A stretch of DNA of 64,000 bases, from positions 11,295-75,294 of the forward strand of contig MGVE01000009.1 of the NCBI GenBank assembly GCA_001800315.1, read 5' to 3'. Below, one piece after another: positions 1-64,000 of this stretch; within the stretch, counting starts at the first letter, position 1; each line of letters opens with the position of its first letter. Source of the stretch: Elusimicrobia bacterium RIFOXYA2_FULL_47_53 (GTDB lineage Bacteria; Elusimicrobiota; Endomicrobiia; Endomicrobiales; XYA2-FULL-47-53). The translations under genes were made by a program, and so were the position numbers. Under the pieces are notes generated by a model, which searched no databases, was not told where the DNA came from, and saw only the letters and a list, made by a program, of their open reading frames with translations.

Positions 1-533
1 ACAAAGTTGCCGGCCGCCTCGTAAAGCTGAACCGGATGAAGGCTTATGCCAGTCGGAGCAAGCGCCGCGGAGCTTGTATATTCCACCGCCCAGGGAAGAT
101 GGCATTCCCTTCCGTAGCAGCAGCCCGCGAAAAAACAACCCAGCCTGCCGAACACATGCCCAAGCGCCACGGCAGGGGCGAAAATATCGGTTAGTTTCCA
201 GATATTTATTTTGCGGCGGGCGGCAAAAACAAATATGGCGCCGGCCGCGAAAACAAAACCGCCGTAGTAAACCAGCCCGCCCTGCCAGACTTTGAAAATG
301 TCAATTAAATTACCGGCGTATAAGTCCCATTCTACTACCACATAATTGAGGCGGGCGCCGATAATTCCGAATAGCACCGCGAACAGCACCGCGTCGTAGA
401 CGCTGTCTTTTGTGATGGAGAATCTGTTTGCCCGGCTCAGCATGTAGCGCAGGCCAAAAAACAAGCCTGCCGCCACGAGAAGCCCGTAGGTTCTTAAAGT
501 TACCGGCCCGAATTCAAAAATTGTTGGAAACAT
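1..533 (-). CDS. lgt: Prolipoprotein diacylglyceryl transferase, N-terminal part (the C-terminus runs off the window start)
   Basis: Absent from the ORF track because it is truncated. Translating from the ATG at complement(531..533) gives MFPTIFEFGPVTLRTYGLLVAAGLFFG...GRLGCFFAGCCYGRE...HPVQLYEAAGNF, which is Lgt-like. It lies next to lspA. Confidence 0.85.
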   Translation of the reverse strand, partial: MFPTIFEFGPVTLRTYGLLVAAGLFFGLRYMLSRANRFSITKDSVYDAVLFAVLFGIIGARLNYVVVEWDLYAGNLIDIFKVWQGGLVYYGGFVFAAGAIFVFAARRKINIWKLTDIFAPAVALGHVFGRLGCFFAGCCYGRECHLPWAVEYTSSAALAPTGISLHPVQLYEAAGNF

Positions 534-587
534 TATGCTGTCCGATACGCCGGCGAATAGCTTTGGCTCAGTAACGGCGCCGCCGCG

Positions 588-755
588 TTTAACCCGAATT
601 TTGCATTAGGCGCGAGAACCGAGGCGAACAAGGCAGAGGCTTTTTTGACTAAAAAAGAGGAAGCGTAGCGGTGACTACGGTTGAGCTTTTTTAGGATGAA
701 AAAGTCCCACAGGGTTTGACGAATTCCGTGTCCTGATGCAAAATTTGGGTTTAAA
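588..755. repeat. 168-bp long-palindrome intergenic element, copy 1 (copy 2 at 29078..29245)
   Basis: Terminal inverted repeats TTTAACCCGAATTTTGCATTAGG (588-610) and CCTGATGCAAAATTTGGGTTTAAA (732-755). The interior aligns by hand with 29078..29245. It ends flush with the lspA stop codon at 756. Confidence 0.8.
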
Positions 756-1217
756 TCACCGGGCTTCATTTTTCGGTTTGCCTGAAATCATAAAATCTAT
801 TATGAGGAGCACCGCGCCGATGGTTATACAGGAGTCAGCCACATTGAAAGCCGGCCAGTGGTATGAGCCGATACTAAAATCAATAAAATCAACGACGCCG
901 CCTCTCGCTATCCTGTCAATGAGATTGCCGACGGCTCCCGAAAATACAAGCAGAAGCGGAAGCTTAAGATACTGCGGCACCCGGCGCCTGTTTTTCAGAT
1001 ACCAAAGCAAGGCTACGGAAACAGCTGTAAACGAGAACAGGGTAAAGACTGTGTTTGAGCCGCTAAAACCTCTGAACATGCTGAAAGCCACGCCGGTATT
1101 GACTACATAAACCAGGTTTAAAAAAGGCGCGAGCGTCAGGCTTTCTCCCTGGAACAAATTAGCCGTAACCAGGTATTTTGTCAGCTGATCTAAACCGATC
1201 AACGCGCCTGAATACAA
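756..1217 (-). CDS. lspA: Lipoprotein signal peptidase II
   Basis: LspA motifs VVNTGVAFSMF and WPAFNVADS plus 4 hydrophobic segments. The track start is TTG, not ATG, so the exact start is uncertain. Confidence 0.9.
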   Translation of the reverse strand: MYSGALIGLDQLTKYLVTANLFQGESLTLAPFLNLVYVVNTGVAFSMFRGFSGSNTVFTLFSFTAVSVALLWYLKNRRRVPQYLKLPLLLVFSGAVGNLIDRIARGGVVDFIDFSIGSYHWPAFNVADSCITIGAVLLIIDFMISGKPKNEAR

Positions 1218-1233
1218 AATAAATTTTTTCAGT

Positions 1234-4020
1234 TTATTCCCCCTTGGGAGCGGACTTTTCCAGCTCGCTTACGCAGCGCGGGCAGAGGTTTTCTGAGAAT
1301 TTATTATTTTTACTGACATCTTCTTTATGGCGCCAGCATCTCTGGCATTTTTCACGGGTGGATTTTGAGGCGGAAACATCCTGAGTTTCGCCTTCCTTTA
1401 TAGCCGCGTCCCAGGTGCCGATTGAAAGTGAAACCGTCTCGGCGTCAACATTATATTTTGAGGCAAAACCTTTTTCCAGAACAACCTCGGCGCGGGCTTC
1501 AAGGTTTGAACCGATCTCCTTGTTTTTTCGCAGAGCCTCAAAAGCCGTCATGGCTTTTTCCCTCAGTTCAAAAAGCTTCGCCCATTTCTCCAGATCCGCA
1601 GCTGAGATTTTAAGCGATTCATCGTATTTCGGGAATTCCGCAAGAAAAACCGAGTCCGGCAGGCGGTTGTCGGAACTTCTCATTTCCTGCCAGGCCTCTT
1701 CCGCGGTAAAGGAAAGTATCGGAGCGACGAGCCTTATGATAACAGAGCTTATCTCGTAAAGCGCGCTCTGGGCGCTTCTTCTGTTAAGCGAGTCCGTTCC
1801 GTCGCAGTAAAGCGTGTCTTTGAGTGCGTCAAGGTAAAATCCGCTCAAAAATACCGTGCAGAAATTGTTTATGGAACCCGCCGCTTTGTGAAACTCATAG
1901 GTTTCATAGGCTGCCGAGACTTCCTTTATGAGGTCCTGCAGGCGGCTCAAGGCGAAGCGGTCAATCTGTCGCATTTGAGCGAGCGGAAGACGGGTTTGGT
2001 CATTTAGGCCGTAGATATTTCCCATCAGAAAACGCAGGGTATTGCGGATTTTGCGGTACGAATCAATTAAGCCTTTAAGTATTTCCTGCGATATTCTTAT
2101 ATCCTCGCGGTAATCGCTGGTGGAAACCCAGAGCCTGAGAATGTCGGCTCCGTATTTCTCTATTATCTCGCCGGGCAGAATAACATTCCCGACTGACTTG
2201 GACATTTTCTTGCCTTCTCCGTCCACCACGAAACCGTGGGTCAGAACAGTCTTATACGGAGCCTGGCCTCTTAGAGCGACAGCCGGCATGAGCGAGGTCT
2301 GGAACCAGCCTCTATGCTGGTCGCTTCCCTCAAGGTACATGTCCGCGGGAAGCCTCAGCGAATCAAAGTTTCCGCTGGCCAGCACCGCCTCGGAAGATAC
2401 GCCGGAATCAAACCAGACATCAAGGATATCTTCCTCTTTTCTGAAAGTTTTTCCGGAACATTTAGAACATTGAGGATTGTGCCCCGCAAGAAGTTCTTCC
2501 GCGGTTTTCTCAAACCATATATCGGCGCCTTTTTCGGAGAAAAGCGAAGCGATATGAGAGATTATTTTATCGTCAACAACTGGCTCGCCGCACTCGGTAC
2601 AGTAAAAAATCGGTATCGGCACGCCCCAGAGCCGCTGGCGGCTTAAGCACCAGTCGGGCCTGGTCTCCAGCATGCCCGTCATGCGGTTTTGGCCGTAAGC
2701 CGGAACCCAACTGACTTTGCCCGCGGCCTCAAGCAGCCGGGCGCGAAGGTTATTATGCTCAACGCTCATAAACCACTGCGGCGTGGCCCTGAATATCACG
2801 GCCTTTTTGCAGCGCCAGCAGTGCGGATAGGAGTGCTCAAATTTTTCGTCAAATAAAAGCGCGCCAAGGCCTTTAAGTTTTTCCACAATAAGCGGATTGG
2901 CGGCGAAAACCTTATGCCCTTTAAATTCCGGCACCTCGTCGGTGAAAATTCCGCGGTCGTTAACCGGAGAAATAATATCAAGCTTGTACTTAAGGCCCAC
3001 GGCATAGTCTTCCTGGCCGTGGCCCGGGGCGATATGCACCACGCCCGTGCCGTCCTCAAGGGTTACATAATCGGCGAGAACTCCCTTTGATTCGCGTTCA
3101 ACCAGAGGGTTTTTGCAAATTATCCCTTCAAGGTCCTTGCCGCCGAAACCGCTGAGAATTTTATATTCCGAAGCTCCAATTTTTTCGGCTACGACCGGCA
3201 GAAGCTTTTTTGAAAGCACAAGCAGTTCCCTGGAGCCGTCGCTGCCTTTAAGTTCGGCATTCACATAATCGGACTCGGGATGGAAAGCCAGGGCGACATT
3301 GGCGGGCAGGGTCCACGGGGTAGTCGTCCAGATTAAAACGCTGGTATCTTTTTCAAGCTTTACCGGAGAAGAAACTACTTTAAACTTAACATAAACCGAA
3401 TGGGAAATATGGTTGGCGTATTCCACTTCGGCGTCGGCGAGGGCGGTTTCGCAGGTCGGGCACCAGTAAACCGGTTTTTTCTGCCTGAATATGTAGCCTT
3501 CTTTGGCGAGCCTGCCGAAAACTCCGGCTATCGCCCCTTCATATTTCGGGTCCAGCGTCAGGTACGGCTTTTCCCAGTCGCCGAGCACCCCGAGGCGTTT
3601 GAATTCGTTTCTCTGAATGTCTATAAATTTTTTCGCGAAAGCCGCGGCCTGTTTGCGGAAGGCCACTCTTTCCACCTTGTGCTTGTCAAGTTTCATGTCC
3701 TTGAGGCACTGCTGTTCAATGGGCAGGCCGTGGCAGTCCCAACCGGGAGTATAAGGAGCGTCAAAACCCGACATTGCCTTGTGTTTTATTATTATGTCTT
3801 TAAGAATTTTATTTAGAGAGGTCCCGAGGTGTATGTGGCCGTTGGCGTAGGGCGGGCCGTCATGAAGCACAAACACGGGCCTGCCGGAATTTTTTTCCCG
3901 CATCTTATGATAGATTTTTTTATCATCCCACTCTTTCTGAAAAACGGGCTCGCGGGCGGGAAGGTTCGCCTTCATCTGGAAATTAGTCTGCGGGAGATTT
4001 ACTGTTTTTGAATAATCCAT
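1234..4020 (-). CDS. ileS: Isoleucyl-tRNA synthetase
   Basis: 928 aa. HIGH-type motif [16 protein letters not shown] motif, and C-terminal Cys pairs (CQRCW...CPRC) typical of the IleS zinc finger. Confidence 0.97.
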
Positions 4021-4027
4021 GATAGTT

Positions 4028-5056
4028 TTATTTTTGCCTCAATGCTTTTTTTATTTCTCCGGGCTTAAAAACCCCGTTCTCGGTTATTATGGCCGTTATC
4101 AGCCCGGCGGGCGTGACATCAAAAGCCGGGTGGCAGGCTATCGTGCCCTTGGGAGCTATGAGCCTGTCGTTTACATAAAGCACTTCCTTTACCGAACGCT
4201 CTTCTATGACTATCCTGCCGCCGTTTGAGGTTTTTGGGTCAATCGTTGAAACCGGCGCGGCCACATAAAATGGGACTTTATGGTATCTGGCAAGTATTGA
4301 CAGAGAGTAGGTGCCTATCTTGTTGGCGGCGTCGCCGTTGGCGGCTATGCGGTCGGCTCCGACTATAACAGCTCCAATCCCGCAGGTTTTCATAATGTGG
4401 CCCGCCATATTGTCGGTCAAAAGCCTGTAAGGAATCTTCTCCTGTTTCATTTCCCACGCGGTGAGCCTGGCTCCCTGAAGATAGGGGCGGGTTTCATCAA
4501 CATATACCAATTTAATTTTGCCCTGGCTGTAGGCGGAGCGGATAACTCCAAGAGCGGTGCCGTAACCGGCCGTCGCGAGAGCGCCCGCGTTGCAGTGGGT
4601 AATAACCATGGAATTTTTCTTAAGAAGCGCGGCGCCGTAGCTCCCGATCCTTTTGTTTACAGAAATATCTTCGTCGTAGACCTCAAGAGCCTCCCTGACA
4701 AGCCGGGACTTGAGCCCCTCGGGAGTTCCCGAGAAACCGTCCACGATATCTTCAATTCTCTTAAGGGCCCAGAAAAGATTAACGGCTGTCGGCCGGCTTG
4801 AGGCAAGCCTTCCGGCGGCTTTCAAAAGATAGGATTTCATGGCCGAAAGAGACTTAAAATCTTTTTCAAGCGCCGCGAGCGCCATGCCAAACGCCGCCGC
4901 CACGCCAATAGCGGGCGCGCCGCGGATAATCATATCCTTAATGGCACGGTAAACGGATTCATAATTCCCGCATTCCACATAGCGTATCCTGGAAGGCAGG
5001 AGCAGCTGGTTTAATATGTATACTCTGTTGTTTTTCCAATAAAGCGTTCTTATCAT
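4028..5056 (-). CDS. mtnA: Methylthioribose-1-phosphate isomerase (eIF-2B alpha/beta/delta-like family)
   Basis: 342 aa with full-length MtnA-like sequence ([13 protein letters not shown]..., [18 protein letters not shown]). Confidence 0.88.
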
Positions 5057-6131
5057 AAATCGCCTCTATCCGCTGTGATTACCCTAAACTTTTTTTGAAC
5101 GGCTGAAAAATTTAATGACTTCTTGAAATGGAATGACTACATTTTTTACAACGAGATTCTTCGCCCGCCACAGCGGACTCAGAACGACGGCGTTTTGTGG
5201 ATTCCGGACAAAACATTTTAAGCTATAAGTTTTAAGTTGTAAGTTATAAGTGAACGACGCTTCTGTGTCGTCATCCCAGAGGCAGTAATCTGGGATCCAC
5301 TTCCTTGAGTCATTAACAAAATGCCATTGTTCTGGATTCCGGACGGAAACTCTCCGGAATGACGGCGTGTAGCGCTTCTGTGTCGTCATCCCAGAGGCAG
5401 TAGTCTGGGATCCAGCCTTTACAGACTGTGTGGCAATGTCATCCTGAGCGTTAGCGAAGGATCGCGAAGTTATTGTTACCATAGAGATGCTTCACTGCGT
5501 TCAGCATGACAGCAACTCAAAGTCCTCGTTAATGGCAGTTATGACACAGTCTGTTAGTCTTACTTCTGGATTCCGGAGTGGCGGCCCAATGCTTTGAATA
5601 AAATCAGCCGGCCTCCCAGGCGAATGCGAAGCATTCTTCACCCGTCCAAAGACGGGTGATTTTTCGCCGCGGGACAGAAACTCTCCGGAATGACGGCACA
5701 GTTGTGACTTAAGCCTTTAAGGGGCTTTTGGGTTGCGTACCCCTTCCGAGCCGATTATGAGCAAAAGAATTTTTGGAGGCCTTCAGTCTTGCCTGTTTGA
5801 CCTGCCGACAAGGCAGGGAGTTTGCAAGACTGCCAAAATACTTTTGCGAATGGCTCGCGGGTGGCGAGTTTCTTTATTATCGTTCTTTGCTCGCCCAAAG
5901 AAAGTTAAAATCAGGTGTCGGGAATGACGACACTTTACGGAACGCGCGGCAAGCTGCGCAGCTACGGAATCATTTTTACTACGGGATTGCTTCTCTCCCT
6001 GCGGGAGATCGCAATGACGCGGCCTTATTAAGGCTCTTGGACAGCCGTGCCAAAACTATCTTTAAAATAAAAACGCAAAACGCGAATAAAATCTATCCGC
6101 ATCTTGCCGTCAAACCGCCAGCCGAAATGCT
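5057..6131. repeat. Coding-free mosaic of nested stem-loop repeat modules (locus A of six)
   Basis: 1075 bp with no credible ORF. It is built from modules that recur at 20410-20624, 25904-26274, 40410-40761, 45985-46593 and 54520-54810. See findings for module coordinates. Confidence 0.9.
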
Positions 6132-6395
6132 CTAAGGGATGGTTTCCAGGACTTCCTCAAGCTCTTCTTCCGAACGGCCGCATATCTCTATTGTTTTTTC
6201 GCGGCCCCGCTCGCCTTTTCTCAGCAGGACCATGCTTTTCTTCACTTCAAAAAACTCGGCAAGAAACTCGCAGAGCTCGCAGTTCGCCTTTCCTTCAACC
6301 GCGGGCGCCGATACTTTTACCCTTAAGATGGAGCCAATTCTTCCGACAACCTCGTTTTTCTTTGCGTTAGGGATTACTCTGACTTTTATTATCAT
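6132..6395 (-). CDS. DUF167 / YggU family protein
   Basis: 87 aa. VRVIPNAKKNEV...LRVKVSAPAVEGKAN resembles the YggU family, and it sits in the conserved yggS-proC neighbourhood. Confidence 0.75.
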   Translation of the reverse strand: MIIKVRVIPNAKKNEVVGRIGSILRVKVSAPAVEGKANCELCEFLAEFFEVKKSMVLLRKGERGREKTIEICGRSEEELEEVLETIP

Positions 6396-6415
6396 TAAAT
6401 AAATACCCCTTTTGC

Positions 6416-7222
6416 TTACCTGGCTAGTTCGCCGGCTCTTTTTTTAGCTTTTTTCATCGCGTTTTTAAATATCCCGGGAAGTTTGTTTTCCTGCATATAT
6501 TTTACCGCGGCCTCGGTCGTTCCGCCAGGAGAAGTTACCTTCATCCGCAGCTCGCGCGCGGAGACGCCGTCGCCCCGGAGCATCGCGGCCGCGCCAGCGA
6601 TCGTCTGCCTGGCAAGCTCCGAAGCCGTTTTGCCGTCCAGACCCATTTCTAAGCCGGCCTCTTCCATTAACTGAGCGACATAAAAAATATACGCGGGCCC
6701 CGAACCCGAAAGAGCGGTAACGGCGTTAAGTTTTGATTCGGGAACAATGACGGCAAGCCCCGCGGAGGCAAATATTCCCCGGGCGGCGCTTAAGGCTTTT
6801 TTGCCGGCGGATTTCCCTTTTGAAATTCCGGCCGCGCCCATTGAAACCAGCGCGGGAGTATTAGGCATGACCCTGACAACAGCGGTTCCTTCAGGCAAAT
6901 AGTTTTCAATGAACTTAGTGGTTATGCCTGCCGCTATTGAAATAACCAGGCTGTCTTTGTTTATGAACCGGCCGCAATAGCTCAGAAGTTCTTCCATCTG
7001 CTGAGGCTTGACGGCCAGCAGAACAATTTTGCCCTCGGCGCAGGCCCTGGCCGGATCAGGCTCAACCGCGACACCGTATTTTTTGCGGATATAAGCGAGC
7101 CTTTTGCCGTTAATATCCGAAGCTAATATTTCGGATCTTTTATATTTAGCGTTACTTAAAAGCGCGTTTATTACGGCCTCAGCCATATTTCCTGCGCCTA
7201 TAAAAACTATTTTCTTACCCAT
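6416..7222 (-). CDS. proC: Pyrroline-5-carboxylate reductase
   Basis: 268 aa. N-terminal Rossmann motif FIGAGNMAEA and C-terminal P5CR dimerisation region (SPGGTTEAA). Confidence 0.93.
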   Translation of the reverse strand: MGKKIVFIGAGNMAEAVINALLSNAKYKRSEILASDINGKRLAYIRKKYGVAVEPDPARACAEGKIVLLAVKPQQMEELLSYCGRFINKDSLVISIAAGITTKFIENYLPEGTAVVRVMPNTPALVSMGAAGISKGKSAGKKALSAARGIFASAGLAVIVPESKLNAVTALSGSGPAYIFYVAQLMEEAGLEMGLDGKTASELARQTIAGAAAMLRGDGVSARELRMKVTSPGGTTEAAVKYMQENKLPGIFKNAMKKAKKRAGELAR

Positions 7223-7907
7223 TGTATTTCCGCTCTCCGAAAATCGCGCTGCCTACCCTGACCATCGTGGAGCCTTCCTCTATGGCTGACTCAAAATCTC
7301 CCGACATCCCCATGGATAATATCTCAAAACTTTCAAAATCCCGCTTACATGAATCAAAAATTGATTTTAACCGCGCGAAATACGGCCTAGCATTTTCTCT
7401 GTCATCAAAATACGGGGCCATACCCATTATTCCGCGCAACCTTATGTTGGATAAATTCCGGGCCTGAGCGATAAAATCCCGCACTGCTTCCGGAGCCAGC
7501 CCGAACTTTGTGTTTTCAGCTGAAACCTTGACCTCAATAAGGCAGTCCTGAACTTTGCCCGAGGCGGCCGCGCACGAATTTATCTCCGTTGCAAGCCTAA
7601 GGCTGTCAACCGACTGTATTAAATCAAAGAGCTCAACGGCTTTTTTCGCCTTATTTGTCTGAAGATGCCCGATAAAATGTTTTCTGACTTCTATATTTCC
7701 GGCTGAGATCAGGCTGAATTTTACCTGGGCTTCCTGTATTTTATTCTCGCCGATGTCTTTAATGCCGAGAGATATAGCTTCGCTGACCGTAACCGCCGGA
7801 ACGGTCTTCGTAACTCCGATCAGGGTTACTGAACCGGGCTCCCTGCCCGCTTTTTGGCAAGCGGCAGCTATCCTGCCGATAACTGAATTGATATTATCTT
7901 TTAGCAT
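7215..7907 (-). CDS. yggS: PLP-binding YggS/PROSC family protein
   Basis: Alanine-racemase-N-like barrel with the PLP lysine context LIGVTKTVP. The start is moved to the ATG at 7907 (MLKDNINS...) because the track start at 7958 is TTG and would overlap the groEL terminator. Confidence 0.85.
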   Translation of the reverse strand: MLKDNINSVIGRIAAACQKAGREPGSVTLIGVTKTVPAVTVSEAISLGIKDIGENKIQEAQVKFSLISAGNIEVRKHFIGHLQTNKAKKAVELFDLIQSVDSLRLATEINSCAAASGKVQDCLIEVKVSAENTKFGLAPEAVRDFIAQARNLSNIRLRGIMGMAPYFDDRENARPYFARLKSIFDSCKRDFESFEILSMGMSGDFESAIEEGSTMVRVGSAIFGERKYNG

Positions 7908-7920
7908 TTCTGGATTCGTA

Positions 7921-7929
7921 ATTATAGCA
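7921..7929 (-). promoter_or_regulatory. Candidate extended -10 promoter (TGCTATAAT) for yggS-proC
   Basis: The minus strand reads TGCTATAAT, 13 nt upstream of the ATG at 7907. No good -35 and no SD, so the leader would be very short. Confidence 0.35.
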
Positions 7930-7952
7930 TATTTTTCAATATAAATAAAGAA

Positions 7953-7983
7953 CCCCAAACAGCCGGTTTACGGCTATTTGGGG
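7953..7983 (-). terminator. Intrinsic terminator after groEL
   Basis: The minus strand reads CCCCAAATAGCCGTAAACCGGCTGTTTGGGG (long GC-rich hairpin) followed by TTCTTTATTTAT. Confidence 0.7.
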
Positions 7984-8024
7984 CCCATTTTATCTGTTAT
8001 TTGCTGTTCGTTTTATCCCTGATT

Positions 8025-9653
<1,629 letters not shown>

Positions 9654-9668
9654 TCACCTCAGGTAATT

Positions 9669-9956
9669 TTATTCTATTATTCCAAGGATATCGTCCTGAT
9701 GCATAATCAGGTGTTCAACATCCTCTATCTTAACTTCCGTGCCGGAATACTTTCCGTAAAGCACTTTGTCGCCGACCTTTAAATCCATGGGGATAAGCTT
9801 GCCGTCGTCTCCGATTTTTCCCTTTCCTACCGCAACCACTTCTCCTTCCTGCGGCTTTTCTTTGGCCGTGTCAGGAATAATAATTCCGCCTTTTTTGACT
9901 TCTTTCTGCTCCAGCGGTTTTACAAGAACCCTGTCTCCTAACGGTCTCATTTTCAT
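9669..9956 (-). CDS. groES: Co-chaperonin GroES
   Basis: Starts [14 protein letters not shown] at the ATG at 9956, preceded by GGAGGTGA. The track ORF has a spurious TTG-initiated extension. Confidence 0.97.
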
Positions 9957-10043
9957 ACCGTTCACCTCCTGTTGGATTTTATAAACTGCTAAAAGTGCCG
10001 TATTGACGCCTCCATTTTCACGGAACAGCGGGCGCAAATTAAA

Positions 10044-10070
10044 TTAGCACTCGCTTTTAGCAAGTGCTAA
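10044..10070. promoter_or_regulatory. CIRCE operator (HrcA binding site)
   Basis: TTAGCACTC-GCTTTTAGC-AAGTGCTAA matches the CIRCE consensus TTAGCACTC-N9-GAGTGCTAA with one mismatch. It sits between the promoter and groES. Confidence 0.9.
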
Positions 10071-10099
10071 TTATAACAAAATCTATAAAATTTTGTCAA
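10070..10099 (-). promoter_or_regulatory. Sigma-70-type promoter of groES-groEL
   Basis: The minus strand reads TTGACA (10099-10094), N18, TATAAT (10075-10070), with TGT immediately upstream of the -10 (extended -10). It abuts CIRCE. Confidence 0.8.
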
Positions 10100-10200
10100 G
10101 CGGCTGAAAAAATATTTTTTCAGCGCCCCTGCCGCGAAAAATCCCGACGGAAAAATAAATATTTTAAAAAACTGCCCGCGTTTCGCGCAACCCGGCTATT

Positions 10201-10941
10201 TCAAAATTTTATGCCAAGCCCCATATTGTACCCCATGCCGCCGTTCACAAAACCGCCGCCAATATGCAGGTATGTGAAAGGAACCAGGCTTAAATTTATT
10301 CCCGCTTCGGCCCTGACGCCGCTGGCGCTGCCCGTAAGGCTCGTAATGGAAGAATCGGGAGTAATCGTGGTGGAATCCATGCCGACAAGCACATATGGAT
10401 CAACGATCGGTATGTTAAATGAAATTACACCGGCCGCGCTGATTGTCGCGGCTTTAAATTTGTTGGCATCCGACTTTACATCCAGGTTATTATACAGGAC
10501 CTGAACGGAAATGGAAGGAAAAAGCGGTATATTTTCCTTAAGAAGGCCGTATCTTATTCCCAAGCCAGTCATATTCGCGCCTGAATATGCCACATATCTG
10601 CCTATAAGGTCCAGCTTGCCCGGCAGGCCTATTTCAGCCTGCAGCATCGGCAAAGCTATAGCGTCAAGACCTGCGGCCTTGACTATCTTATTGTCATCTG
10701 AAACCGATTTGCCGGATATATGAATTCCTACATCAAACCCCGGAAACCCGAGCGCCTTGCCCTGATGGCAGGCCGCGCCGCCGATAACCGCCCCGAGGTC
10801 AGCGGCGAAACTGTCCAGATTCTTCTGAATAAGGCTTGTTGCTCCTGTTAAATTGCTTGTGAATTCATCAAAAAATGACGCTGAAAACCCTCTTCCGGCT
10901 ACAAAAAACATTAAAATTACCATCAACATGAGCTTTTTCAT
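10201..10941 (-). CDS. Predicted outer-membrane beta-barrel protein (uncharacterised)
   Basis: AGGAGG then ATG at 10941. Signal peptide MKKLMLMVILMFFVAGRGFSA, Gly/Ala-rich alternating pattern, C-terminal ...GLGIKF (aromatic terminus). Confidence 0.6.
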   Translation of the reverse strand: MKKLMLMVILMFFVAGRGFSASFFDEFTSNLTGATSLIQKNLDSFAADLGAVIGGAACHQGKALGFPGFDVGIHISGKSVSDDNKIVKAAGLDAIALPMLQAEIGLPGKLDLIGRYVAYSGANMTGLGIRYGLLKENIPLFPSISVQVLYNNLDVKSDANKFKAATISAAGVISFNIPIVDPYVLVGMDSTTITPDSSITSLTGSASGVRAEAGINLSLVPFTYLHIGGGFVNGGMGYNMGLGIKF

Positions 10942-11060
10942 ATTTTGCCTCCTGTATTTAATAAACATATTGAAAATTCAACACTATCTAAACAATGTGT
11001 CCCATGGACAATAATTATTAGCGGGAGATATCAACATCTTTATCCACAAAACTCACCACC

Positions 11061-11846
11061 CTAAGCTCTTCCTTTTTCCCAGATAAGCCTTATCCCCTCA
11101 AGAGTGAGTTCATTTACTATGTGTTTCACCTCTCTGATCTCGGGTATAATAAGCTGCGCAAGCCCTCCGGTTGCTATTACTTTTGGCTTACCCCCCATCT
11201 CGGCCGATATATTGCTCAAAAGCTCCTTAATCAGCCCTACATACCCATGGTATATGCCCGACTGAATGCTGGCGGCGGTGGTTTTGCCGATGGCTTTCAG
11301 GGGCTTTGCTATGCTGACAAGCGGAAGTTTTGCCGTCCTTTTTGCCAGCGATTCCGCGGATATCATCGGACCCGGAGCTATAGCTCCGCCCATATACTCG
11401 CCTTTTTTGTTTATGCAGTCAAAAGTTGTGGCTGTGCCAAAATCAATAATAATAAGGTTAGCGCCGAAAAACTCCTTGCCGGCCACCGCGTTGGCTATCC
11501 TGTCGGCGCCCACATCGGCCGGATTTGTATAAAGCACATTCATGGGAAGTTTTTCTTTACAGCAGACGAAGAATGCCTTCTGTTTTAAATATTCCCTGGA
11601 AACCTCGGCAAAGACGCTGTCCAGAACGGGCACGACGCTGGCAACCGCGACGGCCCTGATATCGGAAACATTTATGGCGGCGTAATGGAAAAAATCCAGA
11701 ATCTGGGTTCCGTATTCATCGGAGGTATTGGACTTAACCGTGGAAAGCCTCCAGATTTTTGACGGTCCCCGTTTGCTGCGGCCGCCGTCAAATTCAAAAA
11801 GACCGAGCGTAATATTAGTATTGCCTATATCTATGGCTAAAAACAT
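11061..11846 (-). CDS. coaX: Type III pantothenate kinase
   Basis: MFLAIDIGNTNITLG, DVGADRIANAV and IIIDFGTATT are CoaX motifs. Confidence 0.92.
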   Translation of the reverse strand: MFLAIDIGNTNITLGLFEFDGGRSKRGPSKIWRLSTVKSNTSDEYGTQILDFFHYAAINVSDIRAVAVASVVPVLDSVFAEVSREYLKQKAFFVCCKEKLPMNVLYTNPADVGADRIANAVAGKEFFGANLIIIDFGTATTFDCINKKGEYMGGAIAPGPMISAESLAKRTAKLPLVSIAKPLKAIGKTTAASIQSGIYHGYVGLIKELLSNISAEMGGKPKVIATGGLAQLIIPEIREVKHIVNELTLEGIRLIWEKGRA

Positions 11847-12374
11847 TTATGCGTTCCTCCGGAATAAATCCCCGCCGGCCGCGTCGTTCGCGACTATGAC
11901 GGGAAAATCAACGACTTCAAATTTATAAACCGCTTCGGGGCCCAGGTCCTCAAAAGCCACCACCTCGGATTTTTTGACTTTTGAAGACAACAAAGCCGCC
12001 ACGCCGCCAGTCGCGGCAAGATACACGGCGCCGAACTCTTTTAAGGCGTCTCTTACTTCCTGCGCTCTCGGTCCCTTGCCAATTGAAGCTTTAAGCCCCA
12101 TTGACAAAAGTTTTGGCGTAAACTTATCCATCCGCGAAGAGGTGGTGGGGCCGCAGGGGCCGGCGGCACTTCCGGGCTTTGCCGGAGCGGGGCCGCAATA
12201 ATATATTATGGATTTCTCCATGTCAACGGGAAGAGGCCTGCCGCTTTCAATAAGCCCCATGAAGCGCTTGTGAGCGGCGTCACGGGCGGTATAGATGATA
12301 CCGCTTAATAAAATTTTATCTCCGGCTTTTAACTGCGCGGCTTTTGATATTAACTGTTCGGTTGTCAGGTTCAT
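11847..12374 (-). CDS. Class I (Fe-S) fumarate hydratase / tartrate dehydratase, beta subunit
   Basis: 175 aa. GPTTSSRMD and ATGGVAALL are typical of the FumA C-terminal/TtdB family. Confidence 0.88.
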   Translation of the reverse strand: MNLTTEQLISKAAQLKAGDKILLSGIIYTARDAAHKRFMGLIESGRPLPVDMEKSIIYYCGPAPAKPGSAAGPCGPTTSSRMDKFTPKLLSMGLKASIGKGPRAQEVRDALKEFGAVYLAATGGVAALLSSKVKKSEVVAFEDLGPEAVYKFEVVDFPVIVANDAAGGDLFRRNA

Positions 12375-12510
12375 GATAGTATTAAATTAACTCTTTGTGT
12401 ACTCCCTTGACAAAAACATAAAATTCTGCTAATTTCATATTGACGAGTAAGTCCTTGTGCGTGGGGTTCCGTATGGTTCCTCGTAAATAGCGCTCAAGGC
12501 TTTGTCATTT

Positions 12511-13149
12511 TCAGGCAAACAGCGATTTTTCTTCCCTCACCTTGTCGGAAATAATTTTGTAATACGAATCATCTTTTTTTTCAATCTTCCTGAATACAGC
12601 CCAGCAAACGAAATCCACTATCTGTAGGCATTTTTCCTGCGAAGGAGTCCGTATTTCAATTGAAATCATACGCTGATGATTTGAATTTATCTGTTTGTTC
12701 AGATACTCCTTAAAATTCTCATTAAGAAATTTGTTTGTTTCTCTTTTTGACGCTATCAGGGTAATATTATCCAGAGGTATTAGTTTTTTCGTGTAAATCC
12801 TGTCCAACAAGATATTTACAACATAATTGTAAAAAACATGCTTCTCATTATGAAACCTTGTGTATACCTTTTTTTTGTCAAGATAAATTGAAATTATTGA
12901 CACATCTTTTTGAGCCAGCAAAGAAAGCAATCGTTCTCTTGTTTTTGGGTGTTCCTTAACACAATGCAACACTCCGCTGTGATGTCTTATCTCTTTATTG
13001 CTTAAAATAGAAAATACTTTTTTAACTATTTTCTCAACAGGCCTTTTATCATTAACAAAGAGACAGGAAACAACAAAATAATGCGATGTTTTAACCTTAT
13101 CAAAATCAAAGCCCAAATCACCACTTTCATCCAGAAAAATATACGACAA
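12511..13149 (-). CDS. DUF3800-like protein (uncharacterised), AT-rich insertion between the fumarase subunits
   Basis: 212 aa. N-terminal YIFLDESGDLGF (DUF3800-type DE motif). TTG start with GGGGGGA 5 nt upstream. Sample lines give ~30-40% GC versus ~50% in the flanks. Confidence 0.65.
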   Translation of the reverse strand: MSYIFLDESGDLGFDFDKVKTSHYFVVSCLFVNDKRPVEKIVKKVFSILSNKEIRHHSGVLHCVKEHPKTRERLLSLLAQKDVSIISIYLDKKKVYTRFHNEKHVFYNYVVNILLDRIYTKKLIPLDNITLIASKRETNKFLNENFKEYLNKQINSNHQRMISIEIRTPSQEKCLQIVDFVCWAVFRKIEKKDDSYYKIISDKVREEKSLFA

Positions 13150-13167
13150 GCTATCCCCCCAACGCTG

Positions 13168-14007
13168 TCAAATTATTCCCGTTATCCTTCTGCAGGAGTG
13201 GCACTGCATGCTTACCGCGACCGGCAGAGAGGCTATGTGGCAGGGAGCCGGCTCTATGTGCACGGCCAGGGCCGTTGTCCTGCCGCCCAGGCCCATGGGG
13301 CCGATACCCAGTTCGTTAATATCTTTTAGAAGTTCTTTTTCTTTTGCCTCGTAGCCAGCGTTTTTGGCTCCGGAACCGATTTCGCGCAGGAGGGCTTTCT
13401 TTGCCAGCTTCGCCACACCGGAAAAACTTCCTCCGATACCAACACCGACTACAAGCGGCGGACAGGAGTTGACTCCCTTTTCCCTGATCAGCTCAAGAAT
13501 AAAATCCTTTATGTCCTGCCAGGAAGCCGAGGGCGTGAACATTTTAAGGGCGCTGGCATTTTCACTGCCGCCGCCCTTTGGCAGAATGGTTATCTCTATT
13601 TTTTCGCCAGGCGCGGAATCAATATACAACTGGACCGGAGTGTTGTTCAAAGTGTTTTTTCTCTCAAAGGGGTCATTGACTATTGATGTCCTGAGATAGC
13701 CGCCGGTGTACCCCTGCGCGACGCCATTATTGACAGCCTCTTCCAAAGTGCCGCCGGTTACCGCGACGCCGCCCCCAAGCTTAATAAAAACCTCCGCGAT
13801 ACCGGTGTCCTGGCAAAGAGCGATCTCATTTTTCGTGGCGCTCCGGGCGTTTTGCAGAATTTCGCCTAAAATGTCGCGGGCCGATCCGTTTTCTTTCTGA
13901 TAGGCGGCCTCTATTGAGCGCCAGACATCCCCGGGCAGAAAATAATTCGCCTGCTGGCAAAGTTTCGCCACGGCTTCGGATATTTTTTTAGCTTCCACCT
14001 GCCTCAT
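13168..14007 (-). CDS. Class I (Fe-S) fumarate hydratase / tartrate dehydratase, alpha subunit
   Basis: 279 aa. ALCQDTGIAEVF and cluster cysteines are consistent with the FumA N-terminal/TtdA family. Confidence 0.88.
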   Translation of the reverse strand: MRQVEAKKISEAVAKLCQQANYFLPGDVWRSIEAAYQKENGSARDILGEILQNARSATKNEIALCQDTGIAEVFIKLGGGVAVTGGTLEEAVNNGVAQGYTGGYLRTSIVNDPFERKNTLNNTPVQLYIDSAPGEKIEITILPKGGGSENASALKMFTPSASWQDIKDFILELIREKGVNSCPPLVVGVGIGGSFSGVAKLAKKALLREIGSGAKNAGYEAKEKELLKDINELGIGPMGLGGRTTALAVHIEPAPCHIASLPVAVSMQCHSCRRITGII

Positions 14008-14018
14008 ACTTTTCCTTC

Positions 14019-15344
14019 TTACGGTTTAATAAAACCTTTTTTCATCATGTTCTGGGTTATCGCGCGGCTGCGGGTAATCATCGCCTTTGCCTGGCTGTAT
14101 ATTTTTGAGCGCGAAAGTTTTATATCAGCTATCTGCTGTTCAATGGCCTTCATTCCTACGGCAGCCGCGACCCTCGGATAGACATCCCAGTCATCCATCG
14201 TGGGAAGTATCTGAGTGGGTTTAAGCCTGCTTTCTTTAATGCAGGCAGCGAGTTCTAACGCGGCCGTAATGCACATCTCGTCGGTTATCGTGGAGGCTCT
14301 GACATCAAGCGTCCCGCGGAAAACGCCCGGGAAACCCAGCGAGTTATTCACCTGGTTTGGAAAATCGCTTCTGCCGGTGGCCACGATAAAAGCTCCCGCC
14401 TCTTTGGCTTCCCAGGGCCATATTTCGGGCACGGGATTAGCGCAAACGAAGACGATGGGATTCGGCGCCATCTTTTTTATCCATTCTTTTTTTATAACTC
14501 CGGGCCCGGGCGCCGAAAGAGCTATTACGGCATCGGCATTCTCAAGCGCCTCGGCCGTGCCGCCGACAATATTCTGGCCATTTGTTATGCGGCACATCTC
14601 CCATTTTTCATGATACCCCGATTTTAATTCTGTCCTGCCGCGGTGAAGAGTGCCTTCGGAATCCGTCATCACTATTTTCAGCGGGTCGGCGCCGAATTTC
14701 ATCAGCAAACTCGCTATCCTGATATTCGCCGCGCCGGCTCCGACAAGAGTTATCTTTACCGATGATATTTTTTTCTTAGCCAGCTTAAGTGCATTGATAA
14801 ATCCCGCGAGGGTCACAAGCGCGGTTCCCTGCTGGTCATCGTGCCACACCGGTATGCGGCATTCTTTTCTGAGCCTGTTTAATATGGGGAAGCACTTGGG
14901 CTGTTCTATATCCTCTAAATTAATCCCGCCGAAGGAAGGCTGCAGGATTTTAACGGTCTCAATGATTTTATCCTGGTCTTTAGTGTCAAGACAAATGGGA
15001 AAAGCGTCCACCGCACCGAGATACTTAAACAACAGCGCCTTGCCTTCCATAACCGGCAGGCCGGCCTCAGGGCCTATGTTGCCAAGCCCCAGCACCCTTG
15101 TTCCGTCAGAAACTATCGCTATAGTGTTCCATTTATTCGTGAACTCGTACACAAGCTCCGGATTGGCGTAAATGTCTTTGCAGACCGCGGCCACCCCCGG
15201 GCTGTACCATACGGCGAAATCGTCAAAGCTCTTCACGCGGCACTTTGGCAGAATTTCTATTTTACCTTTATAATATGGGTGCAGTTTCCTGGCCAGTTTA
15301 GACGGTTTTTCAGCCGCCTTAAGCAGTTTGTTCACATTTTTCAT
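14019..15344 (-). CDS. NAD(P)-dependent malic enzyme (short form)
   Basis: 441 aa. YSPGVA, VSDGTRVLGLGNIG and the LVGAGAANI Rossmann motif. Confidence 0.92.
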   Translation of the reverse strand: MKNVNKLLKAAEKPSKLARKLHPYYKGKIEILPKCRVKSFDDFAVWYSPGVAAVCKDIYANPELVYEFTNKWNTIAIVSDGTRVLGLGNIGPEAGLPVMEGKALLFKYLGAVDAFPICLDTKDQDKIIETVKILQPSFGGINLEDIEQPKCFPILNRLRKECRIPVWHDDQQGTALVTLAGFINALKLAKKKISSVKITLVGAGAANIRIASLLMKFGADPLKIVMTDSEGTLHRGRTELKSGYHEKWEMCRITNGQNIVGGTAEALENADAVIALSAPGPGVIKKEWIKKMAPNPIVFVCANPVPEIWPWEAKEAGAFIVATGRSDFPNQVNNSLGFPGVFRGTLDVRASTITDEMCITAALELAACIKESRLKPTQILPTMDDWDVYPRVAAAVGMKAIEQQIADIKLSRSKIYSQAKAMITRSRAITQNMMKKGFIKP

Positions 15345-15372
15345 TAATTATCCCTTTCCCTAAAAAATATAA

Positions 15373-15396
15373 CGAACGGGGGATTTTTCCCGTTCG
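15373..15396 (-). terminator. Intrinsic terminator after the GAF/HD-GYP gene
   Basis: The minus strand reads CGAACGGG-AAAAATCC-CCCGTTCG followed by TTATATTTTTTA. Confidence 0.65.
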
Positions 15397-15417
15397 CAGG
15401 CACTGATAAAACTCTAT

Positions 15418-16494
15418 TTATACGGCTGCTTCAAAAAATTCTTTCAGAAACAGACCGACTATCTCCGGATCAAACCTGGTTTCCTGCCCCAGTTTGAGCA
15501 TCGCTCTTACCTTCTCTTCAGCCAGGCCGCTCATCCTCATTTCATCAACCGCTTCCGCCACAGCCACTATCCTGGCGCCAAGCGGGATCGCCTCGCCTTT
15601 TATCCCGTCGGGATATCCGGTGCCGTCAAAATTTTCGTGATGATGCCGCACTATGGCAACCGCGCCTTTGAGGAGATTTATGTTTTTAATCATTTCCGAA
15701 CCAAGTTTGGGATGGTTTGTCTCGGCGTCGCGGCCGCGGACAGTCACTATGCCTTCGTTTATGGAAAGATCATCGTGGATATTTATAATTCCGATATCGT
15801 GCAAAAGCGCGCCGTAGTATATGTCTTTATAAACTTTCTCTGAAATCTTCATCTGCTTGGCAAGCGAAGTGGAAAGCTGGGCGACCCGCCAGGAATGGCC
15901 GGAGAGATTTTTGTTTTTAGACTCAATGGCCTGGGTGAGAATTTCAATTATATTAACAAAAAAGTTTCTCTGATCCTCGGAAGTCCTGGCGTTATTAATA
16001 CTGACCGCGGCGAGTGAAGCGACGCTTTCAAGCGCCGAGGTGTCATTGTCGTCAAATTCTCCGCCGCTGTTTTTATTGAGAACCTCAACAATACCGATAA
16101 GCTCTTTTTCTATCATCATGGGAACGCAGATTATTGACCTTGTAACGAAACCCGATGTTTTATCCATCAGGGCATTGAACCTGGGGTCCTTTGACACATC
16201 GTTTACTATCAAGGGCTTCTGTTCTTTAGCGACCAGCCCGGCTATTCCCTGGCCGACCTTAACTTTCATTTTCTGGACCACTCCGCCCTTTTCGCCGGTA
16301 GCGACCTTAAAGGAAAGCGTCTCCTTGTCGTCGTCAAGAAGCATTATGGATGACGCCTCGGCATCCAGCATTCTCTCAGCGACGCCGCCGATACGCTTGA
16401 GCAGGGCGTCCACATCAAGAATAGACGATATGCCTTTGGCTATATCAAATATTTCTTTTAAGCATTCAATTTTGGTTTTTGATTCTTTCGCCAT
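15418..16494 (-). CDS. GAF domain + HD-GYP c-di-GMP phosphodiesterase
   Basis: 358 aa. N-terminal GAF-like region, then LLHDIG and HHENFDGTGYPDG motifs. Confidence 0.88.
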   Translation of the reverse strand: MAKESKTKIECLKEIFDIAKGISSILDVDALLKRIGGVAERMLDAEASSIMLLDDDKETLSFKVATGEKGGVVQKMKVKVGQGIAGLVAKEQKPLIVNDVSKDPRFNALMDKTSGFVTRSIICVPMMIEKELIGIVEVLNKNSGGEFDDNDTSALESVASLAAVSINNARTSEDQRNFFVNIIEILTQAIESKNKNLSGHSWRVAQLSTSLAKQMKISEKVYKDIYYGALLHDIGIINIHDDLSINEGIVTVRGRDAETNHPKLGSEMIKNINLLKGAVAIVRHHHENFDGTGYPDGIKGEAIPLGARIVAVAEAVDEMRMSGLAEEKVRAMLKLGQETRFDPEIVGLFLKEFFEAAV

Positions 16495-16508
16495 TTTATT
16501 CTCCCGGC

Positions 16509-18233
16509 CTATTGCGCGACAGCCAGTATTTCCTCTACGGTAGTAAGTCCCATTGTAACTTTGACAAGGCCGTCTTCAAGCAGAGTCCTCATTCCGTTTT
16601 TGCGGGCAAGTTCTCTCACGGGGCCCGCCGCGATTTCCTTAAGCAGGAGCGCGCGGATCTGGTCGTCCATCACAAGCAGTTCGTGAATGCCGGCACGCCC
16701 TTTGTACCCGCCGTGGTTGCAGACATCGCAGCCGCGCCCTCTGTAAAATACCGCCTTGGAGGTGTCTATATTATTTTTGTGCAGATAGTCTATGTATTCC
16801 TTCTCCAGTTCAACCTTTTCCTTGCATTCGGGGCATATCCTTCTGACAAGCCTCTGGGCCAGTATGCACTCTATGGACGAGGAAATAAGAAAGCTCGGTA
16901 TGCCCATTTCGTGAAGTCGAGCCACGGCCGAGGGCGCGTCATTCGTATGTATGGTGGAAAACACAAGATGTCCAGTCATGGCGGCTTCCATAGCTATCTG
17001 GGCGGTTTCCTTATCTCTTATTTCTCCGACCATTATAACATCTGGGTCCTGCCTGAGGAAGGAACGCAGGGCCGCGGCAAAATCAAAACCAATTTCCTGC
17101 ACAACATTTACCTGAATAATTCCGGGCAGATTGTATTCCACGGGGTTTTCGGCCGTAAGAATTTTTGTGTCGGGAGAATTGATGGAGTTTAAAGCCGCGT
17201 AGAGAGTCGTGGATTTACCCGAACCGGTCGGGCCGCAGACCAATATCAGACCGTAAGGCTTTGAAAGCGAGGCCCTGAATTTTTCTATCGTATCCGGCAG
17301 AAAGCCCATCTTGTCCATATCCACCCTGACCGAGGCGCGGTCTAACACACGCATCACGCAGGATTCTCCGAAAACCGTGGGAACAATATTTACGCGGAAC
17401 TCAATGGGGTTGCCTTTCGCCATTACCTGAATGCGGCCGTCCTGGGGGCGGCGGCGTTCGGTTATATCCATCTGCTCCGTCATGATTTTTAGTTTTGCTA
17501 TTATGGCGTTTCTGTACGAGTACGGAACCTGGAACGGGGCCTCTCTGAGCGCTCCGTCCACCCTGTATCTTACCATAAAAGTTTTCTCAAACGGCTCTAT
17601 GTGAATATCGGAAGCCTTCTGCTGAAGCGCCCCGAGAATTATGGCGTTTACAAGCCTTTCAACTTCGGGAGCCGAGGCGTCAACTTCAGTAACTTCAACT
17701 TTCTGATCTTCTTTCTCGGCAAGCTTAATGTCATCGCTTGATTCTTCTTTCAGGGTTCCTATTATCTGGTCAAGCTTAACCGCTCCTGCAAGGCCGTAGG
17801 CCTTATCCAGGACTTTACTAATGTCTTCAGGCAGAGCAAGGTAAGGCTGAACCTCAAAATTAGTACGCAGCTGTATGTCTTCAATTACAAAAAAATCTTT
17901 GGGATCCGACATGGCCACAAAGAGGATATTATCTTCTTTGACAAAAGGGACGGCCCTGTGCCTTCTGGCGGCAGCCTCCGGTATTACTTTTACGGTCTCG
18001 GGGTCTATCTCAATCTCGTCAAGGTTCACGGCTTTCACGCCCCATTCCTGGGAAAGCGTGCGCAAGAGGTCCACGCGGCTCATCAAATTGATGCGGACCA
18101 CGACCGACTGCAGGGGTTCGTTTGTTTTTTTGGATTCTTCTGCTGCCAGGTTTAATTGTTCTTCGGTGAGAATTTTATTGTCAAAGAGTATTTCTTTGAC
18201 TGTTTTTCTGCGGACAGCACTTTTTGAGCTCAT
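16509..18233 (-). CDS. GspE/PilB-family secretion ATPase (type II secretion / type IV pilus)
   Basis: T2SSE_N-type N-domain, Walker A GPTGSGKST, tetracysteine CPECK...CDVC. The start is moved to the ATG at 18233 (MSSKSAV...). Confidence 0.9.
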   Translation of the reverse strand: MSSKSAVRRKTVKEILFDNKILTEEQLNLAAEESKKTNEPLQSVVVRINLMSRVDLLRTLSQEWGVKAVNLDEIEIDPETVKVIPEAAARRHRAVPFVKEDNILFVAMSDPKDFFVIEDIQLRTNFEVQPYLALPEDISKVLDKAYGLAGAVKLDQIIGTLKEESSDDIKLAEKEDQKVEVTEVDASAPEVERLVNAIILGALQQKASDIHIEPFEKTFMVRYRVDGALREAPFQVPYSYRNAIIAKLKIMTEQMDITERRRPQDGRIQVMAKGNPIEFRVNIVPTVFGESCVMRVLDRASVRVDMDKMGFLPDTIEKFRASLSKPYGLILVCGPTGSGKSTTLYAALNSINSPDTKILTAENPVEYNLPGIIQVNVVQEIGFDFAAALRSFLRQDPDVIMVGEIRDKETAQIAMEAAMTGHLVFSTIHTNDAPSAVARLHEMGIPSFLISSSIECILAQRLVRRICPECKEKVELEKEYIDYLHKNNIDTSKAVFYRGRGCDVCNHGGYKGRAGIHELLVMDDQIRALLLKEIAAGPVRELARKNGMRTLLEDGLVKVTMGLTTVEEILAVAQ

Positions 18234-18388
18234 AAGATACCCATCCCTAGGATAGATGCTGTTTAATAAACTCTTGACGGAAGCCCGGCCTCGGGCCTCA
18301 ACATGGATTATATATGAATTTGCCGCAAAAATCAACAAAAATATTGCTTAATTTTTGCCAACAAATAAGGAGCGAGTGGGTAAGCCGG

Positions 18389-19612
18389 TCAGTAGCTGTA
18401 GTTAAAGCTTATGCCGAAGGAATGTCCGTCGTAGTTGTAAGGCAGGTATTTTTCAAATTTCATGTTTGAAGTCTGGGACTGATAGCCGTAGTAGAATACC
18501 GTTCTTGTCACTTCATTGGGCTTTAAGGTAAAACCGGTGGAAACGATCATAAGGCTGTTGCCCTGAGTGCCGTCAACAAAATTGTTTTCCATGTCTCTGG
18601 GCGGACGGGCGGAGTAGAATCTCCAGTCCCATTCAGTATTAAAGAAATATTCCCATCTGGATCCGAGCATTACTGAAACCGGTATTACTATGCTCAACTC
18701 CTGGTAATCGTAGTATTTGCCGATATACTTCACCGGAACCGTTGATGTAGCCACCGTGAAATGCTGGTAATTCTGGTTTGATGTCTTTATTTTGTAGCCC
18801 AAAGACGGGGTCAGTACCAGCAGGTCCCATAATTTGCGCGTATAATCCGCTGAAAAAGCTATCGTCATATCTTTCTGCAGTTCGGCCGAATAATAGGTTC
18901 CGTCGGCTTGAATTGAATCTGTAATAACCTTCTGTTTCTGGTAATTGAGCATTGAAACATCAAGCCCGCCGTTAATATCCTTGTATGTGGCCTTCAGCCC
19001 CGCCTGAATAATGCCATGGTTCTGCTTGCCGGTAGAGGCCTCGGCGTCCTCGCCTCCCGTCTGAAATTCGGAGAGAAGGTCGGTATAGTTCGGGAATGAA
19101 AGAAAATGATACTGCAACTGAGCCGTGGCTTTTAAATCGGCGTTTATTTTCCTTTCCAGGCCAAGAGATCCCCCGGCGCGGTTGAAATCGTAAAGGCCGC
19201 TGCCCCACACCTCGTTTGTGCCGGTTCTTTTATACTCCGTCATGTAGTCAAACTGTGTTTTAAGCGTATACTCCGGCATGAAATTATAGTGGTGGCGCAA
19301 AACCATTATGTGATCCATGGCCCGGTCGGAGAATTTCTCCCCTTCCTGCTTGCGAAACCCGGGACCCGTATACTTTAATTCATAAAATCCTATTATCCGG
19401 TGTTTTTCGCTCGGCTGGACTATCAGTCCGAGATCGTTGACGAGATTTGCCGAAAACATCCAGTTGCCCTTATTGGGAACCGTTATGCCTTCGGTAAATG
19501 AAAGCGAGTAATAGGGGGCTATCTTCAGATCGGCCGCGACGGCGGAGGCGGACGCGAAAATAACCGCGGAAAGAAGTGATAATTTAATCAGCGTTCTCAT
19601 AGTTTTTTTCAT
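18389..19612 (-). CDS. Predicted outer-membrane beta-barrel protein (uncharacterised)
   Basis: 407 aa. Signal peptide ...ASASAVA, alternating beta-strand pattern, C-terminal FGISFNYSY. Confidence 0.6.
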   Translation of the reverse strand: MKKTMRTLIKLSLLSAVIFASASAVAADLKIAPYYSLSFTEGITVPNKGNWMFSANLVNDLGLIVQPSEKHRIIGFYELKYTGPGFRKQEGEKFSDRAMDHIMVLRHHYNFMPEYTLKTQFDYMTEYKRTGTNEVWGSGLYDFNRAGGSLGLERKINADLKATAQLQYHFLSFPNYTDLLSEFQTGGEDAEASTGKQNHGIIQAGLKATYKDINGGLDVSMLNYQKQKVITDSIQADGTYYSAELQKDMTIAFSADYTRKLWDLLVLTPSLGYKIKTSNQNYQHFTVATSTVPVKYIGKYYDYQELSIVIPVSVMLGSRWEYFFNTEWDWRFYSARPPRDMENNFVDGTQGNSLMIVSTGFTLKPNEVTRTVFYYGYQSQTSNMKFEKYLPYNYDGHSFGISFNYSY

Positions 19613-19614
19613 GA

Positions 19615-20367
19615 TCAGAAGTACCAGTGCCAGGCCAGGAACGGATGGAAGACAAACAGTCCTTCAGGGAAAATATCCATGCCGAGTTCCAGGTGTTTGT
19701 GAGACATCATTATTCTTGACACTATTTTTTTGTACTTAAACCCGTAAGCCGCCTGAGCCACAACGAAGGAATCTTTTCCCACCTCATGGCTGATACCGGT
19801 AAAAAAGAAGGTGTCGGCCACCTGGAAGCCCAAGGATGACATCTGGAAGGCTCCCATGACAACCGGGGTTGAAAGCTGGACATTCATGCTTATGGCGGAA
19901 TACTTGCCTCCGCCGAAAATCTTAGTTTTCTCTGTCGCGGCCCTGCTTATTATAAGCCCCACCGAATAATCGTTAAAAACCGGCTTAACGCTATTCCCGT
20001 CGTCAGAAGAAGGAATCGCCCTTAAGGCCAGCATATCTCCGTACATGCCCGAGATGTCCACCTGGGGTATATTCCCGTCAGCGTTAAGAAGTTTAACTTT
20101 TAAATTGAGGCTTCCCCAGGTCAGGGGAAAGAATGTCGGAAAGAAATTGAAACGAATCGCCCCGCGGCGTTTGGTGGGAACCGGAGAAAAATCCTCGTTG
20201 TCCGAGTGCAGGTTGAAGAAAAAGTCTCCCGGGTCGTCCAAAAATTTTAAACCGAGGTCTATCACTTCCTGAGGGACACCGGCGCCTGAATCAGCGGCGC
20301 GGGCCGGAGACAGAAAGGAAGCCGATATAAGAATAGAGAGCAGCAACGCCGTCTTTTTCATTGTCAT
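19615..20367 (-). CDS. Predicted secreted/outer-membrane protein (uncharacterised)
   Basis: The start is moved to the ATG at 20367 (MTMKKTALLLSILISASFLSPARA). C-terminal ...LAWHWYF. Confidence 0.55.
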   Translation of the reverse strand: MTMKKTALLLSILISASFLSPARAADSGAGVPQEVIDLGLKFLDDPGDFFFNLHSDNEDFSPVPTKRRGAIRFNFFPTFFPLTWGSLNLKVKLLNADGNIPQVDISGMYGDMLALRAIPSSDDGNSVKPVFNDYSVGLIISRAATEKTKIFGGGKYSAISMNVQLSTPVVMGAFQMSSLGFQVADTFFFTGISHEVGKDSFVVAQAAYGFKYKKIVSRIMMSHKHLELGMDIFPEGLFVFHPFLAWHWYF

Positions 20368-20409
20368 TATTCTACCAAAGGAAAATGTGCGTGTCAACCG
20401 ACTTTTCAA

Positions 20410-20624
20410 TCCTCAGCTGCTTCACGGGGTTTGACGGTTAAGACCTCACCGGATATGAAAGTCACCCTGAACGAAGTGAAGGGTCTCGTTTTTCATCCAA
20501 CGACGAGATTGCTTCTCTCCCTGCGGGAGATCGCAAGGACGGCGTTTGTGGATTCCGGACAGAACACTTCCGGAATGACGGCCTGTCCGAGATGGTGAGG
20601 CGCATCCTTAACGGAGGATTAGGA
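20410..20624. repeat. Stem-loop module mosaic, locus B
   Basis: Modules at 20461-20507 (GTCACCCTGAACGAAGTGAAGGGTCTCG...ACGACGAG), 20505-20540 (GAGATTGCTTCTCTCCCTGCGGGAGATCGCAAGGAC) and 20547-20580 (TGTGGATTCCGGACAGAACACTTCCGGAATGACG). Confidence 0.9.
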
Positions 20625-21080
20625 TCAATCCTTGTAAATCAACTTATTTATTATGCCGGCCAGAGGCACAAGCAGATAATCCGTCTGCCTGACAGAAATC
20701 CTTCTACCGTCGGGTTTAGACATAATTTCAAGCGCCTCCCTGGTGATGCGCAGAAGCGGAAGCACTATCTCATGAAGCATAAGATATAATATCGTGACGC
20801 TCAGCGACAGCATTATAACTATGTTTACCGCGGCTATAACGGCATAGGTGGAAATAAAACGGGAAACATCGCTGGATACGCCGGCGGGATTTAAACCGTA
20901 ATTCCCGAAACTGGCCTTTGTCATCAGGAACTTAATACCAAGAAGCAGGACCGCCGAGCTCAACAGTATCGCGGCGCTTATCGGCACAAGGGCCTTCACG
21001 AAAAGGCTGCGCAGAACTTTCTTGTCGCTCTCGGTTAGAGCTCTTTTTTTTCTTTTTTCCACGGTGTTTCTGTGGTTCAT
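20625..21080 (-). CDS. Small membrane protein, two TM segments plus a HAMP-like tail (uncharacterised)
   Basis: 151 aa. Basic N-terminus, two hydrophobic helices, then LPLLRITREALEIM..., which resembles the start of a HAMP linker. Confidence 0.45.
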   Translation of the reverse strand: MNHRNTVEKRKKRALTESDKKVLRSLFVKALVPISAAILLSSAVLLLGIKFLMTKASFGNYGLNPAGVSSDVSRFISTYAVIAAVNIVIMLSLSVTILYLMLHEIVLPLLRITREALEIMSKPDGRRISVRQTDYLLVPLAGIINKLIYKD

Positions 21081-21114
21081 TAGTGGCCTATCCTTATAAA
21101 ACGGGTTGCTAAAC

Positions 21115-21969
21115 TTAAATATTGACCAGATAAGTCAGGCCCGCGATAATTCTGTAGTCATAGGAGCGGAACTTCTCTTCACCCAGAGAAAGCCCGAATC
21201 CGAATTTAGTTTTAAGGCTTCCCCTGTTGTACCTGGCCCCTAAATCTAATTCCATCCTTGAACCCGAAGAACCGCTCTGAGCGGTTCCCGCAATGGAGGA
21301 CTGCCCTATACTTGAATATAAAAACTCAGCCAGCAGGCTGACGCTTTCTATTTTTTTGCAGGCAAATTCAGCTCCAATGCCCAGGGAAAGCACATCGCCC
21401 GGGTTTAACTTAACCTGCGAGGAGTCATCCGTGTATTCGGCCGTCAAATCGTATGAAAGGTTGGCATTTACGACGGCCGCCCCGAGATCTCTGCTTAAGG
21501 CCATCAACGGCGTTATATCATAACCCGCCCGGTATTTTTTCTCGCCGAACGGCAAAGCCAGGCTCAGGCCCGCGCCGAATTTATAATCGCCGTCCAGCAG
21601 GCTGATTTTGCCGCCAATTACCTGGTCGGCCAGGTATGCTTTTGAATCGGTGGACGAGGAGCCGCCGGCTTCGCTTTTTGTCGCGGCCGAAACATAGGGC
21701 ATCTGAAGAAATGCCTCAATTCTGTCGGTTACTCCGTACCTGCAGAAAAGCGGAGCGGACAACGAGGAGCTCGTGAGTTTGCTTAACTCGTTTCCGGCAT
21801 CATCAACAAAAATCGTATAGTCATGTCTGTAATTAATGTCCGTGAGTCCCAATTCAATGACATTGGCTCCTATCGTACTGCCGGCCTTTTCTAAAACCAG
21901 CGGCTCTGCCGATATAAACGAAGCTGCGCCGGATAAGAGAACTGCTGTTAACGCTAAAAATTTCTTCAT
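21115..21969 (-). CDS. Predicted outer-membrane beta-barrel protein (uncharacterised)
   Basis: 284 aa. Signal peptide MKKFLALTAVLLSGAASFISA and alternating beta pattern. Confidence 0.55.
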   Translation of the reverse strand: MKKFLALTAVLLSGAASFISAEPLVLEKAGSTIGANVIELGLTDINYRHDYTIFVDDAGNELSKLTSSSLSAPLFCRYGVTDRIEAFLQMPYVSAATKSEAGGSSSTDSKAYLADQVIGGKISLLDGDYKFGAGLSLALPFGEKKYRAGYDITPLMALSRDLGAAVVNANLSYDLTAEYTDDSSQVKLNPGDVLSLGIGAEFACKKIESVSLLAEFLYSSIGQSSIAGTAQSGSSGSRMELDLGARYNRGSLKTKFGFGLSLGEEKFRSYDYRIIAGLTYLVNI

Positions 21970-21986
21970 GCGATTATGCTCCTGAA

Positions 21987-22817
21987 TTACTGTATCTCAT
22001 GCCGCTCGCCTGCCGCGTCAAGATAATAACCCGTATAGTTGCCGACGGAAGCGTTAAATGTAAGGTAAACTCTCGCCACGATCTGGCTCTGGTAGAGAAT
22101 GTCGCCTTCGTGTTTATAAACGCCGCTCGCGTCCTTTGTGTAAGTAAATGTTCCTGAGTAGCCGCCTCCGGTGGAAACGAGCGAAGAGGTGCCCGATTTC
22201 GGAATTCCTATTTGTTGTCCGGCTATGATTGTCTGATCCATGGTAATGCCGGCGAGAGTCTCGGTAAACGATCCGCCCACAGGATCGGCAGAGGTTATGG
22301 TGCCAGACATCGTCTCGGCGCCCGCGGCGTCGCGGACAACATCAAACTCGCCGGACCAGCCGCCGTAAGTATAAGTTGTTGATATCCTGACCCTTATTCT
22401 TCTTATAGCCGTGCCCATAAATATCTGGGAGTCGGAAAGAACGCTGCCCGCGGCGTCCATAAGCTGAATTTTAATGGTTGATGTCACGCCGGTGTACTCT
22501 CTCCAGCCGTCGCCGTCGGTGTCGGCCGGCAATCCGCCCGCGGGGACTCTTGAAATGGATTCCAAAACGGGGGCAGGTATTCCTATCCCGCTTCCCATGG
22601 CGCCCGCCGCCGGGGCTATATTAGCCGACTGCAGCACAAAGGCCGCGGATTGAGCGGCTGCCGTGCTGCTGTCGCCGCTGGTTGTGGCCGCGCCCGCCGA
22701 TGATCCCGAAACCACGCTCGTGCCGACAAGCTTTTCCTTCGTCTTATTGTCACCGCAGGAAACCACCGCGAAAAGAAGCGGGAGAAGCGCAATGAGTGCC
22801 CGGTATTTTTGAAACAT
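21987..22817 (-). CDS. Predicted lipoprotein (uncharacterised)
   Basis: AGGAGG then ATG at 22817. Lipobox LLFAVVSC. Contains a DTDGDGW calcium-binding-like motif. Confidence 0.6.
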   Translation of the reverse strand: MFQKYRALIALLPLLFAVVSCGDNKTKEKLVGTSVVSGSSAGAATTSGDSSTAAAQSAAFVLQSANIAPAAGAMGSGIGIPAPVLESISRVPAGGLPADTDGDGWREYTGVTSTIKIQLMDAAGSVLSDSQIFMGTAIRRIRVRISTTYTYGGWSGEFDVVRDAAGAETMSGTITSADPVGGSFTETLAGITMDQTIIAGQQIGIPKSGTSSLVSTGGGYSGTFTYTKDASGVYKHEGDILYQSQIVARVYLTFNASVGNYTGYYLDAAGERHEIQ

Positions 22818-22912
22818 TATTTTTCCTCCTGCTGCCGTAACATGCAAAACAAAAACCAAACCGCTTTAACGGAATTTCTTAAGCGTTTTGGTTGTTGTCA
22901 TATGGTATTCAT

Positions 22913-24529
22913 TTAATTGTTAACATTATCCGCTGTATCGTTGTTTGAGTTGTCGTCCGATGAAGAGCTGCTGCCGAACTCTCCCATCTGGGTGGCCAGC
23001 TTTTGGGCGACGGCCAGAGCGAGATCCGGAGTAACTACAAGGTCAAGGTTGCCCTTTGCGAGGAAATCAGAACCGTCAAGTTTCCTGCAAAATGTTATCT
23101 CTTCGGCCGCGACCTGCTTCATTATGGTGAAGGGATTGTCTGACGAGGAAAGGAAGCCGCCGAGCGTCAGGATTCCGCCGTTATTGTTTATCGCGTAGGC
23201 CTCGGTGTAAAGCCTTACAAAATTCGTGCTCCCGTCCTTGGTAATTTTCAACTGGGGTGATATGGCCCAGACCCACATCTCGTCTTTATCGTTTCCGTCG
23301 CCGTCGGATCCTTCCTTAAACAGCGCGTTCGCGTCCTCCTGGGCGTCGTAAGCGGCATCAACCTTCCAGCCGTTAATATAGGTATTCATGACAAGCCCGT
23401 CTTCTTCAAGCGCTTTGCCATCCTCTTTAAGGCTGCCCTTTGGTTTCCAGTCTCCGGTAACCTTAAACTCGTCTTCCTGATTGGTCATTCTTACCTCAAC
23501 CATCTGAGGGTGAAGGTCTTTGTCCTTTGAGGCAATAAAACCAGGCCACTCCGTTATCTGCTCGGGAAGGGCCATATTCATTTTAATCTTTATATCCAGA
23601 ATATCCAGGCGCGCCGTGTTGGGAACCGCAAAACCCCAGCCCTGCCTGTTTGAATATACATAATCGCTTCTCTTTGTCAGGTTTAATATCTGAATCGTGC
23701 TGTTGTCCGGCCTTAAAAGGTGCTGTTCAACCCTGACAATGTTCCCGTGCACATCGCGCAGAGTCCTGCCGGAAGAGATATCGGATTCTTTTATTTCATT
23801 TGTTATTTCCCTTGTCACTTCTATGTCGGAACGCATATCGCCGACTATATCGCGCAGCTCCATGCGCAAATCGTTGAGTTCATCTTTTAAATTTTCTTTC
23901 TTCGCCTCTTTTTCTTTGTCCTTTTCCTGCCCCTGGTTTTCCGTGCCGTTGTCTTCCGCCCCTTCGTAACCCTGCCACTCCTGCTCTTCGGCGGCAACTT
24001 CTTCGGCGGTCATGGCCCTGGGCTCGGAGGGTTTGCCTGTGTCATCGGCACTGCTTAACTGCCCCTGGACTACATCAAGATTATTGCTAAAATTAAGGTC
24101 GCTGAAATTAACCTTGCCCTCTATAACGGCAAGAATACCTTCCCATGAAATTATGAACTCCGTTCCGCGCACCGAACAGACCGCCACCGGCGTCTTGACC
24201 TGGAATTTTTTGCCGGCAAGAAGTTTTACTCTGGCTCTTATCTTTCCCGCCAGCATGCTCAGGACGCTGCCGTCGCTGCCGGTAGAAATCTCCATCTCTG
24301 TGTTCTGCCTGACCCATACTCTCGTGTGTTCGTCCACTCTGAGTATGGCCTTGCTGTCCTGCATCGTCTTGATTTTATCTTTTTCCGATAAAAGCATGCC
24401 CTGTTTCGCTTCAGACCATTTCTGGTCGTGAAAAACGGCGGCAGAGCCCGAAAGGTACGAAAGCTTGACCTCCGAGAACGCCATGACCGGCAAAAGCAGC
24501 GCCGCAACTGTTATAAGTATTTTTTTCAT
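22913..24529 (-). CDS. FecR-domain secreted protein with acidic coiled region and large unknown C-terminal domain
   Basis: 538 aa. Signal peptide, FecR-like beta region (KTPVAVCSVRGTEF), an E/K/D-rich stretch, and a Ser/Asp/Asn-rich tail. Confidence 0.6.
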   Translation of the reverse strand: MKKILITVAALLLPVMAFSEVKLSYLSGSAAVFHDQKWSEAKQGMLLSEKDKIKTMQDSKAILRVDEHTRVWVRQNTEMEISTGSDGSVLSMLAGKIRARVKLLAGKKFQVKTPVAVCSVRGTEFIISWEGILAVIEGKVNFSDLNFSNNLDVVQGQLSSADDTGKPSEPRAMTAEEVAAEEQEWQGYEGAEDNGTENQGQEKDKEKEAKKENLKDELNDLRMELRDIVGDMRSDIEVTREITNEIKESDISSGRTLRDVHGNIVRVEQHLLRPDNSTIQILNLTKRSDYVYSNRQGWGFAVPNTARLDILDIKIKMNMALPEQITEWPGFIASKDKDLHPQMVEVRMTNQEDEFKVTGDWKPKGSLKEDGKALEEDGLVMNTYINGWKVDAAYDAQEDANALFKEGSDGDGNDKDEMWVWAISPQLKITKDGSTNFVRLYTEAYAINNNGGILTLGGFLSSSDNPFTIMKQVAAEEITFCRKLDGSDFLAKGNLDLVVTPDLALAVAQKLATQMGEFGSSSSSDDNSNNDTADNVNN

Positions 24530-24567
24530 ATTATTCCTCCGCCTGCTAAGTCTCTTTCCTCAGCCAA

Positions 24568-24596
24568 ATTATAATATATAGGTATAGAGGTGTCAA
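24568..24596 (-). promoter_or_regulatory. Consensus sigma-70 promoter for the FecR-domain operon
   Basis: The minus strand reads TTGACA (24596-24591), N17, TATAAT (24573-24568), about 38 nt upstream of the ATG at 24529. Confidence 0.8.
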
Positions 24597-24663
24597 TAAC
24601 CCGCTGATGTGCTTTTTGACACAGCAAAAACGAACAACCCGCCCGGGAGGTTTCCCGCGCGCC

Positions 24664-25767
24664 TCAGACTATTGATTCGCCGGTAGCTATGTCAAAAATG
24701 TGGATTTTATTGAGGTTTATGACCAGTTCCATAAGCTGGTTTGATTTTGCCTGGTTGTGAGCGTCAACTTTGCATACAATTGTATTTTTTCCGGTATTTA
24801 AATGCAGGAATATCTCGCTGCCCAGCGGTTCAACCACATCAACCGTCGCGCTGATAACATTGCCGTCCTTGTGTCCCAGTGTGTAAAAAAGCTTGTCATA
24901 CATATCTTCGGGCCTTATTCCCAGAAGAACCCTCTGCCCGATGTGGCGGACTATTCTTTCCCTGAACCCTTCCGGCAGTTTAATTTCAAATGTGCCTTCA
25001 TTGAGAAAAATGCTCTCGTCCCTTTTTACCACCTCGGCTTCAACGAAATTCATGGGCGGGCTTCCTACAAAGCCTGCCACAAACTTGTTGCGCGGGTTGT
25101 CGTAGAGTTTCAGGGGGCCGTCCACCTGCTGAATAGCTCCGTCTTTCATTATGCAGATTTTGTCTCCCATAGTCATGGCTTCCGTCTGGTCGTGCGTAAC
25201 ATATATAATGGTGCTCTGAAGGCGCTCATGCAGCTTCTTGAGTTCGGCCCTCATCTGCACCCTTAATTTCGCGTCTAAGTTTGAGAGGGGCTCGTCAAAT
25301 AAAAACACCTTGGGTTTGCGTACTATGGCCCGGCCTACCGCGACCCTCTGGCGCTGGCCGCCCGAAAGCTGTTTGGGCTTTCTCTCAAGCAGGTGCTGAA
25401 TGTTGAGGATCTCCGCCGCCTCTTTTACCCTTGAATCAATTTCATTTTTGCTGTAACCGCGCAGTTTCAGGCCAAAACCCATATTGTCGTAAACCGTCAT
25501 ATGGGGGTAAAGGGCATAATTCTGGAATACCATGGCGATATCCCTGTCTTTGGGAGGCAGGTCGTTGACTTTTCTGTCGCCAATATACACATCCCCGCTG
25601 GTAATCTCTTCAAGTCCCGCGACCATGCGCAGTGTCGTGGTCTTTCCGCAGCCCGAGGGCCCCACCAGTATACAGAACTCCCTGTCAGCTATTTCCATGG
25701 AGAAATCTTTTACAACTTCAATATCTCCGAACTTTTTGCAGATCTTGCTTAACATTACCCGAGCCAT
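24664..25767 (-). CDS. Sugar-type ABC transporter ATP-binding protein (MalK/UgpC/MsmK family), orphan
   Basis: 367 aa. GPSGCGKTT, LSGGQRQRVA and a C-terminal TOBE-like regulatory domain. No permease or binding-protein gene is nearby. Confidence 0.9.
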   Translation of the reverse strand: MARVMLSKICKKFGDIEVVKDFSMEIADREFCILVGPSGCGKTTTLRMVAGLEEITSGDVYIGDRKVNDLPPKDRDIAMVFQNYALYPHMTVYDNMGFGLKLRGYSKNEIDSRVKEAAEILNIQHLLERKPKQLSGGQRQRVAVGRAIVRKPKVFLFDEPLSNLDAKLRVQMRAELKKLHERLQSTIIYVTHDQTEAMTMGDKICIMKDGAIQQVDGPLKLYDNPRNKFVAGFVGSPPMNFVEAEVVKRDESIFLNEGTFEIKLPEGFRERIVRHIGQRVLLGIRPEDMYDKLFYTLGHKDGNVISATVDVVEPLGSEIFLHLNTGKNTIVCKVDAHNQAKSNQLMELVINLNKIHIFDIATGESIV

Positions 25768-25819
25768 GTTTATTATCTCCGGTGAAAAATCAATCAGAAT
25801 TAAAGAAAATGCTTACTGG

Positions 25820-25848
25820 ATTATATACTTTTTGTATGCCTTAGTCAA
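25820..25848 (-). promoter_or_regulatory. Near-consensus sigma-70 promoter for the orphan ABC ATPase
   Basis: The minus strand reads TTGACT (25848-25843), N17, TATAAT (25825-25820). Confidence 0.75.
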
Positions 25849-25903
25849 ACAACGCAGCGGGGCTTTAAGCCGGCCCAAATTGAACCAATTTAAAAAGCCT
25901 TAA

Positions 25904-26274
25904 TAATATCCTGCGAACCCGGAGGATGAGGCAATCTCGTAGTCAAAACGATTCCGTAGTTGCGGAGCTTGCCCTGCGTTTAAGGTAGTAGCGCGGCTTG
26001 TCGCGCGTTCCGTCGGATGCCGCCGTTCCGACACCTGATTTTAACTTTCTTTGGATGCGCAAAGAAAGTTAATAAAGAAACGCACCCCTAAGGCTATTCG
26101 TTTGAAATATTTCGGCACCTGCGGAACTCGCCCGCCAAAAGACCGGCGGACTCAGACAGTCCTCGCTGAAATCCCCGAAATATTTCTCACTCATGGACAG
26201 CCTTAAAGGGGAGCAGAAGGACAAATACTTGAATTATTTGTTTTGCTGCGAAAGCCAGTCTGAATGCGACAACG
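25904..26274. repeat. Stem-loop module mosaic, locus C (mostly inverted relative to locus A)
   Basis: 26031-26081 is the reverse complement of 5868-5918 (AACTTTCTTTG..GCGCAAAGAAAGTTA palindrome). 25950-25985 matches 5933-5970 inverted. Long hairpin at 26104-26186. Confidence 0.85.
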
Positions 26275-27642
26275 CTATTTTGGTTTTTCGCTCAATGATT
26301 TTGAGTATTCCTTTACGCCGTTGCGTCCGTTCGCCTTAACCCAGTAAAGCGCCTGATCGGCGGCCGACAACAGCTCCTCCATTGAAGGGCCGTCGTCAGG
26401 AAAATGGCTTACTCCTATGCTGATAGTGGCTTTGAAAATATCGCTCCCGCGCGAGAATTCCGCTTTTGCCACGGCCGCCCTGATGCTTTCGGCAAGAGCC
26501 AGGGTTTCCCTGGGCGTTATCATATGAAGCAGAATCATGAATTCCTCGCCGCCGTAACGGCCGACAAGGTCGCCGGGCCTCGCTTTGGCGGTAAACAGTT
26601 TAGCGAGAGACGCGAGCACCTCGTCTCCCACCACATGGCCGTAGGTATCGTTGATCTTCTTAAAATGGTCAATATCAAGCATTATTATGGAAAATTTGGT
26701 TTTATACCTTTCGGCCCTCTTTACCTCGGCGTCAAGCCTCTCTAAGAAGTATTCCCTGCGGTGCAGCCCGGTCAGGCCGTCAACGCGCGAGCGGTCTTTG
26801 ACCTCGGCGAAAAGCCTGGTGCGCACTATTCCCAGCGCGATGAGCGGAATAAATATAGCCCCCTCTTCAAGGTAGCGCGAGGAGTAATCCTGTTCAACGG
26901 TAAGAAATATCGCGGCAAGGAATTTTCTGTCCATTTTGACGGGCCAGAAAACCACCGCGTCTTTATCTATCCATTCCGGAGGGACAAGCACCTTAGGTTC
27001 GCTTTCTTTGAAAAATTTGGATTCCTCAACAAACTCCAGCCACTGATTCTTCTGCTCCGGATTTGAGAAAAGCAGCGGCTTCCAGCGGCTTTTTTCCCAG
27101 GAAAATATCGTAATGGTTTTTATGCCGGGCCTGTCAAGCAGTATCCTCTGCAAATGCTCTATGACCTCGCTTGTTTCCATGTGTTCCACCAGTTCCCTGC
27201 CGAGCACATAGAGTTTGTTAATTTTTTCAATCTCTCTTTCAAATTCCTTCCTCTCGCTTTTCAGCCTCGTGACATCGGACTGTAGCTGGGTGAGCCGTTC
27301 AAGAGCGGGGAAATAGCGCCTTCTGAAATCCTGTTCTTCAAGCGTTTTAACCCTCTTGAAATAAAACGGTATCACAACGGTGCCTATCAGAAACACGCAA
27401 AGCGAGGCACTTGTAAGGTTCAAAATAAAACCGCGATCCAGCAACAGCAGGGCCAGGGCGGCGCCGTTTAGAATGACAGCCGCCGACGGCAGGGCGAAAG
27501 AAGCAAACAGGCTGGCCAGAATAAGAAAGTATACCCAGACCTGCCTGAATTCACTTGAAGGCAGAACAAAGTATACCGCTCCGAAAAGCACGGTTATTAA
27601 AAAAACTTTAATGTACCTTAATATTTTATCTTTTGATCCCAT
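26275..27642 (-). CDS. Membrane-bound diguanylate cyclase (GGDEF)
   Basis: 455 aa. Multiple N-terminal TM helices. RPGDLVGRYGGEEF gives GGEEF plus an RxxD I-site at canonical spacing. Confidence 0.9.
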   Translation of the reverse strand: MGSKDKILRYIKVFLITVLFGAVYFVLPSSEFRQVWVYFLILASLFASFALPSAAVILNGAALALLLLDRGFILNLTSASLCVFLIGTVVIPFYFKRVKTLEEQDFRRRYFPALERLTQLQSDVTRLKSERKEFEREIEKINKLYVLGRELVEHMETSEVIEHLQRILLDRPGIKTITIFSWEKSRWKPLLFSNPEQKNQWLEFVEESKFFKESEPKVLVPPEWIDKDAVVFWPVKMDRKFLAAIFLTVEQDYSSRYLEEGAIFIPLIALGIVRTRLFAEVKDRSRVDGLTGLHRREYFLERLDAEVKRAERYKTKFSIIMLDIDHFKKINDTYGHVVGDEVLASLAKLFTAKARPGDLVGRYGGEEFMILLHMITPRETLALAESIRAAVAKAEFSRGSDIFKATISIGVSHFPDDGPSMEELLSAADQALYWVKANGRNGVKEYSKSLSEKPK

Positions 27643-27644
27643 AA

Positions 27645-29021
27645 TTACGCCGATATCACGACTTTGTTTCTTCCGTCGGACTTTGCCCTGTAGAGCGCCT
27701 CGTCCGAAAGGCTCAGAAGTTCTTTGTTGCCCTCTATTTTCTCGGCCAGTTTCGCCACTCCCACGCTGACGGTGATGCGCGCCTGCACGGGCTTAAAGCT
27801 CTCCACGGGCAGGAAAAACTTTTCGGTTTCCACCGCTTTTCTTATTGACTCGCAGACTTTAAAAGCCTCTCTTATGTCGGTCTGCATCATCATCACGGCG
27901 AACTCTTCTCCGCCGTAGCGGCACAGAAAATCGGTTTCTCTGAAGCGGTGCCTCAAAAGGTCCGAGAGCTGCCGCAAAACCGCGTCTCCCGCCATATGGC
28001 CGTAGGTATCGTTGATATCCTTAAAATGGTCTATGTCTATCAGGGCGACGCTCAACTGCAGCTGGTGCCTGTTGGACCTCTGGATTTCTTCGTCTAAGCG
28101 TTCCTTGAAATAGCGCTGGACATAAAGCCCGGTCAACCCGTCGGTTATCGCCAGCTCCTGGGTGCGTTTATACAGAAATACATTGTTAAGCGCCAGAGAG
28201 GCTATGCCGCCCAATATGGAAAGCAGGCGCAGGTCGGCTTCCGAAAATATCTCCGGCTGAGGAGAGGTTCCCTCAAGCATCCCCCACATATCATTTTCTA
28301 TTTCAAGCGGGATGGCGATCATTGACTGAAATTTGGGTTTTTCTATGCTGAACCTGGTGTCTTTGGAAAGATCGCTTATCATAAGCGGCAGTTTCTGCCG
28401 TTTGATATATTTCGCGAAAAGATCCCCCTGCATATTTCTCCTGATTTTCCACGAGCCCCTGCCGATAAACCTTGCCGCGGATTCGGTCAGAAGCGGCAGA
28501 ATTTTTTCTTCCTGAAGCGTTGTGCAGAATATCTGCACCATCTGGCCGAGAGATTTGTAGTCCGATATCTGTTTGGAAAGCCCGATTCTTTTATTCTTTA
28601 TGTCGGACATCTCCGAGACGAAATAAGACAACTTTGTCTCCAGCACCTCCTCCTGCTCGCGCATATTGTTCTGCTTATCCACATATTCCTGCTGATAATT
28701 CTTTATCGCGAAAAATACGCCCCAAAGCCAGACGACTTCCAGAAAATAGATGAGCGGATAGTAGCTCGTATGTGTCAGGACAACGCACATCATGCCTATC
28801 AGCGTCGCCAGGCCGAGCAGGATACTGCCGTAGAGCAGGCCGGAAAAGAGAAACAAAACGGTGAGAATAATCGCGCTAAGCGGAAAAATCAGAATGCCGG
28901 GCTGGGAAGATTTGATGAGGTTGTAAATCCAGACAAGAAAAGCAAAGCCGGAAAGTATGGGAACCGCGAGGCTTTGAATTATTTCAGAAACTACCTGTTC
29001 TTTTATCTCTTTAGAATCCAT
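27645..29021 (-). CDS. Membrane-bound GAF + diguanylate cyclase (GGDEF)
   Basis: N-terminal TM helices, a GAF-like region, and RETDFLCRYGGEEF (GGEEF plus I-site). The first ATG is at 29021; the track start at 29033 is TTG. Confidence 0.88.
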   Translation of the reverse strand: MDSKEIKEQVVSEIIQSLAVPILSGFAFLVWIYNLIKSSQPGILIFPLSAIILTVLFLFSGLLYGSILLGLATLIGMMCVVLTHTSYYPLIYFLEVVWLWGVFFAIKNYQQEYVDKQNNMREQEEVLETKLSYFVSEMSDIKNKRIGLSKQISDYKSLGQMVQIFCTTLQEEKILPLLTESAARFIGRGSWKIRRNMQGDLFAKYIKRQKLPLMISDLSKDTRFSIEKPKFQSMIAIPLEIENDMWGMLEGTSPQPEIFSEADLRLLSILGGIASLALNNVFLYKRTQELAITDGLTGLYVQRYFKERLDEEIQRSNRHQLQLSVALIDIDHFKDINDTYGHMAGDAVLRQLSDLLRHRFRETDFLCRYGGEEFAVMMMQTDIREAFKVCESIRKAVETEKFFLPVESFKPVQARITVSVGVAKLAEKIEGNKELLSLSDEALYRAKSDGRNKVVISA

Positions 29022-29077
29022 ATTTTGAATCAATTAAAAAACATTTTCCGGACTGAGAATTTCGGTTAAACAGGTTC

Positions 29078-29245
29078 TTTAAACCCGAATTTTGCAATAG
29101 AAGCGAGTACCGAGGCGAGCGAGGCCGAGGCTTTTGTGACGGAAAAAGTGAAAGCGATGCAGGGACATCGGTTGAGCTTTTTGCGGATACAAAAGTCCGA
29201 CATCGCTCGACGAATACCGCTCTCTATTGCAAAATTCGGGTTAAA
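29078..29245. repeat. 168-bp long-palindrome intergenic element, copy 2
   Basis: TIRs TTTAAACCCGAATTTTGCAATAG (29078-29100) and CTATTGCAAAATTCGGGTTAAA (29224-29245). Aligns with 588..755. Confidence 0.8.
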
Positions 29246-29299
29246 CTGACTCTATTCTAATCAATAAATATTATATTATCAAGGCATTTCTAAATGTTT

Positions 29300-30643
29300 T
29301 TACGCTCTTTTAAGGTAAACGACTGTCTCTACATGAAAGGTCTGGGGGAACATGTCCACCGGGACAATTTTGACGACCTCGTACCTGCCGCCAAGACAGA
29401 TAGCTTTGAGGTCTCTGGCAAGGGTGGACGGATTGCATGAAACATATACTATCTTGGCGGGCGCCTCAGCCGTTATAAACTCAATAATTTTGGGGGTCAA
29501 TCCGCTCCTGGGCGGATCAACCACCAGCGAATCAAACTCCAGCTCTTTGTTCAGCTTTACCCAGTTTTCAACGCTCCCTTCAACAAACTCAATATTTTCA
29601 ATTTTATTTAAAAGGCTGTTCTCGCGGGCGTTTTTTACGGCATCGGGAATTTGTTCCACGCCGTAGACGCGGCCGGTGCAGGGAGCCAGGACAAGTCCGA
29701 TTGTCCCCGTTCCGCAATAGAGGTCCAGCACCCGGTCGGTTTTTGCCCACGGCGCGATGTCAACAACCGTTTCATATAATTTTTCGCAGGCGTATGTGTT
29801 TGTCTGAAAAAATGAGAAGGGCGAAATATTAAATCCGTATTCTCTGTTTTTTACTATCAGCTTTTCATGGATTACCGGAGCGCCGGAGAGAAGCGTCAGC
29901 TCATCGGCGTAAACCGCGTCTGAGGGCCTGGAATTAACGGTCCAATAAACGCTGGCCGCCTTGTTCCCGAGCTCTTTAACCAGTGGAGCGAAGAATTCCG
30001 CGGAAACGGCGCCATCTTTATTTGTGACGATATTTACAAGAACCTCGGAACTTCTTTTTGCTTTCCGCAAAACGAGATGGCGGTAGAAACCCGACTGCAG
30101 CTTCTTATCGTAAACCGGTTTGCCGGAATTTTGGGCGAAGTCCATAACCGTATCAAATACGGACATCGTGTCTTTGTCGGCTATAAAACAGGGCGGAACC
30201 GGCACATAGCGGTTGAATTCTTTTTTAACATGCAGGCCCGCGAGGAGCCGACCGTCCTGGGCGAAAAAGCTGAACTCCATTTTATTCCTGTAGCCGAGCT
30301 CTTCCGGGCTCGGCACCGTGGCGCCTATCAGGGGCTCGTACTCTTTGAGCTGTTCGCATACATAGCTCCGCTTTATTTCAAGCTGGTTGGCATACCCCGT
30401 ATGCTGAAACGAACAGCCTCCGCAGAACCCGAACGAGGGGCAGACCGGGGCCCGCCTTATGGGCGAAGCGCTTAAAACCGAAAGCAGGATTGCTTCCTTG
30501 AAAGACTTCTTACTTTTAATAATTTTTACTTCCGCGGTTTCTCCCGGCAGGGCGCCGTCAAAGAAAACAGCCGTGCCGTCTTCTCCGCGCGCGAGCGCTT
30601 TACCCGGGTAAACAATTTTTTCCACTTTAACGGTTGATTTCAT
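29300..30643 (-). CDS. rlmD: 23S rRNA (uracil-C5)-methyltransferase RlmD/RumA family
   Basis: 447 aa. TRAM-like N-terminus, Fe-S cysteines CPSFGFCGGCSFQH, SAM motif DLYCGTGTIG, catalytic VSCNP. Confidence 0.88.
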   Translation of the reverse strand: MKSTVKVEKIVYPGKALARGEDGTAVFFDGALPGETAEVKIIKSKKSFKEAILLSVLSASPIRRAPVCPSFGFCGGCSFQHTGYANQLEIKRSYVCEQLKEYEPLIGATVPSPEELGYRNKMEFSFFAQDGRLLAGLHVKKEFNRYVPVPPCFIADKDTMSVFDTVMDFAQNSGKPVYDKKLQSGFYRHLVLRKAKRSSEVLVNIVTNKDGAVSAEFFAPLVKELGNKAASVYWTVNSRPSDAVYADELTLLSGAPVIHEKLIVKNREYGFNISPFSFFQTNTYACEKLYETVVDIAPWAKTDRVLDLYCGTGTIGLVLAPCTGRVYGVEQIPDAVKNARENSLLNKIENIEFVEGSVENWVKLNKELEFDSLVVDPPRSGLTPKIIEFITAEAPAKIVYVSCNPSTLARDLKAICLGGRYEVVKIVPVDMFPQTFHVETVVYLKRA

Positions 30644-30659
30644 TTATTTTTCCGGAAGG

Positions 30660-32942
30660 TTACTCAAAATTGAAGTTGCCGCCCGCCAAAACCTTGAGGC
30701 AGGCGTCCACCACTAAGGTATCGTAATACGAACCCCTGCGGGCGGTAATTTCTTCTATGGCCTTTTCCATGCCGAGGTTAGCCCTGTAAGGCCTGTGAAA
30801 CGCCATGGCTTCAACGACATCCGCCACGCCGATAATACGCGCTTCAAGCAAAATATCGTCTCCGGAAAGGCCCAGCGGGTATCCGGTGCCGTCTATCCGT
30901 TCGTGATGCTGAAGGACTATCTGCGCGACAGGCCAGGTGAAGGGAATTGTTTTAAGAATGTCATAACCCACTTTGGGGTGAATTTTTATAAGGCCCATTT
31001 CCAGATCCATGAGCTTTCCTGGCTTATTTAAAATTTCGGCGGGCACATATATCTTGCCGATATCGTGGAGCGTCGCGGAGACGCGTATTCCGTCAATCTT
31101 ATCCTGGGGCAGTTTCATTTCCCTTGCTATCGCGCAGGCCAGAAGCATCACCCTGTGCTGATGCCCCGCCGTGTAGGAATCCCTTTTCTCGGCTGTGGAG
31201 GCGAGGGCGTTTACGGTTTCCTCAAGAGTAATCTGCAGTTTTTTAAAACTTTTCTCAAGCTCTTCCTCAGCTTTTTTGTGCTCGGTTATATCCTTCATGG
31301 TTTCTATTGAGGCTATAAGCTCGCCCCTGGTGTTGTAAACGGGCGCCGCGTCAAAAACGATATACCTTTCCCTGCCGCCGAGATTTTTGAACCACTCCTC
31401 GCTATGAAGCCCCTCGGCCAGCACATCCGATCTTTCATAGCTCATATGGTAGCCGTCGGCGTCGCCGCTTTTTCCGTCAATGATAAGGTCCGCCAGCAGC
31501 GGCCTCTTCTGCGGATAAAATGCCTTCCAGTGCAGGTCGGTATTTACCATGCCGTGGTCGCCGGAACCGGTAAGTTTTTCGCAGGCCTTGTTCCATATTA
31601 TTACTTTATGGTTCGCGTCCAGCACGAAGGCCGGAGTAGTGGAGCTCTGGATAAGTTTCGCGGAGAACTCCTTCTGTTCCAGGATGTCCTCTTCGGATTT
31701 TACGCGCTCGGTCATATCCACCATCGTTGTTCTGATACCCACGACCTCGCCTTTTATGTCGCGGTCAAGGGCGTCGTCTATGGAAACATATATTTTTGTG
31801 CCGTCTTTCTTAATGTAAACCCTGTTTTCCGACTTGCCGAACTGCCTGCCGGTGAGCTTCATCTGGAACCGCTCCCTGGCTTTTTCGCGCTGTTCAGGGA
31901 GAATAAAATCAAAAATATGTTTTCCCACCATCTCTTCGGGTTTATAGCCCAGCAATTTGCTCTCGGTCTGATTAACCCTGGTGATAACACCGTTTGAGTC
32001 AAGCGTATGGTAGGCGATAGGAGCGTTATCCCACAATTCTTTTAATCGTTCCTCGCTCTCCAGCAGAGCCCTGGATGTTGAATTCCGCTCAGTTATGTCT
32101 ATCAGCGAAACAAGGCTTCTTTTCGTGCCGGGTATCATGGTAACCGTAAGAAAAGTGTCGCGGACCGCTCCGTTTTTTGCCACAAAATGAGTTTCGTAAT
32201 TCCTCGGAGCGCTGCCAGGGTCCGTCCTCCTGGCCGCGTGGAAGCCCTTCATTTTTTCCAGATCGTCTTTGTGTATTATAGCGGTCCAGCTGATTTTACC
32301 TTCTATCTCGTTTTTCGTGTACCCGGAAAACTTCTCAAACTCGGCGTTTATAAGCGAGATTGTCGTGTCTTCTTCCACTATGGCCATCGCCGTTCCGGTA
32401 CTCTCAAAAAACGCCCTGTATTTCGCTTCGGAATCCTTTATGGTTTTCTCGGCGAGTTTTTGAAAAGTTATGTCTTCTCCGGAACTCAGGGTGCCGGCCG
32501 GCTGTCCGTTTTTGTCCTTGAGCAGGGAGACATACCAGGCGATATTCTTGCGCTCTCCGTTTTTACACAGCACGGGAAACTCAACATACTCGTTCGGCTT
32601 AAGGTCGCCGGAAATTATCATACGGAAAACCGACCTCGCCTCGGGCCTGACATCTTCCGGTATAAATGTTTCAAACCAGTTTTTGCCCAGGATTTCTTTT
32701 TCGCCGAGCCCTAATATTTCACTGCCTTTGCGGTTAATAAGGCTGACCGCCTCGTTTTTATCTATGGCAAGCAGAATCACGCTCGCGACATCAAGGTATC
32801 TCTGCGTTCTGTCTCTTTCCTGGCGCAGTTCTTCCTCAACGCGCTCGTGCCTGCCCTCAAGCTCTTCAAGCTCGGCAACGCGGGCCTTAAGCCGTTTGAT
32901 CTCTTCCTGCTGTTTGTCCTTTGCGGGTTTTTCGTTTTTCAT
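30660..32942 (-). CDS. Multi-PAS sensor with C-terminal HD-GYP phosphodiesterase
   Basis: 760 aa. N-terminal coiled coil, several PAS/PAC-like repeats, then TLHDIGK and QHHERIDGTGYPLG. Confidence 0.88.
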   Translation of the reverse strand: MKNEKPAKDKQQEEIKRLKARVAELEELEGRHERVEEELRQERDRTQRYLDVASVILLAIDKNEAVSLINRKGSEILGLGEKEILGKNWFETFIPEDVRPEARSVFRMIISGDLKPNEYVEFPVLCKNGERKNIAWYVSLLKDKNGQPAGTLSSGEDITFQKLAEKTIKDSEAKYRAFFESTGTAMAIVEEDTTISLINAEFEKFSGYTKNEIEGKISWTAIIHKDDLEKMKGFHAARRTDPGSAPRNYETHFVAKNGAVRDTFLTVTMIPGTKRSLVSLIDITERNSTSRALLESEERLKELWDNAPIAYHTLDSNGVITRVNQTESKLLGYKPEEMVGKHIFDFILPEQREKARERFQMKLTGRQFGKSENRVYIKKDGTKIYVSIDDALDRDIKGEVVGIRTTMVDMTERVKSEEDILEQKEFSAKLIQSSTTPAFVLDANHKVIIWNKACEKLTGSGDHGMVNTDLHWKAFYPQKRPLLADLIIDGKSGDADGYHMSYERSDVLAEGLHSEEWFKNLGGRERYIVFDAAPVYNTRGELIASIETMKDITEHKKAEEELEKSFKKLQITLEETVNALASTAEKRDSYTAGHQHRVMLLACAIAREMKLPQDKIDGIRVSATLHDIGKIYVPAEILNKPGKLMDLEMGLIKIHPKVGYDILKTIPFTWPVAQIVLQHHERIDGTGYPLGLSGDDILLEARIIGVADVVEAMAFHRPYRANLGMEKAIEEITARRGSYYDTLVVDACLKVLAGGNFNFE

Positions 32943-33140
32943 GTTTTTGTTCCGTCACTGATTATACGAAAATAATCTCATAACCTCAAGCCGCGCGCTA
33001 TGAATCAGCGGGATGTCCCACCTAAGCACTGTTTAATAAAAAACTGCATAACAGCAAGAATTATTTAAATGGCCGCCAAAATCATATAAACAGAACTGCT
33101 CTAATGCAATTTCCAGTAAATATGCCTTATTATTCAAGCC

Positions 33141-35858
33141 CTATTTTATTATAGCGATTTTCCCTATTTTCTTCTGGGCGCGGTTGTCCGGGTTGACTAT
33201 ATAATAAATATATACACCGGAGGCGACCTTCTCCCCACTATTATTTTGTGCGTTCCAGACTACAAGGCCGTCGCCGTCAGCTTCGCTGAATTCCGCGACA
33301 AGTTCGCCGGCGATATTGAATATATTTATATCGGCTTTTGCGGTTAGGTCCTTAAATACTATTCCGGCGCCATATGAGGTCCTGTCAAATTCTCCCCCGC
33401 TGCCAGGCTTGTAAGGGTTCGGAAAGACCTTAACATTATCCAGATCGGAGGAAGGCGCAATTACGCTTACAAGAGCGAACATTGAAAAATGGTTTATCTG
33501 CACCGAAACAGTCTTTGCGGCTTTGTCCAACGCGTATTCGGGTGATACTTGTACCCATTCCTGGCTTGCTTCATCAAAATTTAATATCCTTAAACCCTCT
33601 GCGCGCACGGGTGGTGCGGTATTGTCTATAATCTCATTATTGTCTGTGTCAGGATAGGCAAGCGTAAGCGTCATAGGTTTGTTGAATACAGAGACAGTTG
33701 AGCCGCCGATGTCGTAGTACTTCAGGTCAACGATGGAATCTTCCATCAAAATCTTATTCTTCAGCTTTAACTTATCAGCGCCAACTACAAGCTTTGCTCT
33801 CATTGCGGGTGCCGCGCTGTTTTTGGCATTTGCGTCAATTATTATATAGCCGTCGCAGGGAACCGCCCCTTCCGGAAGCAATACCTTAACCTCGCCAAAT
33901 GAAAGGTTGTCGGCTTTCTGTTCCTGCTGGCCTGATGTATTCGCGTGAATGAGCGTTATACCTGCAGGCAGCGGCTGGGTCCCGGCAGTTGCATATACAT
34001 TGCCGGTATCAATCCCGCTGATATTATAGGCGCAAATTGAATACTGATAAGTCGTGGCAAGCGATAACCCCGAATTACAATAAGTGTTAACATCCTGTTC
34101 TAAATCTGCCACAGCTGACCAAGTTGAGCCATCCATAGTTCGCTTTATCTTATAACCAGCAGCCGCACTTTTATCCCAGCTTAAAACAACACAGTGCCTG
34201 CCGTCAGTTGAGGTTTTGAAATTCGCAGGCGCTTGAGCCAGCGTAACAGCTTCCATCTGCGCTGCTGTTCCCTGTCCGTAATCGTTGTAAGGCTTAATAT
34301 ATCGCTGGTATTTTGTGTTTGGCGTAAGGCCGGACTCAAGCCAGGAAGTAGTGGCCTTATCCAGCTCCTGAAGCAGTGTATTGTCAGCTTTTGAGAATAT
34401 GCGGTATCCGCTAACCACGGCGGCATCGGTACTGTTCCATACCCAGGTTACGCTTGCGTCAGTCGCAAGCACAGCAGAAGCGCCGGATATCTCAGGAAAT
34501 GGTATGGGCGAAGTTACATCAAGCGATGCAGATGTGTTTGATGGCAGGTAATAGTAGCCGTCGCCGGCATATTCTACGGAAATATTGAATATATTCTGGT
34601 CAAGGTGTATCTCGGGATAAACTGTTGCTGTGCCGCTGCTGTTTGTTATGGCGGTATAGGATGTGTTGTTTATGGTAAATACTATTACCTGGTTGGCAAG
34701 TTCAGCTGAATCAAGCTTGGTAAGCGTTGCCTTAAATATCGCGGTTTCATGCTGCGGTACGGTAGTATCACCGGAATAGACAAGTTGTGTCTGGTTTGGC
34801 ACTACAGATACAATAGAGTTGGTTCTCGTTTCTTCCGGTACGCTTGGAAAATATACGGTTGCGTAATTTGTAATAGACGCTCCTGAAGCCATGCTCCCCT
34901 TTGCCGAAACAGTAATATCAAATTTTCCGCCTTGCCTTGAGCCGACCTCGCCTTCGTTATCCATATATACCGTTAAAAGCCGGGTATCGTCATCGTACTC
35001 ATACTCAAAAGTCGCGGCAGTTTCGGAACTTGTAAGGTAGTTTATGCGTTTGCAGTTGGAAACGATAACAGAAGAATCATCAATGTCCGTATCCAAAATA
35101 TCCGCAACATACACGCCATAGGCGATGCCTTCCCCTTCGTTTTCAAATTCCACGGTATAGGTGAGCGTCTGACCTGCAGAAATGCTGCCGTCAGGGCCGT
35201 ACATTATGTTAGGGTCGTGGGCAACACCAATAATACCAAGTATTTTTTTCCATATTTCGTCTTTCCCGTCACATTCATCTTTATTTTTATCTCTATTACT
35301 AAATATCTTTTCAAGATCCACTTCTTCACCATTATGGGTTACATGTATATCCAAATGAGAACCATCGCCATGTTCCGAGTACACACTTCCCGTATTTCCC
35401 ATCTCTGCAATTTGTGCGCCGCCAACAACCTCACTATCCCTCGATGGCAAGATACTATTATATTTTAAATGCCTGTATGATGATTTCCAGCCTCCGCCAT
35501 GATTAATATCAATATAATTCCCTTGCGCACGTTTTTTTGCATCATTTACTCCAGCATAGTTCGGATTAGTATACACGGTAGATTTATCCTCATCATTATC
35601 TAAATCATTTACAACCTCTTCCACAATACCATCTCCAAGAGAATATACTGGATCAGTAATAATACCATCAATATCCGTTGACCCATGTATTTTATTCTCA
35701 TGATTTACCCTTGGTTCATTAAAGCCACTTGTTATTTGATGATTAGAACCCCTATCTGTAGGCCAAAACACTTCAAAATCAGGCTGTGGAATATTCCCAG
35801 CAAAAAGAATTGAAGCTGGAATAATCATTAGAACAAAAAGCACTATTTTGTTTTTCAT
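33141..35858 (-). CDS. Secreted M23 peptidase with CARDB/DUF11-like, Ig-like and two FN3 domains and a T9SS-type (FlgD-Ig-like) C-terminal domain
   Basis: 905 aa. Signal peptide; M23 motifs HGSTDID (HxxxD) and SHLDIHV (HxH); FN3-like WVWNS...GYRIF and LSWDKS...GYKIKR; C-terminus VFPNPYKPG...INIFNIAGELV...ASGVYIYYIV...GKIAIIK. Confidence 0.8.
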   Translation of the reverse strand: MKNKIVLFVLMIIPASILFAGNIPQPDFEVFWPTDRGSNHQITSGFNEPRVNHENKIHGSTDIDGIITDPVYSLGDGIVEEVVNDLDNDEDKSTVYTNPNYAGVNDAKKRAQGNYIDINHGGGWKSSYRHLKYNSILPSRDSEVVGGAQIAEMGNTGSVYSEHGDGSHLDIHVTHNGEEVDLEKIFSNRDKNKDECDGKDEIWKKILGIIGVAHDPNIMYGPDGSISAGQTLTYTVEFENEGEGIAYGVYVADILDTDIDDSSVIVSNCKRINYLTSSETAATFEYEYDDDTRLLTVYMDNEGEVGSRQGGKFDITVSAKGSMASGASITNYATVYFPSVPEETRTNSIVSVVPNQTQLVYSGDTTVPQHETAIFKATLTKLDSAELANQVIVFTINNTSYTAITNSSGTATVYPEIHLDQNIFNISVEYAGDGYYYLPSNTSASLDVTSPIPFPEISGASAVLATDASVTWVWNSTDAAVVSGYRIFSKADNTLLQELDKATTSWLESGLTPNTKYQRYIKPYNDYGQGTAAQMEAVTLAQAPANFKTSTDGRHCVVLSWDKSAAAGYKIKRTMDGSTWSAVADLEQDVNTYCNSGLSLATTYQYSICAYNISGIDTGNVYATAGTQPLPAGITLIHANTSGQQEQKADNLSFGEVKVLLPEGAVPCDGYIIIDANAKNSAAPAMRAKLVVGADKLKLKNKILMEDSIVDLKYYDIGGSTVSVFNKPMTLTLAYPDTDNNEIIDNTAPPVRAEGLRILNFDEASQEWVQVSPEYALDKAAKTVSVQINHFSMFALVSVIAPSSDLDNVKVFPNPYKPGSGGEFDRTSYGAGIVFKDLTAKADINIFNIAGELVAEFSEADGDGLVVWNAQNNSGEKVASGVYIYYIVNPDNRAQKKIGKIAIIK

Positions 35859-35874
35859 AAGACCTATTTACTTA

Positions 35875-37179
35875 TTAATAAGCTCCATTAATATAAAACA
35901 ATTTACTCCTATTTTGATTAAAAGCGGTCTCGTAAGTAATAATTGAAGAACCATTGTCTGATGATTGAAAAACGCTACACAATCCAGCAAGATTTACCGA
36001 CCATATTTCCTCTCCACTTATATCGTACATTTCAATAACACTGCCTACGCTCTTAGATTTTACTGGATACTTTAACACAACAACATTTTTATCTTCTAAT
36101 GTTAAGAGATAATTGCCATTTATTTCATACCTAAAATCATTGTTATCAATTTTAGTCAAAATGCTTTCATTTTTATTTAGAATCAATATCTTCTCATTTA
36201 CCCCTCTTTTATCAATATTTTTATTTGCTTCAAATGATGTAAGATAATGTTTTCCCAGTCTATAACGAGTTTCATCAATCGGAGAAATAAAAGTTTCTCC
36301 TTTAAAATATGTCTTCTTTTTTTTCGATGTTTTTTCAACCAATATTCTCTTTTTGCCAATTTCGTATACTCTAAACACCCATTCCCGAGAATGCAGTTTT
36401 GGGGAGTCAAATATTGAACTGTCTATACTTGACAGATAGTTACCATTTACTTCGGAAATAATTCCAGCAACACTCATCACAACGCTTTTATCAATTGCAT
36501 ACAAATCACTATCTTTGATTATATATCGCCCATCTTTTGACATCCATGCCTGACTCTTAACATCTTTCCTATTTATTTTCCATAAAATATCACCTTTTGA
36601 ATTTAATAAATAATAATCGTCTTTCGGATCGCCAGATTCAGCAAGAACAGGGCTAATAAATATGTGTTTTCCATCCGGCGAAATAGCAGGATTACCCATT
36701 AAATCCAAAGACCACAACAAATCACCTTTTTCAGTAAAGAATAGTACTTTCCTTACATATCTTTCATCAAATATTTTCATTGACTTTTCTTCAACACTTC
36801 CAACCATTCTTGATTCTTGGACAATCTCACTCACTGTACATGCAACATATGCACCGTTTTTACTTATGACTGCATTGCTAATTACATAAACACCAGTCGA
36901 GTTTTTGTACTCAAATTCCCAAAGAACATTGCGATGACTATCCATTGCAATCAATTTACTACCGAAATAAGTGTTTTTCGTGCCACTATAATACATATCA
37001 TCTTTTATTGAATTAAATTGAGGTTCTATTGACACAAGGATCTTTGTTCCATCGCCACTAATTCCCATGGCATTAATTCGCGAAGGAAATTCTTTTTCCC
37101 ACAATATCCTCTCCGCAGAAAAAGCGCAAAAAGGCATACCAAAAATAAACACAAACAGTAAAAACGATTTCATTTTCAT
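35875..37179 (-). CDS. Secreted beta-propeller-like repeat protein (PQQ/BamB- or TolB-like repeats), uncharacterised
   Basis: 434 aa. Signal peptide ...FCAFSA and repeated S.DG..I / GD.LW motifs (ISGDGTKILVS, ISKNGAYVAC, ISPDGKHIFIS, MSKDGRYIIK). SD AGAGGAG. Very AT-rich. Confidence 0.55.
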   Translation of the reverse strand: MKMKSFLLFVFIFGMPFCAFSAERILWEKEFPSRINAMGISGDGTKILVSIEPQFNSIKDDMYYSGTKNTYFGSKLIAMDSHRNVLWEFEYKNSTGVYVISNAVISKNGAYVACTVSEIVQESRMVGSVEEKSMKIFDERYVRKVLFFTEKGDLLWSLDLMGNPAISPDGKHIFISPVLAESGDPKDDYYLLNSKGDILWKINRKDVKSQAWMSKDGRYIIKDSDLYAIDKSVVMSVAGIISEVNGNYLSSIDSSIFDSPKLHSREWVFRVYEIGKKRILVEKTSKKKKTYFKGETFISPIDETRYRLGKHYLTSFEANKNIDKRGVNEKILILNKNESILTKIDNNDFRYEINGNYLLTLEDKNVVVLKYPVKSKSVGSVIEMYDISGEEIWSVNLAGLCSVFQSSDNGSSIITYETAFNQNRSKLFYINGAY

Positions 37180-37191
37180 TAAAAACTCCTC

Positions 37192-40100
37192 TTAATCATG
37201 ATCTCCATCTGGATTATATGTTGGGAAAATGCCATCAGCAGCATCATTATCAAGCAGATATAAATCTGCGCTCAAAGGAGTTCCTTGAGGCAGACCCCAT
37301 AAGATTTTAAATTTTCCATTCAATTTTTTAACAGACTTTGCATCTATTAAGGATATATTCCACCGAACTACAGGACTAGAATAATAGTTATCATTTTCAT
37401 CCCAACAAGACAGATCATATTTTTTATGCTCACCTGAAGCTGCAATATAGGTACATTTTACTGGTGGGAATAGAACTATACTTTTGTTTGTTGCGGCAGC
37501 CAATCCATTATTCTTCACCTCAATAGTATAGGTAACTGTCTGTCCGGGGCTTGCGGCGCCGGGTCCAAACAGTTCAACTTCTATATCAGGTTGAGGCGAT
37601 TCGCCTATATCCAGTTTAGTCACGACAAACCACATGGATTTGGTTGTGCTGTTTTTCAATAATCCTGAAGCTGTGCCGAACATGGGGTTGTCCAGCATCA
37701 GCTTTAGCGTTATCTCTTCAGCGCTTATGGCATCGGCAAAGCCCCAACCCATGCCCGATAATCCGCCCCACTGGTAAGACAAAATAGTGAAGCCGTCCTT
37801 ATCGTATATATTGCCGGTATCGTTTATATAAACATTGGTCAGGATAGTTTTAATATTGCCCGTATATCCTCCGGCAAGCGTGCCCTGCGCCGATGTCTGC
37901 AGGAAGTTTAGTCCTGTATTTGCATATTCCTGCTGGCTATCATAGGTTAAGGAACCAACGAGGCGCAGCCTCCCGCTTGAAATGCTTCCGCCGCCCGTTG
38001 TATTAACACGGAACGACCATGTGGCAGCCAGTGTGTCGTAGGTGTTGCTGTTTGCTAAAGATTCCAAGAGGCAGCCGTCAAACGAACCGTCCACAACGCC
38101 TTCCATAACGCCTTTCAAATAGAGTTTTCTTTCAGTTGTGTTCAGATACGCCATACCATAGATTTGGCCCTGATAATTTACCCCGTCTAAAGTCCCGCTC
38201 CACGCGCCTTTATAGAAGCCCTTGTCCTTGTAGCCGCCGGTATTTATGGTAACTATAGCTATTGTGGATATATTTATACTCCCTGATAAAGTGCCACTTG
38301 CGGTAAGCGAGCCTTTTGCGGTTTTCACCAATATGGTTTCGGTAAGCTGTGATGTTGAAACATGTCCTACGGCTGAATTAGATATGCCGCTTGGCGAATC
38401 GGCTGAAACTGTAGGTACCATCTTCGTGCCAGCTTCGGCCTCAGGGTTGCCGCCGGTGCCTGCGGTAGTATTGATTGAACCTGAATAGGTTGAATTGTTA
38501 TAAAACACAGCTATCCTGCCGCCTGCACCACCTCCGGCAGAACTACCGGTATCGCCGTTGCCGCCGTTCGCGTTTATTACCCCGCTTCCAGCAAACTGAT
38601 CCGCAATAATATATATGCTTCCACCGCTTCCTCCACCACCGCCATTAGAACCTGAATGATAACCGCTAAAACCATTGGCGTTTATTGCGCCATCGTTTGT
38701 AAGAGTACCGTCAACTGTAAGTTTTACCTTGCCACCACCGGCGCCACCTAAAGCAAGACCGTTGCCGACACCGCCGCCTGAACCGAGATAGCTCGGACTC
38801 ATCATACTTCCGTAAGAGAGGCCGCCTGCTCCGCTTGATGTGCCTCCGTTTCCGCCGTAACCGCCGCCCGCACCGTCTATACCGGCTGTACCGCCACCTG
38901 CGCCTTCGCCGTTAGAATATGTAACACCGTCGCCGCCATGATATCCCATGCCGTTCACATTTATCTGGCCGCCGGAATTTATTGTAAGGTTACCGTTGAC
39001 TGTAATATCAAATTCCGGGTCTGCTGCTGAGTGGCTCACAAGACCGCCGGAATATACAGTCATATTATTCACCGTTAGCCCCGAGTTAACATAAAGCACC
39101 CCTGATGAGTTTATGCTTGCCGCGCCGGTTATATTGAACTGACCTGCGCCTATATATATAGTCGCACCGTTTGAAAGGTTCAGGTCTGCTATGGATGAAG
39201 TGCCGGAACTGTAAAATATGCCGTTGTTGTCAAGGTTAAGCGCCGACGCGGTAAGCGTTGAAGTGGATTGGAGCACGCATTTATTTTCAGCGATAATATT
39301 GTCAAATTGGCCGCAAAGATAAGTGATGCCGCCTATTTTGTTGTTATTATTTACAAACACATCGCCGTAGGATTGTGATGTGCTTTTTTTGTATATCGTA
39401 CCCGCGCCGCCGCGGTTGGCATCGTTATTACCGCTGTATGCTGAAATAGCATAAGCTGAATTGTCCGTCGTGTAATACAGCGCTATCCTGCCGCCAGCTC
39501 CGCCGCCATTGTAAGTATCTCCACCAGGCCCGCCGTTAGCTTTGATACTACCATCCCCGCTTAGAGTGTTAGCTAAAATATATACGCAGCCGCCAGAACC
39601 GCCACCGCCATAACCGGGGAAGTTTGCTCCGCCGTTTGCACCGTTTGCGGTAATTATTCCACTATTAAATATTTCGCCAGTTGCAACTATCTTTATTCTG
39701 CCGCCGCCTGCTCCCCCGCCGGCATTACCGCTTCCAACACCGCCACCGGATCCAAAATCAGTTGGATTTGCAATACTTCCATAAGATATTCCACCATAGC
39801 CGTAGGCTTCCCATGAGCGGTAAATACCTATACCTCCGACACCTCCATAACCTGCCCCACCGGCACAAGTTGCTGCAGTTCCACCGCCAGAGCCTTCACC
39901 ATTAATTATTGAAGACCCGTTGCCGCCCCGATACCCTGCGCCGTCAGCACTTATTTTACCAGTTGCACTTATTGTTATTGAGGAGCATATGAGTTCAAGC
40001 CAGCCGCTTGTGCCAGAACCGATATAAGAACGGACATTTAAGGTGCCGTCAATCTGTACAAAGCTCGCATAGGTATGGGTTCCGCTTGAAGTGTAGGTTT

Positions 40101-40302
40101 CGCCGACAGGTATGATAAGATAGTTTGTGGTATCAGTAATTACAGAGAAGCCGCTTTGCGGAAAAATCACCTGAAAGAATAGAACCGTTGAAAATAAAAA
40201 AAATCCGTAAAGCTTTTTAGCGTGCTTTACAGGATAAAACAATGCTTTGAATTTCTTATGGAAACTTGCCAACGCCTTGCACCCCACGCTCTTATCCCCC
40301 AC
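37192..40302 (-). CDS. Large secreted glycine-rich beta-helix-like protein with an internal ~190-aa duplication and a C-terminal CARDB/DUF11-like domain
   Basis: 1036 aa. Hydrophobic signal-like segment KKLYGFFLFSTVLFFQVIFPQSG. Two modules with GGAGGGRI(K/A), GGGGSGG and ANGG.G motifs. C-terminal PGQTVTYTIEVKNNG. The start codon is uncertain (GTG at 40302, no early ATG). Confidence 0.65.
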   Translation of the reverse strand: MGDKSVGCKALASFHKKFKALFYPVKHAKKLYGFFLFSTVLFFQVIFPQSGFSVITDTTNYLIIPVGETYTSSGTHTYASFVQIDGTLNVRSYIGSGTSGWLELICSSITISATGKISADGAGYRGGNGSSIINGEGSGGGTAATCAGGAGYGGVGGIGIYRSWEAYGYGGISYGSIANPTDFGSGGGVGSGNAGGGAGGGRIKIVATGEIFNSGIITANGANGGANFPGYGGGGSGGCVYILANTLSGDGSIKANGGPGGDTYNGGGAGGRIALYYTTDNSAYAISAYSGNNDANRGGAGTIYKKSTSQSYGDVFVNNNNKIGGITYLCGQFDNIIAENKCVLQSTSTLTASALNLDNNGIFYSSGTSSIADLNLSNGATIYIGAGQFNITGAASINSSGVLYVNSGLTVNNMTVYSGGLVSHSAADPEFDITVNGNLTINSGGQINVNGMGYHGGDGVTYSNGEGAGGGTAGIDGAGGGYGGNGGTSSGAGGLSYGSMMSPSYLGSGGGVGNGLALGGAGGGKVKLTVDGTLTNDGAINANGFSGYHSGSNGGGGGSGGSIYIIADQFAGSGVINANGGNGDTGSSAGGGAGGRIAVFYNNSTYSGSINTTAGTGGNPEAEAGTKMVPTVSADSPSGISNSAVGHVSTSQLTETILVKTAKGSLTASGTLSGSINISTIAIVTINTGGYKDKGFYKGAWSGTLDGVNYQGQIYGMAYLNTTERKLYLKGVMEGVVDGSFDGCLLESLANSNTYDTLAATWSFRVNTTGGGSISSGRLRLVGSLTYDSQQEYANTGLNFLQTSAQGTLAGGYTGNIKTILTNVYINDTGNIYDKDGFTILSYQWGGLSGMGWGFADAISAEEITLKLMLDNPMFGTASGLLKNSTTKSMWFVVTKLDIGESPQPDIEVELFGPGAASPGQTVTYTIEVKNNGLAAATNKSIVLFPPVKCTYIAASGEHKKYDLSCWDENDNYYSSPVVRWNISLIDAKSVKKLNGKFKILWGLPQGTPLSADLYLLDNDAADGIFPTYNPDGDHD

Positions 40303-40320
40303 ACATTTTAGACACTTAGC

Positions 40321-40349
40321 TATATATAATAATCGCGTTTCATTGTCAA
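40321..40349 (-). promoter_or_regulatory. Sigma-70-type promoter for the three-gene secreted-protein operon
   Basis: The minus strand reads TTGACA (40349-40344), N17, TATATA (40326-40321). Confidence 0.65.
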
Positions 40350-40409
40350 ATATTTGTGCGCCCCCTAACCCTCAGACAGCACCTGAGGCGTGACGGCGAA
40401 GATTTTACC

Positions 40410-40761
40410 GTACCTGTAAAGTCACACTGAACGAAGTGAAGGGTCTCGTTTTTTATCCAACGACGAGATTCTTCTCTCCCTGCGGGAGATCAGAACAACG
40501 ACAACGACACAACGAGATTGCTTCGTTCCTCGCAATGACATCCTTTTGTGGATTCCGGACAGAACAATTCCGGAATGACAGCGTGTGGCGCTTTTGTGTC
40601 GTCATACCAGCGGACAGACTGTGTGGCAATGTCATCCTGCATGACAACAACTCAAAGCCCTCGTTAATGGCAGTTATGACACAGTCTGGGAAGCTGGTAT
40701 CCAGTGGTTTTTCTGGATCCCAGACTGGACATTTCCGGGATGACAGACTGGCTTTGTGATA
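40410..40761. repeat. Stem-loop module mosaic, locus D
   Basis: Modules at 40421-40467, 40465-40500 and 40547-40580. The arms ATACCAGC (40604-40611) and GCTGGTAT (40693-40700) enclose a 75-nt palindromic unit at 40614-40688. Confidence 0.9.
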
Positions 40762-41628
40762 TTAAGCCTTTAAAGGGCTTTTTTGCTTTCTCCACTTTTT
40801 AAGTTTTGAAAGATTTTCAAGATCCGCGGTTTCGGAATCCTTCGGCGTTTCAAGAATGCCCGCCTCGGCAATATCCTTGACGCGTTCAATAAAATACTTG
40901 AAACCTTCCGCCCCTATATAACCTTTCGCTATGTGTTCGTGCCTGTCTCTCCGCGAGGAAAGCGGAGCCATTGAATCGTTGAAATGAACGCACTTTAAAT
41001 ATTTAAGCCCTATCAGGGAATCAAATTCCGAGAGAGCCTTGTCTATGCCTTTCGCGCAGGATATATCGTAACCGGCGGCGAAAGCGTGCGCGGTGTCAAA
41101 ACAGACCCCGATTCGTTTCTTATTTTTTATGCCGTCAATCATTGCGGCAATCTCTTGAAAGGCGCTCCCCATTCTTCTGCCGCCTCCGGCCGTGTTTTCC
41201 AAAAGCAGGGAGACATCGCCGGCTGACTCTTCAAAAGCCTTATTGACGGCATCCACGACTTTTTTGATGCCGGTTTCGCGGGTCGCGGTTTCGGAATACG
41301 CGCCGGGATGAATTACAAGGTAATCGGCACGCAAAATATCGGAAACGGTAAGGTCGTCAATAAGCGCCTTTAAGGACATTGCGTAGAGTTTTTGCTTTGA
41401 GGTCGCAATATTTGGCAGGTAAGGAGTATGCACGACAAGCGGAGCTATCCCGCTCCGGTTCCGGGAAGCCTTAAATTCCCTGATATCTCCCTCGGGCGGC
41501 ATTGTCATGCGCCACATGCGAGGGCTTCTGGTAAATATCTGCATGGCTTCGCATTCAATATTTTTGGCTTCCTCAAGCGCGCCCGGCAGGCCTTTCCTTA
41601 ACGAACAGTGAACTCCGAATCTGATCAT
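40762..41628 (-). CDS. nfo: Endonuclease IV (AP endonuclease family 2)
   Basis: 288 aa TIM-barrel with VVHTPYLPN, LVIHPG, LLENTAG, CFDTAH and HFNDS. Confidence 0.9.
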   Translation of the reverse strand: MIRFGVHCSLRKGLPGALEEAKNIECEAMQIFTRSPRMWRMTMPPEGDIREFKASRNRSGIAPLVVHTPYLPNIATSKQKLYAMSLKALIDDLTVSDILRADYLVIHPGAYSETATRETGIKKVVDAVNKAFEESAGDVSLLLENTAGGGRRMGSAFQEIAAMIDGIKNKKRIGVCFDTAHAFAAGYDISCAKGIDKALSEFDSLIGLKYLKCVHFNDSMAPLSSRRDRHEHIAKGYIGAEGFKYFIERVKDIAEAGILETPKDSETADLENLSKLKKWRKQKSPLKA

Positions 41629-41852
41629 TTCGTATTATCCTTAAGCGGTTTCAGCATGTTTTCCAGTCCGCCCTCTTTTAATTCAAGTATTTCTTTCATC
41701 AGCGCGCCCAGCCGGCCCTTGGGAAACCCTTTTCTCGCAAACCAGATAAAATAATGCTCAGGCACATCAATAAGCCGCCAGTTGGAATATTTTCCAAAAG
41801 GCATACGCGCGTTGGCGAGATCAATGAGGTGCTTTTTGTCCATATCAACCAT
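41625..41852 (-). CDS. DUF3820 family protein
   Basis: 75 aa. MPFGKYSNWRLIDVPEHYFIWFARKGFPKGRLG matches the DUF3820 pattern. ATGA overlap with nfo. Confidence 0.7.
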   Translation of the reverse strand: MVDMDKKHLIDLANARMPFGKYSNWRLIDVPEHYFIWFARKGFPKGRLGALMKEILELKEGGLENMLKPLKDNTK

Positions 41853-42267
41853 ATTGCCGTATATGATACTCTTTTATGAGCATAAGATAAAGGCTGGCAA
41901 CTGACGGGCATGAAGGTTGTGAGGCAGGATATACCGGGGGAGGCGTAAAAGCTGGCGGACTGCTTTATACTATCGTAATAGGGTTAACCGTGTGAGAATA
42001 AAATATAATCTGGAGTAAGGAGTGTTTATAATTTGGGCGAGTTTTCTAAAACATTAAAAATATCGGGATTATTTAATGCCTCGGTCAAATCTTTTTTTGT
42101 CATAAAACCATTGTTTTTAAAGTAAGAAAGTTGTTTGTATTTTTGTTGGCTACTATGGTTCGACTTATCAATCACTCGCCTTAGCTTCTTTCCCCATAGG
42201 TTCCTATTATGTCTTTGTTTGGCGATTAGCCAATAATGAGCCCTTTGTTAGCCGTATTAGCCGATTA

Positions 42268-43629
42268 TTAGCCCTTTAGCTTGTATATAGTTCCCCGACC
42301 GGTTACCCCTACCCTGACAAGAACTTGCTTGCTAACCATATCTTTTAGGTCAATAGTAGCCATAGGTTTTGAAATATCCGTCAATTCTTGATATTGCTTA
42401 TTCGTTATCTTTCCTTTTTCTTTAACATAGGCGACAGCTTTTATCTGTCTTTCGTTAAGGCCAAGCTTTTGCAAGTTCTCTTCAGTATGGGTGTCCTTTG
42501 AGAATGTTATCTGAAAGCCTTTTTGGCGTTCTTTTATGGCCGGGATAGGAACTTCTGCATCGTTGCATAGATGAACCATTTTACCTATACCGCTCCCCCA
42601 CTGTTCAATGAATTCAATGTCAAAGAAGACCTTTGCAATTCCCTTGTTTCGTGTATCGGAATCATGCGTCTTAAATAAATCTTCTACGGAAACATTAGGT
42701 GCTAATCCTCCGGGATTCCATATCTCAAGCCGGTCATCGTGTATTCGTACGCTTATATTGGAAGAAACGAGATAATCTCTGTGACATACGGCATTGATAA
42801 GAGCTTCCCTAATAGCGTCAAGCGGATAATCCCAAACATTTTTACGCCGCGGCTCGCCAGTCATTACAAATTTAACGCTTATGTTCTTTTTGATAAAATC
42901 CATCGCCAAATCTACCTGGTCAATTAATGTTCCCTCAACCATGTCATCATCAATTACAAGCGACTCATTCTTGAATCTTCCGCAATGGATTACTGCCTGT
43001 TGTACATACCTCATCGGACGCTTGCCAAAAAGAAGCAGGGCGGCCCAGGCAGGAACACCATCTTTGATAAACTCAAGTTTTTTCAATATCTCTAAGACAG
43101 TTTCATCTTTGGGGATTTTTCGGCGGCCGGTTTCATTGGCAGTATCTCTATATGCAAACACTTTTTTTTCATCTATGTCTTTTAAGGAATATCCTGCGGC
43201 TTGAGTTAAATCCCAGCTCATATCAAGCGACTTATAGTGCATATCGGCGATTTCTTGCGGGGTCATCAAGCGGTTGCTGTTCTTAACCCTTCTAAAGCAC
43301 TTACCCTTAATAGCTACGGGCTTAATGGGGCATTCTTTAATAGTGATAACTGCGATGATTTTATTGTCAACGGTAAGTTGCTCTACATCGGGGATTACGC
43401 GGGGATTGCTTGCTTGGGTGATCTGGTTTATCCAATCGTTTATGGTTTCTTTGCCAATCTGAATTCCTTTTATTGTGCCATTGTCTGAGACACCTACTAT
43501 AATGGTACCGCCTTTGGAATTAGAAAACGCCCCGGCAGTTTCTACGGCCTCTCTGTCGAAGCTTTCTTTGAAGTCCAATGTCTCGGACTCACCCTTGCTA
43601 ATGATTACTTTAAGTTCTTCCGGTGTCAT
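42268..43629 (-). CDS. AlbA_2 (Schlafen-like) + HATPase_c_4 + wHTH protein (often annotated RecG-like putative DNA-binding protein)
   Basis: 453 aa. GESETLDFKESF...AFSNSKGGTIIVGV (AlbA_2), REALINAVCHRDY...RLEIWNPGGL (HATPase_c_4-like), and a C-terminal wHTH. The sampled line gives ~38% GC. Confidence 0.75.
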   Translation of the reverse strand: MTPEELKVIISKGESETLDFKESFDREAVETAGAFSNSKGGTIIVGVSDNGTIKGIQIGKETINDWINQITQASNPRVIPDVEQLTVDNKIIAVITIKECPIKPVAIKGKCFRRVKNSNRLMTPQEIADMHYKSLDMSWDLTQAAGYSLKDIDEKKVFAYRDTANETGRRKIPKDETVLEILKKLEFIKDGVPAWAALLLFGKRPMRYVQQAVIHCGRFKNESLVIDDDMVEGTLIDQVDLAMDFIKKNISVKFVMTGEPRRKNVWDYPLDAIREALINAVCHRDYLVSSNISVRIHDDRLEIWNPGGLAPNVSVEDLFKTHDSDTRNKGIAKVFFDIEFIEQWGSGIGKMVHLCNDAEVPIPAIKERQKGFQITFSKDTHTEENLQKLGLNERQIKAVAYVKEKGKITNKQYQELTDISKPMATIDLKDMVSKQVLVRVGVTGRGTIYKLKG

Positions 43630-43781
43630 AGTTACCCTACGAATATGATTTTACATTTTTTATATGTCTTTGGCAACAAAACGCAAAATACGGATAGACT
43701 AATTCTCAGACAGAGCCGGGGCTAAGACTGGGCTTAAAATCGGGCTTTTTCAATTGACTCAAATATTGTATAATCTGCCCT

Positions 43782-45614
43782 ATGAACACAAGAATACTGT
43801 TTCTGGCCTATGTTTTACTATCCCATTTTGCCGCGACTGCGTGTTTCGCGTCGGAAGGCACGGCTGACGAAAAGGCGTTGCCGGCAACAAAGAGCTACGC
43901 CGGCGCGGGTATTCCGTTTAATATAGCCCATCCGAAAGAAGGCCAGCAGCTGCCATACCTGAAATCTTCCTTTGTTTTCGGTTCCGCCGATCCGCGCGGC
44001 AAACTCTACATTAACGGCGCGGAGACTCCAATCTTTGAAAGCGGCGGATTTCTTGCCATGGTTCCATATTCAACCGGAACTTTCTCAATAATCGCCGAAC
44101 TGAAAATATTTGAGAGCTCCAAAACAATTACAAGAACTATATTTGTGGCTCCCCCCGCGGAAACACCTCCCGCCTCGCCCTTAACCCTTATTTCGTCTAA
44201 ACCGGAAATGGACTTATCTCTCAGGACGGGAGAAACATTTATTATTGAATGCAGGGGCAGCCCCGGGGCTAATGCATTGGCCAAAATTAAAGGCTCCAAA
44301 GGAGTAATTAATTTAAGCGAAACGGCACCAGGCTCCGGGATTTACCGTTTTCTTTACAGGATTAAGCCGGGCGATAATTTCAAGGACTCCGAGATCTCCG
44401 TAACGCTTGAGAATAAAAAGGGCAGAAAATCCATTGTCGCCTCCGGAAAAATATCTAAACTTGAACCGGATTCGTTCTGGCAGGCGGAGGTTTCAGCCGA
44501 TAACGCTGTTGTCCGTTCCGGTTACGCTTTAACGCCTGCGGATAAGGCGGGATATGTTTTATTTCCTCCCCAGGGAACAAAGTTTCTTGTCACGGGCAGG
44601 CGCGGCCAGGAACTGGAAGTGCGTTTAAATCAGGCCCGCAGCGGCTGGATCGGAGAAACCGAGGTCAGGCCCGCCGGCCATAGCACCCCCAGGATAACCA
44701 GCGGCAATTTAATTGTCAGCTACCAAAAACCGAATTCGCTGCTGCGCTTATATCTTGGCGCGAAGCCGCCCTTTGAAGTTACGGCTTCTCCCGCGGAGGA
44801 CAAGATTGACATAAGGTTTTTCGGAGTGGTTTCAAACACGGACTGGATAAATTACGAGTCCACTTCTTCCATAATAAGTTTTGTTGAGTGGTTTCAGGAT
44901 GACACGGAGACATTCCGAGTGACACTGCACTTAAAAGAGACTAACTGGTGGGGCTACGACGCGAGGTTTGAAAACGGAAGTTTTGTTTTTGAGATCCGCC
45001 GGCCCGAAAAAATCCCGGCCGCTGATTCAACCCTAAAAGGCATTATGGTAGCCATTGACGCGGGACACGGGCCCGAAACAGGGGCCGTGGGCCCAACGGG
45101 CCTTGAAGAAAAAAATGTAAACCTTAGTATCGCGCTTTCGCTTGAAAAAATGCTTTTAGCACAGGGGGCGGAAGTAACTATGATTCGCAGAGGGAATGAA
45201 CCGGTAAGCCTTTACGATAGAATAAGAAAAGCCCAGAACATCAAAGCCGATATGCTGATAAGCATCCACAACAACGCGCTTCCCGAGGGGCAGAACCCGC
45301 TGGTAAAAAACGGGTTCGGCGCGTATTATTACTACCCGCAAAGTTTCGCGCTTGCCCAGGAGATTCATGATTCTCTGGCAAAAGCATTTTCTTCTTCATA
45401 TTCAAAGTACCCGCTGAGAGACGACGGACTTTACTACGGCAACCTCGCTCTCGCCAGGGTTCCGCAGATGCCTGCGGTGCTTGTTGAGTGCGCTTACATA
45501 ATCGTGCCGCGCGAGGAATCGCTGCTTAGAAACGCGGGATTTCAAAATGCCTGCGCGCAGGCTATAACTTCCGGTATAAAAAAGTTTGTCGCGGCTAAGA
45601 AAAAGCGGAAGTAA
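43782..45614 (+). CDS. N-acetylmuramoyl-L-alanine amidase (Amidase_3) with a long N-terminal domain
   Basis: 610 aa. Signal peptide and a C-terminal IMVAIDAGHGPETGAVGP...ADMLISIHNNA amidase_3 core. Confidence 0.88.
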   Translation: MNTRILFLAYVLLSHFAATACFASEGTADEKALPATKSYAGAGIPFNIAHPKEGQQLPYLKSSFVFGSADPRGKLYINGAETPIFESGGFLAMVPYSTGTFSIIAELKIFESSKTITRTIFVAPPAETPPASPLTLISSKPEMDLSLRTGETFIIECRGSPGANALAKIKGSKGVINLSETAPGSGIYRFLYRIKPGDNFKDSEISVTLENKKGRKSIVASGKISKLEPDSFWQAEVSADNAVVRSGYALTPADKAGYVLFPPQGTKFLVTGRRGQELEVRLNQARSGWIGETEVRPAGHSTPRITSGNLIVSYQKPNSLLRLYLGAKPPFEVTASPAEDKIDIRFFGVVSNTDWINYESTSSIISFVEWFQDDTETFRVTLHLKETNWWGYDARFENGSFVFEIRRPEKIPAADSTLKGIMVAIDAGHGPETGAVGPTGLEEKNVNLSIALSLEKMLLAQGAEVTMIRRGNEPVSLYDRIRKAQNIKADMLISIHNNALPEGQNPLVKNGFGAYYYYPQSFALAQEIHDSLAKAFSSSYSKYPLRDDGLYYGNLALARVPQMPAVLVECAYIIVPREESLLRNAGFQNACAQAITSGIKKFVAAKKKRK

Positions 45615-45696
45615 AAATAATTCGGATCACTCTGAAGGGTTTGGAAGGTTATATTTAAGGGACTTCCCTTTTTAGAAAGTCCCCAAAATACAAATT

Positions 45697-45741
45697 TTAT
45701 TTCTTTTTCGCTTTCTTTTTTGCTTTTTTCTTTGCAGCCAT
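45697..45741 (-). CDS. Candidate 14-codon micro-ORF MAAKKKAKKKAKKK
   Basis: ATG at complement(45739..45741), preceded by GGAGGTGAT with 8 nt between GGAGG and the ATG. Stop TAA at 45697-45699. Too short for the ORF track. Confidence 0.35.
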   Translation of the reverse strand: MAAKKKAKKKAKKK

Positions 45742-45775
45742 CCCGATCACCTCCCTGTTGTGACACTTATCGGAA

Positions 45776-45880
45776 ATAAAAAAGCCACGCAATAAAACTG
45801 CGCGGCCAATGCTATCGGGTTATTTTCGTCGTAATTATTTCTATTCGAAAAATTGTCATTCATGCCCCTTTCAAGTTTCT
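45776..45880 (-). ncRNA. Candidate ~105-nt small RNA (promoter-to-terminator unit)
   Basis: Promoter TTGTTA (45915-45910), N17, TATAAT (45892-45887), with a predicted start near 45880. Internal 6-bp stem 45846-45851/45823-45828. Terminator GCCGCGCA-GTTTTAT-TGCGTGGC (45806-45784) plus TTTTTTATTT. Confidence 0.45.
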
Positions 45881-45886
45881 GAAATA

Positions 45887-45915
45887 ATTATACATCATAT
45901 TTTTTAATATAACAA
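45887..45915 (-). promoter_or_regulatory. Sigma-70-type promoter of the candidate sRNA
   Basis: The minus strand reads TTGTTA-N17-TATAAT inside a very AT-rich stretch (45840-45960). Confidence 0.55.
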
Positions 45916-45984
45916 TAATTTATTTTAAATTTTTTATTTATTTTTTGTGTTTGCGCGCGAACCTGGGCAGTTCTCCGGTAAGAA

Positions 45985-46593
45985 GGCGGGGTTATTCTGA
46001 TTATAACTTTCTTTGAACGCGCAAAGATAGTAAGTAAAGAAACTTGCGACGCCTCACCATCTCGGACCGGCCGTCATTCCAGAAATGTTCTGTCTGGAAT
46101 CCAGAACAATGGCATTTTATTAATGACTCAAAGAAGTGGATCCCAGACTACTACCTCTGGGATGACGACACAAACTAGTCTGTCATCCCTACCCCCGATT
46201 GCGGCACTTGAGGGCAAACTCCAGCAGGGATCCAGAAAAACCTCTGGATACCAGCTTCTGCTGGTATGACGACACGAAGAAGTTCGCCGTTCACTTATAA
46301 CTTGAGTCAATTGAAAAAGTGTTTCAGGCCGTCTTTGCGAGGAGCGCAACGACGCGGCAATCTCGTCGTTCCCGACGGAAAAGCGAGATTGCTTCACCCT
46401 GCGGGCTCGCAATGACAGGGTCTAATTAAGGGTTTTTCAATTGACTCAACTTACAACTTACATCTTAAAACTTATTACTTAAAATATTCTGTCCGGAATC
46501 CACAAACGCCGTCATTGTGATCTTCCGCAGGGAGATAATATTCTCGTCGTTTGAGGAAAAACGAGACCCTTCACTTCGCTCAGGGTGACTTTA
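45985..46593. repeat. Stem-loop module mosaic, locus E (mostly inverted copies)
   Basis: 46071-46172 is the reverse complement of 5263-5365 (10 mismatches in ~101 nt by hand). 46228-46273, 46511-46551 and 46543-46589 are inverted copies of modules seen at loci B, D and F. Confidence 0.9.
46302..46449. mobile_element. 148-bp MITE-like unit bounded by 18-20-bp TIRs (TTGAGTCAATTGAAAAAG / GGGTTTTTCAATTGACTCAA)
   Basis: Left TIR 46302-46319, right TIR 46430-46449 (reverse complement, 1-2 mismatches). The interior carries hairpin modules and has no coding capacity. Confidence 0.6.
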
Positions 46594-46660
46594 TATGTCT
46601 GATGAAATCTTCACCGGCAGGCATGGGCTCTATCCGAGGATTAGGGGATCTGGAGTATGC

Positions 46661-46689
46661 TTGACTAAAACCTGCTATTTATATAGAAT
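46661..46689 (+). promoter_or_regulatory. Sigma-70-type promoter ~345 nt upstream of tRNA-Leu
   Basis: TTGACT (46661-46666), N17, TAGAAT (46684-46689). Confidence 0.55.
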
Positions 46690-46808
46690 CTCACAGTCAA
46701 GCCGAATTGAAAACTATAACAATATATGTATGCCGAGGTGTCCGCCACTACTGCGGGCGGATTTGCTTCACCAACTGCTTCCGCAGTTGGTTCCTTGAAT
46801 ATTATAGA

Positions 46809-46976
46809 TTGAGTCAATTGAAAAAGCCTGTTTCAGGAGCGAAATTTTGGGCTTTGTGCCGAGGCAAGGCGGCCGAAGCGAGCATATGCTCCACGGAGTA
46901 TATGTAAACTGAGGACAACGAAGCCGCAGGCCAAAGGCCGAAATTGCAGCCCGAAAGAGGTTTTTCAACTGACTCA
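46809..46976. mobile_element. 168-bp MITE-like unit with the same TIR family
   Basis: Left TIR TTGAGTCAATTGAAAAAGCC (46809-46828), right TIR GAGGTTTTTCAACTGACTCA (46957-46976). The first ~30 nt match unit 46302-46449. Confidence 0.6.
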
Positions 46977-47032
46977 GAGAAGTTACAGTGTGCGGTTATC
47001 TGACAAGCTAATCAAACAAAAAATAGTTTATT

Positions 47033-47119
47033 GCCGAGGTGGCGGAACTGGCAGACGCGTCAGACTCAAAATCTGAAGTCACTTTGGGTGGCGTGTGGGT
47101 TCAACTCCCACCCTCGGCA
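47033..47119 (+). tRNA. tRNA-Leu (anticodon CAA)
   Basis: Hand-folded cloverleaf: acceptor GCCGAGG/CCTCGGC plus A; anticodon stem TCAGA/TCTGA with loop CTCAAAA; long variable arm; T arm GTGGG-TTCAACT-CCCAC. No encoded CCA. Followed by T7. Confidence 0.92.
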
Positions 47120-47141
47120 TTTTTTTAATCTATAGTTTTTA

Positions 47142-47825
47142 CTAAATACCAAGAAGTTCCCCGACAGGAATAATTTCATATCCTCTTTTTTTGAGCTCTT
47201 CAATAATCAGCGGCAGCGCTTCAACAGTGCTCTCTCTTTTCACTCCTCCGTCATGCATAAGAAAAATCGCGCCGGGCTTGATGTTTTTAATATATTCCGC
47301 GGCCAGCTCGCTGCCGGTCATTTTCTTCCAGTCGCAGCCGAAACTCCAGTTTACAAGAACCATGTCATGCCTTCCGGCGACTTCCCGCACCCAGGGTTTC
47401 ACGAATCCATAGGGCATACGCATCAGCCGCGGCTTAAGGCCCGATATTTTTTCCAAAGCGGCATTGGCCCGGGCTATCTCCCCGGACAAAAGCTCTTCCT
47501 TGTCATCTTTTTTATACGAGTAGAAATTAGGATGCGTGTACGAGTGAGCGCCCACCTCGTGGCCGTCATTATAGACGCTTTTTACAATTTCGGACCTCGC
47601 GGCGGCCAGCTGGCCTTCCATAAAAAAAGTGGCTTTGATATTGCCGGCTTTTAGAATTTCCAAAATTTTGGGCGTAAATTTTCCCGGGCCATCATCAAAA
47701 GTCAGAGCTACGGCTTTTCTGTCTTTGTTCCCCTGGGCGAAAAACGGCGCCATTTTCTGTTCCGAGTTTACTTCCGCGGAAATAACCGCGGCTAAAACAA
47801 ACAATAAAAACACAGTTTTTTTCAT
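47142..47825 (-). CDS. Polysaccharide deacetylase (NodB homology domain), secreted
   Basis: The start is moved to the ATG at 47825 (MKKTVFLLFVLAAVISA), giving an ATGA overlap with the upstream permease. Motifs ALTFDDGP and GAHSYTHP. Confidence 0.88.
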   Translation of the reverse strand: MKKTVFLLFVLAAVISAEVNSEQKMAPFFAQGNKDRKAVALTFDDGPGKFTPKILEILKAGNIKATFFMEGQLAAARSEIVKSVYNDGHEVGAHSYTHPNFYSYKKDDKEELLSGEIARANAALEKISGLKPRLMRMPYGFVKPWVREVAGRHDMVLVNWSFGCDWKKMTGSELAAEYIKNIKPGAIFLMHDGGVKRESTVEALPLIIEELKKRGYEIIPVGELLGI

Positions 47826-49468
47826 CTTTGCCCCGATTCTAAAGATTTCAGGCCGAAGCGGAGCGGCAGGACTACCGCAATGAGATTGACCGCTAACAGC
47901 CCGCCGGCAACCCACGGAAGTCCGTACGAAAGATTCCGCGCGCTGTAATAATTCTGTATGGGTATCGCCCATAAGCCCATATTCACAAGAAGATAAAAAA
48001 GAGCGGAGACCATAAAAAGCAGGCCGCCCGGCGAAGACTCTATCTCGGAAACATTCGTGGAATCATATTTTGGGAAAATTGAACCCAGCCCCACCGCCAT
48101 GGAACACAGGCCAAGGCCCATAATTGTGACAGCAAGCGCGAATATGGCCGTAAGGGCCATGTCTGCTTTTAGAATGAAGCCGGAAAAAATTACGAGCGAG
48201 GAGCCGAAAATCACCATAGGGAGCGAACCATAAACAAGTTTTTCAAAAATAAATTTTGCCGGAGAAAACGGGAAAGAACGGACAAGCCAGAGGCTCTCGC
48301 CTTCAAGGCTGACCGAAGGAAATACGAACCTCAGAGCGACCGCCGAGAGCATGAAACCTATAAGGCCGAGGTTAAAATATGTCACGAGGTTTTGAATATA
48401 TAAGGTTTCAAGCGGAAGCTTGTAGAGGCTGAAAAGATAAACCACAATCAGCGCGCCCAGCAAAACCAGCTGAGACCATTGGCTGGCGTCCCTGAAGAAA
48501 ATCGTGAGATCTTTTCTGAAGAACGCCTGCAAAGGCATTCTTTTTACATAGGAGTTCGTTCGTCTTTGTCCGGATCCCCCAAAAATCTGAGCCGAAGCCC
48601 AGCCTTCAAAATAATATTTTCTGGCAAATAAAATAAGCGTGGCAAATAACAACGCCGCGCAGCCGTACAGAAGCGCCGAATTCAAAGCAACACCTTTAAG
48701 CGATCCCGCGGAGGAAGCAAGAATGCCCGCGGTAAGCCACCAGGAGGGAAGATAAGGCGCGGTCGGAGCATCCAGATAACGAAGGTATTGCGATACCAGC
48801 TCCAGAGCGTCGGGCCTTAAAAGCCGTTCCGGCTGAAGAAATCTCAGCAGAATATATATGCCAGTCACAAACATTACTCCCGAGAAAAGCAAAATATCCC
48901 TCGTCTTTCTTCTGGGAAGCAGTTTCATAAGTATCAGGCACAAAAAAATTCCCAGGCTCCCTGATATAACCAGGAACGGAACTGTCAGGACAAACCCGGA
49001 GACATAAAACCAAAACGAGAGATGCTTTACGGACCCGAGCGCCCCCACAAACGGGATTAGCAAAAGCAGTACCATCCAGGAAGAATAAAATATCGTTTCA
49101 AACGCTTTGTAAACAAATATCCCGCGTACCCCCAAAGGTTTTGTCATAAGCCACGGAAGGTCCCTGCTGGAAAATAGCGTATTAAACGAAGCTATAAGGC
49201 TTGAAATAATTACCATGGAAAACGATGTCAGAAAAACGAGCGCGAGGAGTTTATTGGTCAGCAGAGGGCCAATCAACTGAACAGAATTGAGCTCCTTTAA
49301 CAGGCGCCAGGCTCCGGCGTAAATACCCAGAATAAAAGCGCAGGCGGTTATCAGCATCAAGGCCGCCTTTATCTCCCCGCCGAGGCTCATGCGGACAATC
49401 TTGTTCCTGATGCTTTTTAATTTAATTGAAAGAATGATTTTCATATTTTGAGCAATTTTAAAAACCAA
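47822..49468 (-). CDS. Polytopic membrane protein, putative ABC exporter permease
   Basis: 548 aa with ~12 hydrophobic segments. Lies directly downstream of an ABC ATPase. Confidence 0.6.
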   Translation of the reverse strand: MVFKIAQNMKIILSIKLKSIRNKIVRMSLGGEIKAALMLITACAFILGIYAGAWRLLKELNSVQLIGPLLTNKLLALVFLTSFSMVIISSLIASFNTLFSSRDLPWLMTKPLGVRGIFVYKAFETIFYSSWMVLLLLIPFVGALGSVKHLSFWFYVSGFVLTVPFLVISGSLGIFLCLILMKLLPRRKTRDILLFSGVMFVTGIYILLRFLQPERLLRPDALELVSQYLRYLDAPTAPYLPSWWLTAGILASSAGSLKGVALNSALLYGCAALLFATLILFARKYYFEGWASAQIFGGSGQRRTNSYVKRMPLQAFFRKDLTIFFRDASQWSQLVLLGALIVVYLFSLYKLPLETLYIQNLVTYFNLGLIGFMLSAVALRFVFPSVSLEGESLWLVRSFPFSPAKFIFEKLVYGSLPMVIFGSSLVIFSGFILKADMALTAIFALAVTIMGLGLCSMAVGLGSIFPKYDSTNVSEIESSPGGLLFMVSALFYLLVNMGLWAIPIQNYYSARNLSYGLPWVAGGLLAVNLIAVVLPLRFGLKSLESGQR

Positions 49469-49532
49469 TTTGAGTCCGCTGGGAAACCTCTTTCGGGCCG
49501 TTTTTGCGGAGAGTTAGAACAGCGCCGGCCGG

Positions 49533-50282
49533 CTACAGCAACTCAAGCAGTTCGCTGTACCGGCTTCCGCCCGTGAGATGCAGGAACAGCTCTTCAAGGG
49601 TGCCTTCCTGCCGCGCCCTTTTTTTGAGTTCCTCAACGGTGCCAAGAGCTATTATTCTTCCATTTTGAATAATTCCTATCCTGTGGGCAAGCCTCTCGGC
49701 GATTTCAAGCACATGCGTGCACATAAACACAGCTACACCTTTGGCTGAAAGGCGCGTAATAATTTCTTTGACCATTTTCGCGCTCTTGGGATCAAGGCCC
49801 ACCAGCGGCTCGTCAAGAAAAATAACCTTGGGCTGGTGAAGCAAAACGCTCGCGAGAACTAGTTTCTGTTTCATGCCGTGCGAGTAGGCCTCTATCATCT
49901 CTCCGGCCCAGGGTGAAAGTTCAAACATGGACAGCAGTTCAGGGATCCGCTGCTTTTGTTCGTCTATTCCCACCTTATATATGTCTCCGACAAGCCTCAT
50001 GAACTCAAAACCCGTAAGATGAGGGTAAACATAAGGCTGATCCGAAACAAAACCGGTTATTGACTTTGCTTCAATCGGGTTTTTTCGCAAATCAAAATTA
50101 CCGATAACCGCCGACCCGGCCGTCGGCTGAAGTATGCCGGTAAACAGCTTGACCGTAGTGGTCTTTCCGGCTCCGTTAGGGCCGAGAAAAGCGAATATCT
50201 CGCCGGGCGGTATCTCAATGTTTAAATTGTCCACCGCCGTAAGGCTTCCGAATTTCCTGGTAAGGTTAACGGCTTTAATCAT
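49533..50282 (-). CDS. ABC transporter ATP-binding protein (ABC-2/DrrA-like)
   Basis: GPNGAGKTT, a signature-like YSHGMKQKL, and FLDEP. Confidence 0.9.
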   Translation of the reverse strand: MIKAVNLTRKFGSLTAVDNLNIEIPPGEIFAFLGPNGAGKTTTVKLFTGILQPTAGSAVIGNFDLRKNPIEAKSITGFVSDQPYVYPHLTGFEFMRLVGDIYKVGIDEQKQRIPELLSMFELSPWAGEMIEAYSHGMKQKLVLASVLLHQPKVIFLDEPLVGLDPKSAKMVKEIITRLSAKGVAVFMCTHVLEIAERLAHRIGIIQNGRIIALGTVEELKKRARQEGTLEELFLHLTGGSRYSELLELL

Positions 50283-50866
50283 GATAAAAAGGCCTTCGCG
50301 AATGAAGTCAGCACCATAGCGGAGGTGAGAGGCATCCAGAAATTATCGTTTAGCGGCCACGGCATGACCTCTATGGATGTCGCCACGAGCGCTCCCCAGA
50401 ACGCAAGCGGCCAGTCAAGGAAGAACATTCCGATCCCGAAACAAACCGCGAAACAGGCTATACTGCCTTCAATGGTTTTTTCGTTGAGTATTTTATTTTT
50501 GCCGTGCCGGCGCCCGACAAGCGCCGCCACCGCGTCGCCGAAAGCCAGGTAAAGCAGGCTTGCGGTTACTATATTTTTGTCCTGGAAAATTAGCATGGTA
50601 AAAAACGAACCGGAGAAAGTCCAAAGCAGGCCGCTGATCTGCGTCTCTTCCTCCTTTCTATGCACGCCTCCGAGGACATTGAGTATCCATTTGTTCAGCC
50701 TTGAGTTATTGAGGCGGAGCGCCTCCGTGACCGCTATCGCGAAAATCAAAATTCCCATAGCCTGCAGAACCAGAATCCTGGGAAGGAACCAATAGGCCGC
50801 GATATACAATAAGATAAGAAAATGGAACAGTTTTCTTTTTACTTCATCCTGGCTAAAAAATCCCAT
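50279..50866 (-). CDS. CTP_transf_1-superfamily membrane protein (dolichol/phytol-kinase-like), tentative
   Basis: About 195 aa with 5-6 TM helices. GDAVAALVGRRHGK resembles the polyprenol kinase / CDS family. First plausible ATG at 50866. Confidence 0.4.
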   Translation of the reverse strand: MGFFSQDEVKRKLFHFLILLYIAAYWFLPRILVLQAMGILIFAIAVTEALRLNNSRLNKWILNVLGGVHRKEEETQISGLLWTFSGSFFTMLIFQDKNIVTASLLYLAFGDAVAALVGRRHGKNKILNEKTIEGSIACFAVCFGIGMFFLDWPLAFWGALVATSIEVMPWPLNDNFWMPLTSAMVLTSFAKAFLS

Positions 50867-51549
50867 AGCAAAACCGCCTTTGCATAAAGCATACTGCAAA
50901 TCAACAGAGTGGTGTTGTAACTGCCGGCAAAAAAGCTTTTGAGAGCAACCGAACCCGGAAAAACTAACTTTAAAAGAACCGGAAGCATAATGAAGTTAAC
51001 AGTTGCTATAAAAATTGAGGAAAAAAATATTCCGTAGAGCTTCAGGTCGCTTTGTCCCTGCTTTAGGGCAAAATGAGTCAGGCTGAAATGAAACGCCAGG
51101 CTAAAACCCATGGCGAAAATAAAATACGGCTGGTAATCCCCCAGTTTCCAGAATTTGGCTCCGACAGCGTACACTATCATCAGGACAACGCTGTAGAACG
51201 GAACAAAATAGGGAGCCAGCGAAATCAAAACATTGGTTTTTGAAAGAATTACGCTTCCCCCGGAAGATGAAACCTTAAAACTCTTGAGCTTCGCTCCGCT
51301 GATAATTCCGGCCAGCGCGTGAGTAAGCTCATGGGCGAAAACATAAAGCCTCACGGGCTTGGGGAAAAATGCCTGGAAAATAAAATAGGAGCCCAGCCCG
51401 CCCCAGAAGGGCAGGGTGCTGTAATCGGCCTTTCCGGCGAAATCCGCCACCAACCCGGTAAAACGCCAGACCAGAGCGGCCGCGACCGGCAGCATAAATA
51501 CAGCTATGATAAACCGCGCTAAAGCAGGCGCTCTTTTGCTGAATTTCAT
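50839..51549 (-). CDS. Membrane zincin-like protein with HExxH (DUF3267/M50-like), tentative
   Basis: 236 aa with several TM helices and FAHELTHALAG (HExxH). Confidence 0.45.
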   Translation of the reverse strand: MKFSKRAPALARFIIAVFMLPVAAALVWRFTGLVADFAGKADYSTLPFWGGLGSYFIFQAFFPKPVRLYVFAHELTHALAGIISGAKLKSFKVSSSGGSVILSKTNVLISLAPYFVPFYSVVLMIVYAVGAKFWKLGDYQPYFIFAMGFSLAFHFSLTHFALKQGQSDLKLYGIFFSSIFIATVNFIMLPVLLKLVFPGSVALKSFFAGSYNTTLLICSMLYAKAVLLWDFLARMK

Positions 51550-51622
51550 ATATAAAATAGACTGAATTTTTGCTTATTTTATTGATTTTTTAGTTTAGCA
51601 ACTTTGCGTGGCAAAGTCAATA

Positions 51623-51651
51623 TTGACACGAGGTTTCCAATTGCATATAAT
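51623..51651 (+). promoter_or_regulatory. Consensus sigma-70 promoter for the PAS-GGDEF-HD-GYP gene
   Basis: TTGACA (51623-51628), N17, TATAAT (51646-51651). The perfect palindrome ACTTTGC-GTG-GCAAAGT (51601-51617) lies just upstream. Confidence 0.8.
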
Positions 51652-51706
51652 ATTTACGCTAAGCCGAAGCTGAGCCGTCCTGCGGCAACGGACAAACTTA
51701 ATTATC

Positions 51707-53314
51707 ATGAAAAAATCTCCCGCAAAAAGCGCTTCTTCTGCCGAAACTCTTCATAAATCAATTTTTGAAAACCTTCCGGACATGTCCATTATTATTGATC
51801 CTGCCGATTATAGCATCGTTGACGCTAACAAAAACTACTTAAACAAAGAAGGCCTGAGCCGCGAGGATATAGCAGGAAAGAAGTGTTATGACATTACCCA
51901 TAAAAGAACCTCCCCCTGCCGCGGCCCTTCCGATAAATGCCCCATGAAAGCGACGCTAAAAAACGGGGAGATTTCCTCCACGCGACACATTCACTTTGAT
52001 AAAAAATACAATCCATATTATGTTGAAGTCGTCACGACTCCCGTCAAAGACCCGATACGCGGCAAAAACTATATTTTGCACATTTCAAGGAACCTTCCGG
52101 CCACCGAGAATGCGGGAGGCAGGCACGACAAATCATACCTTGACCGCCTGAAATCGCTTATAGTAAAAGATCCCCTGACCGGGGCCTTCAATTACCGCTA
52201 TCTCATGGAACGCCTGCCCATAGAGATCAGCCGCGCGCGCCGCTACGAACACCCGTTTTCGGTAGCGATAATTGATATAGACTTTTTCAAGTCTATCAAC
52301 GACGCTTACGGGCATCTCGCCGGTGACAGGGTAATAGAAGAATTTGCCGGTTTTCTTTCCGGCATTCTCAGGAACAGCGATGTGCTCACCCGCATGGGAG
52401 GTGAGGAGTTTACGGTTCTCATGCCTCATTCCGACGAAGCGGCCTCTCAAAGGATGGCAAACAGGATACTTGAGGCTCTCGGCACGCATGTCTTTGACAA
52501 ATCGGAAAATTCCATAAAAGTAAAAGCCAGCATCGGCATAGCCTGCCTTTCGGATAAAATTTTTGACAAGCTCGGAAAGAAAATGCTTGAAGCGGCCGAC
52601 AACGCCCTGAGACGGGCAAAAAACGCCGGAGGCAACACCGTTGTCCTTTCCAGCGAATACTACGCCGGAGACGAAGAAGCAGGCGCGGCAAAAACACCCG
52701 AGCTGGAAGTTGATAAGCTGAAGAAAAAAATACAGAAGATGACCGAACGCGTGGACAGAGTGGTGCTGGAGTCTATTTACGCGTTTTCAAAATCGCTTAA
52801 AAGCCGCGATTACTACGCCCCTAACAATTCCGAGGAGATGGTCAGCCTGGCCATGCGCATAGGCAGAAGGCTCGGCCTGGACCAGGCGACACTCAACAAC
52901 CTGGAAATGGGTGCGATGCTGCACGATATAGGCAAAATCGGAATAAGCGAGCAGATTCTCGGCAAAAAAGGAAGGCTGACGCCGCAGGAATTCAACGCCA
53001 TAAAAGTTCACCCCAAGGTTGGCGCCGAAATTATAAAGGCGATTCAGTTTCTTAAAGATGTCGTGCCCATGGTTCTTTATCACCATGAGCGCTTTGACGG
53101 CAAAGGATACCCCTACGGCCTTAAGGGAGACGAGATACTTACGGCGGCAAGAATAATCGGAGTTCTGGACGCGTACCAGTCACTGATATCCGATAGGCCG
53201 TTTAGAAAGGCCTACTCCAGCAGAAAAGCCCTGGAAATAATTAAAAAAGAAAGCGGAACCCGTTTTGACAAAGAAATAGTGAATATTCTTTTGGAGTTAT
53301 TGAAGCAAAAATAA
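51707..53314 (+). CDS. PAS + GGDEF + HD-GYP tandem c-di-GMP turnover protein
   Basis: 535 aa. RNSDVLTRMGGEEF (GGEEF plus I-site), MLHDIGK, YHHERFDGKGYPYG. Confidence 0.9.
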   Translation: MKKSPAKSASSAETLHKSIFENLPDMSIIIDPADYSIVDANKNYLNKEGLSREDIAGKKCYDITHKRTSPCRGPSDKCPMKATLKNGEISSTRHIHFDKKYNPYYVEVVTTPVKDPIRGKNYILHISRNLPATENAGGRHDKSYLDRLKSLIVKDPLTGAFNYRYLMERLPIEISRARRYEHPFSVAIIDIDFFKSINDAYGHLAGDRVIEEFAGFLSGILRNSDVLTRMGGEEFTVLMPHSDEAASQRMANRILEALGTHVFDKSENSIKVKASIGIACLSDKIFDKLGKKMLEAADNALRRAKNAGGNTVVLSSEYYAGDEEAGAAKTPELEVDKLKKKIQKMTERVDRVVLESIYAFSKSLKSRDYYAPNNSEEMVSLAMRIGRRLGLDQATLNNLEMGAMLHDIGKIGISEQILGKKGRLTPQEFNAIKVHPKVGAEIIKAIQFLKDVVPMVLYHHERFDGKGYPYGLKGDEILTAARIIGVLDAYQSLISDRPFRKAYSSRKALEIIKKESGTRFDKEIVNILLELLKQK

Positions 53315-53327
53315 ATATTTAAGGGGT

Positions 53328-54482
53328 ATGCGCATGAGGTCAGGAATTGTTTTTTGTTTCGCTGTGTTCGCGGCACTTTTGTCGGGGCTTTCGGAAAATC
53401 TCCGGGCCGATGAAGGCTGGGGTTCCACTCCGGGCCTTTACGCCGTATTCAGCACGACAAAGGGAGAAATCGTCTGCAAACTTTACGAGAAAGAAACGCC
53501 AAAAACCGTGGCGAACTTCACCGAACTAGCCGAGGGCAGGAGAGAATTCATTGACCCTAAAACCGGCCAGAAAACCACAGGAAAGTTTTACGACGGCCTG
53601 ATTTTTCACAGGGTAATACCGAATTTTATGATACAGGGAGGCTGCCCGCTCGGTAACGGAATGGGCGGCCCGGGGTACCGGTTTGAGGATGAATTTGTGC
53701 CCGGCCTAAATTTTGACATTCCGGGCAGGCTTGCCATGGCAAACTCCGGCCCAAACACAAACGGGTCGCAGTTTTTTATAACCGAAGTCGCGACTCCATG
53801 GCTTAATTCGCGCCACACGATTTTCGGCCAGGTAGTCGCCGGCCAGAGTATCGTAAATCTCATCGCCAGGGTTAAGAGAGGCCAGGCCGACAGGCCGGTT
53901 GAACCGGTGGTATTGAAAAAATTAACTATCAAAAGAATCGGCGGAACACAGGAAACGAACGCTCCGGTAAAAACAGGGCCCACGGCATTGCTTATAGTAG
54001 CTCCGGAAATGTATAACGAAGAAGAATATGACAAAACCAGGCAGGCGCTTGTAAATGCCGGTGTAACGGTTGTAACGGCAAGCCTTAAAAAAGGCGCTCT
54101 TTCCGGAATGTCCGGAGGCACCGCGGAAAGCGAGCTGTTAATAACCGATGTTAAAACCAACGAGTACGACGCGGTTGTCTTCATAGGCGGTGAAGGCTCG
54201 CAGGTTTACTGGGCCAACCAGCAGGCGCATCAGATAGCCAAAGACTCGTATGCCCGGAACAAAATAGTCGCTGCTATTTGCCTGGCGCCCGGAACGCTCT
54301 CAAACGCGGGGCTTCTGAAGGGTAAAAGGGTCACGGGCTTCATGAGCCTTCAGGCCGAGTTTCAAAAAGCCGGAGCCCAGTACAGCGACAAACCGGTGGA
54401 GAAGGACGGAAATATAATCACGGGTTCCGGCCCGGAAGCTTCCGAGGCTTTCGGCAGCGCCGTAGCCGAAGCTCTTAAATAA
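53328..54482 (+). CDS. Secreted cyclophilin-type peptidyl-prolyl isomerase fused to a DJ-1/PfpI domain
   Basis: 384 aa. Signal peptide. FHRVIPNFMIQGG...MANSGPNTNGSQFFIT (cyclophilin), then VVFIGGEG...IVAAICLAPGTL...ITGSGP (DJ-1/PfpI-like). Confidence 0.8.
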   Translation: MRMRSGIVFCFAVFAALLSGLSENLRADEGWGSTPGLYAVFSTTKGEIVCKLYEKETPKTVANFTELAEGRREFIDPKTGQKTTGKFYDGLIFHRVIPNFMIQGGCPLGNGMGGPGYRFEDEFVPGLNFDIPGRLAMANSGPNTNGSQFFITEVATPWLNSRHTIFGQVVAGQSIVNLIARVKRGQADRPVEPVVLKKLTIKRIGGTQETNAPVKTGPTALLIVAPEMYNEEEYDKTRQALVNAGVTVVTASLKKGALSGMSGGTAESELLITDVKTNEYDAVVFIGGEGSQVYWANQQAHQIAKDSYARNKIVAAICLAPGTLSNAGLLKGKRVTGFMSLQAEFQKAGAQYSDKPVEKDGNIITGSGPEASEAFGSAVAEALK

Positions 54483-54519
54483 AAAAAGTCCATGCGGGAA
54501 CGAAGCAACAGTTCTTTTC

Positions 54520-54810
54520 ACGCATGGGACTCGTCATACCAGCGGAAGCCGGTAACCAGTGGTTTTTCTGGATCCCTGTGTGTGCTCACATCTCGCACCC
54601 GTTGCAAGCTTGTGCGGCTTATTCGCCGCACTGCAGCTACAGGGATGACAAACTTTACGGAACGCGCAGCAAGCTGCGCAACTACAAAACCAACTAACCG
54701 CGAGCCTGCTTCTCTCCCTGCGGGAGATCGCAATGACAGGGCCTTATTAGGGGTTTTTCAATTGACTCAACCGATAACTAATAACTTATATCTTATAACT
54801 TCAAACTTAT
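54520..54810. repeat. Stem-loop module mosaic, locus F
   Basis: Modules at 54533-54576, 54653-54684, 54705-54736, TIR-type module at 54750-54770, and an AT-rich ATAACTTATA tract at 54771-54815 that runs into the stop of the next gene. Confidence 0.88.
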
Positions 54811-56187
54811 TCAATACTTATAAGAGCTTCCCCCGATAAATTCCCTTACCAGAGAATTTTTAGGTATCGCGGAGAAATCTTCCAGCCCCAGCACTCCCTC
54901 CAGCAGGCCGTAAACGCGTTTTGCCCTTATATAGGCGTCAAGTTTTTTGGGGTCTTTTTCGTATTTACCTATTATCCCGGGAAAACCGTCAAAAAGATAT
55001 TTCTTGTACACGGGCAGTTCGTAAGGCATGGCTCCGTTAAAAACATAGTCGGCTTTGTTTATAAACGGCACGATGTATTTTTTCTCGCTTCTCCTAACAT
55101 AATGCCAGTGTCCGACCGTGCGCTCCGGATCGTATGAACGGTGCAGGGAATCGCGCACCATGCGCCGCAGCATTCTTAAGTCGGCCCAGCGCACAAACTC
55201 GTTATTGGAATCTCTTATCTGGCAAAGCGCCTCAATATAAAATTTAAATTTCATCTCATGAGGCACGCTTGAAGTCATTTCCGGGAAAAGGCCGTGCAGG
55301 CTGTCTATAAGAAGTATCTCGTTTTCTTTAAGCTTGAACTCGCGGGCATCCAGAGTCCGCCTGCCGGTTTTAAAATTATATTCGGGCATCAGGACTTTTT
55401 TGCCCTGGAGGAGAGCAAAGAGGTGCTCGTTGACAAGGCCCAGGTCCAACGCCTGCGGGCTTTCAAAATCATAATCTCCGTACTCGTCTTTTGGATGCTG
55501 GTCCAGGTTCTTGAAATAATTATCCAGGTTTAAGGCGACAAACTTCAGGCCTTTTTCACGCAGTTTTTCTCCGATTTTGGCGGTAGTCGTGGTTTTGCCC
55601 GAAGAAGAGGGTCCGGCCACTATAACCATCCTGATGCCATGCCTGCCGCTTATTATTCTATCCGCGACTTTACCGATCTCGTCATGGTAGGATTTTTCGG
55701 AATCTTTCACAAGTTTGGCGAATTTACCGTCAATTATGGTTTTGTTGAGTTTTTCAACGCTATCGCAGCCGTGGTCCACATTCCAGGTAAAAACCTTCCA
55801 CAAAACCTTGTAGGGCACATTGTCCTCAGCAGCGATTCTGGAAGACTTTTCTTCGCGGAGTTTCGCGTGCTCGGCTCTGTAAAGTATATAAGCCTTAGCG
55901 GTTTTATAATGGCCGTTTTCAACCAGCACTTTCTCAATAAGGTCCTGTATCTCCTCAACACTGGGAACGGAACCGGAGGGATAAGCCCTGTTAATCAGCG
56001 CTATAACCTGTTTGGTAAGTTTTTCCGCAAGTTCTCTGTTAGATCCGCCCACATCAACCGCGGCGCGGAAAATAGAGTCGGATATTTTGTGCGCGTCAAA
56101 GGCAACGAGGCGGCCGTCGCGTTTTATAACGCTTTCAATTTTGAGCCTGCTGATTTCCTTTTCGGGAAAAAGATATTCTAAGTTCAT
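54811..56187 (-). CDS. ATP-cone domain fused to a uridine-kinase/phosphoribulokinase-type P-loop kinase
   Basis: ATP-cone (VIKRDGRLVAFDAHKISDSI...YILYRAEH), then Walker A VAGPSSSGKTTT and a PRK/UDK-like fold. The ATG at 56187 is preferred over the TTG at 56220. Confidence 0.75.
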   Translation of the reverse strand: MNLEYLFPEKEISRLKIESVIKRDGRLVAFDAHKISDSIFRAAVDVGGSNRELAEKLTKQVIALINRAYPSGSVPSVEEIQDLIEKVLVENGHYKTAKAYILYRAEHAKLREEKSSRIAAEDNVPYKVLWKVFTWNVDHGCDSVEKLNKTIIDGKFAKLVKDSEKSYHDEIGKVADRIISGRHGIRMVIVAGPSSSGKTTTTAKIGEKLREKGLKFVALNLDNYFKNLDQHPKDEYGDYDFESPQALDLGLVNEHLFALLQGKKVLMPEYNFKTGRRTLDAREFKLKENEILLIDSLHGLFPEMTSSVPHEMKFKFYIEALCQIRDSNNEFVRWADLRMLRRMVRDSLHRSYDPERTVGHWHYVRRSEKKYIVPFINKADYVFNGAMPYELPVYKKYLFDGFPGIIGKYEKDPKKLDAYIRAKRVYGLLEGVLGLEDFSAIPKNSLVREFIGGSSYKY

Positions 56188-56197
56188 TATAGGCGGG

Positions 56198-56671
56198 TTA
56201 TTCCAGCATGTAATCTTCAAACGGTATATTTTTACTCTTTAATTCCTGTTTCCATAATTCGCGGGCTTTAGGCATTTTCTCGCGCGACAGCTTCACCCAC
56301 TTTGATTCCGGCGGAGAAAAAAGCTCAACCGCGGTCTGGTACCAAACATACGCGTATTTTATGGAGCTGTCGGACATTTTCTGCTTGAGGTCAAATTCCA
56401 TTATCTCCAGCTCGCGGGCATAATCTTCTTTTGAAAGCTTGCCCGACGCGAGTTTTTTGCTTAGCTTCTCTTTCTTGGCTTCAAATTCCGCCTTAAGCGC
56501 TGTTTCTTTCGCTTTTGGGTTTTCATGCCAGCCCCAGAACTTTTCCCCTTCCAGGTATGCCGAACGGGCGCGCAAAACCACATCCGTGTAAATCATCGCG
56601 TACACCGCGGCAACGCAGAACAGCGCGGCCGCCGAAATCCTGAACCATTTTTTTTGAAGCAACTCTTTCAT
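56198..56671 (-). CDS. N-terminally membrane-anchored protein, uncharacterised
   Basis: GGAGAG then ATG at 56671 (MKELLQKKWFRISAAALFCVAAVYAMIY), followed by a Lys/Glu-rich helical region. Confidence 0.5.
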   Translation of the reverse strand: MKELLQKKWFRISAAALFCVAAVYAMIYTDVVLRARSAYLEGEKFWGWHENPKAKETALKAEFEAKKEKLSKKLASGKLSKEDYARELEIMEFDLKQKMSDSSIKYAYVWYQTAVELFSPPESKWVKLSREKMPKARELWKQELKSKNIPFEDYMLE

Positions 56672-56694
56672 TTTACTCTCCAGCGGCCAAAGGC

Positions 56695-57765
56695 CTATTT
56701 TACCGACAGCTTCCACAAAAGGAAAGTGTCTATTATTGACCAGACCAGCGAAAGGAAAAATATAATATCCAGCAGGATAAAGAAATTGTTTGATAAAAAC
56801 TCCCGCGCCGAGTTATAGGACTGCTCTATCCGCTCAATTTTTACCTCAACGGTTTTGTGAAGCTCTTCGGTGTTAAAAACCTTGTTCACATTCTGGAATA
56901 CCGTGCGCAGGTGCCAGTCCGATTCCACCTTGGGTATGCTGGTAATGACATTGTACAGGGAATCAACGATGCTTATTTTATCCTTGTCAAAACCCAGCGC
57001 CTCTTCGGAAAATGTCTGGTAGGCCTGCAGAATCTGCCAGAATTTATAATACGGGGGAAGGTTTTCCAGAAGCTGCTGGCTTACATCCATCTCATGGTCA
57101 AGAATAAAGTTGTAGGAGCGCATGGACCAGTACTGGGCATAGGCGAGCTTTATCATTTCAAGGATGGACGAAGCCTCCCTTGAGTAGACCAAAGCGCCGA
57201 ACCGTTTAATAAGTATTATTTCTTTTTCGTAGTAGCCGTAATTAACGAGTTTTTCTTTCTCCAGAACATAGTTGGAAAGAGAGTCGTAATCCGGCTCGCC
57301 GGCCAGAAAGCCGAACAGGGCCTTGTGATTTTTCCAGATATATGTCTCGGCATCCTCCGTCACCTGCTCTTTGAGCTCAACAATGGGGAATATCTCGCCT
57401 TCGGTCAGGCGTTTTTCGTAACTGTGTATGGAATATTTCAGGGCCCGCTGAATCAGGCCGTCAACCAGCGACTGACAATATGTAATAATCCCGGTTTTTC
57501 CGGCTCGTATTTTTTCAATATTGCACGAGAGAGAGGCAAGATATTTTAAATCCTCTTCCACCTCAAAAGATATCTGTATTATACCGACGCCGAACTTGTA
57601 AACCTGGGTGGAAAACTCGGCCTGGGGAAAAATCCTGCCTTCAAAGGATATTGTGCCCATCTTGCGGGCTGAAATCTCTTTAAAAAATTCAGTCGTGTCC
57701 TTGCCGGTAAAATCCAGCTCAAGGCCCATATCAAACGGGAAAAGAAGGCAGACCTTTGAACTCAT
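56695..57765 (-). CDS. Uncharacterised protein with a single C-terminal TM helix (possibly DUF155/RMD1- or CorA-N-like)
   Basis: 356 aa. The only hydrophobic segment is at the C-terminus (FFILLDIIFFLSLVWSIIDTFLLW). ATGA overlap with the upstream gene. Confidence 0.4.
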   Translation of the reverse strand: MSSKVCLLFPFDMGLELDFTGKDTTEFFKEISARKMGTISFEGRIFPQAEFSTQVYKFGVGIIQISFEVEEDLKYLASLSCNIEKIRAGKTGIITYCQSLVDGLIQRALKYSIHSYEKRLTEGEIFPIVELKEQVTEDAETYIWKNHKALFGFLAGEPDYDSLSNYVLEKEKLVNYGYYEKEIILIKRFGALVYSREASSILEMIKLAYAQYWSMRSYNFILDHEMDVSQQLLENLPPYYKFWQILQAYQTFSEEALGFDKDKISIVDSLYNVITSIPKVESDWHLRTVFQNVNKVFNTEELHKTVEVKIERIEQSYNSAREFLSNNFFILLDIIFFLSLVWSIIDTFLLWKLSVK

Positions 57766-59003
57766 TTGCTTTCCTCCGGAGCCCTGCTCTTAAAGGAAAT
57801 TGTAAAGATTTTCTCCCTGCCTTTTGCCTCAAAGGTAACCGTGCCTCCCAGAAGCTCCGCCAGGTGGCGGGACTGCGACAGTATCATATTCCTATAACCG
57901 CTCCTGGTATCCCAGACGGGGAGGAACAGGCTCTCAATCTCTTCAGGCTTTATCGCGGGCGCGTTATCTTTAAAGGAACACGATAAAACATCGCCCTGCC
58001 TGGCCACAGTTATATCAAGTTTAGTCGCGGGCCCTGAAACTTCCAGGTAATTATCAACCAGGCATGAAAGGGCCTCATAGGCTATTTTTGGATCCAGCGA
58101 GAGTTCGGCAATGCTTTTTGTTTCCGGCCAGATTATCCTTGTTTTTTTTCTGCTCTGCTGTTCCGCAAAACGGGCCTTGAGCTTCTCAAAAACAGCGGAG
58201 AGGTCAACTTTCTCGTATTTTGGTTCCACTTCTTTCAGCATCCCCAGGTAGAGTTCAAGCACTTTGGTGATTTCCCTGCTGGTGGTGCAGGCGTTTTCAA
58301 TATCGGCCTTGTTTTCAATGTTTTCGTGCCCGGCAACGCGGGATTTCTCTATGCGCTCAAGACAGAGCTGGGCGTTGACGCTTATTATACTCGCCATGGC
58401 ATGGACCCGCGAGATCACATTCTTGTATTCCCTGACAAACTCCGTTCTGCCCTCTTTTTTTCCTCTCGCGACAGACTGCTCCAGCTCAAGGCGTTTTTTC
58501 TCAAGCAGAGCTATCTGCTCGGAGTGCTTTTTATCAAACTCGGAAAGTTTATCCGTAATACTCTTAATGTCGGATTCGTGCCGCTTTCTCTCTTTTTCTC
58601 TTGCCATAAGCGACGATTCAAAATCCTGCCTTAATTTTTCTTTTTCAACGCTCAGATCGTCAACTTTACGCAAAGCCGAGTCAAGGCCTTGTTTCACCGC
58701 CAGAAGCTGGTCGCGCAGAAACTTGTTCTCGGCGGCTTTCTCAAGAAGCTTCGCCTCCACTCCGACCGGCCCGACGCCAGAAATGCTCCTGAGAGTCTCG
58801 TTTTCATCCCGCAGAGACTCCGACTTATTGTTTTCCCTCTCGAGGGCTTCTCTCAGCGCGGAATCGTACTCCTCAAGCGCCGATATAAAAGCCTTAACGG
58901 CATCCTCTCCAAGCGCGGGAGTGGCCCTCTTAATCAAATAATTTTTAAGGCCTTCAAATTCTTTTTTCATCTTATCCAGGCTGTTCATAGTATTGGTTAT
59001 CAT
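57762..59003 (-). CDS. Soluble coiled-coil histidine-kinase-like protein (HATPase_c), no TM and no receiver
   Basis: 413 aa. Long coiled-coil N-half, candidate H-box ISRVHAMASII, N-box-like LVDNYLEV, G-box-like FKDNAPAI and LLGGTVTFE. ATGA overlaps on both sides. Confidence 0.6.
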   Translation of the reverse strand: MITNTMNSLDKMKKEFEGLKNYLIKRATPALGEDAVKAFISALEEYDSALREALERENNKSESLRDENETLRSISGVGPVGVEAKLLEKAAENKFLRDQLLAVKQGLDSALRKVDDLSVEKEKLRQDFESSLMAREKERKRHESDIKSITDKLSEFDKKHSEQIALLEKKRLELEQSVARGKKEGRTEFVREYKNVISRVHAMASIISVNAQLCLERIEKSRVAGHENIENKADIENACTTSREITKVLELYLGMLKEVEPKYEKVDLSAVFEKLKARFAEQQSRKKTRIIWPETKSIAELSLDPKIAYEALSCLVDNYLEVSGPATKLDITVARQGDVLSCSFKDNAPAIKPEEIESLFLPVWDTRSGYRNMILSQSRHLAELLGGTVTFEAKGREKIFTISFKSRAPEESK

Positions 59004-61036
59004 ATTTTCCCCGTCAGGCTGTTCCCCACCGATGAAATATAGGAGTTTATTCTTTTGAAATTGTCTATGAGGTCTAAGTGTACGCTTGAGGTTTCAAGGC
59101 TCTCTGCCAGCCCCGAGTGCAGCCTGCTTATGTGTTTTTTTCTGAGCGATGATTCGTATACATTTATATTCGCCTTGGTTTCGGCGACAAGCTTGGCAAG
59201 CTCAAGGTTGTTGTCTTTTAGCGCGGTTATGGCTTTTTCAAGATTATCCGTAATCTTCGCGTGTATAGCCACGATGTCCTGCCAGCCCTCGTCGGAGAAC
59301 CAGAGGTTATTTTCAAGCTTTTTTCGCGCGAGCGCGAGCACATTTTTATCAATTATATCGCCGATGGTCTCAATGTCGGCGGTGATATACAGAAGCATTA
59401 TCTCCTGAGCGGACTGCTCTTCGTTCATCAGCCCGCCCTGGCCAATTTTTGTAAGATATTTTACAATGGCGTTCCTGAGCATATCAACCCTGAAATCCAT
59501 AAGAGAAACCGTTTCGCGGAGCTTCAGGTCCCGCTCGTCAAACACCTTAAGGGACTCCCTGAGCATCACAAGGACAATCTCGGCTTCCCTGATAACTTCC
59601 TTTCTCGCCTGTTCAAGCGCCAGAGACGGCGTCTCAAGCAGTATATCGTCAAGATATTTGGGGCCGAAGGGTTTTTCCTCCTCTCCCGAGGGAAAGGCTT
59701 TCAGCAAAAGGTCCCTGGCCGCGGGCAGAAAAGGCAGGAAAATAAGGGCGTTAATTACCGCGCTTAAAGTGTGGGCCATGGCTATCTGGCGGGCCACATC
59801 AAAGGTCGCGAAAAATGTGGAAGTAAACCATTTCACGAAATAGACCCAGGCCGGCTCACCGTGAAAGGTTACGAACGAAAGGAATGGATAAATCAGCAGC
59901 ACTCCCGCGCTCTGATGCAAAACATGCCACAGCGCGGCCCGTTTGCCTTCGCGGCCGCGGCCTATGGAGGCGAGCGCCGCGGTAAAACAGGTTCCTATCT
60001 GGGCGCCGAGATTTATAGGTATGGCCTGGCGCAGATCAATGGCTCCCGCGAGCGCCAGGGCTATGACTATTACGGCAGTCGCTCCGCTGGAGTGAATAAG
60101 CATGGTAAATACCAGCCCGATGAAAATTCCAAACAACGGATTGGATACGCTCTCCATGGCCTGCATAAACGGAGCATATTCTCTCAGAGGAGCGAGCATA
60201 TCGGCTATCACCCGCATGCTAAGGAAAATTATCCCGAGGCCTAAAATAACATGGCCTGCCTGAATCCATTTTTTTGTCTTTGAAAAAAATGAAATATAGA
60301 AACCAAGGCCGGCTATCAGCACGGCGTAGTCTGTCAGCTTGAAAGCCACCAGCTGGGCGGTTATGGTAGAGCCTATTTCAGCGCCCATGGTCACGGCCAT
60401 GGTCTGATAAAATGTCAGAAGGCCGGCGCTGACCAGGCTCACTTCCAGAAGAATCGTGGCGGTGCTTGACTGGTTAAACATAGTTACAAGCAGGCCCGTC
60501 CCCATTCCCCTTAAGGGATTTTTCGTCAGATATATCAGCAGTTCCCTGAGCTTAGTGCCGGCTATTTTTGTAAGGGCGTCGTTTATATAGAACATCCCAA
60601 AAAGGAAAAGCCCGAGCCCGCCCACAAGTTCAAGAAAAAGAATCATGAGCCAATTTTTGTTTCGGGAGGAAGCCTTGAAGATGACGGGGCTGGGAAAAGC
60701 CTCTTTCGTGGAAGCCCTGATGAGTATGTCTCCGTAAAACCCCCGCGCAATATTGAGCCTGGTTGCGGCGAGGCCGAGCGAATCGGTTATGGCGACGGGA
60801 CTGGAAAAACTGAAGTTGTCGGCATGCTTATCATCAATAACCGAAAACACCACCGGCACCCCGGCAAGCGGCGCGCCCTTTTCCGAGACAATCTTAACGC
60901 AAAAATCCTCCGGCAGGGGATACCCGGCAATTCCTATCTGATTGTTCCCGGAAACAACCTCTATTTTCTGGGAGGCATCGGCGGAAAACGCGAACAGCAG
61001 CGCGCAAAGCAGGGATAGAAATATTTTTATTTTCAT
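59000..61036 (-). CDS. Na/Pi cotransporter (NaPi-II family) with C-terminal PhoU-like repeats and an N-terminal Ig-like periplasmic domain
   Basis: 678 aa. Signal peptide plus a Big-like segment (IEVVSGNNQIG...VVFSV), NaPi repeats (LFLFGMFYINDALTKIAG...), and PhoU-type ITADIETIGDIIDKN. Confidence 0.82.
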   Translation of the reverse strand: MKIKIFLSLLCALLFAFSADASQKIEVVSGNNQIGIAGYPLPEDFCVKIVSEKGAPLAGVPVVFSVIDDKHADNFSFSSPVAITDSLGLAATRLNIARGFYGDILIRASTKEAFPSPVIFKASSRNKNWLMILFLELVGGLGLFLFGMFYINDALTKIAGTKLRELLIYLTKNPLRGMGTGLLVTMFNQSSTATILLEVSLVSAGLLTFYQTMAVTMGAEIGSTITAQLVAFKLTDYAVLIAGLGFYISFFSKTKKWIQAGHVILGLGIIFLSMRVIADMLAPLREYAPFMQAMESVSNPLFGIFIGLVFTMLIHSSGATAVIVIALALAGAIDLRQAIPINLGAQIGTCFTAALASIGRGREGKRAALWHVLHQSAGVLLIYPFLSFVTFHGEPAWVYFVKWFTSTFFATFDVARQIAMAHTLSAVINALIFLPFLPAARDLLLKAFPSGEEEKPFGPKYLDDILLETPSLALEQARKEVIREAEIVLVMLRESLKVFDERDLKLRETVSLMDFRVDMLRNAIVKYLTKIGQGGLMNEEQSAQEIMLLYITADIETIGDIIDKNVLALARKKLENNLWFSDEGWQDIVAIHAKITDNLEKAITALKDNNLELAKLVAETKANINVYESSLRKKHISRLHSGLAESLETSSVHLDLIDNFKRINSYISSVGNSLTGKI

Positions 61037-61422
61037 TTTATTTTAAAAGGCTTCGGCAGAAACGAGCTGAGGCGGCTTATTCTGATTTCACCGTTTCCGG
61101 AGGCGGAAATAACCGGAATATCGCCTTTCGCGAACTCCTGCAGCACCTGGAGGCACGCGCCGCAGGGGACAGGTTCGTGTTTTCCGGAAATAAAAAGCGC
61201 GACGGCTTCTATTTTACGGTTTCCCGACGAGACAGCCGAGGCTACGGCGTTTCGTTCGGCGCAGGCCGTCAAGCCGTAAGAGGCGTTTTCCACATTTGCG
61301 GCTGAAAAGATTTTGCCGCCGGCATAAACCGCCGCTCCGACCTTAATCCCGGAATAGGGGCTGTAAGAATTTTTTGCCGCGTTTTTCGCGGCCGAAAGCA
61401 ATTTCGCTCTGTTAACAGGCAT
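61033..61422 (-). CDS. cdd: Cytidine deaminase
   Basis: 129 aa. CAERNAV and PCGACLQVL zinc-binding motifs. Confidence 0.92.
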   Translation of the reverse strand: MPVNRAKLLSAAKNAAKNSYSPYSGIKVGAAVYAGGKIFSAANVENASYGLTACAERNAVASAVSSGNRKIEAVALFISGKHEPVPCGACLQVLQEFAKGDIPVISASGNGEIRISRLSSFLPKPFKIK

Positions 61423-61450
61423 TATGCCTCCATAGCAAAGGTGTTGCCGC

Positions 61451-62362
61451 TTATTTCAGCACTTCAAAATGAGTCAGTTTCTTAAACTGGTGAAATCTAT
61501 CGGTTATCTTCTCCCAGTCAAGCGAGCGCAGCTTGTTGAGGCTGAAATCCTCAACATTGAAAGAAGCCATCACGCTTCCGAATACAATGGCCCTTCTTAA
61601 ATCGTGATCCTCCAGGCTCCTGCATTTCGCGAGATAGCCCATAAAACCGCCGGCAAACGAGTCGCCCGCTCCGGTGGGGTCAAACACCTTTTCAAGAGGA
61701 TAGGCGGGCGCGGAAAAAATATGGTTACGGCCGACGAAAAGCGCGCCGTACTCGCCCCTTTTAATCACCAGAGCCTTCGGGCCCCAGGAAAATATTTTCT
61801 TTGAGGCTTTTACCAGATTAGATTCCCCGGCGAGCTCTCTGACCTCGGCCTCATTTATAACAAGAATATCAACTTTTTTCAGCGTCTTAATAAGCTGCGG
61901 CTTTTTTGAAGATATCCAGTAATTCATGGTGTCGCAGGCTACAAGTTTAGGATTTTTTACCTGTTTTAAAACCTCCAGCTGAAGCTCCGGGTCTATATTG
62001 CCAAGGAACACATATTCGCTTTTCTTGTACTGCTCAGGTATATTCGGTGAGAAATGAGCGAAAACATTAAGCTGGGTATCAAGGGTTTCGGCCTGGTTTA
62101 AATCATAGGTGTACTGCCCCTTCCAGCGGAAAGTTTTCCCCTTCACCTTTTGAAGCCCGCTTAAGTCAATGTCGTGTTTTTTCAGCACATCCAGATATTT
62201 TTTCGGGAAATCCTCTCCTATGACCGCCACCAGCTTGACGGGGCTGAAGTAGGACGCGGAAACCGAAAAATATGTCGCCGAACCGCCCAAAGCGTTATCA
62301 ATTTTTCCAAAAGGCGTTTTGACCGAATCCATCGCCACCGAACCGACAACAAGAATGCTCAT
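61451..62362 (-). CDS. PfkB-family carbohydrate/nucleoside kinase
   Basis: 303 aa. DPTGAGDSFAGGF and the N-terminal GSVAMD motif. Confidence 0.85.
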   Translation of the reverse strand: MSILVVGSVAMDSVKTPFGKIDNALGGSATYFSVSASYFSPVKLVAVIGEDFPKKYLDVLKKHDIDLSGLQKVKGKTFRWKGQYTYDLNQAETLDTQLNVFAHFSPNIPEQYKKSEYVFLGNIDPELQLEVLKQVKNPKLVACDTMNYWISSKKPQLIKTLKKVDILVINEAEVRELAGESNLVKASKKIFSWGPKALVIKRGEYGALFVGRNHIFSAPAYPLEKVFDPTGAGDSFAGGFMGYLAKCRSLEDHDLRRAIVFGSVMASFNVEDFSLNKLRSLDWEKITDRFHQFKKLTHFEVLK

Positions 62363-62391
62363 CTAACTCTCCCTGTATATGATTTTGCTGC

Positions 62392-62422
62392 TTATACCAT
62401 GTTTATGGTATATTTATACCAT
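62392..62422. promoter_or_regulatory. Candidate operator: TTATACCAT direct repeat with a central inverted ATGGTATA
   Basis: TTATACCAT (62392-62400), ATGGTAT (62405-62411), TTATACCAT (62414-62422), 30-60 nt upstream of the pfkB ATG. Confidence 0.45.
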
Positions 62423-62531
62423 AACACATATTATTTTGAAGTTTCACAGCCCCGAACAGAATAGATGTAAATACATTCGCGCATCGGCAAACTTCGCCTA
62501 TTAACCCATTTATCCAGGATGAGCAATCGCG

Positions 62532-62717
62532 CTAAAAGCCTTTTTCCTTTAATTTAAACCATGCCTTCCTGCTCTTTTCCGGCATAGTATTAAAAAGAAA
62601 ATCATTAAGTTTCTGCATTTCAGCTAACCGTTGCTCCGGAGTCAACGATAAACAGCGTTTAATATATTCCTTATCAACGAGTTGTCCGCCTCTATTATTT
62701 GCCTTTTTTGCTGGCAT
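62532..62717 (-). CDS. Small helical protein, partner of the nucleotidyltransferase (uncharacterised)
   Basis: About 61 aa from the ATG at 62717 (MPAKKANNRGG...TPEQRLAEMQKLNDFL...). Overlaps the NTase stop by 23 nt. Confidence 0.45.
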   Translation of the reverse strand: MPAKKANNRGGQLVDKEYIKRCLSLTPEQRLAEMQKLNDFLFNTMPEKSRKAWFKLKEKGF

Positions 62718-63195
62718 TGATAATCTCCTTAAGCGCCTCAACATCCGAGAGGTCACGGACACGGCCGGCATGAACCTTTAACCTGATAAGGTCTTCTATT
62801 GAAACAACGGGAACTTTTACACCCTGGTTCATCAGAGTAACTCGCTTTTCATATGCTTTATTGAAATCAATGAACTCTTCTATCATTATATCAATGCCTT
62901 CCATTTCGTTCTTGGGATTATACACGGAAAACACAATCATCCCTTTCTCTTTAATCCATTTGCCTCGTTTACTTTTATCGGCAAAATCATGGATATTAAC
63001 CGGAACTCTGGGCTTAAAACCAAGCTCCTGAAACAGTTGCATTAATTTGCCGACATTCTCATCGCTCATACGGAGCATAATATCAAGATCTGATGTCGCG
63101 CGAACGAAACCATATAAATTGACCGCTATCCCGCCGGCAACGAGGTATTTTATATCTCTTTTGTTAAGTTCGCTAAATATTCTTTTAAAGTCCAT
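62695..63195 (-). CDS. Pol-beta-superfamily nucleotidyltransferase (DUF2204/DUF6036/AbiEii-like minimal NTase)
   Basis: From the ATG at 63195: MDFKRIFSELNKRDIKYLVAGGIAVNLYGFVRATSDLDIML, which gives a GG...G..R.T.D.D NTase motif. The sampled line gives ~33% GC. Confidence 0.6.
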   Translation of the reverse strand: MDFKRIFSELNKRDIKYLVAGGIAVNLYGFVRATSDLDIMLRMSDENVGKLMQLFQELGFKPRVPVNIHDFADKSKRGKWIKEKGMIVFSVYNPKNEMEGIDIMIEEFIDFNKAYEKRVTLMNQGVKVPVVSIEDLIRLKVHAGRVRDLSDVEALKEIINASKKGK

Positions 63196-63297
63196 ATACC
63201 CGACCTGTTTCGTGACTACATACTTTATTAACAGCTCGCCAGTTTTCCACCTCCGAGGAATCCATTCGGCTGCCTCGGAGGTGTTCGGCGGCAAACT

Positions 63298-64000
63298 TTA
63301 TTTATAATACTTGCCCAGTATAGGCTCAAGCTTGGCGAGCGTTTCTTTGTTGATGGCTTCTTTTGAAGTCATAACCGCGAACTCAAGAGCCTTGCGGCAG
63401 GCACAGCTTTCGGCGCGTTTTATAAGACGGGGCAGAGCGTGTTTAATGAGCTTCTTTGAATTGGAAACATTCGCGTGCATATTCGCGAGCACCACATCCA
63501 CGGTAACTTCCTCGCCCTCTTTCCACACATCATAATCCGTCACAAGCCCTACCGTGGAATAGCATATCTCGGCTTCGCGCGCGAGTTTGGCCTCCGGCAC
63601 GGCCGTCATTCCGACTATGCTGAAACCGTGCTTGCGGTTGACCTCGGACTCGGCTCTGGTTGAAAACTGGGGGCCTTCAATGCAGACATAGGTTCCGCCG
63701 AAATGATGGTTAATGCCGAGCTCCTTGACCGACTGATGAAGAATGTCTCTCATTCCGTTGCAGAACGGCTCCGCTACTCCCACATGGCCGACTATTCCAT
63801 CGCCGAAGAAAGTAGACGGCCTGTTTCTCGTGCGGTCAAAAATCTGGTCGGGAATAAGGAAATCGCGGGGCTTTACATCCTCCCTGAGCGAGCCGCAGGC
63901 CGATATGGATATTATCTGCTCCACTCCAAGAGTTTTAAGCGCGTAAATATTGGCTCTGGCGTTCAGCTCCGAGGGCAGTATTCTGTGGCCGCGCCCGTGC
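63298..64000 (-). CDS. mtnP: S-methyl-5'-thioadenosine phosphorylase, C-terminal ~233 aa (the N-terminus runs off the window end)
   Basis: The frame is open to the window edge: HGRGHRILPSELNARANIYALKTLGVEQIISISACGSL...VGMTAVPEAKLAREAE, which is MTAP/PNP family. Confidence 0.88.
   Translation of the reverse strand, partial: HGRGHRILPSELNARANIYALKTLGVEQIISISACGSLREDVKPRDFLIPDQIFDRTRNRPSTFFGDGIVGHVGVAEPFCNGMRDILHQSVKELGINHHFGGTYVCIEGPQFSTRAESEVNRKHGFSIVGMTAVPEAKLAREAEICYSTVGLVTDYDVWKEGEEVTVDVVLANMHANVSNSKKLIKHALPRLIKRAESCACRKALEFAVMTSKEAINKETLAKLEPILGKYYK

Follow-up and report, generated by a model that had tools for sequence, protein, structure and literature searches.

A three-gene locus in the metagenome-assembled genome (MAG) of an uncultured groundwater Elusimicrobia is, in a reading that we hold at about even confidence, a member of a horizontally shuffled gene family encoding an exported, polymorphic peptidoglycan hydrolase, with the middle gene as its immunity-like inhibitor. 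The reading draws on computed observations of protein anatomy, synteny, head swapping with partner co-variation, tandem arrays, head-less propellers, cassette boundaries and one gene fusion. All three proteins are annotated by NCBI as hypothetical. Neither gene 2 nor the C-module of gene 1 has a Pfam model, and a literature search found no published description of such a three-gene system, in keeping with a preliminary description of this DNA that had not recognised the combination.

Within the window, which is the whole 64-kb stretch of DNA analysed, the ORF list confirms the arrangement described earlier: three co-directional ORFs on the minus strand, separated by gaps of 12 and 16 nt. A sigma-70-like promoter candidate on the same strand (TTGACA-17 nt-TATATA, 40321–40349), read from the sequence, lies upstream of gene 1. 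This consensus-like match, proposed before as the promoter, is present, but the scanner rule rejects it because position 6 of its -10 hexamer is A, and promoter-like sites in the region are not above the number in shuffles (16 vs. 18.8 ± 3.8). Most of the earlier domain calls hold when compared with Pfam and NCBIfam profiles and AF2 models.

Gene 3 (33141–35858, minus strand, as are all gene features below) encodes a 905-aa protein that Pfam and NCBIfam matches predict to be an exported multidomain peptidoglycan hydrolase. Its order of signal peptide, M23 head, DUF7619, Ig-like domain, two FN3 domains, beta-sandwich region and C-terminal sorting-type domain is the same in homologues P0123, P0124, and P0128, and N-terminal signal-like segments are found in all three proteins of the locus. 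The Peptidase_M23 head (aa 58–181; 35316–35687) scores 40.6 bits against PF01551 (cutoff 28.7) and can be aligned to the solved structures ShyA and 2gu1. The junction between variable head and constant stalk is a D-P-N motif (aa 215–217, in AHDPNIMYGP; 35208–35216) that is present in 12 of 12 heads, takes the family form (R/H/K)DPN(A/I)(K/M)YGP at the start of the CnaA-like domain, and has invariant D215 and P216 in the head alignment. That CnaA-like, isopeptide-type stalk domain, DUF7619 (aa 223–338; 34845–35192; PF24595 37.3 vs. cutoff 27), belongs to a family described as an isopeptide domain (PMC12617251), and its identity between loci is 56–60%. It is followed by an Ig-like domain (aa 365–449), for which the Big_3_5 match is weak (E 0.0038, under cutoff), and by two FN3 domains (~aa 461–625; fn3 E 1.1e-9 in two stretches), together spanning 33984–34766. 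The C-terminal T9SS-type sorting domain (aa 800–905; 33144–33461) exceeds the cutoff for CHU_C (28.1 vs. 27) and falls just under those for TIGR04183 (21.9 vs. 23) and FlgD_ig (21.3 vs. 27); the PorZ C-terminus matches the same residues locally (E 1.8e-15), and gene 3 homologues bear PF18962 Por_Secre_tail. Of the domains first assigned to this protein, the M23, the two FN3 and the T9SS-type tail stand, whereas the Ig-like and FlgD-Ig assignments are sub-cutoff. To our knowledge, T9SS is described in the FCB group, outside which Elusimicrobia and Caldiserica fall; with no T9SS gene in the 64-kb window, this weakens the case for a T9SS route.

The preliminary description took the M23 site to be intact. 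Its HxxxD is indeed present (H58, D62), and H130 and H168 are also kept, but the HxH position reads H168-L-D170-I-H172, in contrast to HLH(F/L)E in 11 of 11 related heads (two alignments, with 7 and with 11 homologues). Because Asp replaces the third zinc-ligand His, the window copy may be weak or inactive. It is doubtful, though, that decay or domestication of the locus in this genome has abolished head catalysis via His170Asp, leaving gene 3 only a wall-binding or adhesive surface protein. Consistent with decay, the window copy is alone among 12 heads in having no HLH, and the presumed isopeptide Lys of its DUF7619 is Met219. However, its three ORFs are full-length with intact signal segments and tail, identical proteins are present in several assemblies, and Asp can ligate zinc, the other four residues being retained.

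Gene 1 (37192–40302) encodes a secreted beta-helix protein with a mean AF2 pLDDT of 82. The 1036-aa ORF reported for it exists, with a GTG start, but the likelier product is 1031 aa long, from the GTG at 40287, since a GGGGGA motif precedes that codon and other assemblies call the 1031-aa product. Both glycine-rich modules that had been noted are seen (26–46% Gly): the first (aa 101–300; 39403–40002; 26–42% Gly per 50-aa block) forms short beta-strand rungs in the AF2 model, and the module recurs as the second (aa 451–600; 38503–38952; 30–46% Gly), where glycine columns are near-invariant among 24 homologues. A total of 261 gene 1 homologues were reached through these modules. The conserved, all-beta C-module (aa 648–900; 37603–38361) identifies the leading gene at all related loci, with BLAST E values between 1e-28 and 1e-141 for those of L001–L007, L011, and L014–L018. 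Sequence searches of Pfam and PDB gave matches in the terminal DUF11 domain and none in the module itself, for which Foldseek gave beta-sandwich matches only (integrin leg, CBM3). The CARDB/DUF11-like end reported earlier is borne out as a DUF11/CLIPPER-like domain of CnaA type (aa 904–1018; 37249–37593; TIGR01451 27.6 vs. cutoff 24), with DUF11 matches in 12 of 12 family members and a Foldseek TMt of 0.69 to the CLIPPER structure 9ifr. After this domain comes an acidic tail, FPTYNPDGDHD, and the tail motif tracks head type, being FPxY(D/N)PxGDHD with M23 and FYxEME..EY with amidase heads.

A beta-helix protein adjoining a wall hydrolase might suggest the remnant of a phage tail-fibre and lysin module, as might weak Phage tail collar and Gp10_C matches in the L002 gene ahead of the gene-1 homologue and a weak BFVD resemblance to minor tail proteins rich in glycine. 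We consider such an origin very improbable: the BFVD matches have TM-scores < 0.2 over long alignments, phage genes are absent from the flanks, both in the window and at the related loci, and the Sec signals and T9SS-type tail belong to export by cells.

Gene 2 (35875–37179), which has an AGGAG Shine-Dalgarno sequence 7 nt before its ATG, encodes a 434-aa protein whose N-terminal signal-like segment and all-beta AF2 fold (pTM 0.80) agree with its earlier description as a secreted beta-propeller. Its matches are to generic WD40/YncE-type propellers only. An exhaustive HMMER search gave 91 homologous matches, ~20 of them full-length, and a conserved lipobox Cys is absent from family members. Judged by its sequence, gene 2 is one of a small family of uncharacterised proteins that accompany M23 heads: the family HMM finds a match in the middle position at all M23-head loci, even in the diverged copy of L003 (E 6e-15), and none in the middle genes of amidase or NlpC/P60-like loci. 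The propeller behaves as a head-specific partner that tracks M23 heads, not as the adhesin-like partner first proposed, and is probably a head-specific, immunity-like periplasmic inhibitor.

The related loci, a sample of only ~12, were reached independently via gene-3, gene-2 and pattern searches. The triad is present in at least nine independent loci, belonging to Elusimicrobiota, Caldisericota and unclassified MAGs, in the order of a beta-helix protein with C-module, a secreted beta-propeller, and an M23 head with DUF7619 stalk and T9SS-type tail. The C-module, gene-2 family and M23 plus DUF7619 are syntenic in the window, L003, L004, L005, L006, L007 (a Caldiserica MAG locus), L011, and L017, and L018 has the first two triad genes only. 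The objection that the triad might not co-occur elsewhere falls away because it recurs in other genomes, which agrees with treating the three genes as a functional unit.

The enzymatic head is interchangeable, and the middle gene family changes along with it. In L015 and L016 the DUF7619 stalk and the tail are the same but carry Amidase_6 heads, and NlpC/P60-like heads occur in L001 and L002, the latter as weak matches below the Pfam threshold (E 6e-4 to 2e-3). Middle genes beside these non-M23 heads encode an FG-GAP propeller with HEAT, an NHL-like propeller, or a protein of 363 aa that matches nothing in Pfam. Between L003 and L004, paralogous loci in one MAG, the stalks are 82% identical, the heads 42% and the propellers 26%. 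Propeller-head pairs are found in tandem, three in L011 and two in L005, where the upstream heads end ~35 aa into DUF7619 and, though displaced, still have a start codon and signal peptide of their own. In L012, L013, and L018, propeller genes are not followed by any M23.

In the window, the exchanged unit is visible in base composition. A maximum-likelihood two-breakpoint fit delimits a block (35231–37531) with GC of 0.335 between flanks of 0.468 and 0.490; GC3 is 0.21, 0.26, and 0.25 inside it, and 0.45 and 0.47 outside. The steps in composition coincide exactly with aa 924 of gene 1 and aa 210 of gene 3, so that the block comprises gene 1 aa 924–1036, gene 2 and gene 3 aa 1–210 (M23 head). 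Since the low GC and GC3 span exactly the gene 1 tail, gene 2 and the M23 head, we take the block to be an imported cassette. A low-GC cassette is likewise present in L002 and L016, other M23/propeller loci lie in 34–40% GC DNA, and these boundaries also mark a fall in identity between other pairs of loci. The operon had been called AT-rich, which is true of this block but not of the operon as a whole.

These features bear on whether gene 3 is a housekeeping division factor of EnvC/NlpD type, that is, a degenerate LytM amidase activator with unrelated neighbours. One zinc ligand is substituted, and an Amidase_3 gene lies 3.4 kb off (43782–45614), but that gene is on the opposite strand, past two unrelated genes. 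The protein retains four of the five residues that are catalytic or bind the metal and has neither a coiled coil nor a LysM domain; its long stalk, T9SS-type tail, swappable head and foreign-composition cassette also speak against the role, to which we assign a very slight probability. The competitive or lytic apparatus suggested in the preliminary description fits better, given the swappable peptidoglycan-hydrolase heads, the conserved stalk beside a diverged head and partner, the arrays, head-less propellers and foreign-composition cassette; nothing supports its alternative of a self-remodelling surface layer.

Gene 2 could, more tentatively, be a head-specific assembly factor, chaperone or bridge instead of an inhibitor, uniting the products of genes 1 and 3 in a surface complex that digests free or foreign peptidoglycan, e.g., in necromass scavenging and not in killing. 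Propellers are common scaffolds, gene 2 gives generic matches only, and the gene-1 tail motif also follows head type. The 1493-aa protein P0139 fuses beta-helix, gene-1 C-module, M23 and DUF7619, covalently joining gene-1 and gene-3 parts. The 8 kb around it contain no homologue of gene 2, which is what a purely bridging role between genes 1 and 3 would predict. Co-divergence of propeller and head is not significant (Mantel r 0.23, p 0.06, for pairwise identities), and this weak correlation, like P0139, weakens the pairing of gene 2 with the head. Immunity genes usually lie downstream of the toxin, and the immunity reading is also weakened because gene 2 precedes the head gene. Yet propeller genes persist with neither head nor stalk in L012, L013, and L018, and the L005 and L011 arrays pair each propeller with a short, stalk-less head, both of which are hard to reconcile with a bridging subunit; conflict systems typically show such a pattern, in which head and partner have diverged strongly next to a stalk that is still 82% identical.

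Several known systems share parts of this organisation. In the T6SS pairs Tse1/Tsi1 and Tae/Tai, a peptidoglycan-hydrolase effector is encoded beside a specific small periplasmic immunity protein; these families are alike in being diverse and horizontally exchanged, with immunity genes also found without an effector. Here, in contrast, a long stalk with a T9SS-type C-terminus carries the head at its N-terminal end, no T6SS is present, the partner is an upstream 380–460-aa beta-propeller, a third (beta-helix) gene is always present, and toxicity and immunity are both putative. In CdiA-CT/CdiI and Rhs systems, a short conserved motif divides constant from variable parts, and displaced toxin/immunity modules form tandem (orphan) arrays and are exchanged by homologous recombination, all of which have likenesses here. 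The boundary motif in our loci, however, starts a CnaA-like domain, the second recombination arm would be a homologous domain ending another gene (gene 1), and displaced heads keep their start codon and signal peptide. Lysostaphin and zoocin A are secreted Gram-positive M23 bacteriocins with self-protection through FemABX-like cross-bridge change, not a binding protein. The likeness would be an exported M23 endopeptidase that attacks the peptidoglycan of other cells and is linked to a gene for self-protection, but those enzymes have no stalk, T9SS-type tail or beta-helix partner.

The TANFOR toxins of Bacteroidetes combine an N-terminal constant domain with a C-terminal toxin (e.g., the DNase BaCT) and a downstream immunity gene (PMC7073777). 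They resemble our loci in type IX association, in joining a constant part to a variable toxin domain and, putatively, in a cognate immunity gene, but ours have the variable enzyme at the N-terminus, the sorting domain at the C-terminus and the partner upstream, their heads are wall hydrolases, and their hosts are not Bacteroidetes. CLIPPER, DUF11 and DUF7619 isopeptide domains form stalks of Gram-negative surface proteins and fibrillar adhesins (PMC12617251), with which genes 3 and 1 share their CnaA-like DUF7619 and DUF11 domains; in our locus a single domain, in place of a tandem stalk, bounds an exchangeable head, with Met for the presumed isopeptide Lys. A precedent for the proposed shielding is the periplasmic repeat protein Bd3460, encoded next to an exported peptidoglycan endopeptidase, which protects the predator Bdellovibrio from its own secreted enzymes (PMC4686830). 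Bd3460 is an ankyrin protein guarding against PBP4-type DD-endopeptidases, as against a propeller and M23 here, and is not described in that report as part of a polymorphic, cassette-exchanging locus.

Under the immunity-like reading, gene 3 would be the enzyme, with a Sec signal, an interchangeable N-terminal lytic head (M23 here), a constant stalk beginning with the CnaA-like DUF7619, and a T9SS-type C-terminus that would carry it across the outer membrane, or anchor it there, by T9SS-like export. Gene 2, as a soluble periplasmic propeller, would bind and block the M23 head while the folded enzyme transits the periplasm and would also guard against the same enzyme from kin, providing immunity-like self-protection. 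Gene 1 would act with gene 3 outside the cell, probably as a target-binding or scaffold subunit. The gene-1 tail, partner and head would be swapped between genomes as one unit, by recombination at two homologous CnaA-like motifs, GQT(V/L)TYT(I/V)E, and the cassette in the host genome would have come from a low-GC donor. The enzyme may lyse the walls of other cells, its wall-cutting tip being replaced jointly with the partner gene that matches it, in a manner resembling bacterial toxin–antidote systems.

The cluster consists of three minus-strand ORFs, gene 1 (37192–40302, 1036 aa, a beta-helix protein), gene 2 (35875–37179, 434 aa, a beta-propeller) and gene 3 (33141–35858, 905 aa, an M23 head on a DUF7619 stalk with a T9SS-type tail), which lie where the preliminary description had placed them, with gaps of 12 and 16 nt. 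The motif AGGAG stands ahead of gene 2. For gene 1, a GTG at 40287 is a likelier start than the one in the ORF list; a GGGGGA motif directly precedes this GTG, and a 1031-aa product is called in other assemblies. The promoter proposed earlier upstream of gene 1 is present as a sequence match on the minus strand, TTGACA-17-TATATA (40349–40321), but it is a candidate only, since the promoter scanner did not list it and promoter-like sites are no more common in this region than in shuffled sequences. Elusimicrobia MAGs obtained from groundwater (RIFOXY... bins) contain identical copies of all three proteins, which are annotated there as hypothetical.

Upstream of gene 1, a spacer of 459 nt (40303–40761) contains a 38-nt direct repeat (40544–40581 and 40709–40746, 82% identical), several inverted repeats of 10–14 nt and a plus-strand ORF of 107 aa (40436–40759), followed by a plus-strand terminator-like hairpin (40764–40780). 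A 27-nt motif of this spacer has no second copy in the window, and an Rfam search of 32500–42300 returned no match. The three genes are flanked by chromosomal housekeeping and c-di-GMP signalling genes. The latter are unusually dense in the window (15418–16494, 26275–32942 and 51707–53314) and comprise GAF-HD_5, GGDEF, GAF-GGDEF, 4xPAS-HD-GYP and PAS-GGDEF-HD_5 types, and the 4xPAS-HD-GYP gene directly follows gene 3. The minus strand also encodes a T2SSE/MshEN secretion or pilus ATPase (16509–18338), then five ORFs without a Pfam match (18389–22859) and a FecR-domain protein (22913–24529); this stretch (16509–24529) possibly encodes a pilus or a T2SS-like system.

Related loci in other genomes (L001–L018) were reached by three independent routes, through gene-3 homologues, through gene-2 homologues and by pattern scans; the scans were built from a 9-sequence alignment and reached 2 and 5 loci only. 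All three routes gave the same order: a conserved all-beta region of gene 1 (aa 648–900, the C-module) at the end of the first gene, then a member of the gene-2 family, then M23 with DUF7619. The preliminary description had named co-occurrence of the triad across genomes as a check, and the full order was indeed found, besides the window, in L003, L004, L005, L006, L007 (from a Caldiserica MAG), L011 and L017; in L018 only the first two of the three are present. An M23 gene is next downstream for 10 of the 14 gene-2 homologues with a visible downstream neighbor, the window's own left out. A match in Methanothermococcus (L008) was to a generic propeller only and was set aside. One protein, P0139 (1493 aa, L014 8001–12482), is one polypeptide with a beta-helix, the C-module of gene 1, M23 and DUF7619, and thus ties gene 1 and gene 3 functionally; no gene-2 homologue was found within 8 kb of it. 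L001 and L002 have the gene-1 homologues closest to the window copy. In L002, the gene that precedes this homologue (6963–7976) has weak matches to Phage tail collar (E 1e-4) and to Gp10_C baseplate (E 0.02).

Across these loci, the enzyme domain at the N-terminus of gene 3 (the head) differs on a shared DUF7619 stalk, and the middle gene differs with it. Loci with an M23 head (the window, L003–L007, L011 and L017) have a propeller of the gene-2 family, and the profile of this family matches the middle gene in every one of them, including the diverged copy in L003 (E 6e-15). It does not match in loci with amidase or NlpC/P60-like heads. Where the head is Amidase_6, the middle position is taken by an FG-GAP propeller and a HEAT-repeat protein (L015) or by a 363-aa protein with no Pfam match (L016); where it resembles NlpC/P60 (L001 and L002, weakly and below the Pfam threshold), the middle gene belongs to an NHL-like propeller family. 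Two loci in one MAG, L003 and L004, are paralogous; their stalks and tails are 82% identical, their heads 42% and their propellers 26%. The DPN junction between the variable head and the constant stalk is conserved. Co-divergence of propellers and heads was not significant in a Mantel test (r 0.23, p 0.06).

Several loci are arrays or remnants. L011 has three successive propeller-head pairs and L005 has two, and the upstream heads of these arrays end about 35 aa into DUF7619, at a conserved ...FENEGEGIA; in L005 the short head is followed by a fragment matching gene 1 residues 951–1027. Wherever the sequence upstream of an array is visible, the array opens with all or part of the gene-1 C-module. 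Propellers also survive alone: in L013 a gene-1 C-terminal fragment and a propeller stand without M23, and in L012 a propeller is followed by unrelated genes. Between the two propellers of L018 is a 50-aa ORF (3494–3646) in which a signal peptide is joined to the tail motif of gene 1, AEDIFPVYDPEGAHD; it resembles a scar left by the loss of a head. The comparisons of sequences and gene order are solid evidence for modular exchange of heads together with their partners; for the functions of the parts the evidence is indirect.

The base composition of the window outlines one such unit. The preliminary description had called the operon AT-rich; this holds for a block at 35231–37531 but not for the remainder of the operon. 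A two-breakpoint likelihood fit gave a GC content of 0.335 for this block, versus 0.468 and 0.490 in the flanks, and GC3 is 0.21, 0.26 and 0.25 inside it versus 0.45 and 0.47 outside. The block, referred to here as the cassette, covers the gene 1 tail, gene 2 and the M23 head. One end is at residue 924 of gene 1, within the terminal DUF11-like domain, and the other at residue 210 of gene 3, five residues ahead of the invariant DPN junction. Similar low-GC cassettes occur in L002 and L016, two loci of higher GC content. All other M23/propeller loci lie in DNA of 34–40% GC. Protein identity changes in the same part of gene 1: the window copy is 62% identical to that of L001 before residue 924 and 37% after it, and gene 1 of L015 and L003 share 81–89% identity in the body versus 33% over the last 110 residues. 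At both of its ends the cassette meets homologous CnaA-like sequence, GQTVTYTIEVKNNG in gene 1 and GQTLTYTVEFENEG in gene 3. Judging from these sequences, recombination between such stretches would be a simple mechanism for cassette replacement as well as for unequal crossing-over, and the latter would generate the propeller-head arrays. The window has other low-GC spots (0.39–0.41, at 42268–43629, 12511–13149 and 62695–63294), with genes that look defense-related or mobile (Schlafen AlbA_2 with HATPase_c_4, DUF3800, and an AbiEii/DUF6036 nucleotidyltransferase).

Gene 3 matches Pfam PF01551 (Peptidase_M23) over residues 58–181 with 40.6 bits (gathering score 28.7). The preliminary description had considered the M23 domain intact, with both HxxxD and HxH. 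The former is present as H58-G-S-T-D62, both residues being invariant in an alignment of 8 proteins, but the latter is missing: the window copy reads H168-L-D170-I-H172 (HLDIH), where 11 of 11 other heads have HLH(F/L)E. The head keeps H58, D62, H130 and H168. A degenerate LytM activator of the EnvC/NlpD type is disfavored, as only one of five residues is changed, there is no coiled-coil or LysM match, and the protein has a stalk and a sorting tail. The Amidase_3 gene does not suggest a link either, being on the other strand at a distance of 3.4 kb, past two unrelated genes. That gene (43782–45614, plus strand) encodes a 610-aa protein with Amidase_3 confined to residues 423–601 and an unannotated N-terminal extension of ~420 aa.

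Behind the head, DUF7619 spans residues 223–338 (37.3 vs. a cutoff of 27), with D253 and N331 invariant among the 8 aligned proteins. A Lys near its start (DPNAK) is found in 8 of 12 heads and is replaced by Met in the window copy (Met219, 35202–35204) and in 3 of 11 others; from the residue positions in PMC12617251, it is probably the isopeptide-forming Lys of the domain. A weak Ig-like match and two FN3 domains are also present. The C-terminal domain scores 28.1 for CHU_C (cutoff 27), 21.9 for TIGR04183 (cutoff 23) and 21.3 for FlgD_ig (cutoff 27), and locally resembles the C-terminus of PorZ (E 1.8e-15). At the other end, an N-terminal Sec signal peptide, MKNKIVLFVLMIIPASILFAG, can be recognized by eye in the translation. 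Sec would carry the protein into the periplasm, the C-terminal domain would serve in transfer across, or anchoring on, the outer membrane, and the head, once outside the cell, would cut peptidoglycan other than the producer's own. No T9SS machinery (SprA, PorV, PorU, PorK-N/GldK-N) is annotated in the 64-kb window, and a literature search found no report of T9SS in Elusimicrobia. The host lineages of the triad are not known to have a T9SS.

Gene 1 starts with a signal-like segment and two glycine-rich modules (26–46% Gly), followed by an all-beta region of ~250 aa and a terminal DUF11/CLIPPER-like domain. Foldseek with its AF2 model (mean pLDDT 82) returned beta-sandwiches only (integrin leg, CBM3 and the CLIPPER structure 9ifr) and no beta-helix, and comparison with viral structures gave no convincing tail-fiber match. 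Since the structural matches are soluble beta-sandwiches, an autotransporter-like outer-membrane beta-barrel was rejected as a reading for the long strands of aa 648–900. The C-module profile matched nothing in PDB sequences and, in Pfam, only the terminal DUF11 domain. In all M23-type loci the last ~12 residues of gene 1 (37192–37230 in the window) are an acidic tail rich in His and Asp, FPxY(D/N)PxGDHD; amidase-type loci have a different one, FYxEME...EY. Either the head or the partner is a possible docking site for this tail. The product would probably act in target binding or as a scaffold.

The product of gene 2 folds as a beta-propeller (AF2 pTM 0.80), and its signal peptide lacks a lipobox Cys; its profile matches and its Foldseek matches in the PDB are generic WD40/YncE propellers only. 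A word-indexed protein search found no relative, but its status as an orphan was overturned by an exhaustive HMMER search, which recovered 91 relatives, ~20 of them full-length secreted proteins of 380–460 aa. Pfam has no model for this family and none for the gene-1 C-module. The simplest explanation for gene 2 would be that it encodes a head-specific periplasmic binding protein, which would protect the producer from a folded wall hydrolase in transit; the M23 head would then be a putative toxin neutralized by its cognate propeller. A head-specific protector would account for the change of family from head to head, for the duplication of the gene along with its head and for its persistence as a lone gene. 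Against this model stand the fusion P0139, encoded without gene 2 nearby, the weak co-divergence of propellers and heads, the Asp170 substitution in the window copy and the putative nature of the export route. The main rival likewise has an exported enzyme but takes gene 2 to be an assembly or bridging factor. There is a precedent for gene 2 as a periplasmic shield in Bdellovibrio, where an ankyrin protein guards the predator against its own secreted endopeptidases (PMC4686830).

The logic of a protector matched to its enzyme is also that of polymorphic toxin/immunity systems, such as T6SS wall-hydrolase effectors, CdiA/Rhs orphan arrays and TANFOR toxins, the last being linked to T9SS (PMC7073777). 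The triad shares with these a variable enzyme on a constant part, a partner family that tracks the enzyme, orphan and tandem cassettes, and a cassette of foreign GC3. It differs from them in its layout, with the variable head N-terminal and the sorting domain C-terminal, in the upstream position of the partner, in the constant presence of the beta-helix gene, in recombination arms that lie inside isopeptide-type domains (PMC12617251), and in hosts outside the FCB group. The triad is not described in anything that literature searches on T9SS in Elusimicrobia, on DUF7619 and on M23 paired with a propeller immunity protein returned. We tentatively propose, at somewhat below an even chance, that it represents a new type of polymorphic lysin acting between bacteria, in non-FCB uncultured diderm phyla. 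The hydrolase heads would be swapped as cassettes along with their own immunity gene, for a beta-propeller or another repeat protein, and with the tail of the beta-helix partner; recombination would take place at motifs of isopeptide-type domains, and export would rely on a T9SS-like C-terminal signal.

If this is true, the triad would be a concrete gene set for antagonism or wall-scavenging in the little-studied groundwater phyla Elusimicrobiota and Caldisericota, and gene 2 would define a new protein family of M23 inhibitors. The M23, Amidase_6 and NlpC/P60-like heads would be a source of varied lytic enzymes, each with a matched inhibitor. The use of T9SS-type sorting domains outside the phyla with known T9SS would become a question of its own, and the isopeptide-type stalk domains of the triad would serve as recombination arms for the swapping of enzyme heads.

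Follow-up and report, generated by a model that had tools for sequence, protein, structure and literature searches.

We found a small element lodged in the loops of intergenic hairpins. Unit A, as we call it, is by its sequence a MITE-like, non-autonomous transposon bounded by terminal inverted repeats (TIRs), and its insertion at hairpin tips is real. Our overall reading is that unit A is a MITE that targets the loops of Ssn-type hairpins and that its one short copy was produced by deletion; we put the probability of this combined reading at roughly two in three (0.68).

The window, meaning the whole 64,000-nt stretch of DNA that was analysed, is gene-dense bacterial chromosome with six long intergenic gaps (5057-6415, 20410-20624, 25768-26274, 40303-40761, 45615-47141 and 54483-54810). 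All six are built as mosaics from short modules that have GTCAT/ATGAC as their anchor, a motif whose density is 7.05 per kb in these repeat-rich gaps versus 1.31 elsewhere (5.4-fold). An Rfam scan of the window returned tRNA-Leu only, so known RNA families do not explain the modules. The source is an Elusimicrobia bacterium from groundwater, one of the Rifle MAG series, and many independent groundwater assemblies contain the same locus as the window.

Hairpins of the window were catalogued with the pattern GTCA, 7-nt stem, loop, returning stem, TCC, which separated four subfamilies:

H1: GTCATACCAGC-GGAA-GCTGGTATCCA
H1b: GTCATTCCTGC-GAAA-GCAGGAATCCA
H2: TCCCAGA stem, 8-nt loop
H3: TTCCGGA stem, 9-nt loop

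The H1 host hairpin reads CGTCAT-ACCAGC-GGAA-GCTGGT-ATCCAG. It occurs in the window both empty and filled:

46244-46271, minus strand: empty H1 hairpin, CGTCATACCAGC-AGAA-GCTGGTATCCAG, the "empty" state of a first-pass annotation of this DNA and a paralogous site
54532-54559, plus strand: second empty H1-like hairpin, with loop GGAA and a degenerate 3' arm, GCCGGTAACCAG
40600-40611, plus strand: H1 left half, CGTCATACCAGC, an NTS/SRM-type head (CGTCAT) and 5' stem
40612-40614, plus strand: left target-site duplication GGA, bases 1-3 of the GGAA tetraloop as it was before insertion (empty paralogues read GC-GGAA-GC)
40615-40688, plus strand: short form of unit A (74 nt), with left TIR CAGACTGTGT at 40615-40624 and right TIR ACACAGTCTG at 40679-40688
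40689-40691, plus strand: right target-site duplication GGA
40692-40704, plus strand: last loop base A and H1 right half, GCTGGTATCCAG; the stem closes around the insert in the fold

At 46248-46267 the arms ATACCAGC and GCTGGTAT enclose a TTCT loop, and identical arms recur at 40604-40611 and 40693-40700 with 81 nt between them, including the unit that ends at 40688. The first-pass annotation had reported empty, singly filled and longer-unit sequences at these places, and all of them check out, far beyond chance; each of the unit's 20-21-nt ends has exactly two occurrences in the window, where shuffles give an expectation of 0. It had also allowed that the apparent empty sites might be unrelated sequences without flank homology. 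Instead, the left flanks of empty and filled H1 match over 16 nt (GTGTCGTCATACCAGC), and the right flanks (40690-40721 versus 46227-46258) are 97% complementary over 32 nt. Because the flanks are homologous on both sides, the empty and filled hairpins are copies of one repeat. The empty sites used in this comparison are paralogues rather than the corresponding locus of a different strain.

Unit A is non-coding, measures 74-132 nt and is present at seven independent loci; a metagenome scan with its left end returned six further stretches, which represent five new loci. All complete copies have the 10-bp TIRs, and each of these six has a perfect direct repeat of 3 bp on its two sides (TTA, GGA three times, GAA and TGA). 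Since the empty paralogues carry the loop once, as a single GGAA, GAAA or AGAA, the triplet is a genuine target-site duplication. At five of the seven loci the host site is an H1/H1b tetraloop (SRM, see below). Insertion there is always after the third loop base (GC-GRA^A-GC), with GRA duplicated and the same relative orientation; at a sixth locus the host site is an H3-like hairpin, again in its loop. The long form in the window has a different setting:

5419-5556, plus strand: long form of unit A at 5422-5553 (132 nt), with TTA duplications at 5419-5421 and 5554-5556, in a linker with no hairpin loop

The earlier proposal of insertion at hairpin tips thus holds for five of seven unit A loci, which sit in tetraloops, and for other fillers described below, but not for 5419-5556. 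Target loops make up at most a few percent (well under 3%) even of the repeat-rich gaps, and so small a share for SRM tetraloops implies a strong target preference.

The six gaps are identical across 4-7 independent assemblies, where a gap had other assemblies to compare, and no filled/empty variation was seen among the 4-7 assemblies per gap. Units A, B and C (the latter two described below) are therefore fixed, and ongoing insertion or excision, which the first-pass annotation had suggested looking for, is not visible. Of the filled and empty sites that it had wanted enumerated, the filled state is represented by the seven unit A loci and the empty one by paralogues only: every assembly was filled at the orthologous site. 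The sole polymorphism between assemblies was a 137-nt tandem repeat, present in 2 versus 3 copies about 4 kb outside the window; we considered this length difference as an insertion and rejected it, as it is a change in tandem-repeat copy number.

What moves unit A must be read from its ends. From the inverted repeats and the target-site duplication we infer that a DDE-type transposase acting in trans would mobilise it, and the same two features argue for DDE-type rather than HUH/Y1 chemistry. No gene for a transposase or HUH enzyme was found in the approximately 110 kb examined, although the first-pass annotation had advised looking for an HUH/Y1 or other transposase, and Pfam annotation of the window neighbourhood held no transposase of any kind, no Y1_Tnp and no GIY-YIG gene. 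The left end of unit A had 0 matches in the genome collection, and in the species representative the unit is evidently missing or collapsed; viral contigs scanned with its inner arm and left end likewise gave 0 matches. Metagenome matches to the unit A ends were MITE copies only, with no transposase-bearing element, and a parent IS, with unit A termini spaced far apart, was not found in any of the sequence collected.

The first-pass annotation had attributed the nesting to three successive hairpin-tip insertions or excisions by a single-strand HUH/Y1 transposase of the IS200/IS605 or RAYT/REPIN type. The elements are hairpin-rich, unit A has in its interior an inverted doublet that resembles a REPIN, the insertions sit at hairpin apices, and the cognate nuclease recognises the host hairpin family as ssDNA (PMC11893778). 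Set against these likenesses are the 10-bp TIRs and the variable 3-bp target-site duplication of unit A. IS200/IS605- and RAYT-type transposition is not known to leave terminal inverted repeats or a target-site duplication; its insertions lie 3' of a fixed short target, and the triplets beside unit A vary. Moreover, the RAYT REP head GTAG/GTGG (PMC2817692) is absent and the head here is GTCAT, no Y1_Tnp is annotated in the window neighbourhood, and the 58-nt "third level" is without independent copies; we regard this mechanism as extremely unlikely. An enzyme tied to the hairpin itself might instead integrate unit A, either an IS110/Piv-type recombinase or Ssn acting as a mobilising nuclease, and the fixed orientation and position of the unit would suit such an origin. 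It has parallels in the neisserial filamentous phages, which enter dRS3 via a phage-encoded transposase/recombinase (PMC1797815), in the targeting of REPs by IS110-family elements (PMC1525189), and in the NTS-ssnA-NTS arrangement, which is likened to an IS in the discussion of PMC11893778. However, the triplet beside unit A differs from target to target and is thus not a fixed crossover core; SsnA cleaves a few nucleotides upstream of the hairpin and not in the loop (PMC11893778); unit A also occurs outside hairpins, at the TTA site of 5419-5556; and there is no such gene nearby. Integration of this kind is very unlikely.

The remaining alternative dispenses with loop transposition: filled hairpins would be composites spread by recombination, gene conversion and unequal crossing-over, as for the Neisseria NIMEs, whose arrays are considered recombination substrates (PMC1797815). 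Consistent with this, the only polymorphism between assemblies is the 137-nt copy-number change, one inner-module apex of unit A is swapped at locus L010, the arms around unit C look chimeric at L009, and longer composite flanks are common to the window and the L009 copies of H1 with unit A. Yet there are four duplication sequences in four contexts (H1, H1b, the H3-like loop and the linker), not one copied composite, and the triplet is always the local target sequence; recombination makes no such duplications. We therefore consider recombination alone insufficient, because the duplications depend on the site, and as a full account unlikely. Several GGA/H1 copies do sit in similar larger composites, so some unit A copies could go back to a hairpin that was filled beforehand and then duplicated or spread through gene conversion, with no fresh insertion.

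We return to unit A as a loop-targeting MITE and to the relation between its two forms. The stretch from 5421/2 to 5553 equals the unit at 40614/5-40688 plus 58 extra nt at 5447-5504. The first-pass annotation had noted that an inverted pair of GTCATCCTGAGCG..GAAGGATC-type modules becomes complete through these 58 nt, which we confirm:

5438-5510, plus strand: inner inverted doublet of two class-2 modules, GTCATCCTGAGCGTTAGCGAAGGATC at 5438-5463 and GATGCTTCACTGCGTTCAGCATGAC at 5485-5510

It had also arranged the loci as empty, singly filled and doubly filled states. The main level of this series stands, but the third does not: the long form (129-132 nt) occupies 6/7 unit A loci, the "singly filled" short unit has one example only, the copy at 40615-40688, and about 1 Mb of sequence searched contained no copy of the 58 nt apart from those within unit A. 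The inner doublet is likewise present in 6/7 loci and never outside unit A. Single class-2 modules, defined by the pattern GTCA-Y-NNN-GA...GAAG-NNN-R-TC, are free-standing in the window, for example at 20461-20488, 40421-40448 and 46565-46592 (other strand), and in other lineages too.

The boundaries of the 58 nt bisect two intact class-2 modules, and the junction in the short copy reads GTCATCCTG|CATGAC at 40639|40640. An insertion that rebuilt two intact modules from halves would be far less likely than a loss, and we thus read the 74-nt copy at 40615-40688 as probably an internal deletion derivative of full-length unit A. Phylogeny is silent on polarity because the outer sequence of the short copy equals that of the consensus-like L011, with 100% identity to the L011 long copy over the outer 50 nt. 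At the orthologous site, assembly L006 has an N-gap inside the unit, beyond which the sequence continues with GTTCAG|CATGAC, the junction of the long form. This assembly may have the long form there, or it may be an assembly chimera with the L009 paralogue, since both of its SNPs match that paralogue; L006 therefore carries no weight in our reading.

Unit A is not the only sequence found between hairpin arms. The window holds three further examples:

5566-5694, minus strand: H3 hairpin split by unit B, with arms at 5684-5694 and 5566-5577 and unit B at 5578-5671 (94 nt)
54568-54649, minus strand: hairpin split by unit C, GTCATCCCTGT...ACAGGGATCCAG, with unit C at 54580-54638 (59 nt)
46182-46235, plus strand: hairpin with a 31-nt filler, GTCATCCCTAC...GCAGGGATCCAG

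Unit B contains a terminator-like hairpin with a T-run, is flanked by GGA (5575-5577 and 5672-5674) at the H3 stem-loop junction, and recurs with 100% identity in L007, where another H3 hairpin carries it at the matching position; no convincing terminal inverted repeats were seen in it. Unit C has two more copies outside the window, in different stems at L009 and L127, and no evident target-site duplication; the L009 copy is the one with chimeric-looking arms. Among all the genomes retrieved, 52 SRM-type stems had loops of more than 12 nt, versus 13 in a non-pairing control. Two orthologous Methylotenera loci carry an NTS stem with a 56-nt filler; in one Methylotenera species this filler in turn encloses a 115-nt element that has inverted termini of its own. 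The apices of class-2 hairpins vary in length and are often mini-hairpins; a TCTCCC-NNN-GGGAGA apex occurs inside four different outer stems, and the swapped apex of the L010 unit A reads TCTCCC-GAA-GGGAGA, as in other modules. When filled hairpins were folded as ssDNA, the stems were nested and the host stem was closed (z = -2.7 to -3.7); for the composite of H1 and the short unit A, also with the host stem closed, z was -3.6.

The hairpin that receives these insertions resembles a repeat described from Neisseria. The classical dRS3 is contained in the neisserial NTS repeat, CGTCATTCCCGCGMAVGCGGGAATCYRG (Chenal et al. 2025, PMC11893778), whose wider relatives are the Ssn-related motifs, or SRM; both NTS and SRM are recognised by SsnA, a GIY-YIG nuclease that consists of one domain and has 94 aa (PMC11893778). 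SsnA binds the hairpin in its ssDNA form only and cleaves a few nucleotides upstream. Its critical positions are the three nucleotides (GTC) upstream of the palindrome, which govern cleavage, and the C right after it, which is critical for binding, and it needs no particular loop, which can be removed or extended in vitro (PMC11893778). Aligned with the NTS consensus CGTCAT|TCCCGC|GMAV|GCGGGA|ATCYRG (PMC11893778), H1 corresponds to it base by base, differing only at two compensatory stem pairs and conserving the SsnA-critical positions. Every H1, H1b, H2 and H3 hairpin begins with GTCA, as the (C)GTC head demands, and essentially all copies end in ATCCA(G), in agreement with the C after the palindrome (AT-N5..N5-AT) and the ATCYRG tail.

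The published SRM pattern, HGTCWYN(0-2)YYVSBRHN(0-5)WNVSBRGN(0-2)RNCYNB (PMC11893778), is degenerate. Applied strictly to the window it gave 3 matches, none of them an H1-H3 hairpin; the window copies fail at one loop base (H1, under "H") or through longer loops. A match at the right end of unit A was considered as a true hairpin and rejected for its poor pairing. In other genomes, 123/142 copies with the H1 stem match the published pattern. A scan with the exact H1 stem and a free tetraloop, using one genome per species, found it in more than 114 stretches, a minimum drawn from the matches listed, from many bacterial lineages, including Chloroflexota, Nitrospirota, Zixibacteria, Peregrinibacteria, Rickettsiales, Methylophilaceae, Francisellaceae, Xanthomonadales and Neisseriaceae. 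Their loops are nearly always G-N-A-R, and an inverted partner hairpin often lies 15-40 nt downstream. Ssn-like GIY-YIG genes (PF01541, ~95 aa) adjoin H1 in 4-5 of these other-lineage loci (L043, L070, L084, L115 and, partially, L036). Members of the family would be expected to share their genome with a cd10448-type ssn gene, commonly with repeats on either side. Neither a search for the GIY-YIG motif nor tblastn detected an ssn gene in the window or the sister loci L006-L012 (~110 kb), and NCBIfam has no model for Ssn-like proteins. A profile search of a protein database showed a large family, with no Elusimicrobia entry among the 120 listed of at least 8000 matches.

From this comparison of sequences, the host hairpin is a member of the NTS/SRM family or a close variant. 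The window hairpins have the same length and layout (CGTCAT, 6-7-bp stem, G-N-A-R tetraloop, stem, ATCCAG), and the identical H1 stem spans many lineages, sometimes beside ssn-like genes. They are also intergenic, clustered and mosaic, like the Neisseria NIMEs, whose arrays were formerly believed genus-restricted (PMC1797815). They differ from NTS in the compensatory pair changes of their stems, in the 8-9-nt loops of H2 and H3, in failing the strict SRM pattern, and in the lack of an ssn gene in the organism's ~110 kb. The NTS/SRM paper describes loop extension in vitro only, and not natural loop insertions (PMC11893778).

We propose the following course of events. The gaps would be mosaics of NTS/SRM ssDNA-hairpin repeats, of the kind that elsewhere are bound by Ssn and cut a few nucleotides upstream. 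Full-length unit A is about 132 nt, with 10-bp TIRs around a core that is an inverted doublet of GTCAT hairpin modules. A putative transposase acting in trans would make 3-nt staggered cuts, in keeping with DDE-type chemistry. Its strong preference for the hairpin tip is shown by the insertions after the third base of a G-R-A-A tetraloop, in one orientation and with GRA duplicated. The insert is self-complementary, so that the host stem is still predicted to close around it, as folding bears out. Because the host stem closes and the loop is dispensable or extendable for Ssn (PMC11893778), loop insertions are probably tolerated, and such tolerance would let them persist, accumulate and nest, in addition to any targeting. 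Loss of the 58 nt would have run from the base of one inner hairpin arm to that of the other, with slippage across the hairpin as its probable cause. The other module-in-loop patterns would be of mixed origin, combining fillers such as units B and C, variation in class-2 apex length, and repeat recombination, which has reshaped the arrays through the tandem-repeat change, the L010 apex swap and the chimeric-looking L009 stem.

Specific insertion into hairpin repeats is well documented for IS elements. IS1397 reportedly enters palindromic units at their central loop and duplicates 3-4 bp, and ISKpn1 is said to do likewise. These two would be the closest analogues of unit A, and for IS1397 the insertion geometry appears to be the same. 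Unit A shares with IS1397 and ISKpn1 (IS3 family), and with other REP-targeting IS, a specific target in small extragenic hairpin repeats, but it is a 132-nt non-coding element with ends CAG...CTG, not the TG...CA typical of IS3, and its target is an Ssn-type hairpin in Elusimicrobia rather than an enterobacterial REP. REP-targeting elements span five IS families (Tobes & Pareja 2006, PMC1525189; PMC3184786). With bacterial MITEs such as Nezha, Chunjie and Correia (PMC3184786), unit A has in common that it is small, non-coding, multi-copy and intergenic, with TIRs and target-site duplications, and folds into a long hairpin. Most MITEs described target AT-rich or TA sites, whereas unit A targets the apex of another repeat and carries an internal doublet of GTCAT hairpin modules. 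The REP/BIME-RAYT and IS200/IS605 systems (PMC2817692, PMC3333891) resemble the window in their mosaic hairpin clusters, REPIN-like inverted doublets and ssDNA recognition; the window differs in having no GTAG head or Y1 gene, and unit A in having TIRs and a duplication. The loop-targeting MITE is thus a fresh example of a known phenomenon, hairpin-targeted transposition, and involves no new chemistry.

A broader possibility is that Ssn-type hairpin loops are a conserved, cross-lineage landing pad for mobile mini-elements that specifically recognise hairpin tips in extruded or single-stranded form. We hold this to be unlikely. If it were true, insertions would persist since Ssn reads the head, stem and tail and not the loop, and repeated nesting would be a mode of growth of NIME-like mosaic arrays. 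In a stronger version, the filled hairpins may themselves be mobile, their arms serving as ends for an Ssn-linked mechanism.

Our findings join two topics that have been described separately, the Ssn/NTS hairpin system and hairpin-targeted transposition, and should be most useful for work on Ssn/NTS repeats, REP-like elements and MITEs. As a clean, small MITE whose structural target is defined, unit A could aid in finding its transposase. The hairpin family would now extend to Elusimicrobia, where natural Ssn-type hairpins carry precise loop insertions with the stem still able to form. Such natural insertions fit the dispensability of the loop in vitro, and suggest one route by which mosaic arrays may be built up.

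At the site where the window carries the short form of the MITE-like unit A, the orthologous position of the scaffold L006 (GCA_003512775.1; ortholog of window 40619-40640, inside unit A) contains 93 Ns within the unit, followed by GTTCAG/CATGAC, the junction of the long form. Two SNPs of L006 at this site match exactly the paralogue in L009, another of the compared stretches. Either L006 holds a long-form allele at the orthologous site, or the scaffold is an assembly chimera.

The 7-mer at the ends of unit A (CAGACTG/CAGTCTG) is identical to the junction between loop and stem in one hairpin subfamily (..CAG/TCTGGGA-TCCAG), with hairpins of this junction at window 40716-40744 and in L009 at 106 and 739 (minus strand). 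Because the GGA target site is duplicated and the 7-mer is shared, the right junction of unit A recreates CAGTCTGGGA. The match may be fortuitous, or it may point to an origin of the unit A ends in such a hairpin.

Copy number of a 137-nt tandem repeat, ~4 kb outside the window start in the same genome (L127 19145-19560), was the sole population polymorphism observed in these repeat regions. Three copies are present in L127, L128, L132 and L133, and two in L129 and L130; L129 has a hybrid SNP pattern.

Filled and arrayed hairpins are also found in other lineages. At orthologous loci of two Methylotenera species (L101 1775-1850; L031 ~5043, minus strand), a 56-nt filler sits inside a canonical NTS stem (GTCATTCCCGC...GCGGGAATCCAG), and the L031 filler holds an additional 115 nt with inverted ends of ~16 nt. 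The host hairpin H1 forms regular tandem arrays in Luteibacter and relatives (L034 96-627; L039 2967-3257; L125), with a period of ~115-132 nt, up to 10 consecutive units, and an inverted partner hairpin of GTCACCCCGGC type after every H1.

In or next to the mosaics of the window lie further recurrent sequences, ORFs and a tRNA gene at a cluster edge:

5219-5251, 46448-46480, 54775-54810: AT-rich AACTTA/TAAGTT-like hexamer runs (ACTTACAACTTACATCTTAAAACTTA...)
43746-43762, 46302-46318 (minus), 46433-46449, 46809-46825 (minus), 54754-54770: 17-mer TTTTTCAATTGACTCAA
29025, 46961: weaker matches to the 17-mer
5084-5482 (minus), 5773-6135 (plus), 40436-40759 (plus), 54492-54839 (plus): ORFs of 107-132 aa, wholly inside mosaics
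45660-45960: very AT-rich stretch of ~300 nt, inside the largest repeat cluster (45615-47141)
47032-47120: tRNA-Leu (CAA), at the edge of that cluster

The hexamer runs occur in both orientations, and also in L009 and L127. The 17-mer is found five times exactly and seven times at ≤2 mismatches, against 0.06 expected; it is always intergenic and adjoins repeat clusters, often with a GC-rich hairpin immediately before it, and may serve as a terminator tail or operator, or be a further repeat module. The mosaic ORFs are called as genes by some gene callers (e.g., 132-aa and 120-aa genes in L127). The 107-132-aa ORFs of the window mosaics had no Pfam matches and are almost certainly spurious.

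Unit B, the filler at window 5578-5671, has on the plus strand a perfect 8-bp stem, CACCCGTC-CAAA-GACGGGTG, followed by ATTTTT, which resembles an intrinsic terminator. Through this terminator-like hairpin, the filler could deliver a terminator between convergent or divergent flanking genes.

Follow-up and report, generated by a model that had tools for sequence, protein, structure and literature searches.

Among the described systems that most resemble the micro-gene considered here are the tiny basic ribosomal proteins bS22, eL41 and mS38 (Pfam DUF1713, the AURKAIP1/COX24 domain), which occupy a pocket of the 16S rRNA at helices h2, h27, h44 and h45. Like the micro-gene product, these proteins are very short, highly basic and the size of a single helix; they are strongly expressed, their genes are usually missed by annotation and further examples are expected in unstudied phyla. 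bS22 is 30–33 amino acids long and eL41 about 24–25. Two further proteins, bTHX (Thermus and chloroplasts) and bL37 (mycobacteria), are basic, ~24–26 amino acids in length and lineage-restricted, and act as fillers of rRNA cavities. The bS22 protein of Borrelia (30 amino acids, 61% lysine or arginine) is both essential and highly transcribed, and its discoverers predict that more such proteins will be found in other bacteria. In cyanobacteria a small basic protein that lies next to the anti-Shine–Dalgarno sequence, bS24, has recently been found.

Short ORFs in which one amino acid predominates are also familiar from the leader peptides of amino-acid operons. The hisL, pheL, thrL and leuL ORFs comprise 14–16 codons with a single dominant amino acid and are followed by a terminator-type hairpin, although the classical control of lysine pathways is through the L-box riboswitch or LysR rather than through leader peptides. 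Runs of lysine codons occur in addition in the dnaX-type frameshift site (A_AAA_AAG) and in the poly(A) tracts on which ribosomes slide, a process for which a stretch of at least ~11 A residues is necessary. Finally, the Lys/Ala-rich histone-H1-like proteins and the tails of HU and SWIB proteins share with the micro-gene product a MAAKKKAKKK module and a K/A/(T,V,P) composition, but these proteins are at least 50 amino acids long, are called by gene finders and often possess a folded domain.

The locus described here lies in a 64 kb stretch of Elusimicrobia DNA, the whole of which is referred to below as the window. An initial annotation had singled out a 14-codon polylysine ORF preceded by a strong Shine–Dalgarno (SD) sequence; the sequence it gave is exact and the ORF is on the minus strand. 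The features of the locus are collected in Table 1.

Table 1. The oligolysine micro-gene and its surroundings (window coordinates; features in order of putative transcription)
Feature	Coordinates	Strand	Remarks
Sigma-70-like promoter, TTGTTA-17 nt-TATAAT	45887..45915	-	10/12 matches to consensus; best of the 2.5 kb scanned
Leader (5' UTR), ~139 nt	45742..45880	-	Extent as implied by the promoter position
38-codon ORF	45863..45747	-	Overlaps the 15-codon ORF; GGGG 1 nt from ATG, a poor ribosome-binding site
Candidate 15-codon leader ORF, MTIFRIEIITTKITR	45812..45859	-	GGGG 5 nt ahead of ATG; based on a single sequence
Intrinsic-terminator-like hairpin and T-run	45773..45807	-	Stem 45807..45783, 11 pairs, 6 of them G-C, then TTTTTTATTT
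SD, GGGAGGTGAT, 10 nt	45755..45746	-	4 nt spacing to the ATG of the micro-ORF
Micro-ORF (ATG, 13 further codons, TAA)	45697..45741	-	Start ATG 45741..45739, stop TAA 45699..45697, 14 sense codons; encodes MAAKKKAKKKAKKK, 9 Lys and 4 Ala
Hairpin, GGGGACUUUC-UAAAAA-GGGAAGUCCC	45659..45684		12 nt after the micro-ORF stop; stable in minimum-energy and centroid folds

Judged from its promoter, transcription of the micro-gene would start near 45880, and the unit 45885..45650 is predicted to fold better than shuffled sequences (z = -3.3, with z = -2.0 for the subregion 45830..45730). The terminator-like hairpin lies within the leader of the micro-ORF. The initial annotation had placed the ORF just after a terminator, at a distance of 30 nt; the hairpin is real and ends ~25 nt 5' of the SD. 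When the intervening sequence was read by eye, no second convincing promoter was seen between hairpin and SD. With a terminator-like hairpin inside its leader, the micro-ORF should be reached by read-through only. Upstream of this hairpin, the TAG stop of the candidate 15-codon ORF falls 4 nt ahead of its stem. The 38-codon ORF does have its TGA (45749..45747) inside the SD of the micro-ORF, as had been pointed out. This geometry makes translational coupling of the micro-ORF to the 38-codon ORF possible; control of the leader-peptide type through the two upstream ORFs is a speculation prompted by the suggestive geometry of one sequence.

On the other side of the micro-ORF, the hairpin reported earlier was found again, with no clean U-tract on either strand. 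It is common to the micro-gene and to the 3' end of a converging amidase gene (43782..45614, plus strand), and it is likely to be a two-way transcript end. The amidase gene is the next gene downstream, in agreement with the earlier statement that no further gene follows on the micro-ORF strand.

The SD had been called the best in the window. This is correct, although the groES SD is about level with it. The sequence GGAGGTGAT occurs only once in the 64 kb, and, among starts in the window with a match of at least 7 nt to the complement of the anti-SD, the only comparable ones are those of groES (start 9956, SD AGGAGGTGA) and groEL (start 9647, SD GAGGTGAT); the matches of the remaining large ORFs do not exceed 6 nt.

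Genomes were scanned for the pattern ATG-GCN-GCN-(AAR)3-GCN-(AAR)3, which specifies the first ten codons and does not require an SD. At least 120 loci were recovered, and among the matches listed 89 are ORFs of 11–30 codons that end directly after the lysine run. The micro-ORFs among these listed matches are spread over more than 12 phyla, CPR bacteria and DPANN archaea included, the carriers being Acidobacteriota, Binatia, Nitrospirota, Alpha-, Beta- and Gammaproteobacteria, Verrucomicrobiota, Planctomycetota, Gemmatimonadota, Marinimicrobia, CPR phyla and DPANN archaea. A metagenome scan in which GGAGGTG was required together with the ORF start returned 60 loci and contributed 26 further micro-ORFs of 11–22 codons; none of these 60 loci is near-identical to the window micro-gene. 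As a control, the same 30-nt pattern in viral contigs was found to encode the N-termini of ordinary proteins of 48–451 amino acids and not SD-led micro-ORFs. The window ORF fits the class, with its MAAKKKAKKK start, its 14 codons and its stop right after the Lys-rich run. Low-complexity peptides in which ten residues are fixed by the search can have a convergent origin instead of common descent.

The features that surround the ORF recur as well. An SD match of at least 5 nt is present at 60 of 90 class micro-ORFs compared with 10% of ATGs taken from the same loci as controls, and 52 of 90 have an intrinsic terminator no more than ~50 nt from the stop. In the clades examined, the micro-ORFs have their own near-consensus, conserved promoter and a clade-conserved leader of roughly 60–170 nt. 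The promoter and leader in the window agree with this layout, the distance from promoter to ATG being similar; the terminator-like hairpin in the leader differs, none having been seen in the other clades examined. There is no partner gene conserved across clades, the neighbours being variable and frequently on the opposite strand. In CPR bacteria, a same-strand gene (secA) follows the micro-ORF, as it does in Binatia (TlpA/CcdA), and given these downstream genes a cis-regulatory role is possible in those two groups.

Closer to the Elusimicrobia genome itself, the neighbouring amidase was used to look for synteny, but its nearest homologues are 48% identical and without synteny; in three loci a converging amino-acid permease gene comes after the amidase homologue, and the micro-ORF setting is missing. 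Neither the amidase homologues nor the metagenome scan yielded a close relative of this genome. Absence of such a relative, together with a length of only 45 nt, is what might be said for a functionless ORF arisen by chance in A-rich intergenic DNA, a possibility that we regard as scarcely credible. The K3-A-K3 codon pattern occurs once in the window, against an expectation of 0.00 from shuffled versions of it, the SD sequence is found nowhere else in the 64 kb and more than 100 analogous SD-led micro-ORFs are present in other phyla. The initial annotation had named lack of conservation of the ORF and its SD as grounds for abandoning it; as both are conserved class-wide, with SD-led polylysine micro-ORFs in many phyla, the outcome at the level of the class is in its favour.

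The first indications from folding pointed to sequestration of the SD, in the form of UAUUUCC:GGAGGUG and CCCGAU:AUCGGG helices in the window and an SD:CCUCCUU helix in Binatia. As a general regulatory principle this was dropped: SD accessibility across 114 class members is 0.41 compared with 0.42 in shuffled flanks. For the window SD the value is 0.31 against 0.46 +/- 0.14 for shuffles, which is not significant as 5 of 30 shuffles are equally closed, and the predicted pairing of the SD with UAUUUCC (45778..45772) is likewise not significant against shuffled flanks. The Binatia RNA contains both SD-like and anti-SD-like elements, in helices that are invariant and hence without covariation support.

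The class also shows constraint on its codons. From codon 11 onward, where the search imposed nothing, pairwise comparisons (uncorrected for shared ancestry) give 109 synonymous and 20 non-synonymous differences, every one of the 20 being an exchange among A, T, V, G and S. The acidobacterial peptide ends in an arginine encoded by AGG, AGA or CGG. Moreover, the longest A-run is below that expected from random placement in 90 of 104 distinct ORFs (mean 5.45 against 6.76 expected; Wilcoxon p = 7e-16, again uncorrected for shared ancestry), AAG codons interrupting the poly(A) runs beyond chance expectation. In the window ORF the longest run is 6 against 9.0 expected, for which P = 0.11 as a single ORF. 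A-runs that are kept short by the placement of AAG suit faithful translation. The earlier view that so strong an SD would hardly belong to a functionless ORF is thus strongly supported, by the recurrence of the class and by its synonymous-only drift, and the sequence comparisons indicate that the window reading frame very probably represents a genuine, translated gene of minute size, belonging to a class present in many bacterial phyla.

Short A-runs also bear on the suggestion that the lysine codons form a device for ribosome sliding or -1 frameshifting (on poly(A) or a dnaX-type A_AAA_AAG), or that the ORF passively reports read-through. GCA AAA AAG does create an in-frame A_AAA_AAG heptamer, once, amid the lysine codon runs, and there is a terminator just upstream and a hairpin downstream. 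Yet the longest A-run is 6 in the window and at most 9 in all 104 distinct ORFs, below chance and below the length at which ribosomes slide; the class does not conserve the heptamer; a shift to -1 leads antisense into the amidase gene, and a meaningful alternative frame is absent; and the hairpin begins ~40 nt 3' of the heptamer and not 5–8 nt from it. A frameshift or sliding site was therefore rejected. A reporter of termination efficiency, one of the roles proposed initially, finds no support either, since the micro-ORFs of the other clades examined are served by promoters of their own and showed no terminator in the leader. Taken as a whole, this set of explanations is highly implausible.

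A second possibility is that the RNA itself is what functions, as a small A-rich RNA or a sponge for proteins that would, for example, bind S1 or the distal face of Hfq through (ARN)n, with the ORF tolerated or used only for ribosome loading. Formally, (AAR)n is an (A-R-N)n repeat, the layout of promoter, roughly 150–250 nt of transcript and terminator is that of a small-RNA gene with clade-conserved structured flanks, and the window transcript folds better than shuffles. This would leave unexplained why an ATG, a correctly spaced SD and an in-frame stop after the run are found across phyla. Selection on the peptide is indicated by the use of AGG, AGA or CGG for the same arginine, the interrupting codons are confined to small residues and the length continuum extends into real Lys/Ala-rich proteins. 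The class is also present in CPR bacteria and DPANN archaea, many of which lack Hfq. Nor is there a matching Rfam family: at gathering thresholds the whole window gave tRNA-Leu only, a sensitive scan of 45550..47050 gave chance-level matches only and, in 18 class loci, nothing was found at the element, with tRNA, rRNA and RNase P elsewhere. We consider an RNA product very improbable.

Somewhat less improbable, though still unlikely, is a lysine leader peptide whose speed of decoding would report the supply of Lys-tRNA or lysine and so decide what becomes of the RNA (its termination, its stability or the activity of its 3' part as a small RNA). In form the ORF resembles hisL, pheL and thrL, with 9 of its 14 codons specifying lysine and a hairpin or terminator following, and in the window there is a terminator in the leader as well. 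Among the matches listed, moreover, 12 of 15 Burkholderiales loci lie a few hundred nt 3' of lysA, and 7 CPR loci precede secA by 72–259 nt, 5 of them having a terminator in the interval. What is missing in the window is a biosynthetic operon, or any same-strand operon, downstream: the next gene converges on the micro-ORF here, as in most clades, and is on the opposite strand in Acidobacteriota and nearly all the Burkholderiales loci too, leaving nothing for the micro-ORF to attenuate. Partner genes vary by clade, the micro-ORF has its own terminator directly 3' of the stop, and single-sequence folds reveal no alternative antiterminator pairing that involves the ORF. A sensor based on a run of codons would also have no need of the non-Lys positions and C-terminal Arg that are kept at the peptide level. 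Of the proposal that the ORF senses Lys-tRNA or ribosome sliding, the sliding half is thus disfavoured by the short poly(A) runs, whilst the Lys-tRNA half lacks a regulated downstream gene in the window and in most clades.

Most likely, the micro-gene gives rise to a free peptide of strong positive charge that would bind RNA or DNA, and this peptide has clear counterparts among longer proteins. The MAAKKKAKKK start is found on HU (PF00216) and SWIB (PF02201) proteins, and Lys/Ala-rich products with the same start form an unbroken length series from 11 to more than 130 amino acids, which connects the micro-ORFs with proteins of 36–200 amino acids; the first 10 residues of the window peptide are identical to those of the Lys/Ala-rich proteins of 36–200 amino acids and of the HU and SWIB proteins. 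At 14 amino acids, the window peptide is well short of the tens to hundreds of residues typical of H1-like proteins, which bind and compact DNA. In the micro-genes, by contrast, the tail alone is the entire gene (11–20 amino acids), and it possesses a promoter of its own, a conserved leader and a terminator.

A ribosomal role is a special case of this, in which the peptide would be a lineage-variable ribosomal micro-protein lodged in an rRNA pocket, like bS22/eL41/mS38, bTHX or bL37, and the structured leader would mediate autogenous control. Several observations are in keeping with it: tiny basic ribosomal proteins are likewise missing from annotation, the SD equals those of groES and groEL in strength, promoters are near consensus with clade-conserved leaders, and SD-like and anti-SD-like elements are present in the Binatia RNA (in invariant helices, for which covariation support is absent). 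The peptide sequence itself argues otherwise. Compared by eye with the bS22 sequences in the PDB, the window peptide has charge alone in common with them; bS22 (33 amino acids) mixes Arg and Lys, includes His and has conserved hydrophobic positions, whereas the window peptide is composed of Lys and Ala after its Met, contains no Arg, has hydrophobics limited to Ala and Met and, with 14 residues, is shorter than the bent helix of ~30–33 residues. No Pfam profile, that of bS22 included, matched the class members of 22–57 amino acids at E <= 10, and NCBIfam gave no match. A spread in length from 11 to 30 amino acids and a near-pure K/A composition are unlike a peptide fitted to a pocket, no class member in the examined loci is in a ribosomal-protein operon, and the same module heads DNA-binding proteins. 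bTHX and bL37 differ as well: their sequences are specific, without repeats, and include Arg, Gly, Trp and Tyr, and each is restricted to one lineage, whilst the micro-gene class has a near-identical sequence of low complexity in many phyla. Of the roles first proposed, a Thx/bS22/bL37-type peptide comes nearest to our own explanation, but as an analogy only, the sequence features of bS22 being absent. We view a ribosomal protein proper as doubtful, if less so than a leader peptide.

Our preferred explanation, to which we would assign a probability of roughly 0.55 from sequence evidence, is a stand-alone gene for a free oligolysine peptide that binds nucleic acids. Transcription would proceed from the sigma-70-type promoter through the leader with its terminator-like hairpin, expression in this genome probably depending on read-through, and would end at the hairpin common to the converging amidase gene. 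Ribosomes would load at the near-perfect SD and make the encoded peptide, from which Met is expected to be removed before Ala, leaving 13 residues, 9 of them lysine, that are presumed to be stable; a peptide of 13 residues may be short-lived unless bound. The effector would be the free peptide and not the act of translation, nor the RNA alone. The peptide can be seen as the minimal diffusible form of the polycationic Lys/Ala module that heads HU-, SWIB- and H1-like proteins, acting in trans through what would be electrostatic binding to ribosomal or other RNA or to nucleoid DNA.

The oligolysine micro-gene class is unlisted in the protein and RNA databases searched. Class members of 20–57 amino acids gave no matches in NCBIfam, Pfam or a PDB sequence search, a result weakened by the bias filters of HMMER, and an exact look-up in ~15 billion catalogued proteins found neither nine class members nor the 31-residue extended ORF of the window. 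No such gene is described in the literature searched on polylysine or lysine-rich small ORFs, such peptides and new ribosomal proteins. Genes of 11–20 codons fall under the cut-off of every gene caller, a peptide of K and A only is invisible to trypsin-based proteomics, and the low-complexity filters of BLAST and HMMER drop it from searches.

More tentatively, these micro-genes might represent ancient or repeatedly invented, highly expressed encoded polycations of 10–20 residues in bacterial and DPANN cells, a ribosomally made counterpart of the polyamines. Such a peptide would be of a universal type associated with the ribosome or RNA, or a tunable counter-ion for RNA or DNA, made under clade-specific leaders such as the read-through terminator seen here or the SD/anti-SD mimic helices of Binatia.

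The phyla concerned include poorly studied ones (Elusimicrobia, Binatia, Nitrospirota, CPR bacteria and DPANN archaea), but some carrier groups have cultured members (for example Terriglobia, Burkholderiales, Acetobacteraceae and Gemmatimonas), which makes the class directly testable. If the micro-genes are translated, as their signals suggest, many phyla would possess a polycationic peptide, strongly expressed, of which models of ribosome composition have so far taken no account and that would be equally new to models of nucleoid organisation, RNA stability and the balance of cations and polyamines.

The 14-codon polylysine micro-ORF is very probably a real, translated gene, and comparison of sequences places it in a widespread class of oligolysine micro-genes, ORFs of 11–30 codons that begin MAAKKKAKKK and end right after a Lys-rich run. 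The features of its locus (see table) bear out the initial annotation's description of the ORF, its Shine-Dalgarno (SD) site and the hairpins, to which we add the ORF's strand, the coordinate of its ATG and the missing clean U-tract of the downstream hairpin. The translation is MAAKKKAKKKAKKK, and the codon pattern (AAR)3-GCN-(AAR)3, expected 0.00 times from shuffles of the window, has its sole window occurrence here; a chance ORF is hardly credible. That the SD is the best in the window also holds: the 64 kb contain the 9-mer GGAGGTGAT a single time, and a survey of all window start codons preceded by a match of at least 7 nt to the anti-SD complement recovered only groES and groEL as other real genes, the other 45 large ORFs having matches of 6 nt or fewer. 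Such strength is therefore a mark of this genome's most highly expressed genes. The groES and groEL sites serve as an internal calibration linking strong SD to high expression in this genome.

Features of the window locus and settings of class members in other clades (L-numbers label single loci carrying class members; A1 is an alignment)
Feature	Position	Strand	Remarks
Sigma-70-like promoter, TTGTTA-17-TATAAT	45915..45887	-	upstream of micro-ORF
38-codon leader ORF	45747-45863	-	overlaps 15-codon ORF; reads through terminator; stop inside micro-ORF SD
15-codon Ile/Thr-rich leader ORF, MTIFRIEIITTKITR	45859..45812	-	stop 4 nt 5' of terminator stem
Strong terminator-like hairpin, then TTTTTTATTT	45807..45783	-	upstream of micro-ORF, within leader
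Predicted RNA pairing, CCCGAU with AUCGGG	45819..45814 with 45747..45742
Predicted RNA pairing, UAUUUCC with GGAGGUG	45778..45772 with 45754..45748
Micro-ORF, 5'-3': CAGGGAGGTGATCGGG-ATG GCT GCA AAG AAA AAA GCA AAA AAG AAA GCG AAA AAG AAA TAA	45741..45697	-
Start codon ATG	45741..45739	-
Stop codon	45699..45697	-
Stable hairpin	45684..45659		downstream of micro-ORF; no clean U-tract
N-acetylmuramoyl-L-alanine amidase gene	43782..45614	+	next gene, converging on micro-ORF
groES (start 9956, AGGAGGTGA) and groEL (start 9647, GAGGTGAT)	9647-9956	-	only window SD sites equal in strength to that of micro-ORF
Palindromic GTCATYCC...GGRATGAC-type elements	46060-46200		e.g. cgtcattccagaaatgttctgtctggaatccag, gtcatcccagaggtagtagtctgggat
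Four copies of 24-28 nt repeat TTATAACTTGAGTCAATTGAAAAAG	46295-46456 and 46802-46976		two inverted pairs ~160-175 nt apart
Acidobacteriota neighbours	vWA protein and RmuC	both opposite
Burkholderiales neighbours (L012, L026, L031, L049, L050, L058, L062, L068, L074, L087, L103, L118)	few hundred nt downstream of lysA	same
Nitrospirota neighbours (L019, L025, L057, L064, L065, L069, L080, L114, L116, L123)	45-59 nt past conserved gene pair		pair encodes 112 aa and ~161 aa
Binatia neighbours	~290 nt before thioredoxin-like gene and ccdA
CPR neighbours (L024, L046, L051, L054, L073, L083, L086)	72-259 nt upstream of secA		Lys-rich ORFs of 12-30 codons
Binatia alignment A1			L007, L009, L034, L042, L044, L101, L115, L120, L011, L061, L030

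Because a 14-residue peptide is unsearchable as a protein, we scanned genomes, one per species (GTDB), for the codon pattern ATG-GCN-GCN-(AAR)3-GCN-(AAR)3, deliberately demanding no SD. At least 120 loci match and, among the matches listed, 89 of 120 are 11–30-codon ORFs stopping directly past the lysine run. Nine Acidobacteriota among the matches listed encode MAAKKKAKKKR, Binatia MAAKKKAKKKAKKKKK, Nitrospirota MAAKKKAKKKAKKKAKKK and ...ATKKKATKKK, Burkholderiales MAAKKKAKKKAAKKKAAKKK plus variants, and Rhodospirillales and Acetobacteraceae MAAKKKAKKKAAKKKK. Carriers are also found in Verrucomicrobiota, Planctomycetota, Gemmatimonadota, Marinimicrobia, Eisenbacteria, Vulcanimicrobiota, Melainabacteria and Bdellovibrionota and, among the matches listed, in four CPR phyla and two DPANN archaea. 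Metagenomes, scanned with GGAGGTG as a requirement, yielded 26 additional micro-ORFs of 11–22 codons, and on one metagenome contig (L177, 764-917) two tandem micro-genes lie 110 nt apart, each encoding MAAKKKAKKKR behind its own strong SD. On viral contigs, taken as a control, the same pattern forms the N-termini of ordinary proteins of 48–451 aa, and the three short matches all lack an SD.

The initial annotation had named lack of conservation of ORF and SD in relatives as grounds for abandoning the gene. The class does recur, led by SDs, across phyla, but a synteny search via amidase homologues found no close relative for comparison with the window locus itself. A partial protein of Elusimicrobia bacterium RIFOXYB1_FULL_48_9 matches the amidase at 100% identity, the next homologues being only ~48% identical; in three loci holding the latter, what comes after the amidase gene is an amino-acid permease gene converging on it, and gene order there bears no relation to that of the window.

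Evidence for translation comes from the class as a whole. An anti-SD-complement match of at least 5 nt stands at the correct position in 60 of 90 micro-ORFs among the matches listed, compared with 10% of control ATGs in the same loci, an enrichment independent of the search, whose pattern for genomes did not include the SD. At codons 11 onward, which lie outside the search pattern, pairwise comparison within clades (shared ancestry uncorrected) gave 109 synonymous and 20 non-synonymous differences, the latter all among Ala, Thr, Val, Gly and Ser, and the C-terminal Arg codon of the acidobacterial peptide may be AGG, AGA or CGG. A role for the RNA only, with the peptide as bystander, we hold to be very unlikely. 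The longest A-run falls below that given by random placement of AAA and AAG in 90 of 104 distinct ORFs (mean 5.45 versus 6.76, Wilcoxon p = 7e-16, kinship ignored), with never more than nine consecutive A; the window micro-ORF has a longest run of 6 where 9.0 is expected. This class-wide avoidance is a signature of selection for faithful decoding and the opposite of what ribosome sliding needs, which disfavours the sliding sensor suggested initially. Frameshifting at A_AAA_AAG was dropped as well, the in-frame heptamer not being conserved in the class and its -1 frame being meaningless. We give next to no credence to a sliding, frameshift or read-through-reporter device.

Judged from its sequence surroundings, the class micro-gene stands on its own. 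Aligning loci clade by clade reveals conserved near-consensus promoters (CTTGACA-17-TATACA in Acidobacteriota; a T-rich upstream element, then TTGACA, in Binatia; TTGCA...TAGAAT in Burkholderiales; TTGACA in Alphaproteobacteria and the low-G+C metagenome relatives L124, L163 and L172) and leaders of ~60–170 nt conserved within each clade, and in 52 of 90 members among the matches listed the stop is followed within ~50 nt by an intrinsic terminator, as judged by a simple criterion. Flanking genes are the same within clades and different between them, and no partner gene common to the whole class was found across the clade neighbourhoods. In Burkholderiales, where the micro-gene is most often opposed by a converging anti-sigma/ECF sigma pair, lysA (diaminopimelate decarboxylase, assigned by eye from sequence) adjoins a 65%-lysine peptide, a link that may be functional or mere synteny; a role in sensing lysine or Lys-tRNA strikes us as unlikely. 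The Nitrospirota gene pair looks, by sequence, like a nucleotidyltransferase/HEPN toxin–antitoxin system. A terminator-like hairpin separates the Lys-rich ORF from secA at five of the seven CPR loci, and RNase P RNA also precedes the ORF at L046; in these lineages the ORF may serve secA as a leader or attenuator.

The window unit—promoter, 139-nt leader, SD, ORF and hairpin, with converging neighbours—fits the class architecture, its one peculiarity being the strong intrinsic-terminator-like hairpin inside the leader. No convincing second promoter was found between this hairpin and the SD, and the micro-ORF should therefore be reached by read-through alone, as far as one sequence can tell. Either leader ORF could make read-through dependent on translation, in the manner of pyrBI-type control, and their geometry in this single sequence would allow a putative translation-coupled antitermination or reinitiation. 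Sequestration of the SD was considered and dropped. Besides the pairings predicted in the window RNA, Binatia micro-gene RNAs have three nested long-range helices from 5' UTR to 3' UTR, in which an SD-like AUGGGAGGGUU pairs with GCCCUCC and the true SD, AAGGAGG, with the anti-SD-like CCCUCCUU (SD:CCUCCUU pairing). Compensatory changes in alignment A1 are found in one 3' hairpin only, the long-range helices being invariant and thus without covariation; SD accessibility across 114 members was 0.41 compared with 0.42 with shuffled flanks, no difference, and the window value was not significant against shuffled flanks.

The TTATAACTTGAGTCAATTGAAAAAG copies sit in a gene-free stretch of ~1 kb from the micro-gene to tRNA-Leu, their inverted pairs being arranged as terminal inverted repeats would be in a pair of small MITE-like elements. 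The palindromic elements, over which Rfam gave only weak matches at chance level, resemble REP-like 'GTCATTCC...GGAATCC' repeats, a type frequent in some uncultured lineages.

What the peptide might do is suggested by what it resembles. A continuous length series leads from 11 residues through K/A/T/V/P peptides of 20–57 residues to Lys/Ala-rich proteins of 70–200 residues, with identical first ten residues throughout (the search pattern fixes ten). MAAKKKAKKK is also how one HU-family protein (PF00216) and one SWIB-domain protein (PF02201) begin, which makes the module a generic polycationic tail for binding nucleic acid; the entire product of the micro-gene would be this tail alone. In our view the class is a Lys/Ala-rich polycationic module shrunk to a micro-gene of its own, and its nearest functional counterparts are unannotated basic ribosomal micro-proteins. 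Tiny basic ribosomal proteins are the best-known functional analogues of a free peptide of this size: Borrelia bS22 (unannotated, 30 aa, 61% Lys/Arg, apparently essential) occupies the 16S h2/h27/h44/h45 pocket, like eL41 and mS38, and is expected by its discoverers in other bacteria, while bS24, a recently described small basic cyanobacterial protein, adjoins the anti-SD. Membership of bS22 fails: the PDB sequences run to 33 aa, contain Arg and His and keep certain hydrophobic residues conserved, whereas class peptides are near-pure K/A, and no family model matches class members; variable length and composition argue further against a fit to one rigid pocket. A specifically ribosomal peptide is accordingly a tentative and less likely sub-case, and we commit ourselves only to a nucleic-acid-binding polycation. 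The explanation we prefer, with a probability of about 0.55, is that the free peptide would itself be the effector and would bind nucleic acid.

Rfam has no family over the element, either in the window or in 18 class loci; Pfam and NCBIfam likewise gave none for class members, and nine tested members and the window's 31-residue extended ORF are all absent from a 15-billion-protein collection. Neither the peptide strings nor encoded oligolysine micro-genes were found in the literature, of which coverage was incomplete. The class thus appears undescribed in the sources searched, although a prior description elsewhere is possible; it is broad, escapes standard pipelines and lends itself to direct tests in those groups that have cultured members.

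Follow-up and report, generated by a model that had tools for sequence, protein, structure and literature searches.

On the minus strand of our window (the whole 64-kb stretch of DNA analyzed, from an Elusimicrobia MAG), a promoter, a terminator-containing leader, an un-annotated 14-codon open reading frame (ORF) and a second hairpin lie in tandem. Judging from the sequence, we consider it probable, at roughly 60%, that these elements form one unit, in which an attenuating leader precedes a conserved 14-codon gene with a terminator of its own. The original prediction had taken the promoter and the first terminator for a stand-alone unit specifying a small RNA. That architecture looks real, and a ~105-nt RNA is a reasonable expectation, but the unit does not stand alone: a Shine-Dalgarno (SD) sequence and the 14-codon ORF, encoding MAAKKKAKKKAKKK, follow 17 nt on. 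Most likely, the ‘small RNA’ is the terminator-containing leader of the MAAKKKAKKKAKKK gene, which we call the mini-gene.

The promoter is a sigma-70-type match, TTGTTA-N17-TATAAT (45915-45887, minus strand), that agrees with the consensus at 10 of 12 positions. It is the top site in a promoter scan of 44000-48000 and again in a relaxed rescan of 45960-45740, and thus stands where the original prediction placed it as the best local candidate. Directly 5′ of the -35 hexamer, we read from the sequence an A/T-only tract resembling an UP element (45916-45946, minus strand). The extreme AT-richness ascribed to these surroundings is borne out as well, as the 60-mer with the lowest GC content in the window (45887-45946) contains 3 G/C and the runner-up contains 10. 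By itself, a promoter-like match is weak evidence: seven occur in 44000-48000, where 4.1 ± 2.4 are expected, a mild enrichment. Promoter spacing would place the transcription start site (TSS) at ~45880. Between this predicted TSS and the SD, the relaxed rescan found no promoter matching at 9 or more of 12 positions; a weak promoter-like site within the leader, TTTCGA-17-GAAAAT, matches at 7 of 12.

About 105 nt downstream of the promoter, folding identifies an intrinsic terminator, T1, on the minus strand (45807-45773). An 11-bp stem-loop (45807-45783) is followed by the U-tract TTTTTATTTC, a tail also given as UUUUUUAUUU. T1 folds at -16.7 kcal/mol (z = -4.55), with none of 200 shuffles equally stable, and it resembles and ranks with the simple hairpin-plus-T-run terminators behind real genes of this genome. 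The same sequence read from the plus strand folds at only -10.5 kcal/mol because of a G·U pair, and this difference marks T1 as a minus-strand RNA structure. The strong minus-strand intrinsic terminator of the original prediction is therefore present. The rest of the 5′ leader (45880-45756, minus strand) has little to offer structurally: ~60 nt of AU-rich, unstructured RNA are predicted ahead of T1, and, once T1 is set aside, the 113-nt RNA folds no better than its shuffles (z = -0.96). A second, 6-bp hairpin proposed for this interval (45851-45846/45828-45823) does appear in predicted folds, but with a pairing probability of only ~0.44. A search of Rfam, suggested with the original prediction as a check on the small RNA, returned no family for the leader when the window was scanned at gathering scores; under permissive settings, the best sub-threshold matches had E values of at least 1.8 and aligned to the terminator alone. 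Matches to phages and plasmids by blastn were at chance level alone. A riboswitch would be expected to present a conserved, structured aptamer 5′ of an expression platform; this leader is AU-rich, unremarkable in folding at the z score just given and matched by no Rfam family.

Beyond T1, the minus strand reads leader, GGGAGGTGATCGGG-ATG, the codons of the mini-gene and then the second hairpin. The extended SD, GGGAGGTGATC (11 nt; 45755-45745, minus strand), begins 17 nt after the T1 U-tract and ends 3 nt 5′ of the ATG, with its GGAGG core 8 nt upstream of that start codon. Its 10-mer GGAGGTGATC occurs once in the 64-kb window and is the window’s strongest SD, longer than that of any of the real genes there, which have SDs of 0-5 nt and at most 8. 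We take GGAGGTGATC to be a perfect complement of the 3′ tail of 16S rRNA, assuming the canonical textbook tail for a window that carries no 16S gene. The mini-gene itself (45741-45697, minus strand) is un-annotated and comprises 14 codons and a TAA stop, with three 12-nt units of the form GCN AAR AAR AAR. After the ATG, its codons are GCT GCA AAG AAA AAA GCA AAA AAG AAA GCG AAA AAG AAA TAA, and the window holds no second ORF of this kind. Nine of the 14 residues of MAAKKKAKKKAKKK are Lys, and there is no hydrophobic stretch. Removal of Met is expected before Ala, so the predicted product, also written AAKKKAKKKAKKK, would be a 13-residue Lys/Ala polycation.

The second hairpin, T2, lies 3′ of the mini-gene (45693-45649, minus strand). 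Its folding energy is -20.4 kcal/mol as minus-strand RNA versus -11.0 kcal/mol for the plus strand (z = -5.3), and it carries a weak U tail, UUAAAUAU, that is poorer than the tails at most other mini-gene loci described below. On the folding model, T2 is probably a terminator or a 3′ stabilizer. As the folding of T1 and T2 is biased toward the same strand, both are minus-strand RNA structures. The window thus holds what a separate transcription unit would contain, namely a promoter (45915-45887), a leader of at least 60 nt and a hairpin within ~70 nt 3′ of the coding sequence.

With no promoter of similar quality between the TSS and the ORF, and with the SD just 17 nt beyond the U-tract, transcription must pass through T1 to arrive at the mini-gene. 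T1 would then act as an attenuator in the leader, and the ~105-nt RNA would be the product of termination there. We envisage a single minus-strand unit composed of a strong sigma-70-type promoter with its A/T tract, a ~125-nt leader, the mini-gene and T2. RNA polymerase would start near 45880, and many transcripts would end at T1 to give the ~105-nt RNA originally predicted. Polymerases that read through would produce an mRNA of ~230 nt. In this longer RNA, a 13-nt block comprising the SD and the pre-start nucleotides, GGAGGUGAUCGGG, could be held in a two-part helix with CCCGAU and UAUUUCC, so that attenuation and SD masking would both hold back translation of the mini-gene.

The masking fold was computed on the read-through RNA 45880-45645. 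In this RNA, CCCGAU (45819-45814) is predicted to pair with AUCGGG (45747-45742) at a pair probability of 0.89, and UAUUUCC (45778-45772), in the distal U-tract, with the SD core GGAGGUG (45754-45748) at 0.80, all on the minus strand. Together, these pairings would bury the whole SD/pre-start block in a helix that brackets T1. The predicted probability that the SD is unpaired is 0.057 versus 0.47 in shuffled leaders (p ~0.05), with ~5% of shuffled leaders masking the SD equally well. We considered masking as a trait of the whole mini-gene family and rejected it, as the SD is open in the leaders of Terriglobia and of the single locus L058; in the Nevskiaceae leader, masking is not significant. 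The leaders of these three start instead with a 5′-terminal hairpin. More generally, the leaders of other clades contain no terminator and leave the SD unmasked in most cases, so the terminator-containing leader appears to be a lineage-specific elaboration, and attenuation and masking would both be confined to this lineage. The leader of one Acidobacteriota lineage, in which the mini-gene is duplicated in tandem, has an anti-SD-like CCUCC motif.

How the two blocks might be lifted is suggested by a 15-codon upstream ORF (uORF), MTIFRIEIITTKITR (45859-45812, minus strand), which has AAGGGG 5 nt 5′ of its ATG. Its UAG stop (45814-45812) is separated from the T1 stem by 4 nt (45811-45808); an ORF ends 0-12 nt 5′ of T1 in 8% of shuffles. 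Nine of its 15 codons specify Ile or Thr, and an Ile-plus-Thr content of at least 60% was reached in 0 of 5,000 shuffles, for a feature that was picked post hoc. A ribosome on the uORF would cover both the T1 5′ arm and CCCGAU and could thereby lift both blocks. Any regulatory role of the uORF is speculative. The leader contains no segment complementary to a T1 arm that could serve as an antiterminator, and the minimum-free-energy and centroid folds both contain T1 only.

The 14-codon ORF recurs well beyond this genome. We scanned for ATG GCN GCN (AAR)3 GCN (AAR)3 GCN (AAR)3 T-R-R, a pattern worth ~71 bits set against ~2^40 positions. The identical ORF was found at 12 loci among genomes of 185,579 species (one genome per species) and at 12 further loci in a metagenome scan that excluded the present population, the peptide identity of these matches being imposed by the pattern and hence no measure of purifying selection. 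At all 24 other loci (L038-L061), the MAAKKKAKKKAKKK ORF ends in a true stop, TAA or TAG, and an SD-like purine-rich motif lies no more than 20 nt upstream; these motifs include GAGGAGGG, GGGAG, AGGAG, AGGAGG, AAGGAGG and GGAGGTGA, with GGGGG at L053. A GC-rich hairpin, usually with a T-run, follows within ~70 nt at most loci and is not clear at L049 and L058. The Ala and Lys codons vary synonymously and track the GC content of the host.

By their leaders, these 24 loci sort into ~9 types that are dissimilar in sequence, and by record title their carriers are Acidobacteriota (two types), Gemmatimonadota, Nevskiaceae (Gammaproteobacteria) and several single lineages. In the four leader types that could be aligned, a sigma-70-like promoter and a terminator delimit the conserved block, on either side of which the flanks diverge. 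The promoters elsewhere include TTGACT-N17-TATACA in Terriglobia and TTGTGT-N17-CACTAT in Nevskiaceae, and L058, a single locus outside the alignments, has TTGACA-N17-TATACT. A compensatory change, from GCGAUCC/GGAUCGC to GCGAACC/GGUUCGC, is visible in one leader hairpin. At three loci of one Acidobacteriota lineage, a tandem second mini-ORF of 15 codons, MAAKKKASKKKSKKR or MAAKKKAAKKKAKKR (MAAKKKA[S/A]KKK[S/A]KKR), lies outside the scan pattern (minus strand; L038 6645-6689, L041 7914-7958 and L047 555-599). The order there is the paralog with its own SD, a hairpin and then the 14-codon copy, and the paralogs differ among themselves by four synonymous codon changes and two conservative Ser-to-Ala replacements. 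The neighbors of the mini-gene differ in every clade, with no linkage to tRNAs, and it therefore behaves as its own transcription unit.

Several records require care. The locus binned as Woesearchaeota (L049) lies with a bacterial-type LeuRS gene (leuS_bact) and an MsbA-like gene, and that binned as WWE3 (L043) lies with NadA, YajQ and RimO genes, which are typically bacterial and not of the CPR; both bins are probably contaminated or mislabelled. As their labels are untrustworthy, we claim a spread over several bacterial phyla only. The unit labelled ‘Saccharimonadales’ (L039) is identical to a metagenome locus (L055) over the ~335 nt compared, and L055 aligns with the Terriglobia leader type. 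We rejected 24 viral-contig matches to the 10-residue prefix as family members and counted them as background; 20 of them begin longer, unrelated proteins of 48-451 aa and the other four are short in-frame fragments. Rfam searches of 17 mini-gene loci, at gathering and permissive settings, returned tRNAs and chance matches alone. Longer, extended forms of MAAKKKAKKKAKKK are absent among 15 billion predicted proteins, string searches of ~8 million papers outside paywalls found no mention of MAAKKKAKKKAKKK or related strings, and keyword searches turned up no relevant work. The family is probably un-annotated and undescribed. MAAKKKAKKKAKKK is low in complexity, and the Lys/Ala mini-ORF may be partly of convergent origin.

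The genomic setting of the unit is peculiar to its lineage. It lies at one end of a gene-free, 1.4-kb gap (45615-47031) flanked by a gene for N-acetylmuramoyl-L-alanine amidase (43782-45614, plus strand, convergent with the unit) and by tRNA-Leu(CAA) (47032-47120, plus strand). The gene map agrees with the original description of a unit convergent with the amidase gene and without a same-strand gene for more than 1 kb upstream. The host comes from Rifle-type groundwater. Six other assemblies contain the locus at 99.9-100% identity, and a genome scan for close relatives of this Elusimicrobia MAG found none beyond these copies. Among homologs of the amidase, the nearest share 46-50% identity, and other genes come directly after them, so the gap, missing there, is lineage-specific.

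Repeats are abundant in and around this gap. Eight copies of an 18-mer, TTGAGTCAATTGAAAAAG, with the palindrome TCAATTGA inside it, are found in the window where 0.15 are expected, and most of them lie within or beside gaps between long ORFs (46295-46456, 46802-46977, 25880, 29025, 43745 and 54753); within the gap, two inverted pairs of TTGAGTCAATTGAAAAAG enclose segments of ~115 and ~135 nt, much as the terminal inverted repeats of a MITE would. The copy at 43745-43762 separates the amidase gene from an adjoining gene for a 453-aa protein (42268-43629, minus strand) with AlbA_2 (Schlafen-like) and HATPase_c_4 domains. A hairpin repeat, GTCATnCCAG...CTGGnATCC, is present in five copies in the window against 0 expected (46073-46102, 46138-46166, 46246-46270, 5270-5298 and 5385-5413) and accounts for a sub-threshold Rfam match to ‘WsnRNA46’ at 46054-46186. 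A REP-like GC-rich element (46338-46420), which ends in CTCGCAATGACAGGG and has the stem GCAATCTCGTCGTTCC/GGAAAAGCGAGATTGC, has six loose copies against 1.4 expected, the others lying at 6008, 25542, 40529, 54727 and 58390. At the far end of the gap, a promoter-like CTGACA-16-AATAGT (47000-47027) ends 5 nt before the 5′ end of tRNA-Leu(CAA). Elsewhere, the strongest terminator-like hairpin of the window (7950-7990, minus strand; -27 kcal/mol plus a T-run) directly follows a 540-aa ORF (8025-9647) that has the longest SD of any real gene, GAGGTGAT. By its sequence signals, this ORF is probably highly expressed, and the next ORF has probably been given an incorrect start in the TTG at 7958.

There are other ways to read these elements. 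The two halves of the unit could be separate tandem genes, with a trans-acting ~105-nt sRNA ending at T1 and a mini-gene that depends for its expression on a weak internal promoter or on incidental read-through alone. The upstream half does have the canonical shape of an sRNA, in which a promoter for the unit alone is followed by a single-stranded, AU-rich body and a U-tailed terminator hairpin; the leaders of mini-genes in other clades have no terminator; and weak promoter-like sites exist in this leader, such as the 7/12 match noted above. The trans-acting role proposed originally nevertheless found no footing in our searches. No Rfam family matches the RNA, its structure beyond T1 is that of shuffled sequence (z -0.96), and complementarity to targets is at chance: across 46 translation-initiation regions of the 64-kb window, in a search of low power, the best duplex reached -28.1 against -28.4 ± 2.9 for shuffles. 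The 17-nt spacing from the U-tract to the SD and the predicted pairing of the T1 flanks with the SD/start block also tie the two parts together, and we consider a division into two genes unlikely. More improbable still is that the locus has no function, and that promoter- and terminator-like sequences lie with a decaying mini-gene copy in a lineage-specific, 1.4-kb junkyard of repeats. The absence of the gap (45615-47031) from relatives, its dense packing with dispersed repeat fragments and the mild enrichment of promoter-like matches all fit this reading. Against it, the mini-ORF is intact, identical to copies in other phyla and preceded by the best SD of the window, both hairpins are strongly strand-biased through G·U pairs, the AT tract is an extreme outlier and the locus is 99.9-100% identical in six independent assemblies.

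The original prediction had also offered a different coding product, a 38-residue, type I toxin-like small hydrophobic protein, and this possibility is now close to refuted. The 38-codon ORF (45863-45747) is present, its C-terminal half is hydrophobic and one metagenome gene caller placed a product here. That product, the 55-aa ‘protein’ P0121 (45697-45863; 5916-6082 of L003), is an annotation artefact in which the TGA at 45749-45747 was read as sense, fusing the 38-codon ORF to the K-rich ORF read out of frame. P0121, from the same locus, is the sole match to the 38-aa ORF among 1.84 billion representatives, and the exact 38-aa sequence is absent among 15 billion proteins, so that the peptide has no homologs beyond this one gene call and the ORF is probably to be rejected as a gene. 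As was recognized at the outset, its SD is poor, with a spacing of 1 nt to the ATG; the spacing is better in the 15-codon frame that overlaps it. The ORF terminates at a TGA inside the mini-gene’s own SD, and an ORF runs through T1 in 31% of shuffled leaders.

We therefore return to the attenuated leader and its 14-codon gene, and to what MAAKKKAKKKAKKK might do. We give somewhat less than even odds to the proposal that it is an undescribed micro-gene product, kept letter-for-letter across several phyla and encoded by one of the shortest known genes with its own promoter and terminator. A strong promoter, a leader and a terminator of its own would imply a core role, for example as a ribosome- or RNA-bound polycation, and the terminator-containing, possibly translation-sensing leader would have been acquired in this Elusimicrobium. 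A more specific assignment, binding of RNA or the ribosome as a factor akin to the very small ribosomal proteins, is a guess by analogy that we favor over the alternatives but hold with low confidence; it is made because the strong promoter, strong SD and terminator, and structured leaders resemble those of very small ribosomal proteins. Alternatively, the peptide could be a nucleoid or general polyanion counter-ion, or translation of the nine Lys codons could itself be the function.

There are several broader implications. Genes of 14 codons are invisible to gene callers and protein databases. If the proposal is true, an exactly conserved, cross-phylum peptide with strong-expression signals and no fixed gene partner would be an addition to the bacterial small proteome. 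It would also be tractable, as the peptide can be synthesized and several of the carrier lineages are common in soil. For the window itself, the annotation shifts from “orphan sRNA” to “regulated leader plus micro-gene”. More generally, promoter-to-terminator units should be read past the terminator.

Elements of this locus have parallels in several known systems. The ~105-nt unit is built like the Hfq-type and dual-function sRNAs (SgrS/SgrT, RNAIII/hld and SR1/SR1P), in that a dedicated promoter and a U-tailed, Rho-independent terminator enclose an AU-rich body, and, as in the dual-function RNAs, the longer RNA here bears a tiny ORF. In contrast to the latter, this ORF lies downstream of the terminator and not within the sRNA, and, unlike Hfq-type sRNAs, the ~105-nt RNA shows no target complementarity within the window and no family match was found. 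Type I toxin mRNAs likewise contain a tiny ORF, and in their primary transcripts long-range pairing hides its SD, as predicted here. Their products are small, hydrophobic, membrane-active peptides with relatives, whereas MAAKKKAKKKAKKK is purely polycationic without a hydrophobic segment, no antisense RNA gene is evident and the hydrophobic 38-aa ORF is without homologs. SD masking, moreover, is not common to other members of the mini-gene family.

In size and charge, the closest parallels to MAAKKKAKKKAKKK are the very small basic ribosomal proteins (bL36, bL34, bTHX, bS22 and bL37, and eL41), which are similarly tiny and extremely basic. Like their genes, the mini-gene has signals for strong expression, in a promoter close to consensus and in the strength of its SD and terminator. 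The mRNAs of very small ribosomal proteins often have structured 5′ leaders. We know of no described ribosomal protein as short as 14 residues, and MAAKKKAKKKAKKK neither resembles these proteins in sequence nor is linked to ribosomal operons.

The leader can be compared with leader-peptide attenuators (thrL, hisL, pheL and trpL, and pyrL of pyrBI), in which one or two amino acids predominate in an ORF of 14-21 codons that has an SD 5′ and an adjoining hairpin with a U-run. There are differences. Our leader contains no alternative antiterminator helix, and no biosynthetic operon lies downstream on the same strand: the next gene is the convergent amidase, and the downstream genes of other clades are unrelated. 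The K-rich ORF, unlike a leader peptide, is conserved as a peptide across phyla and has its own terminator, and Rfam leader models match neither the window nor the mini-gene loci. The arrangement of such attenuators, a short ORF enriched in regulatory codons and followed by a terminator, occurs here twice, as the Ile/Thr-rich uORF followed by T1 and as the K-rich ORF (9 Lys in 14) followed by T2. As in the case of pyrL, a ribosome could block the terminator directly.
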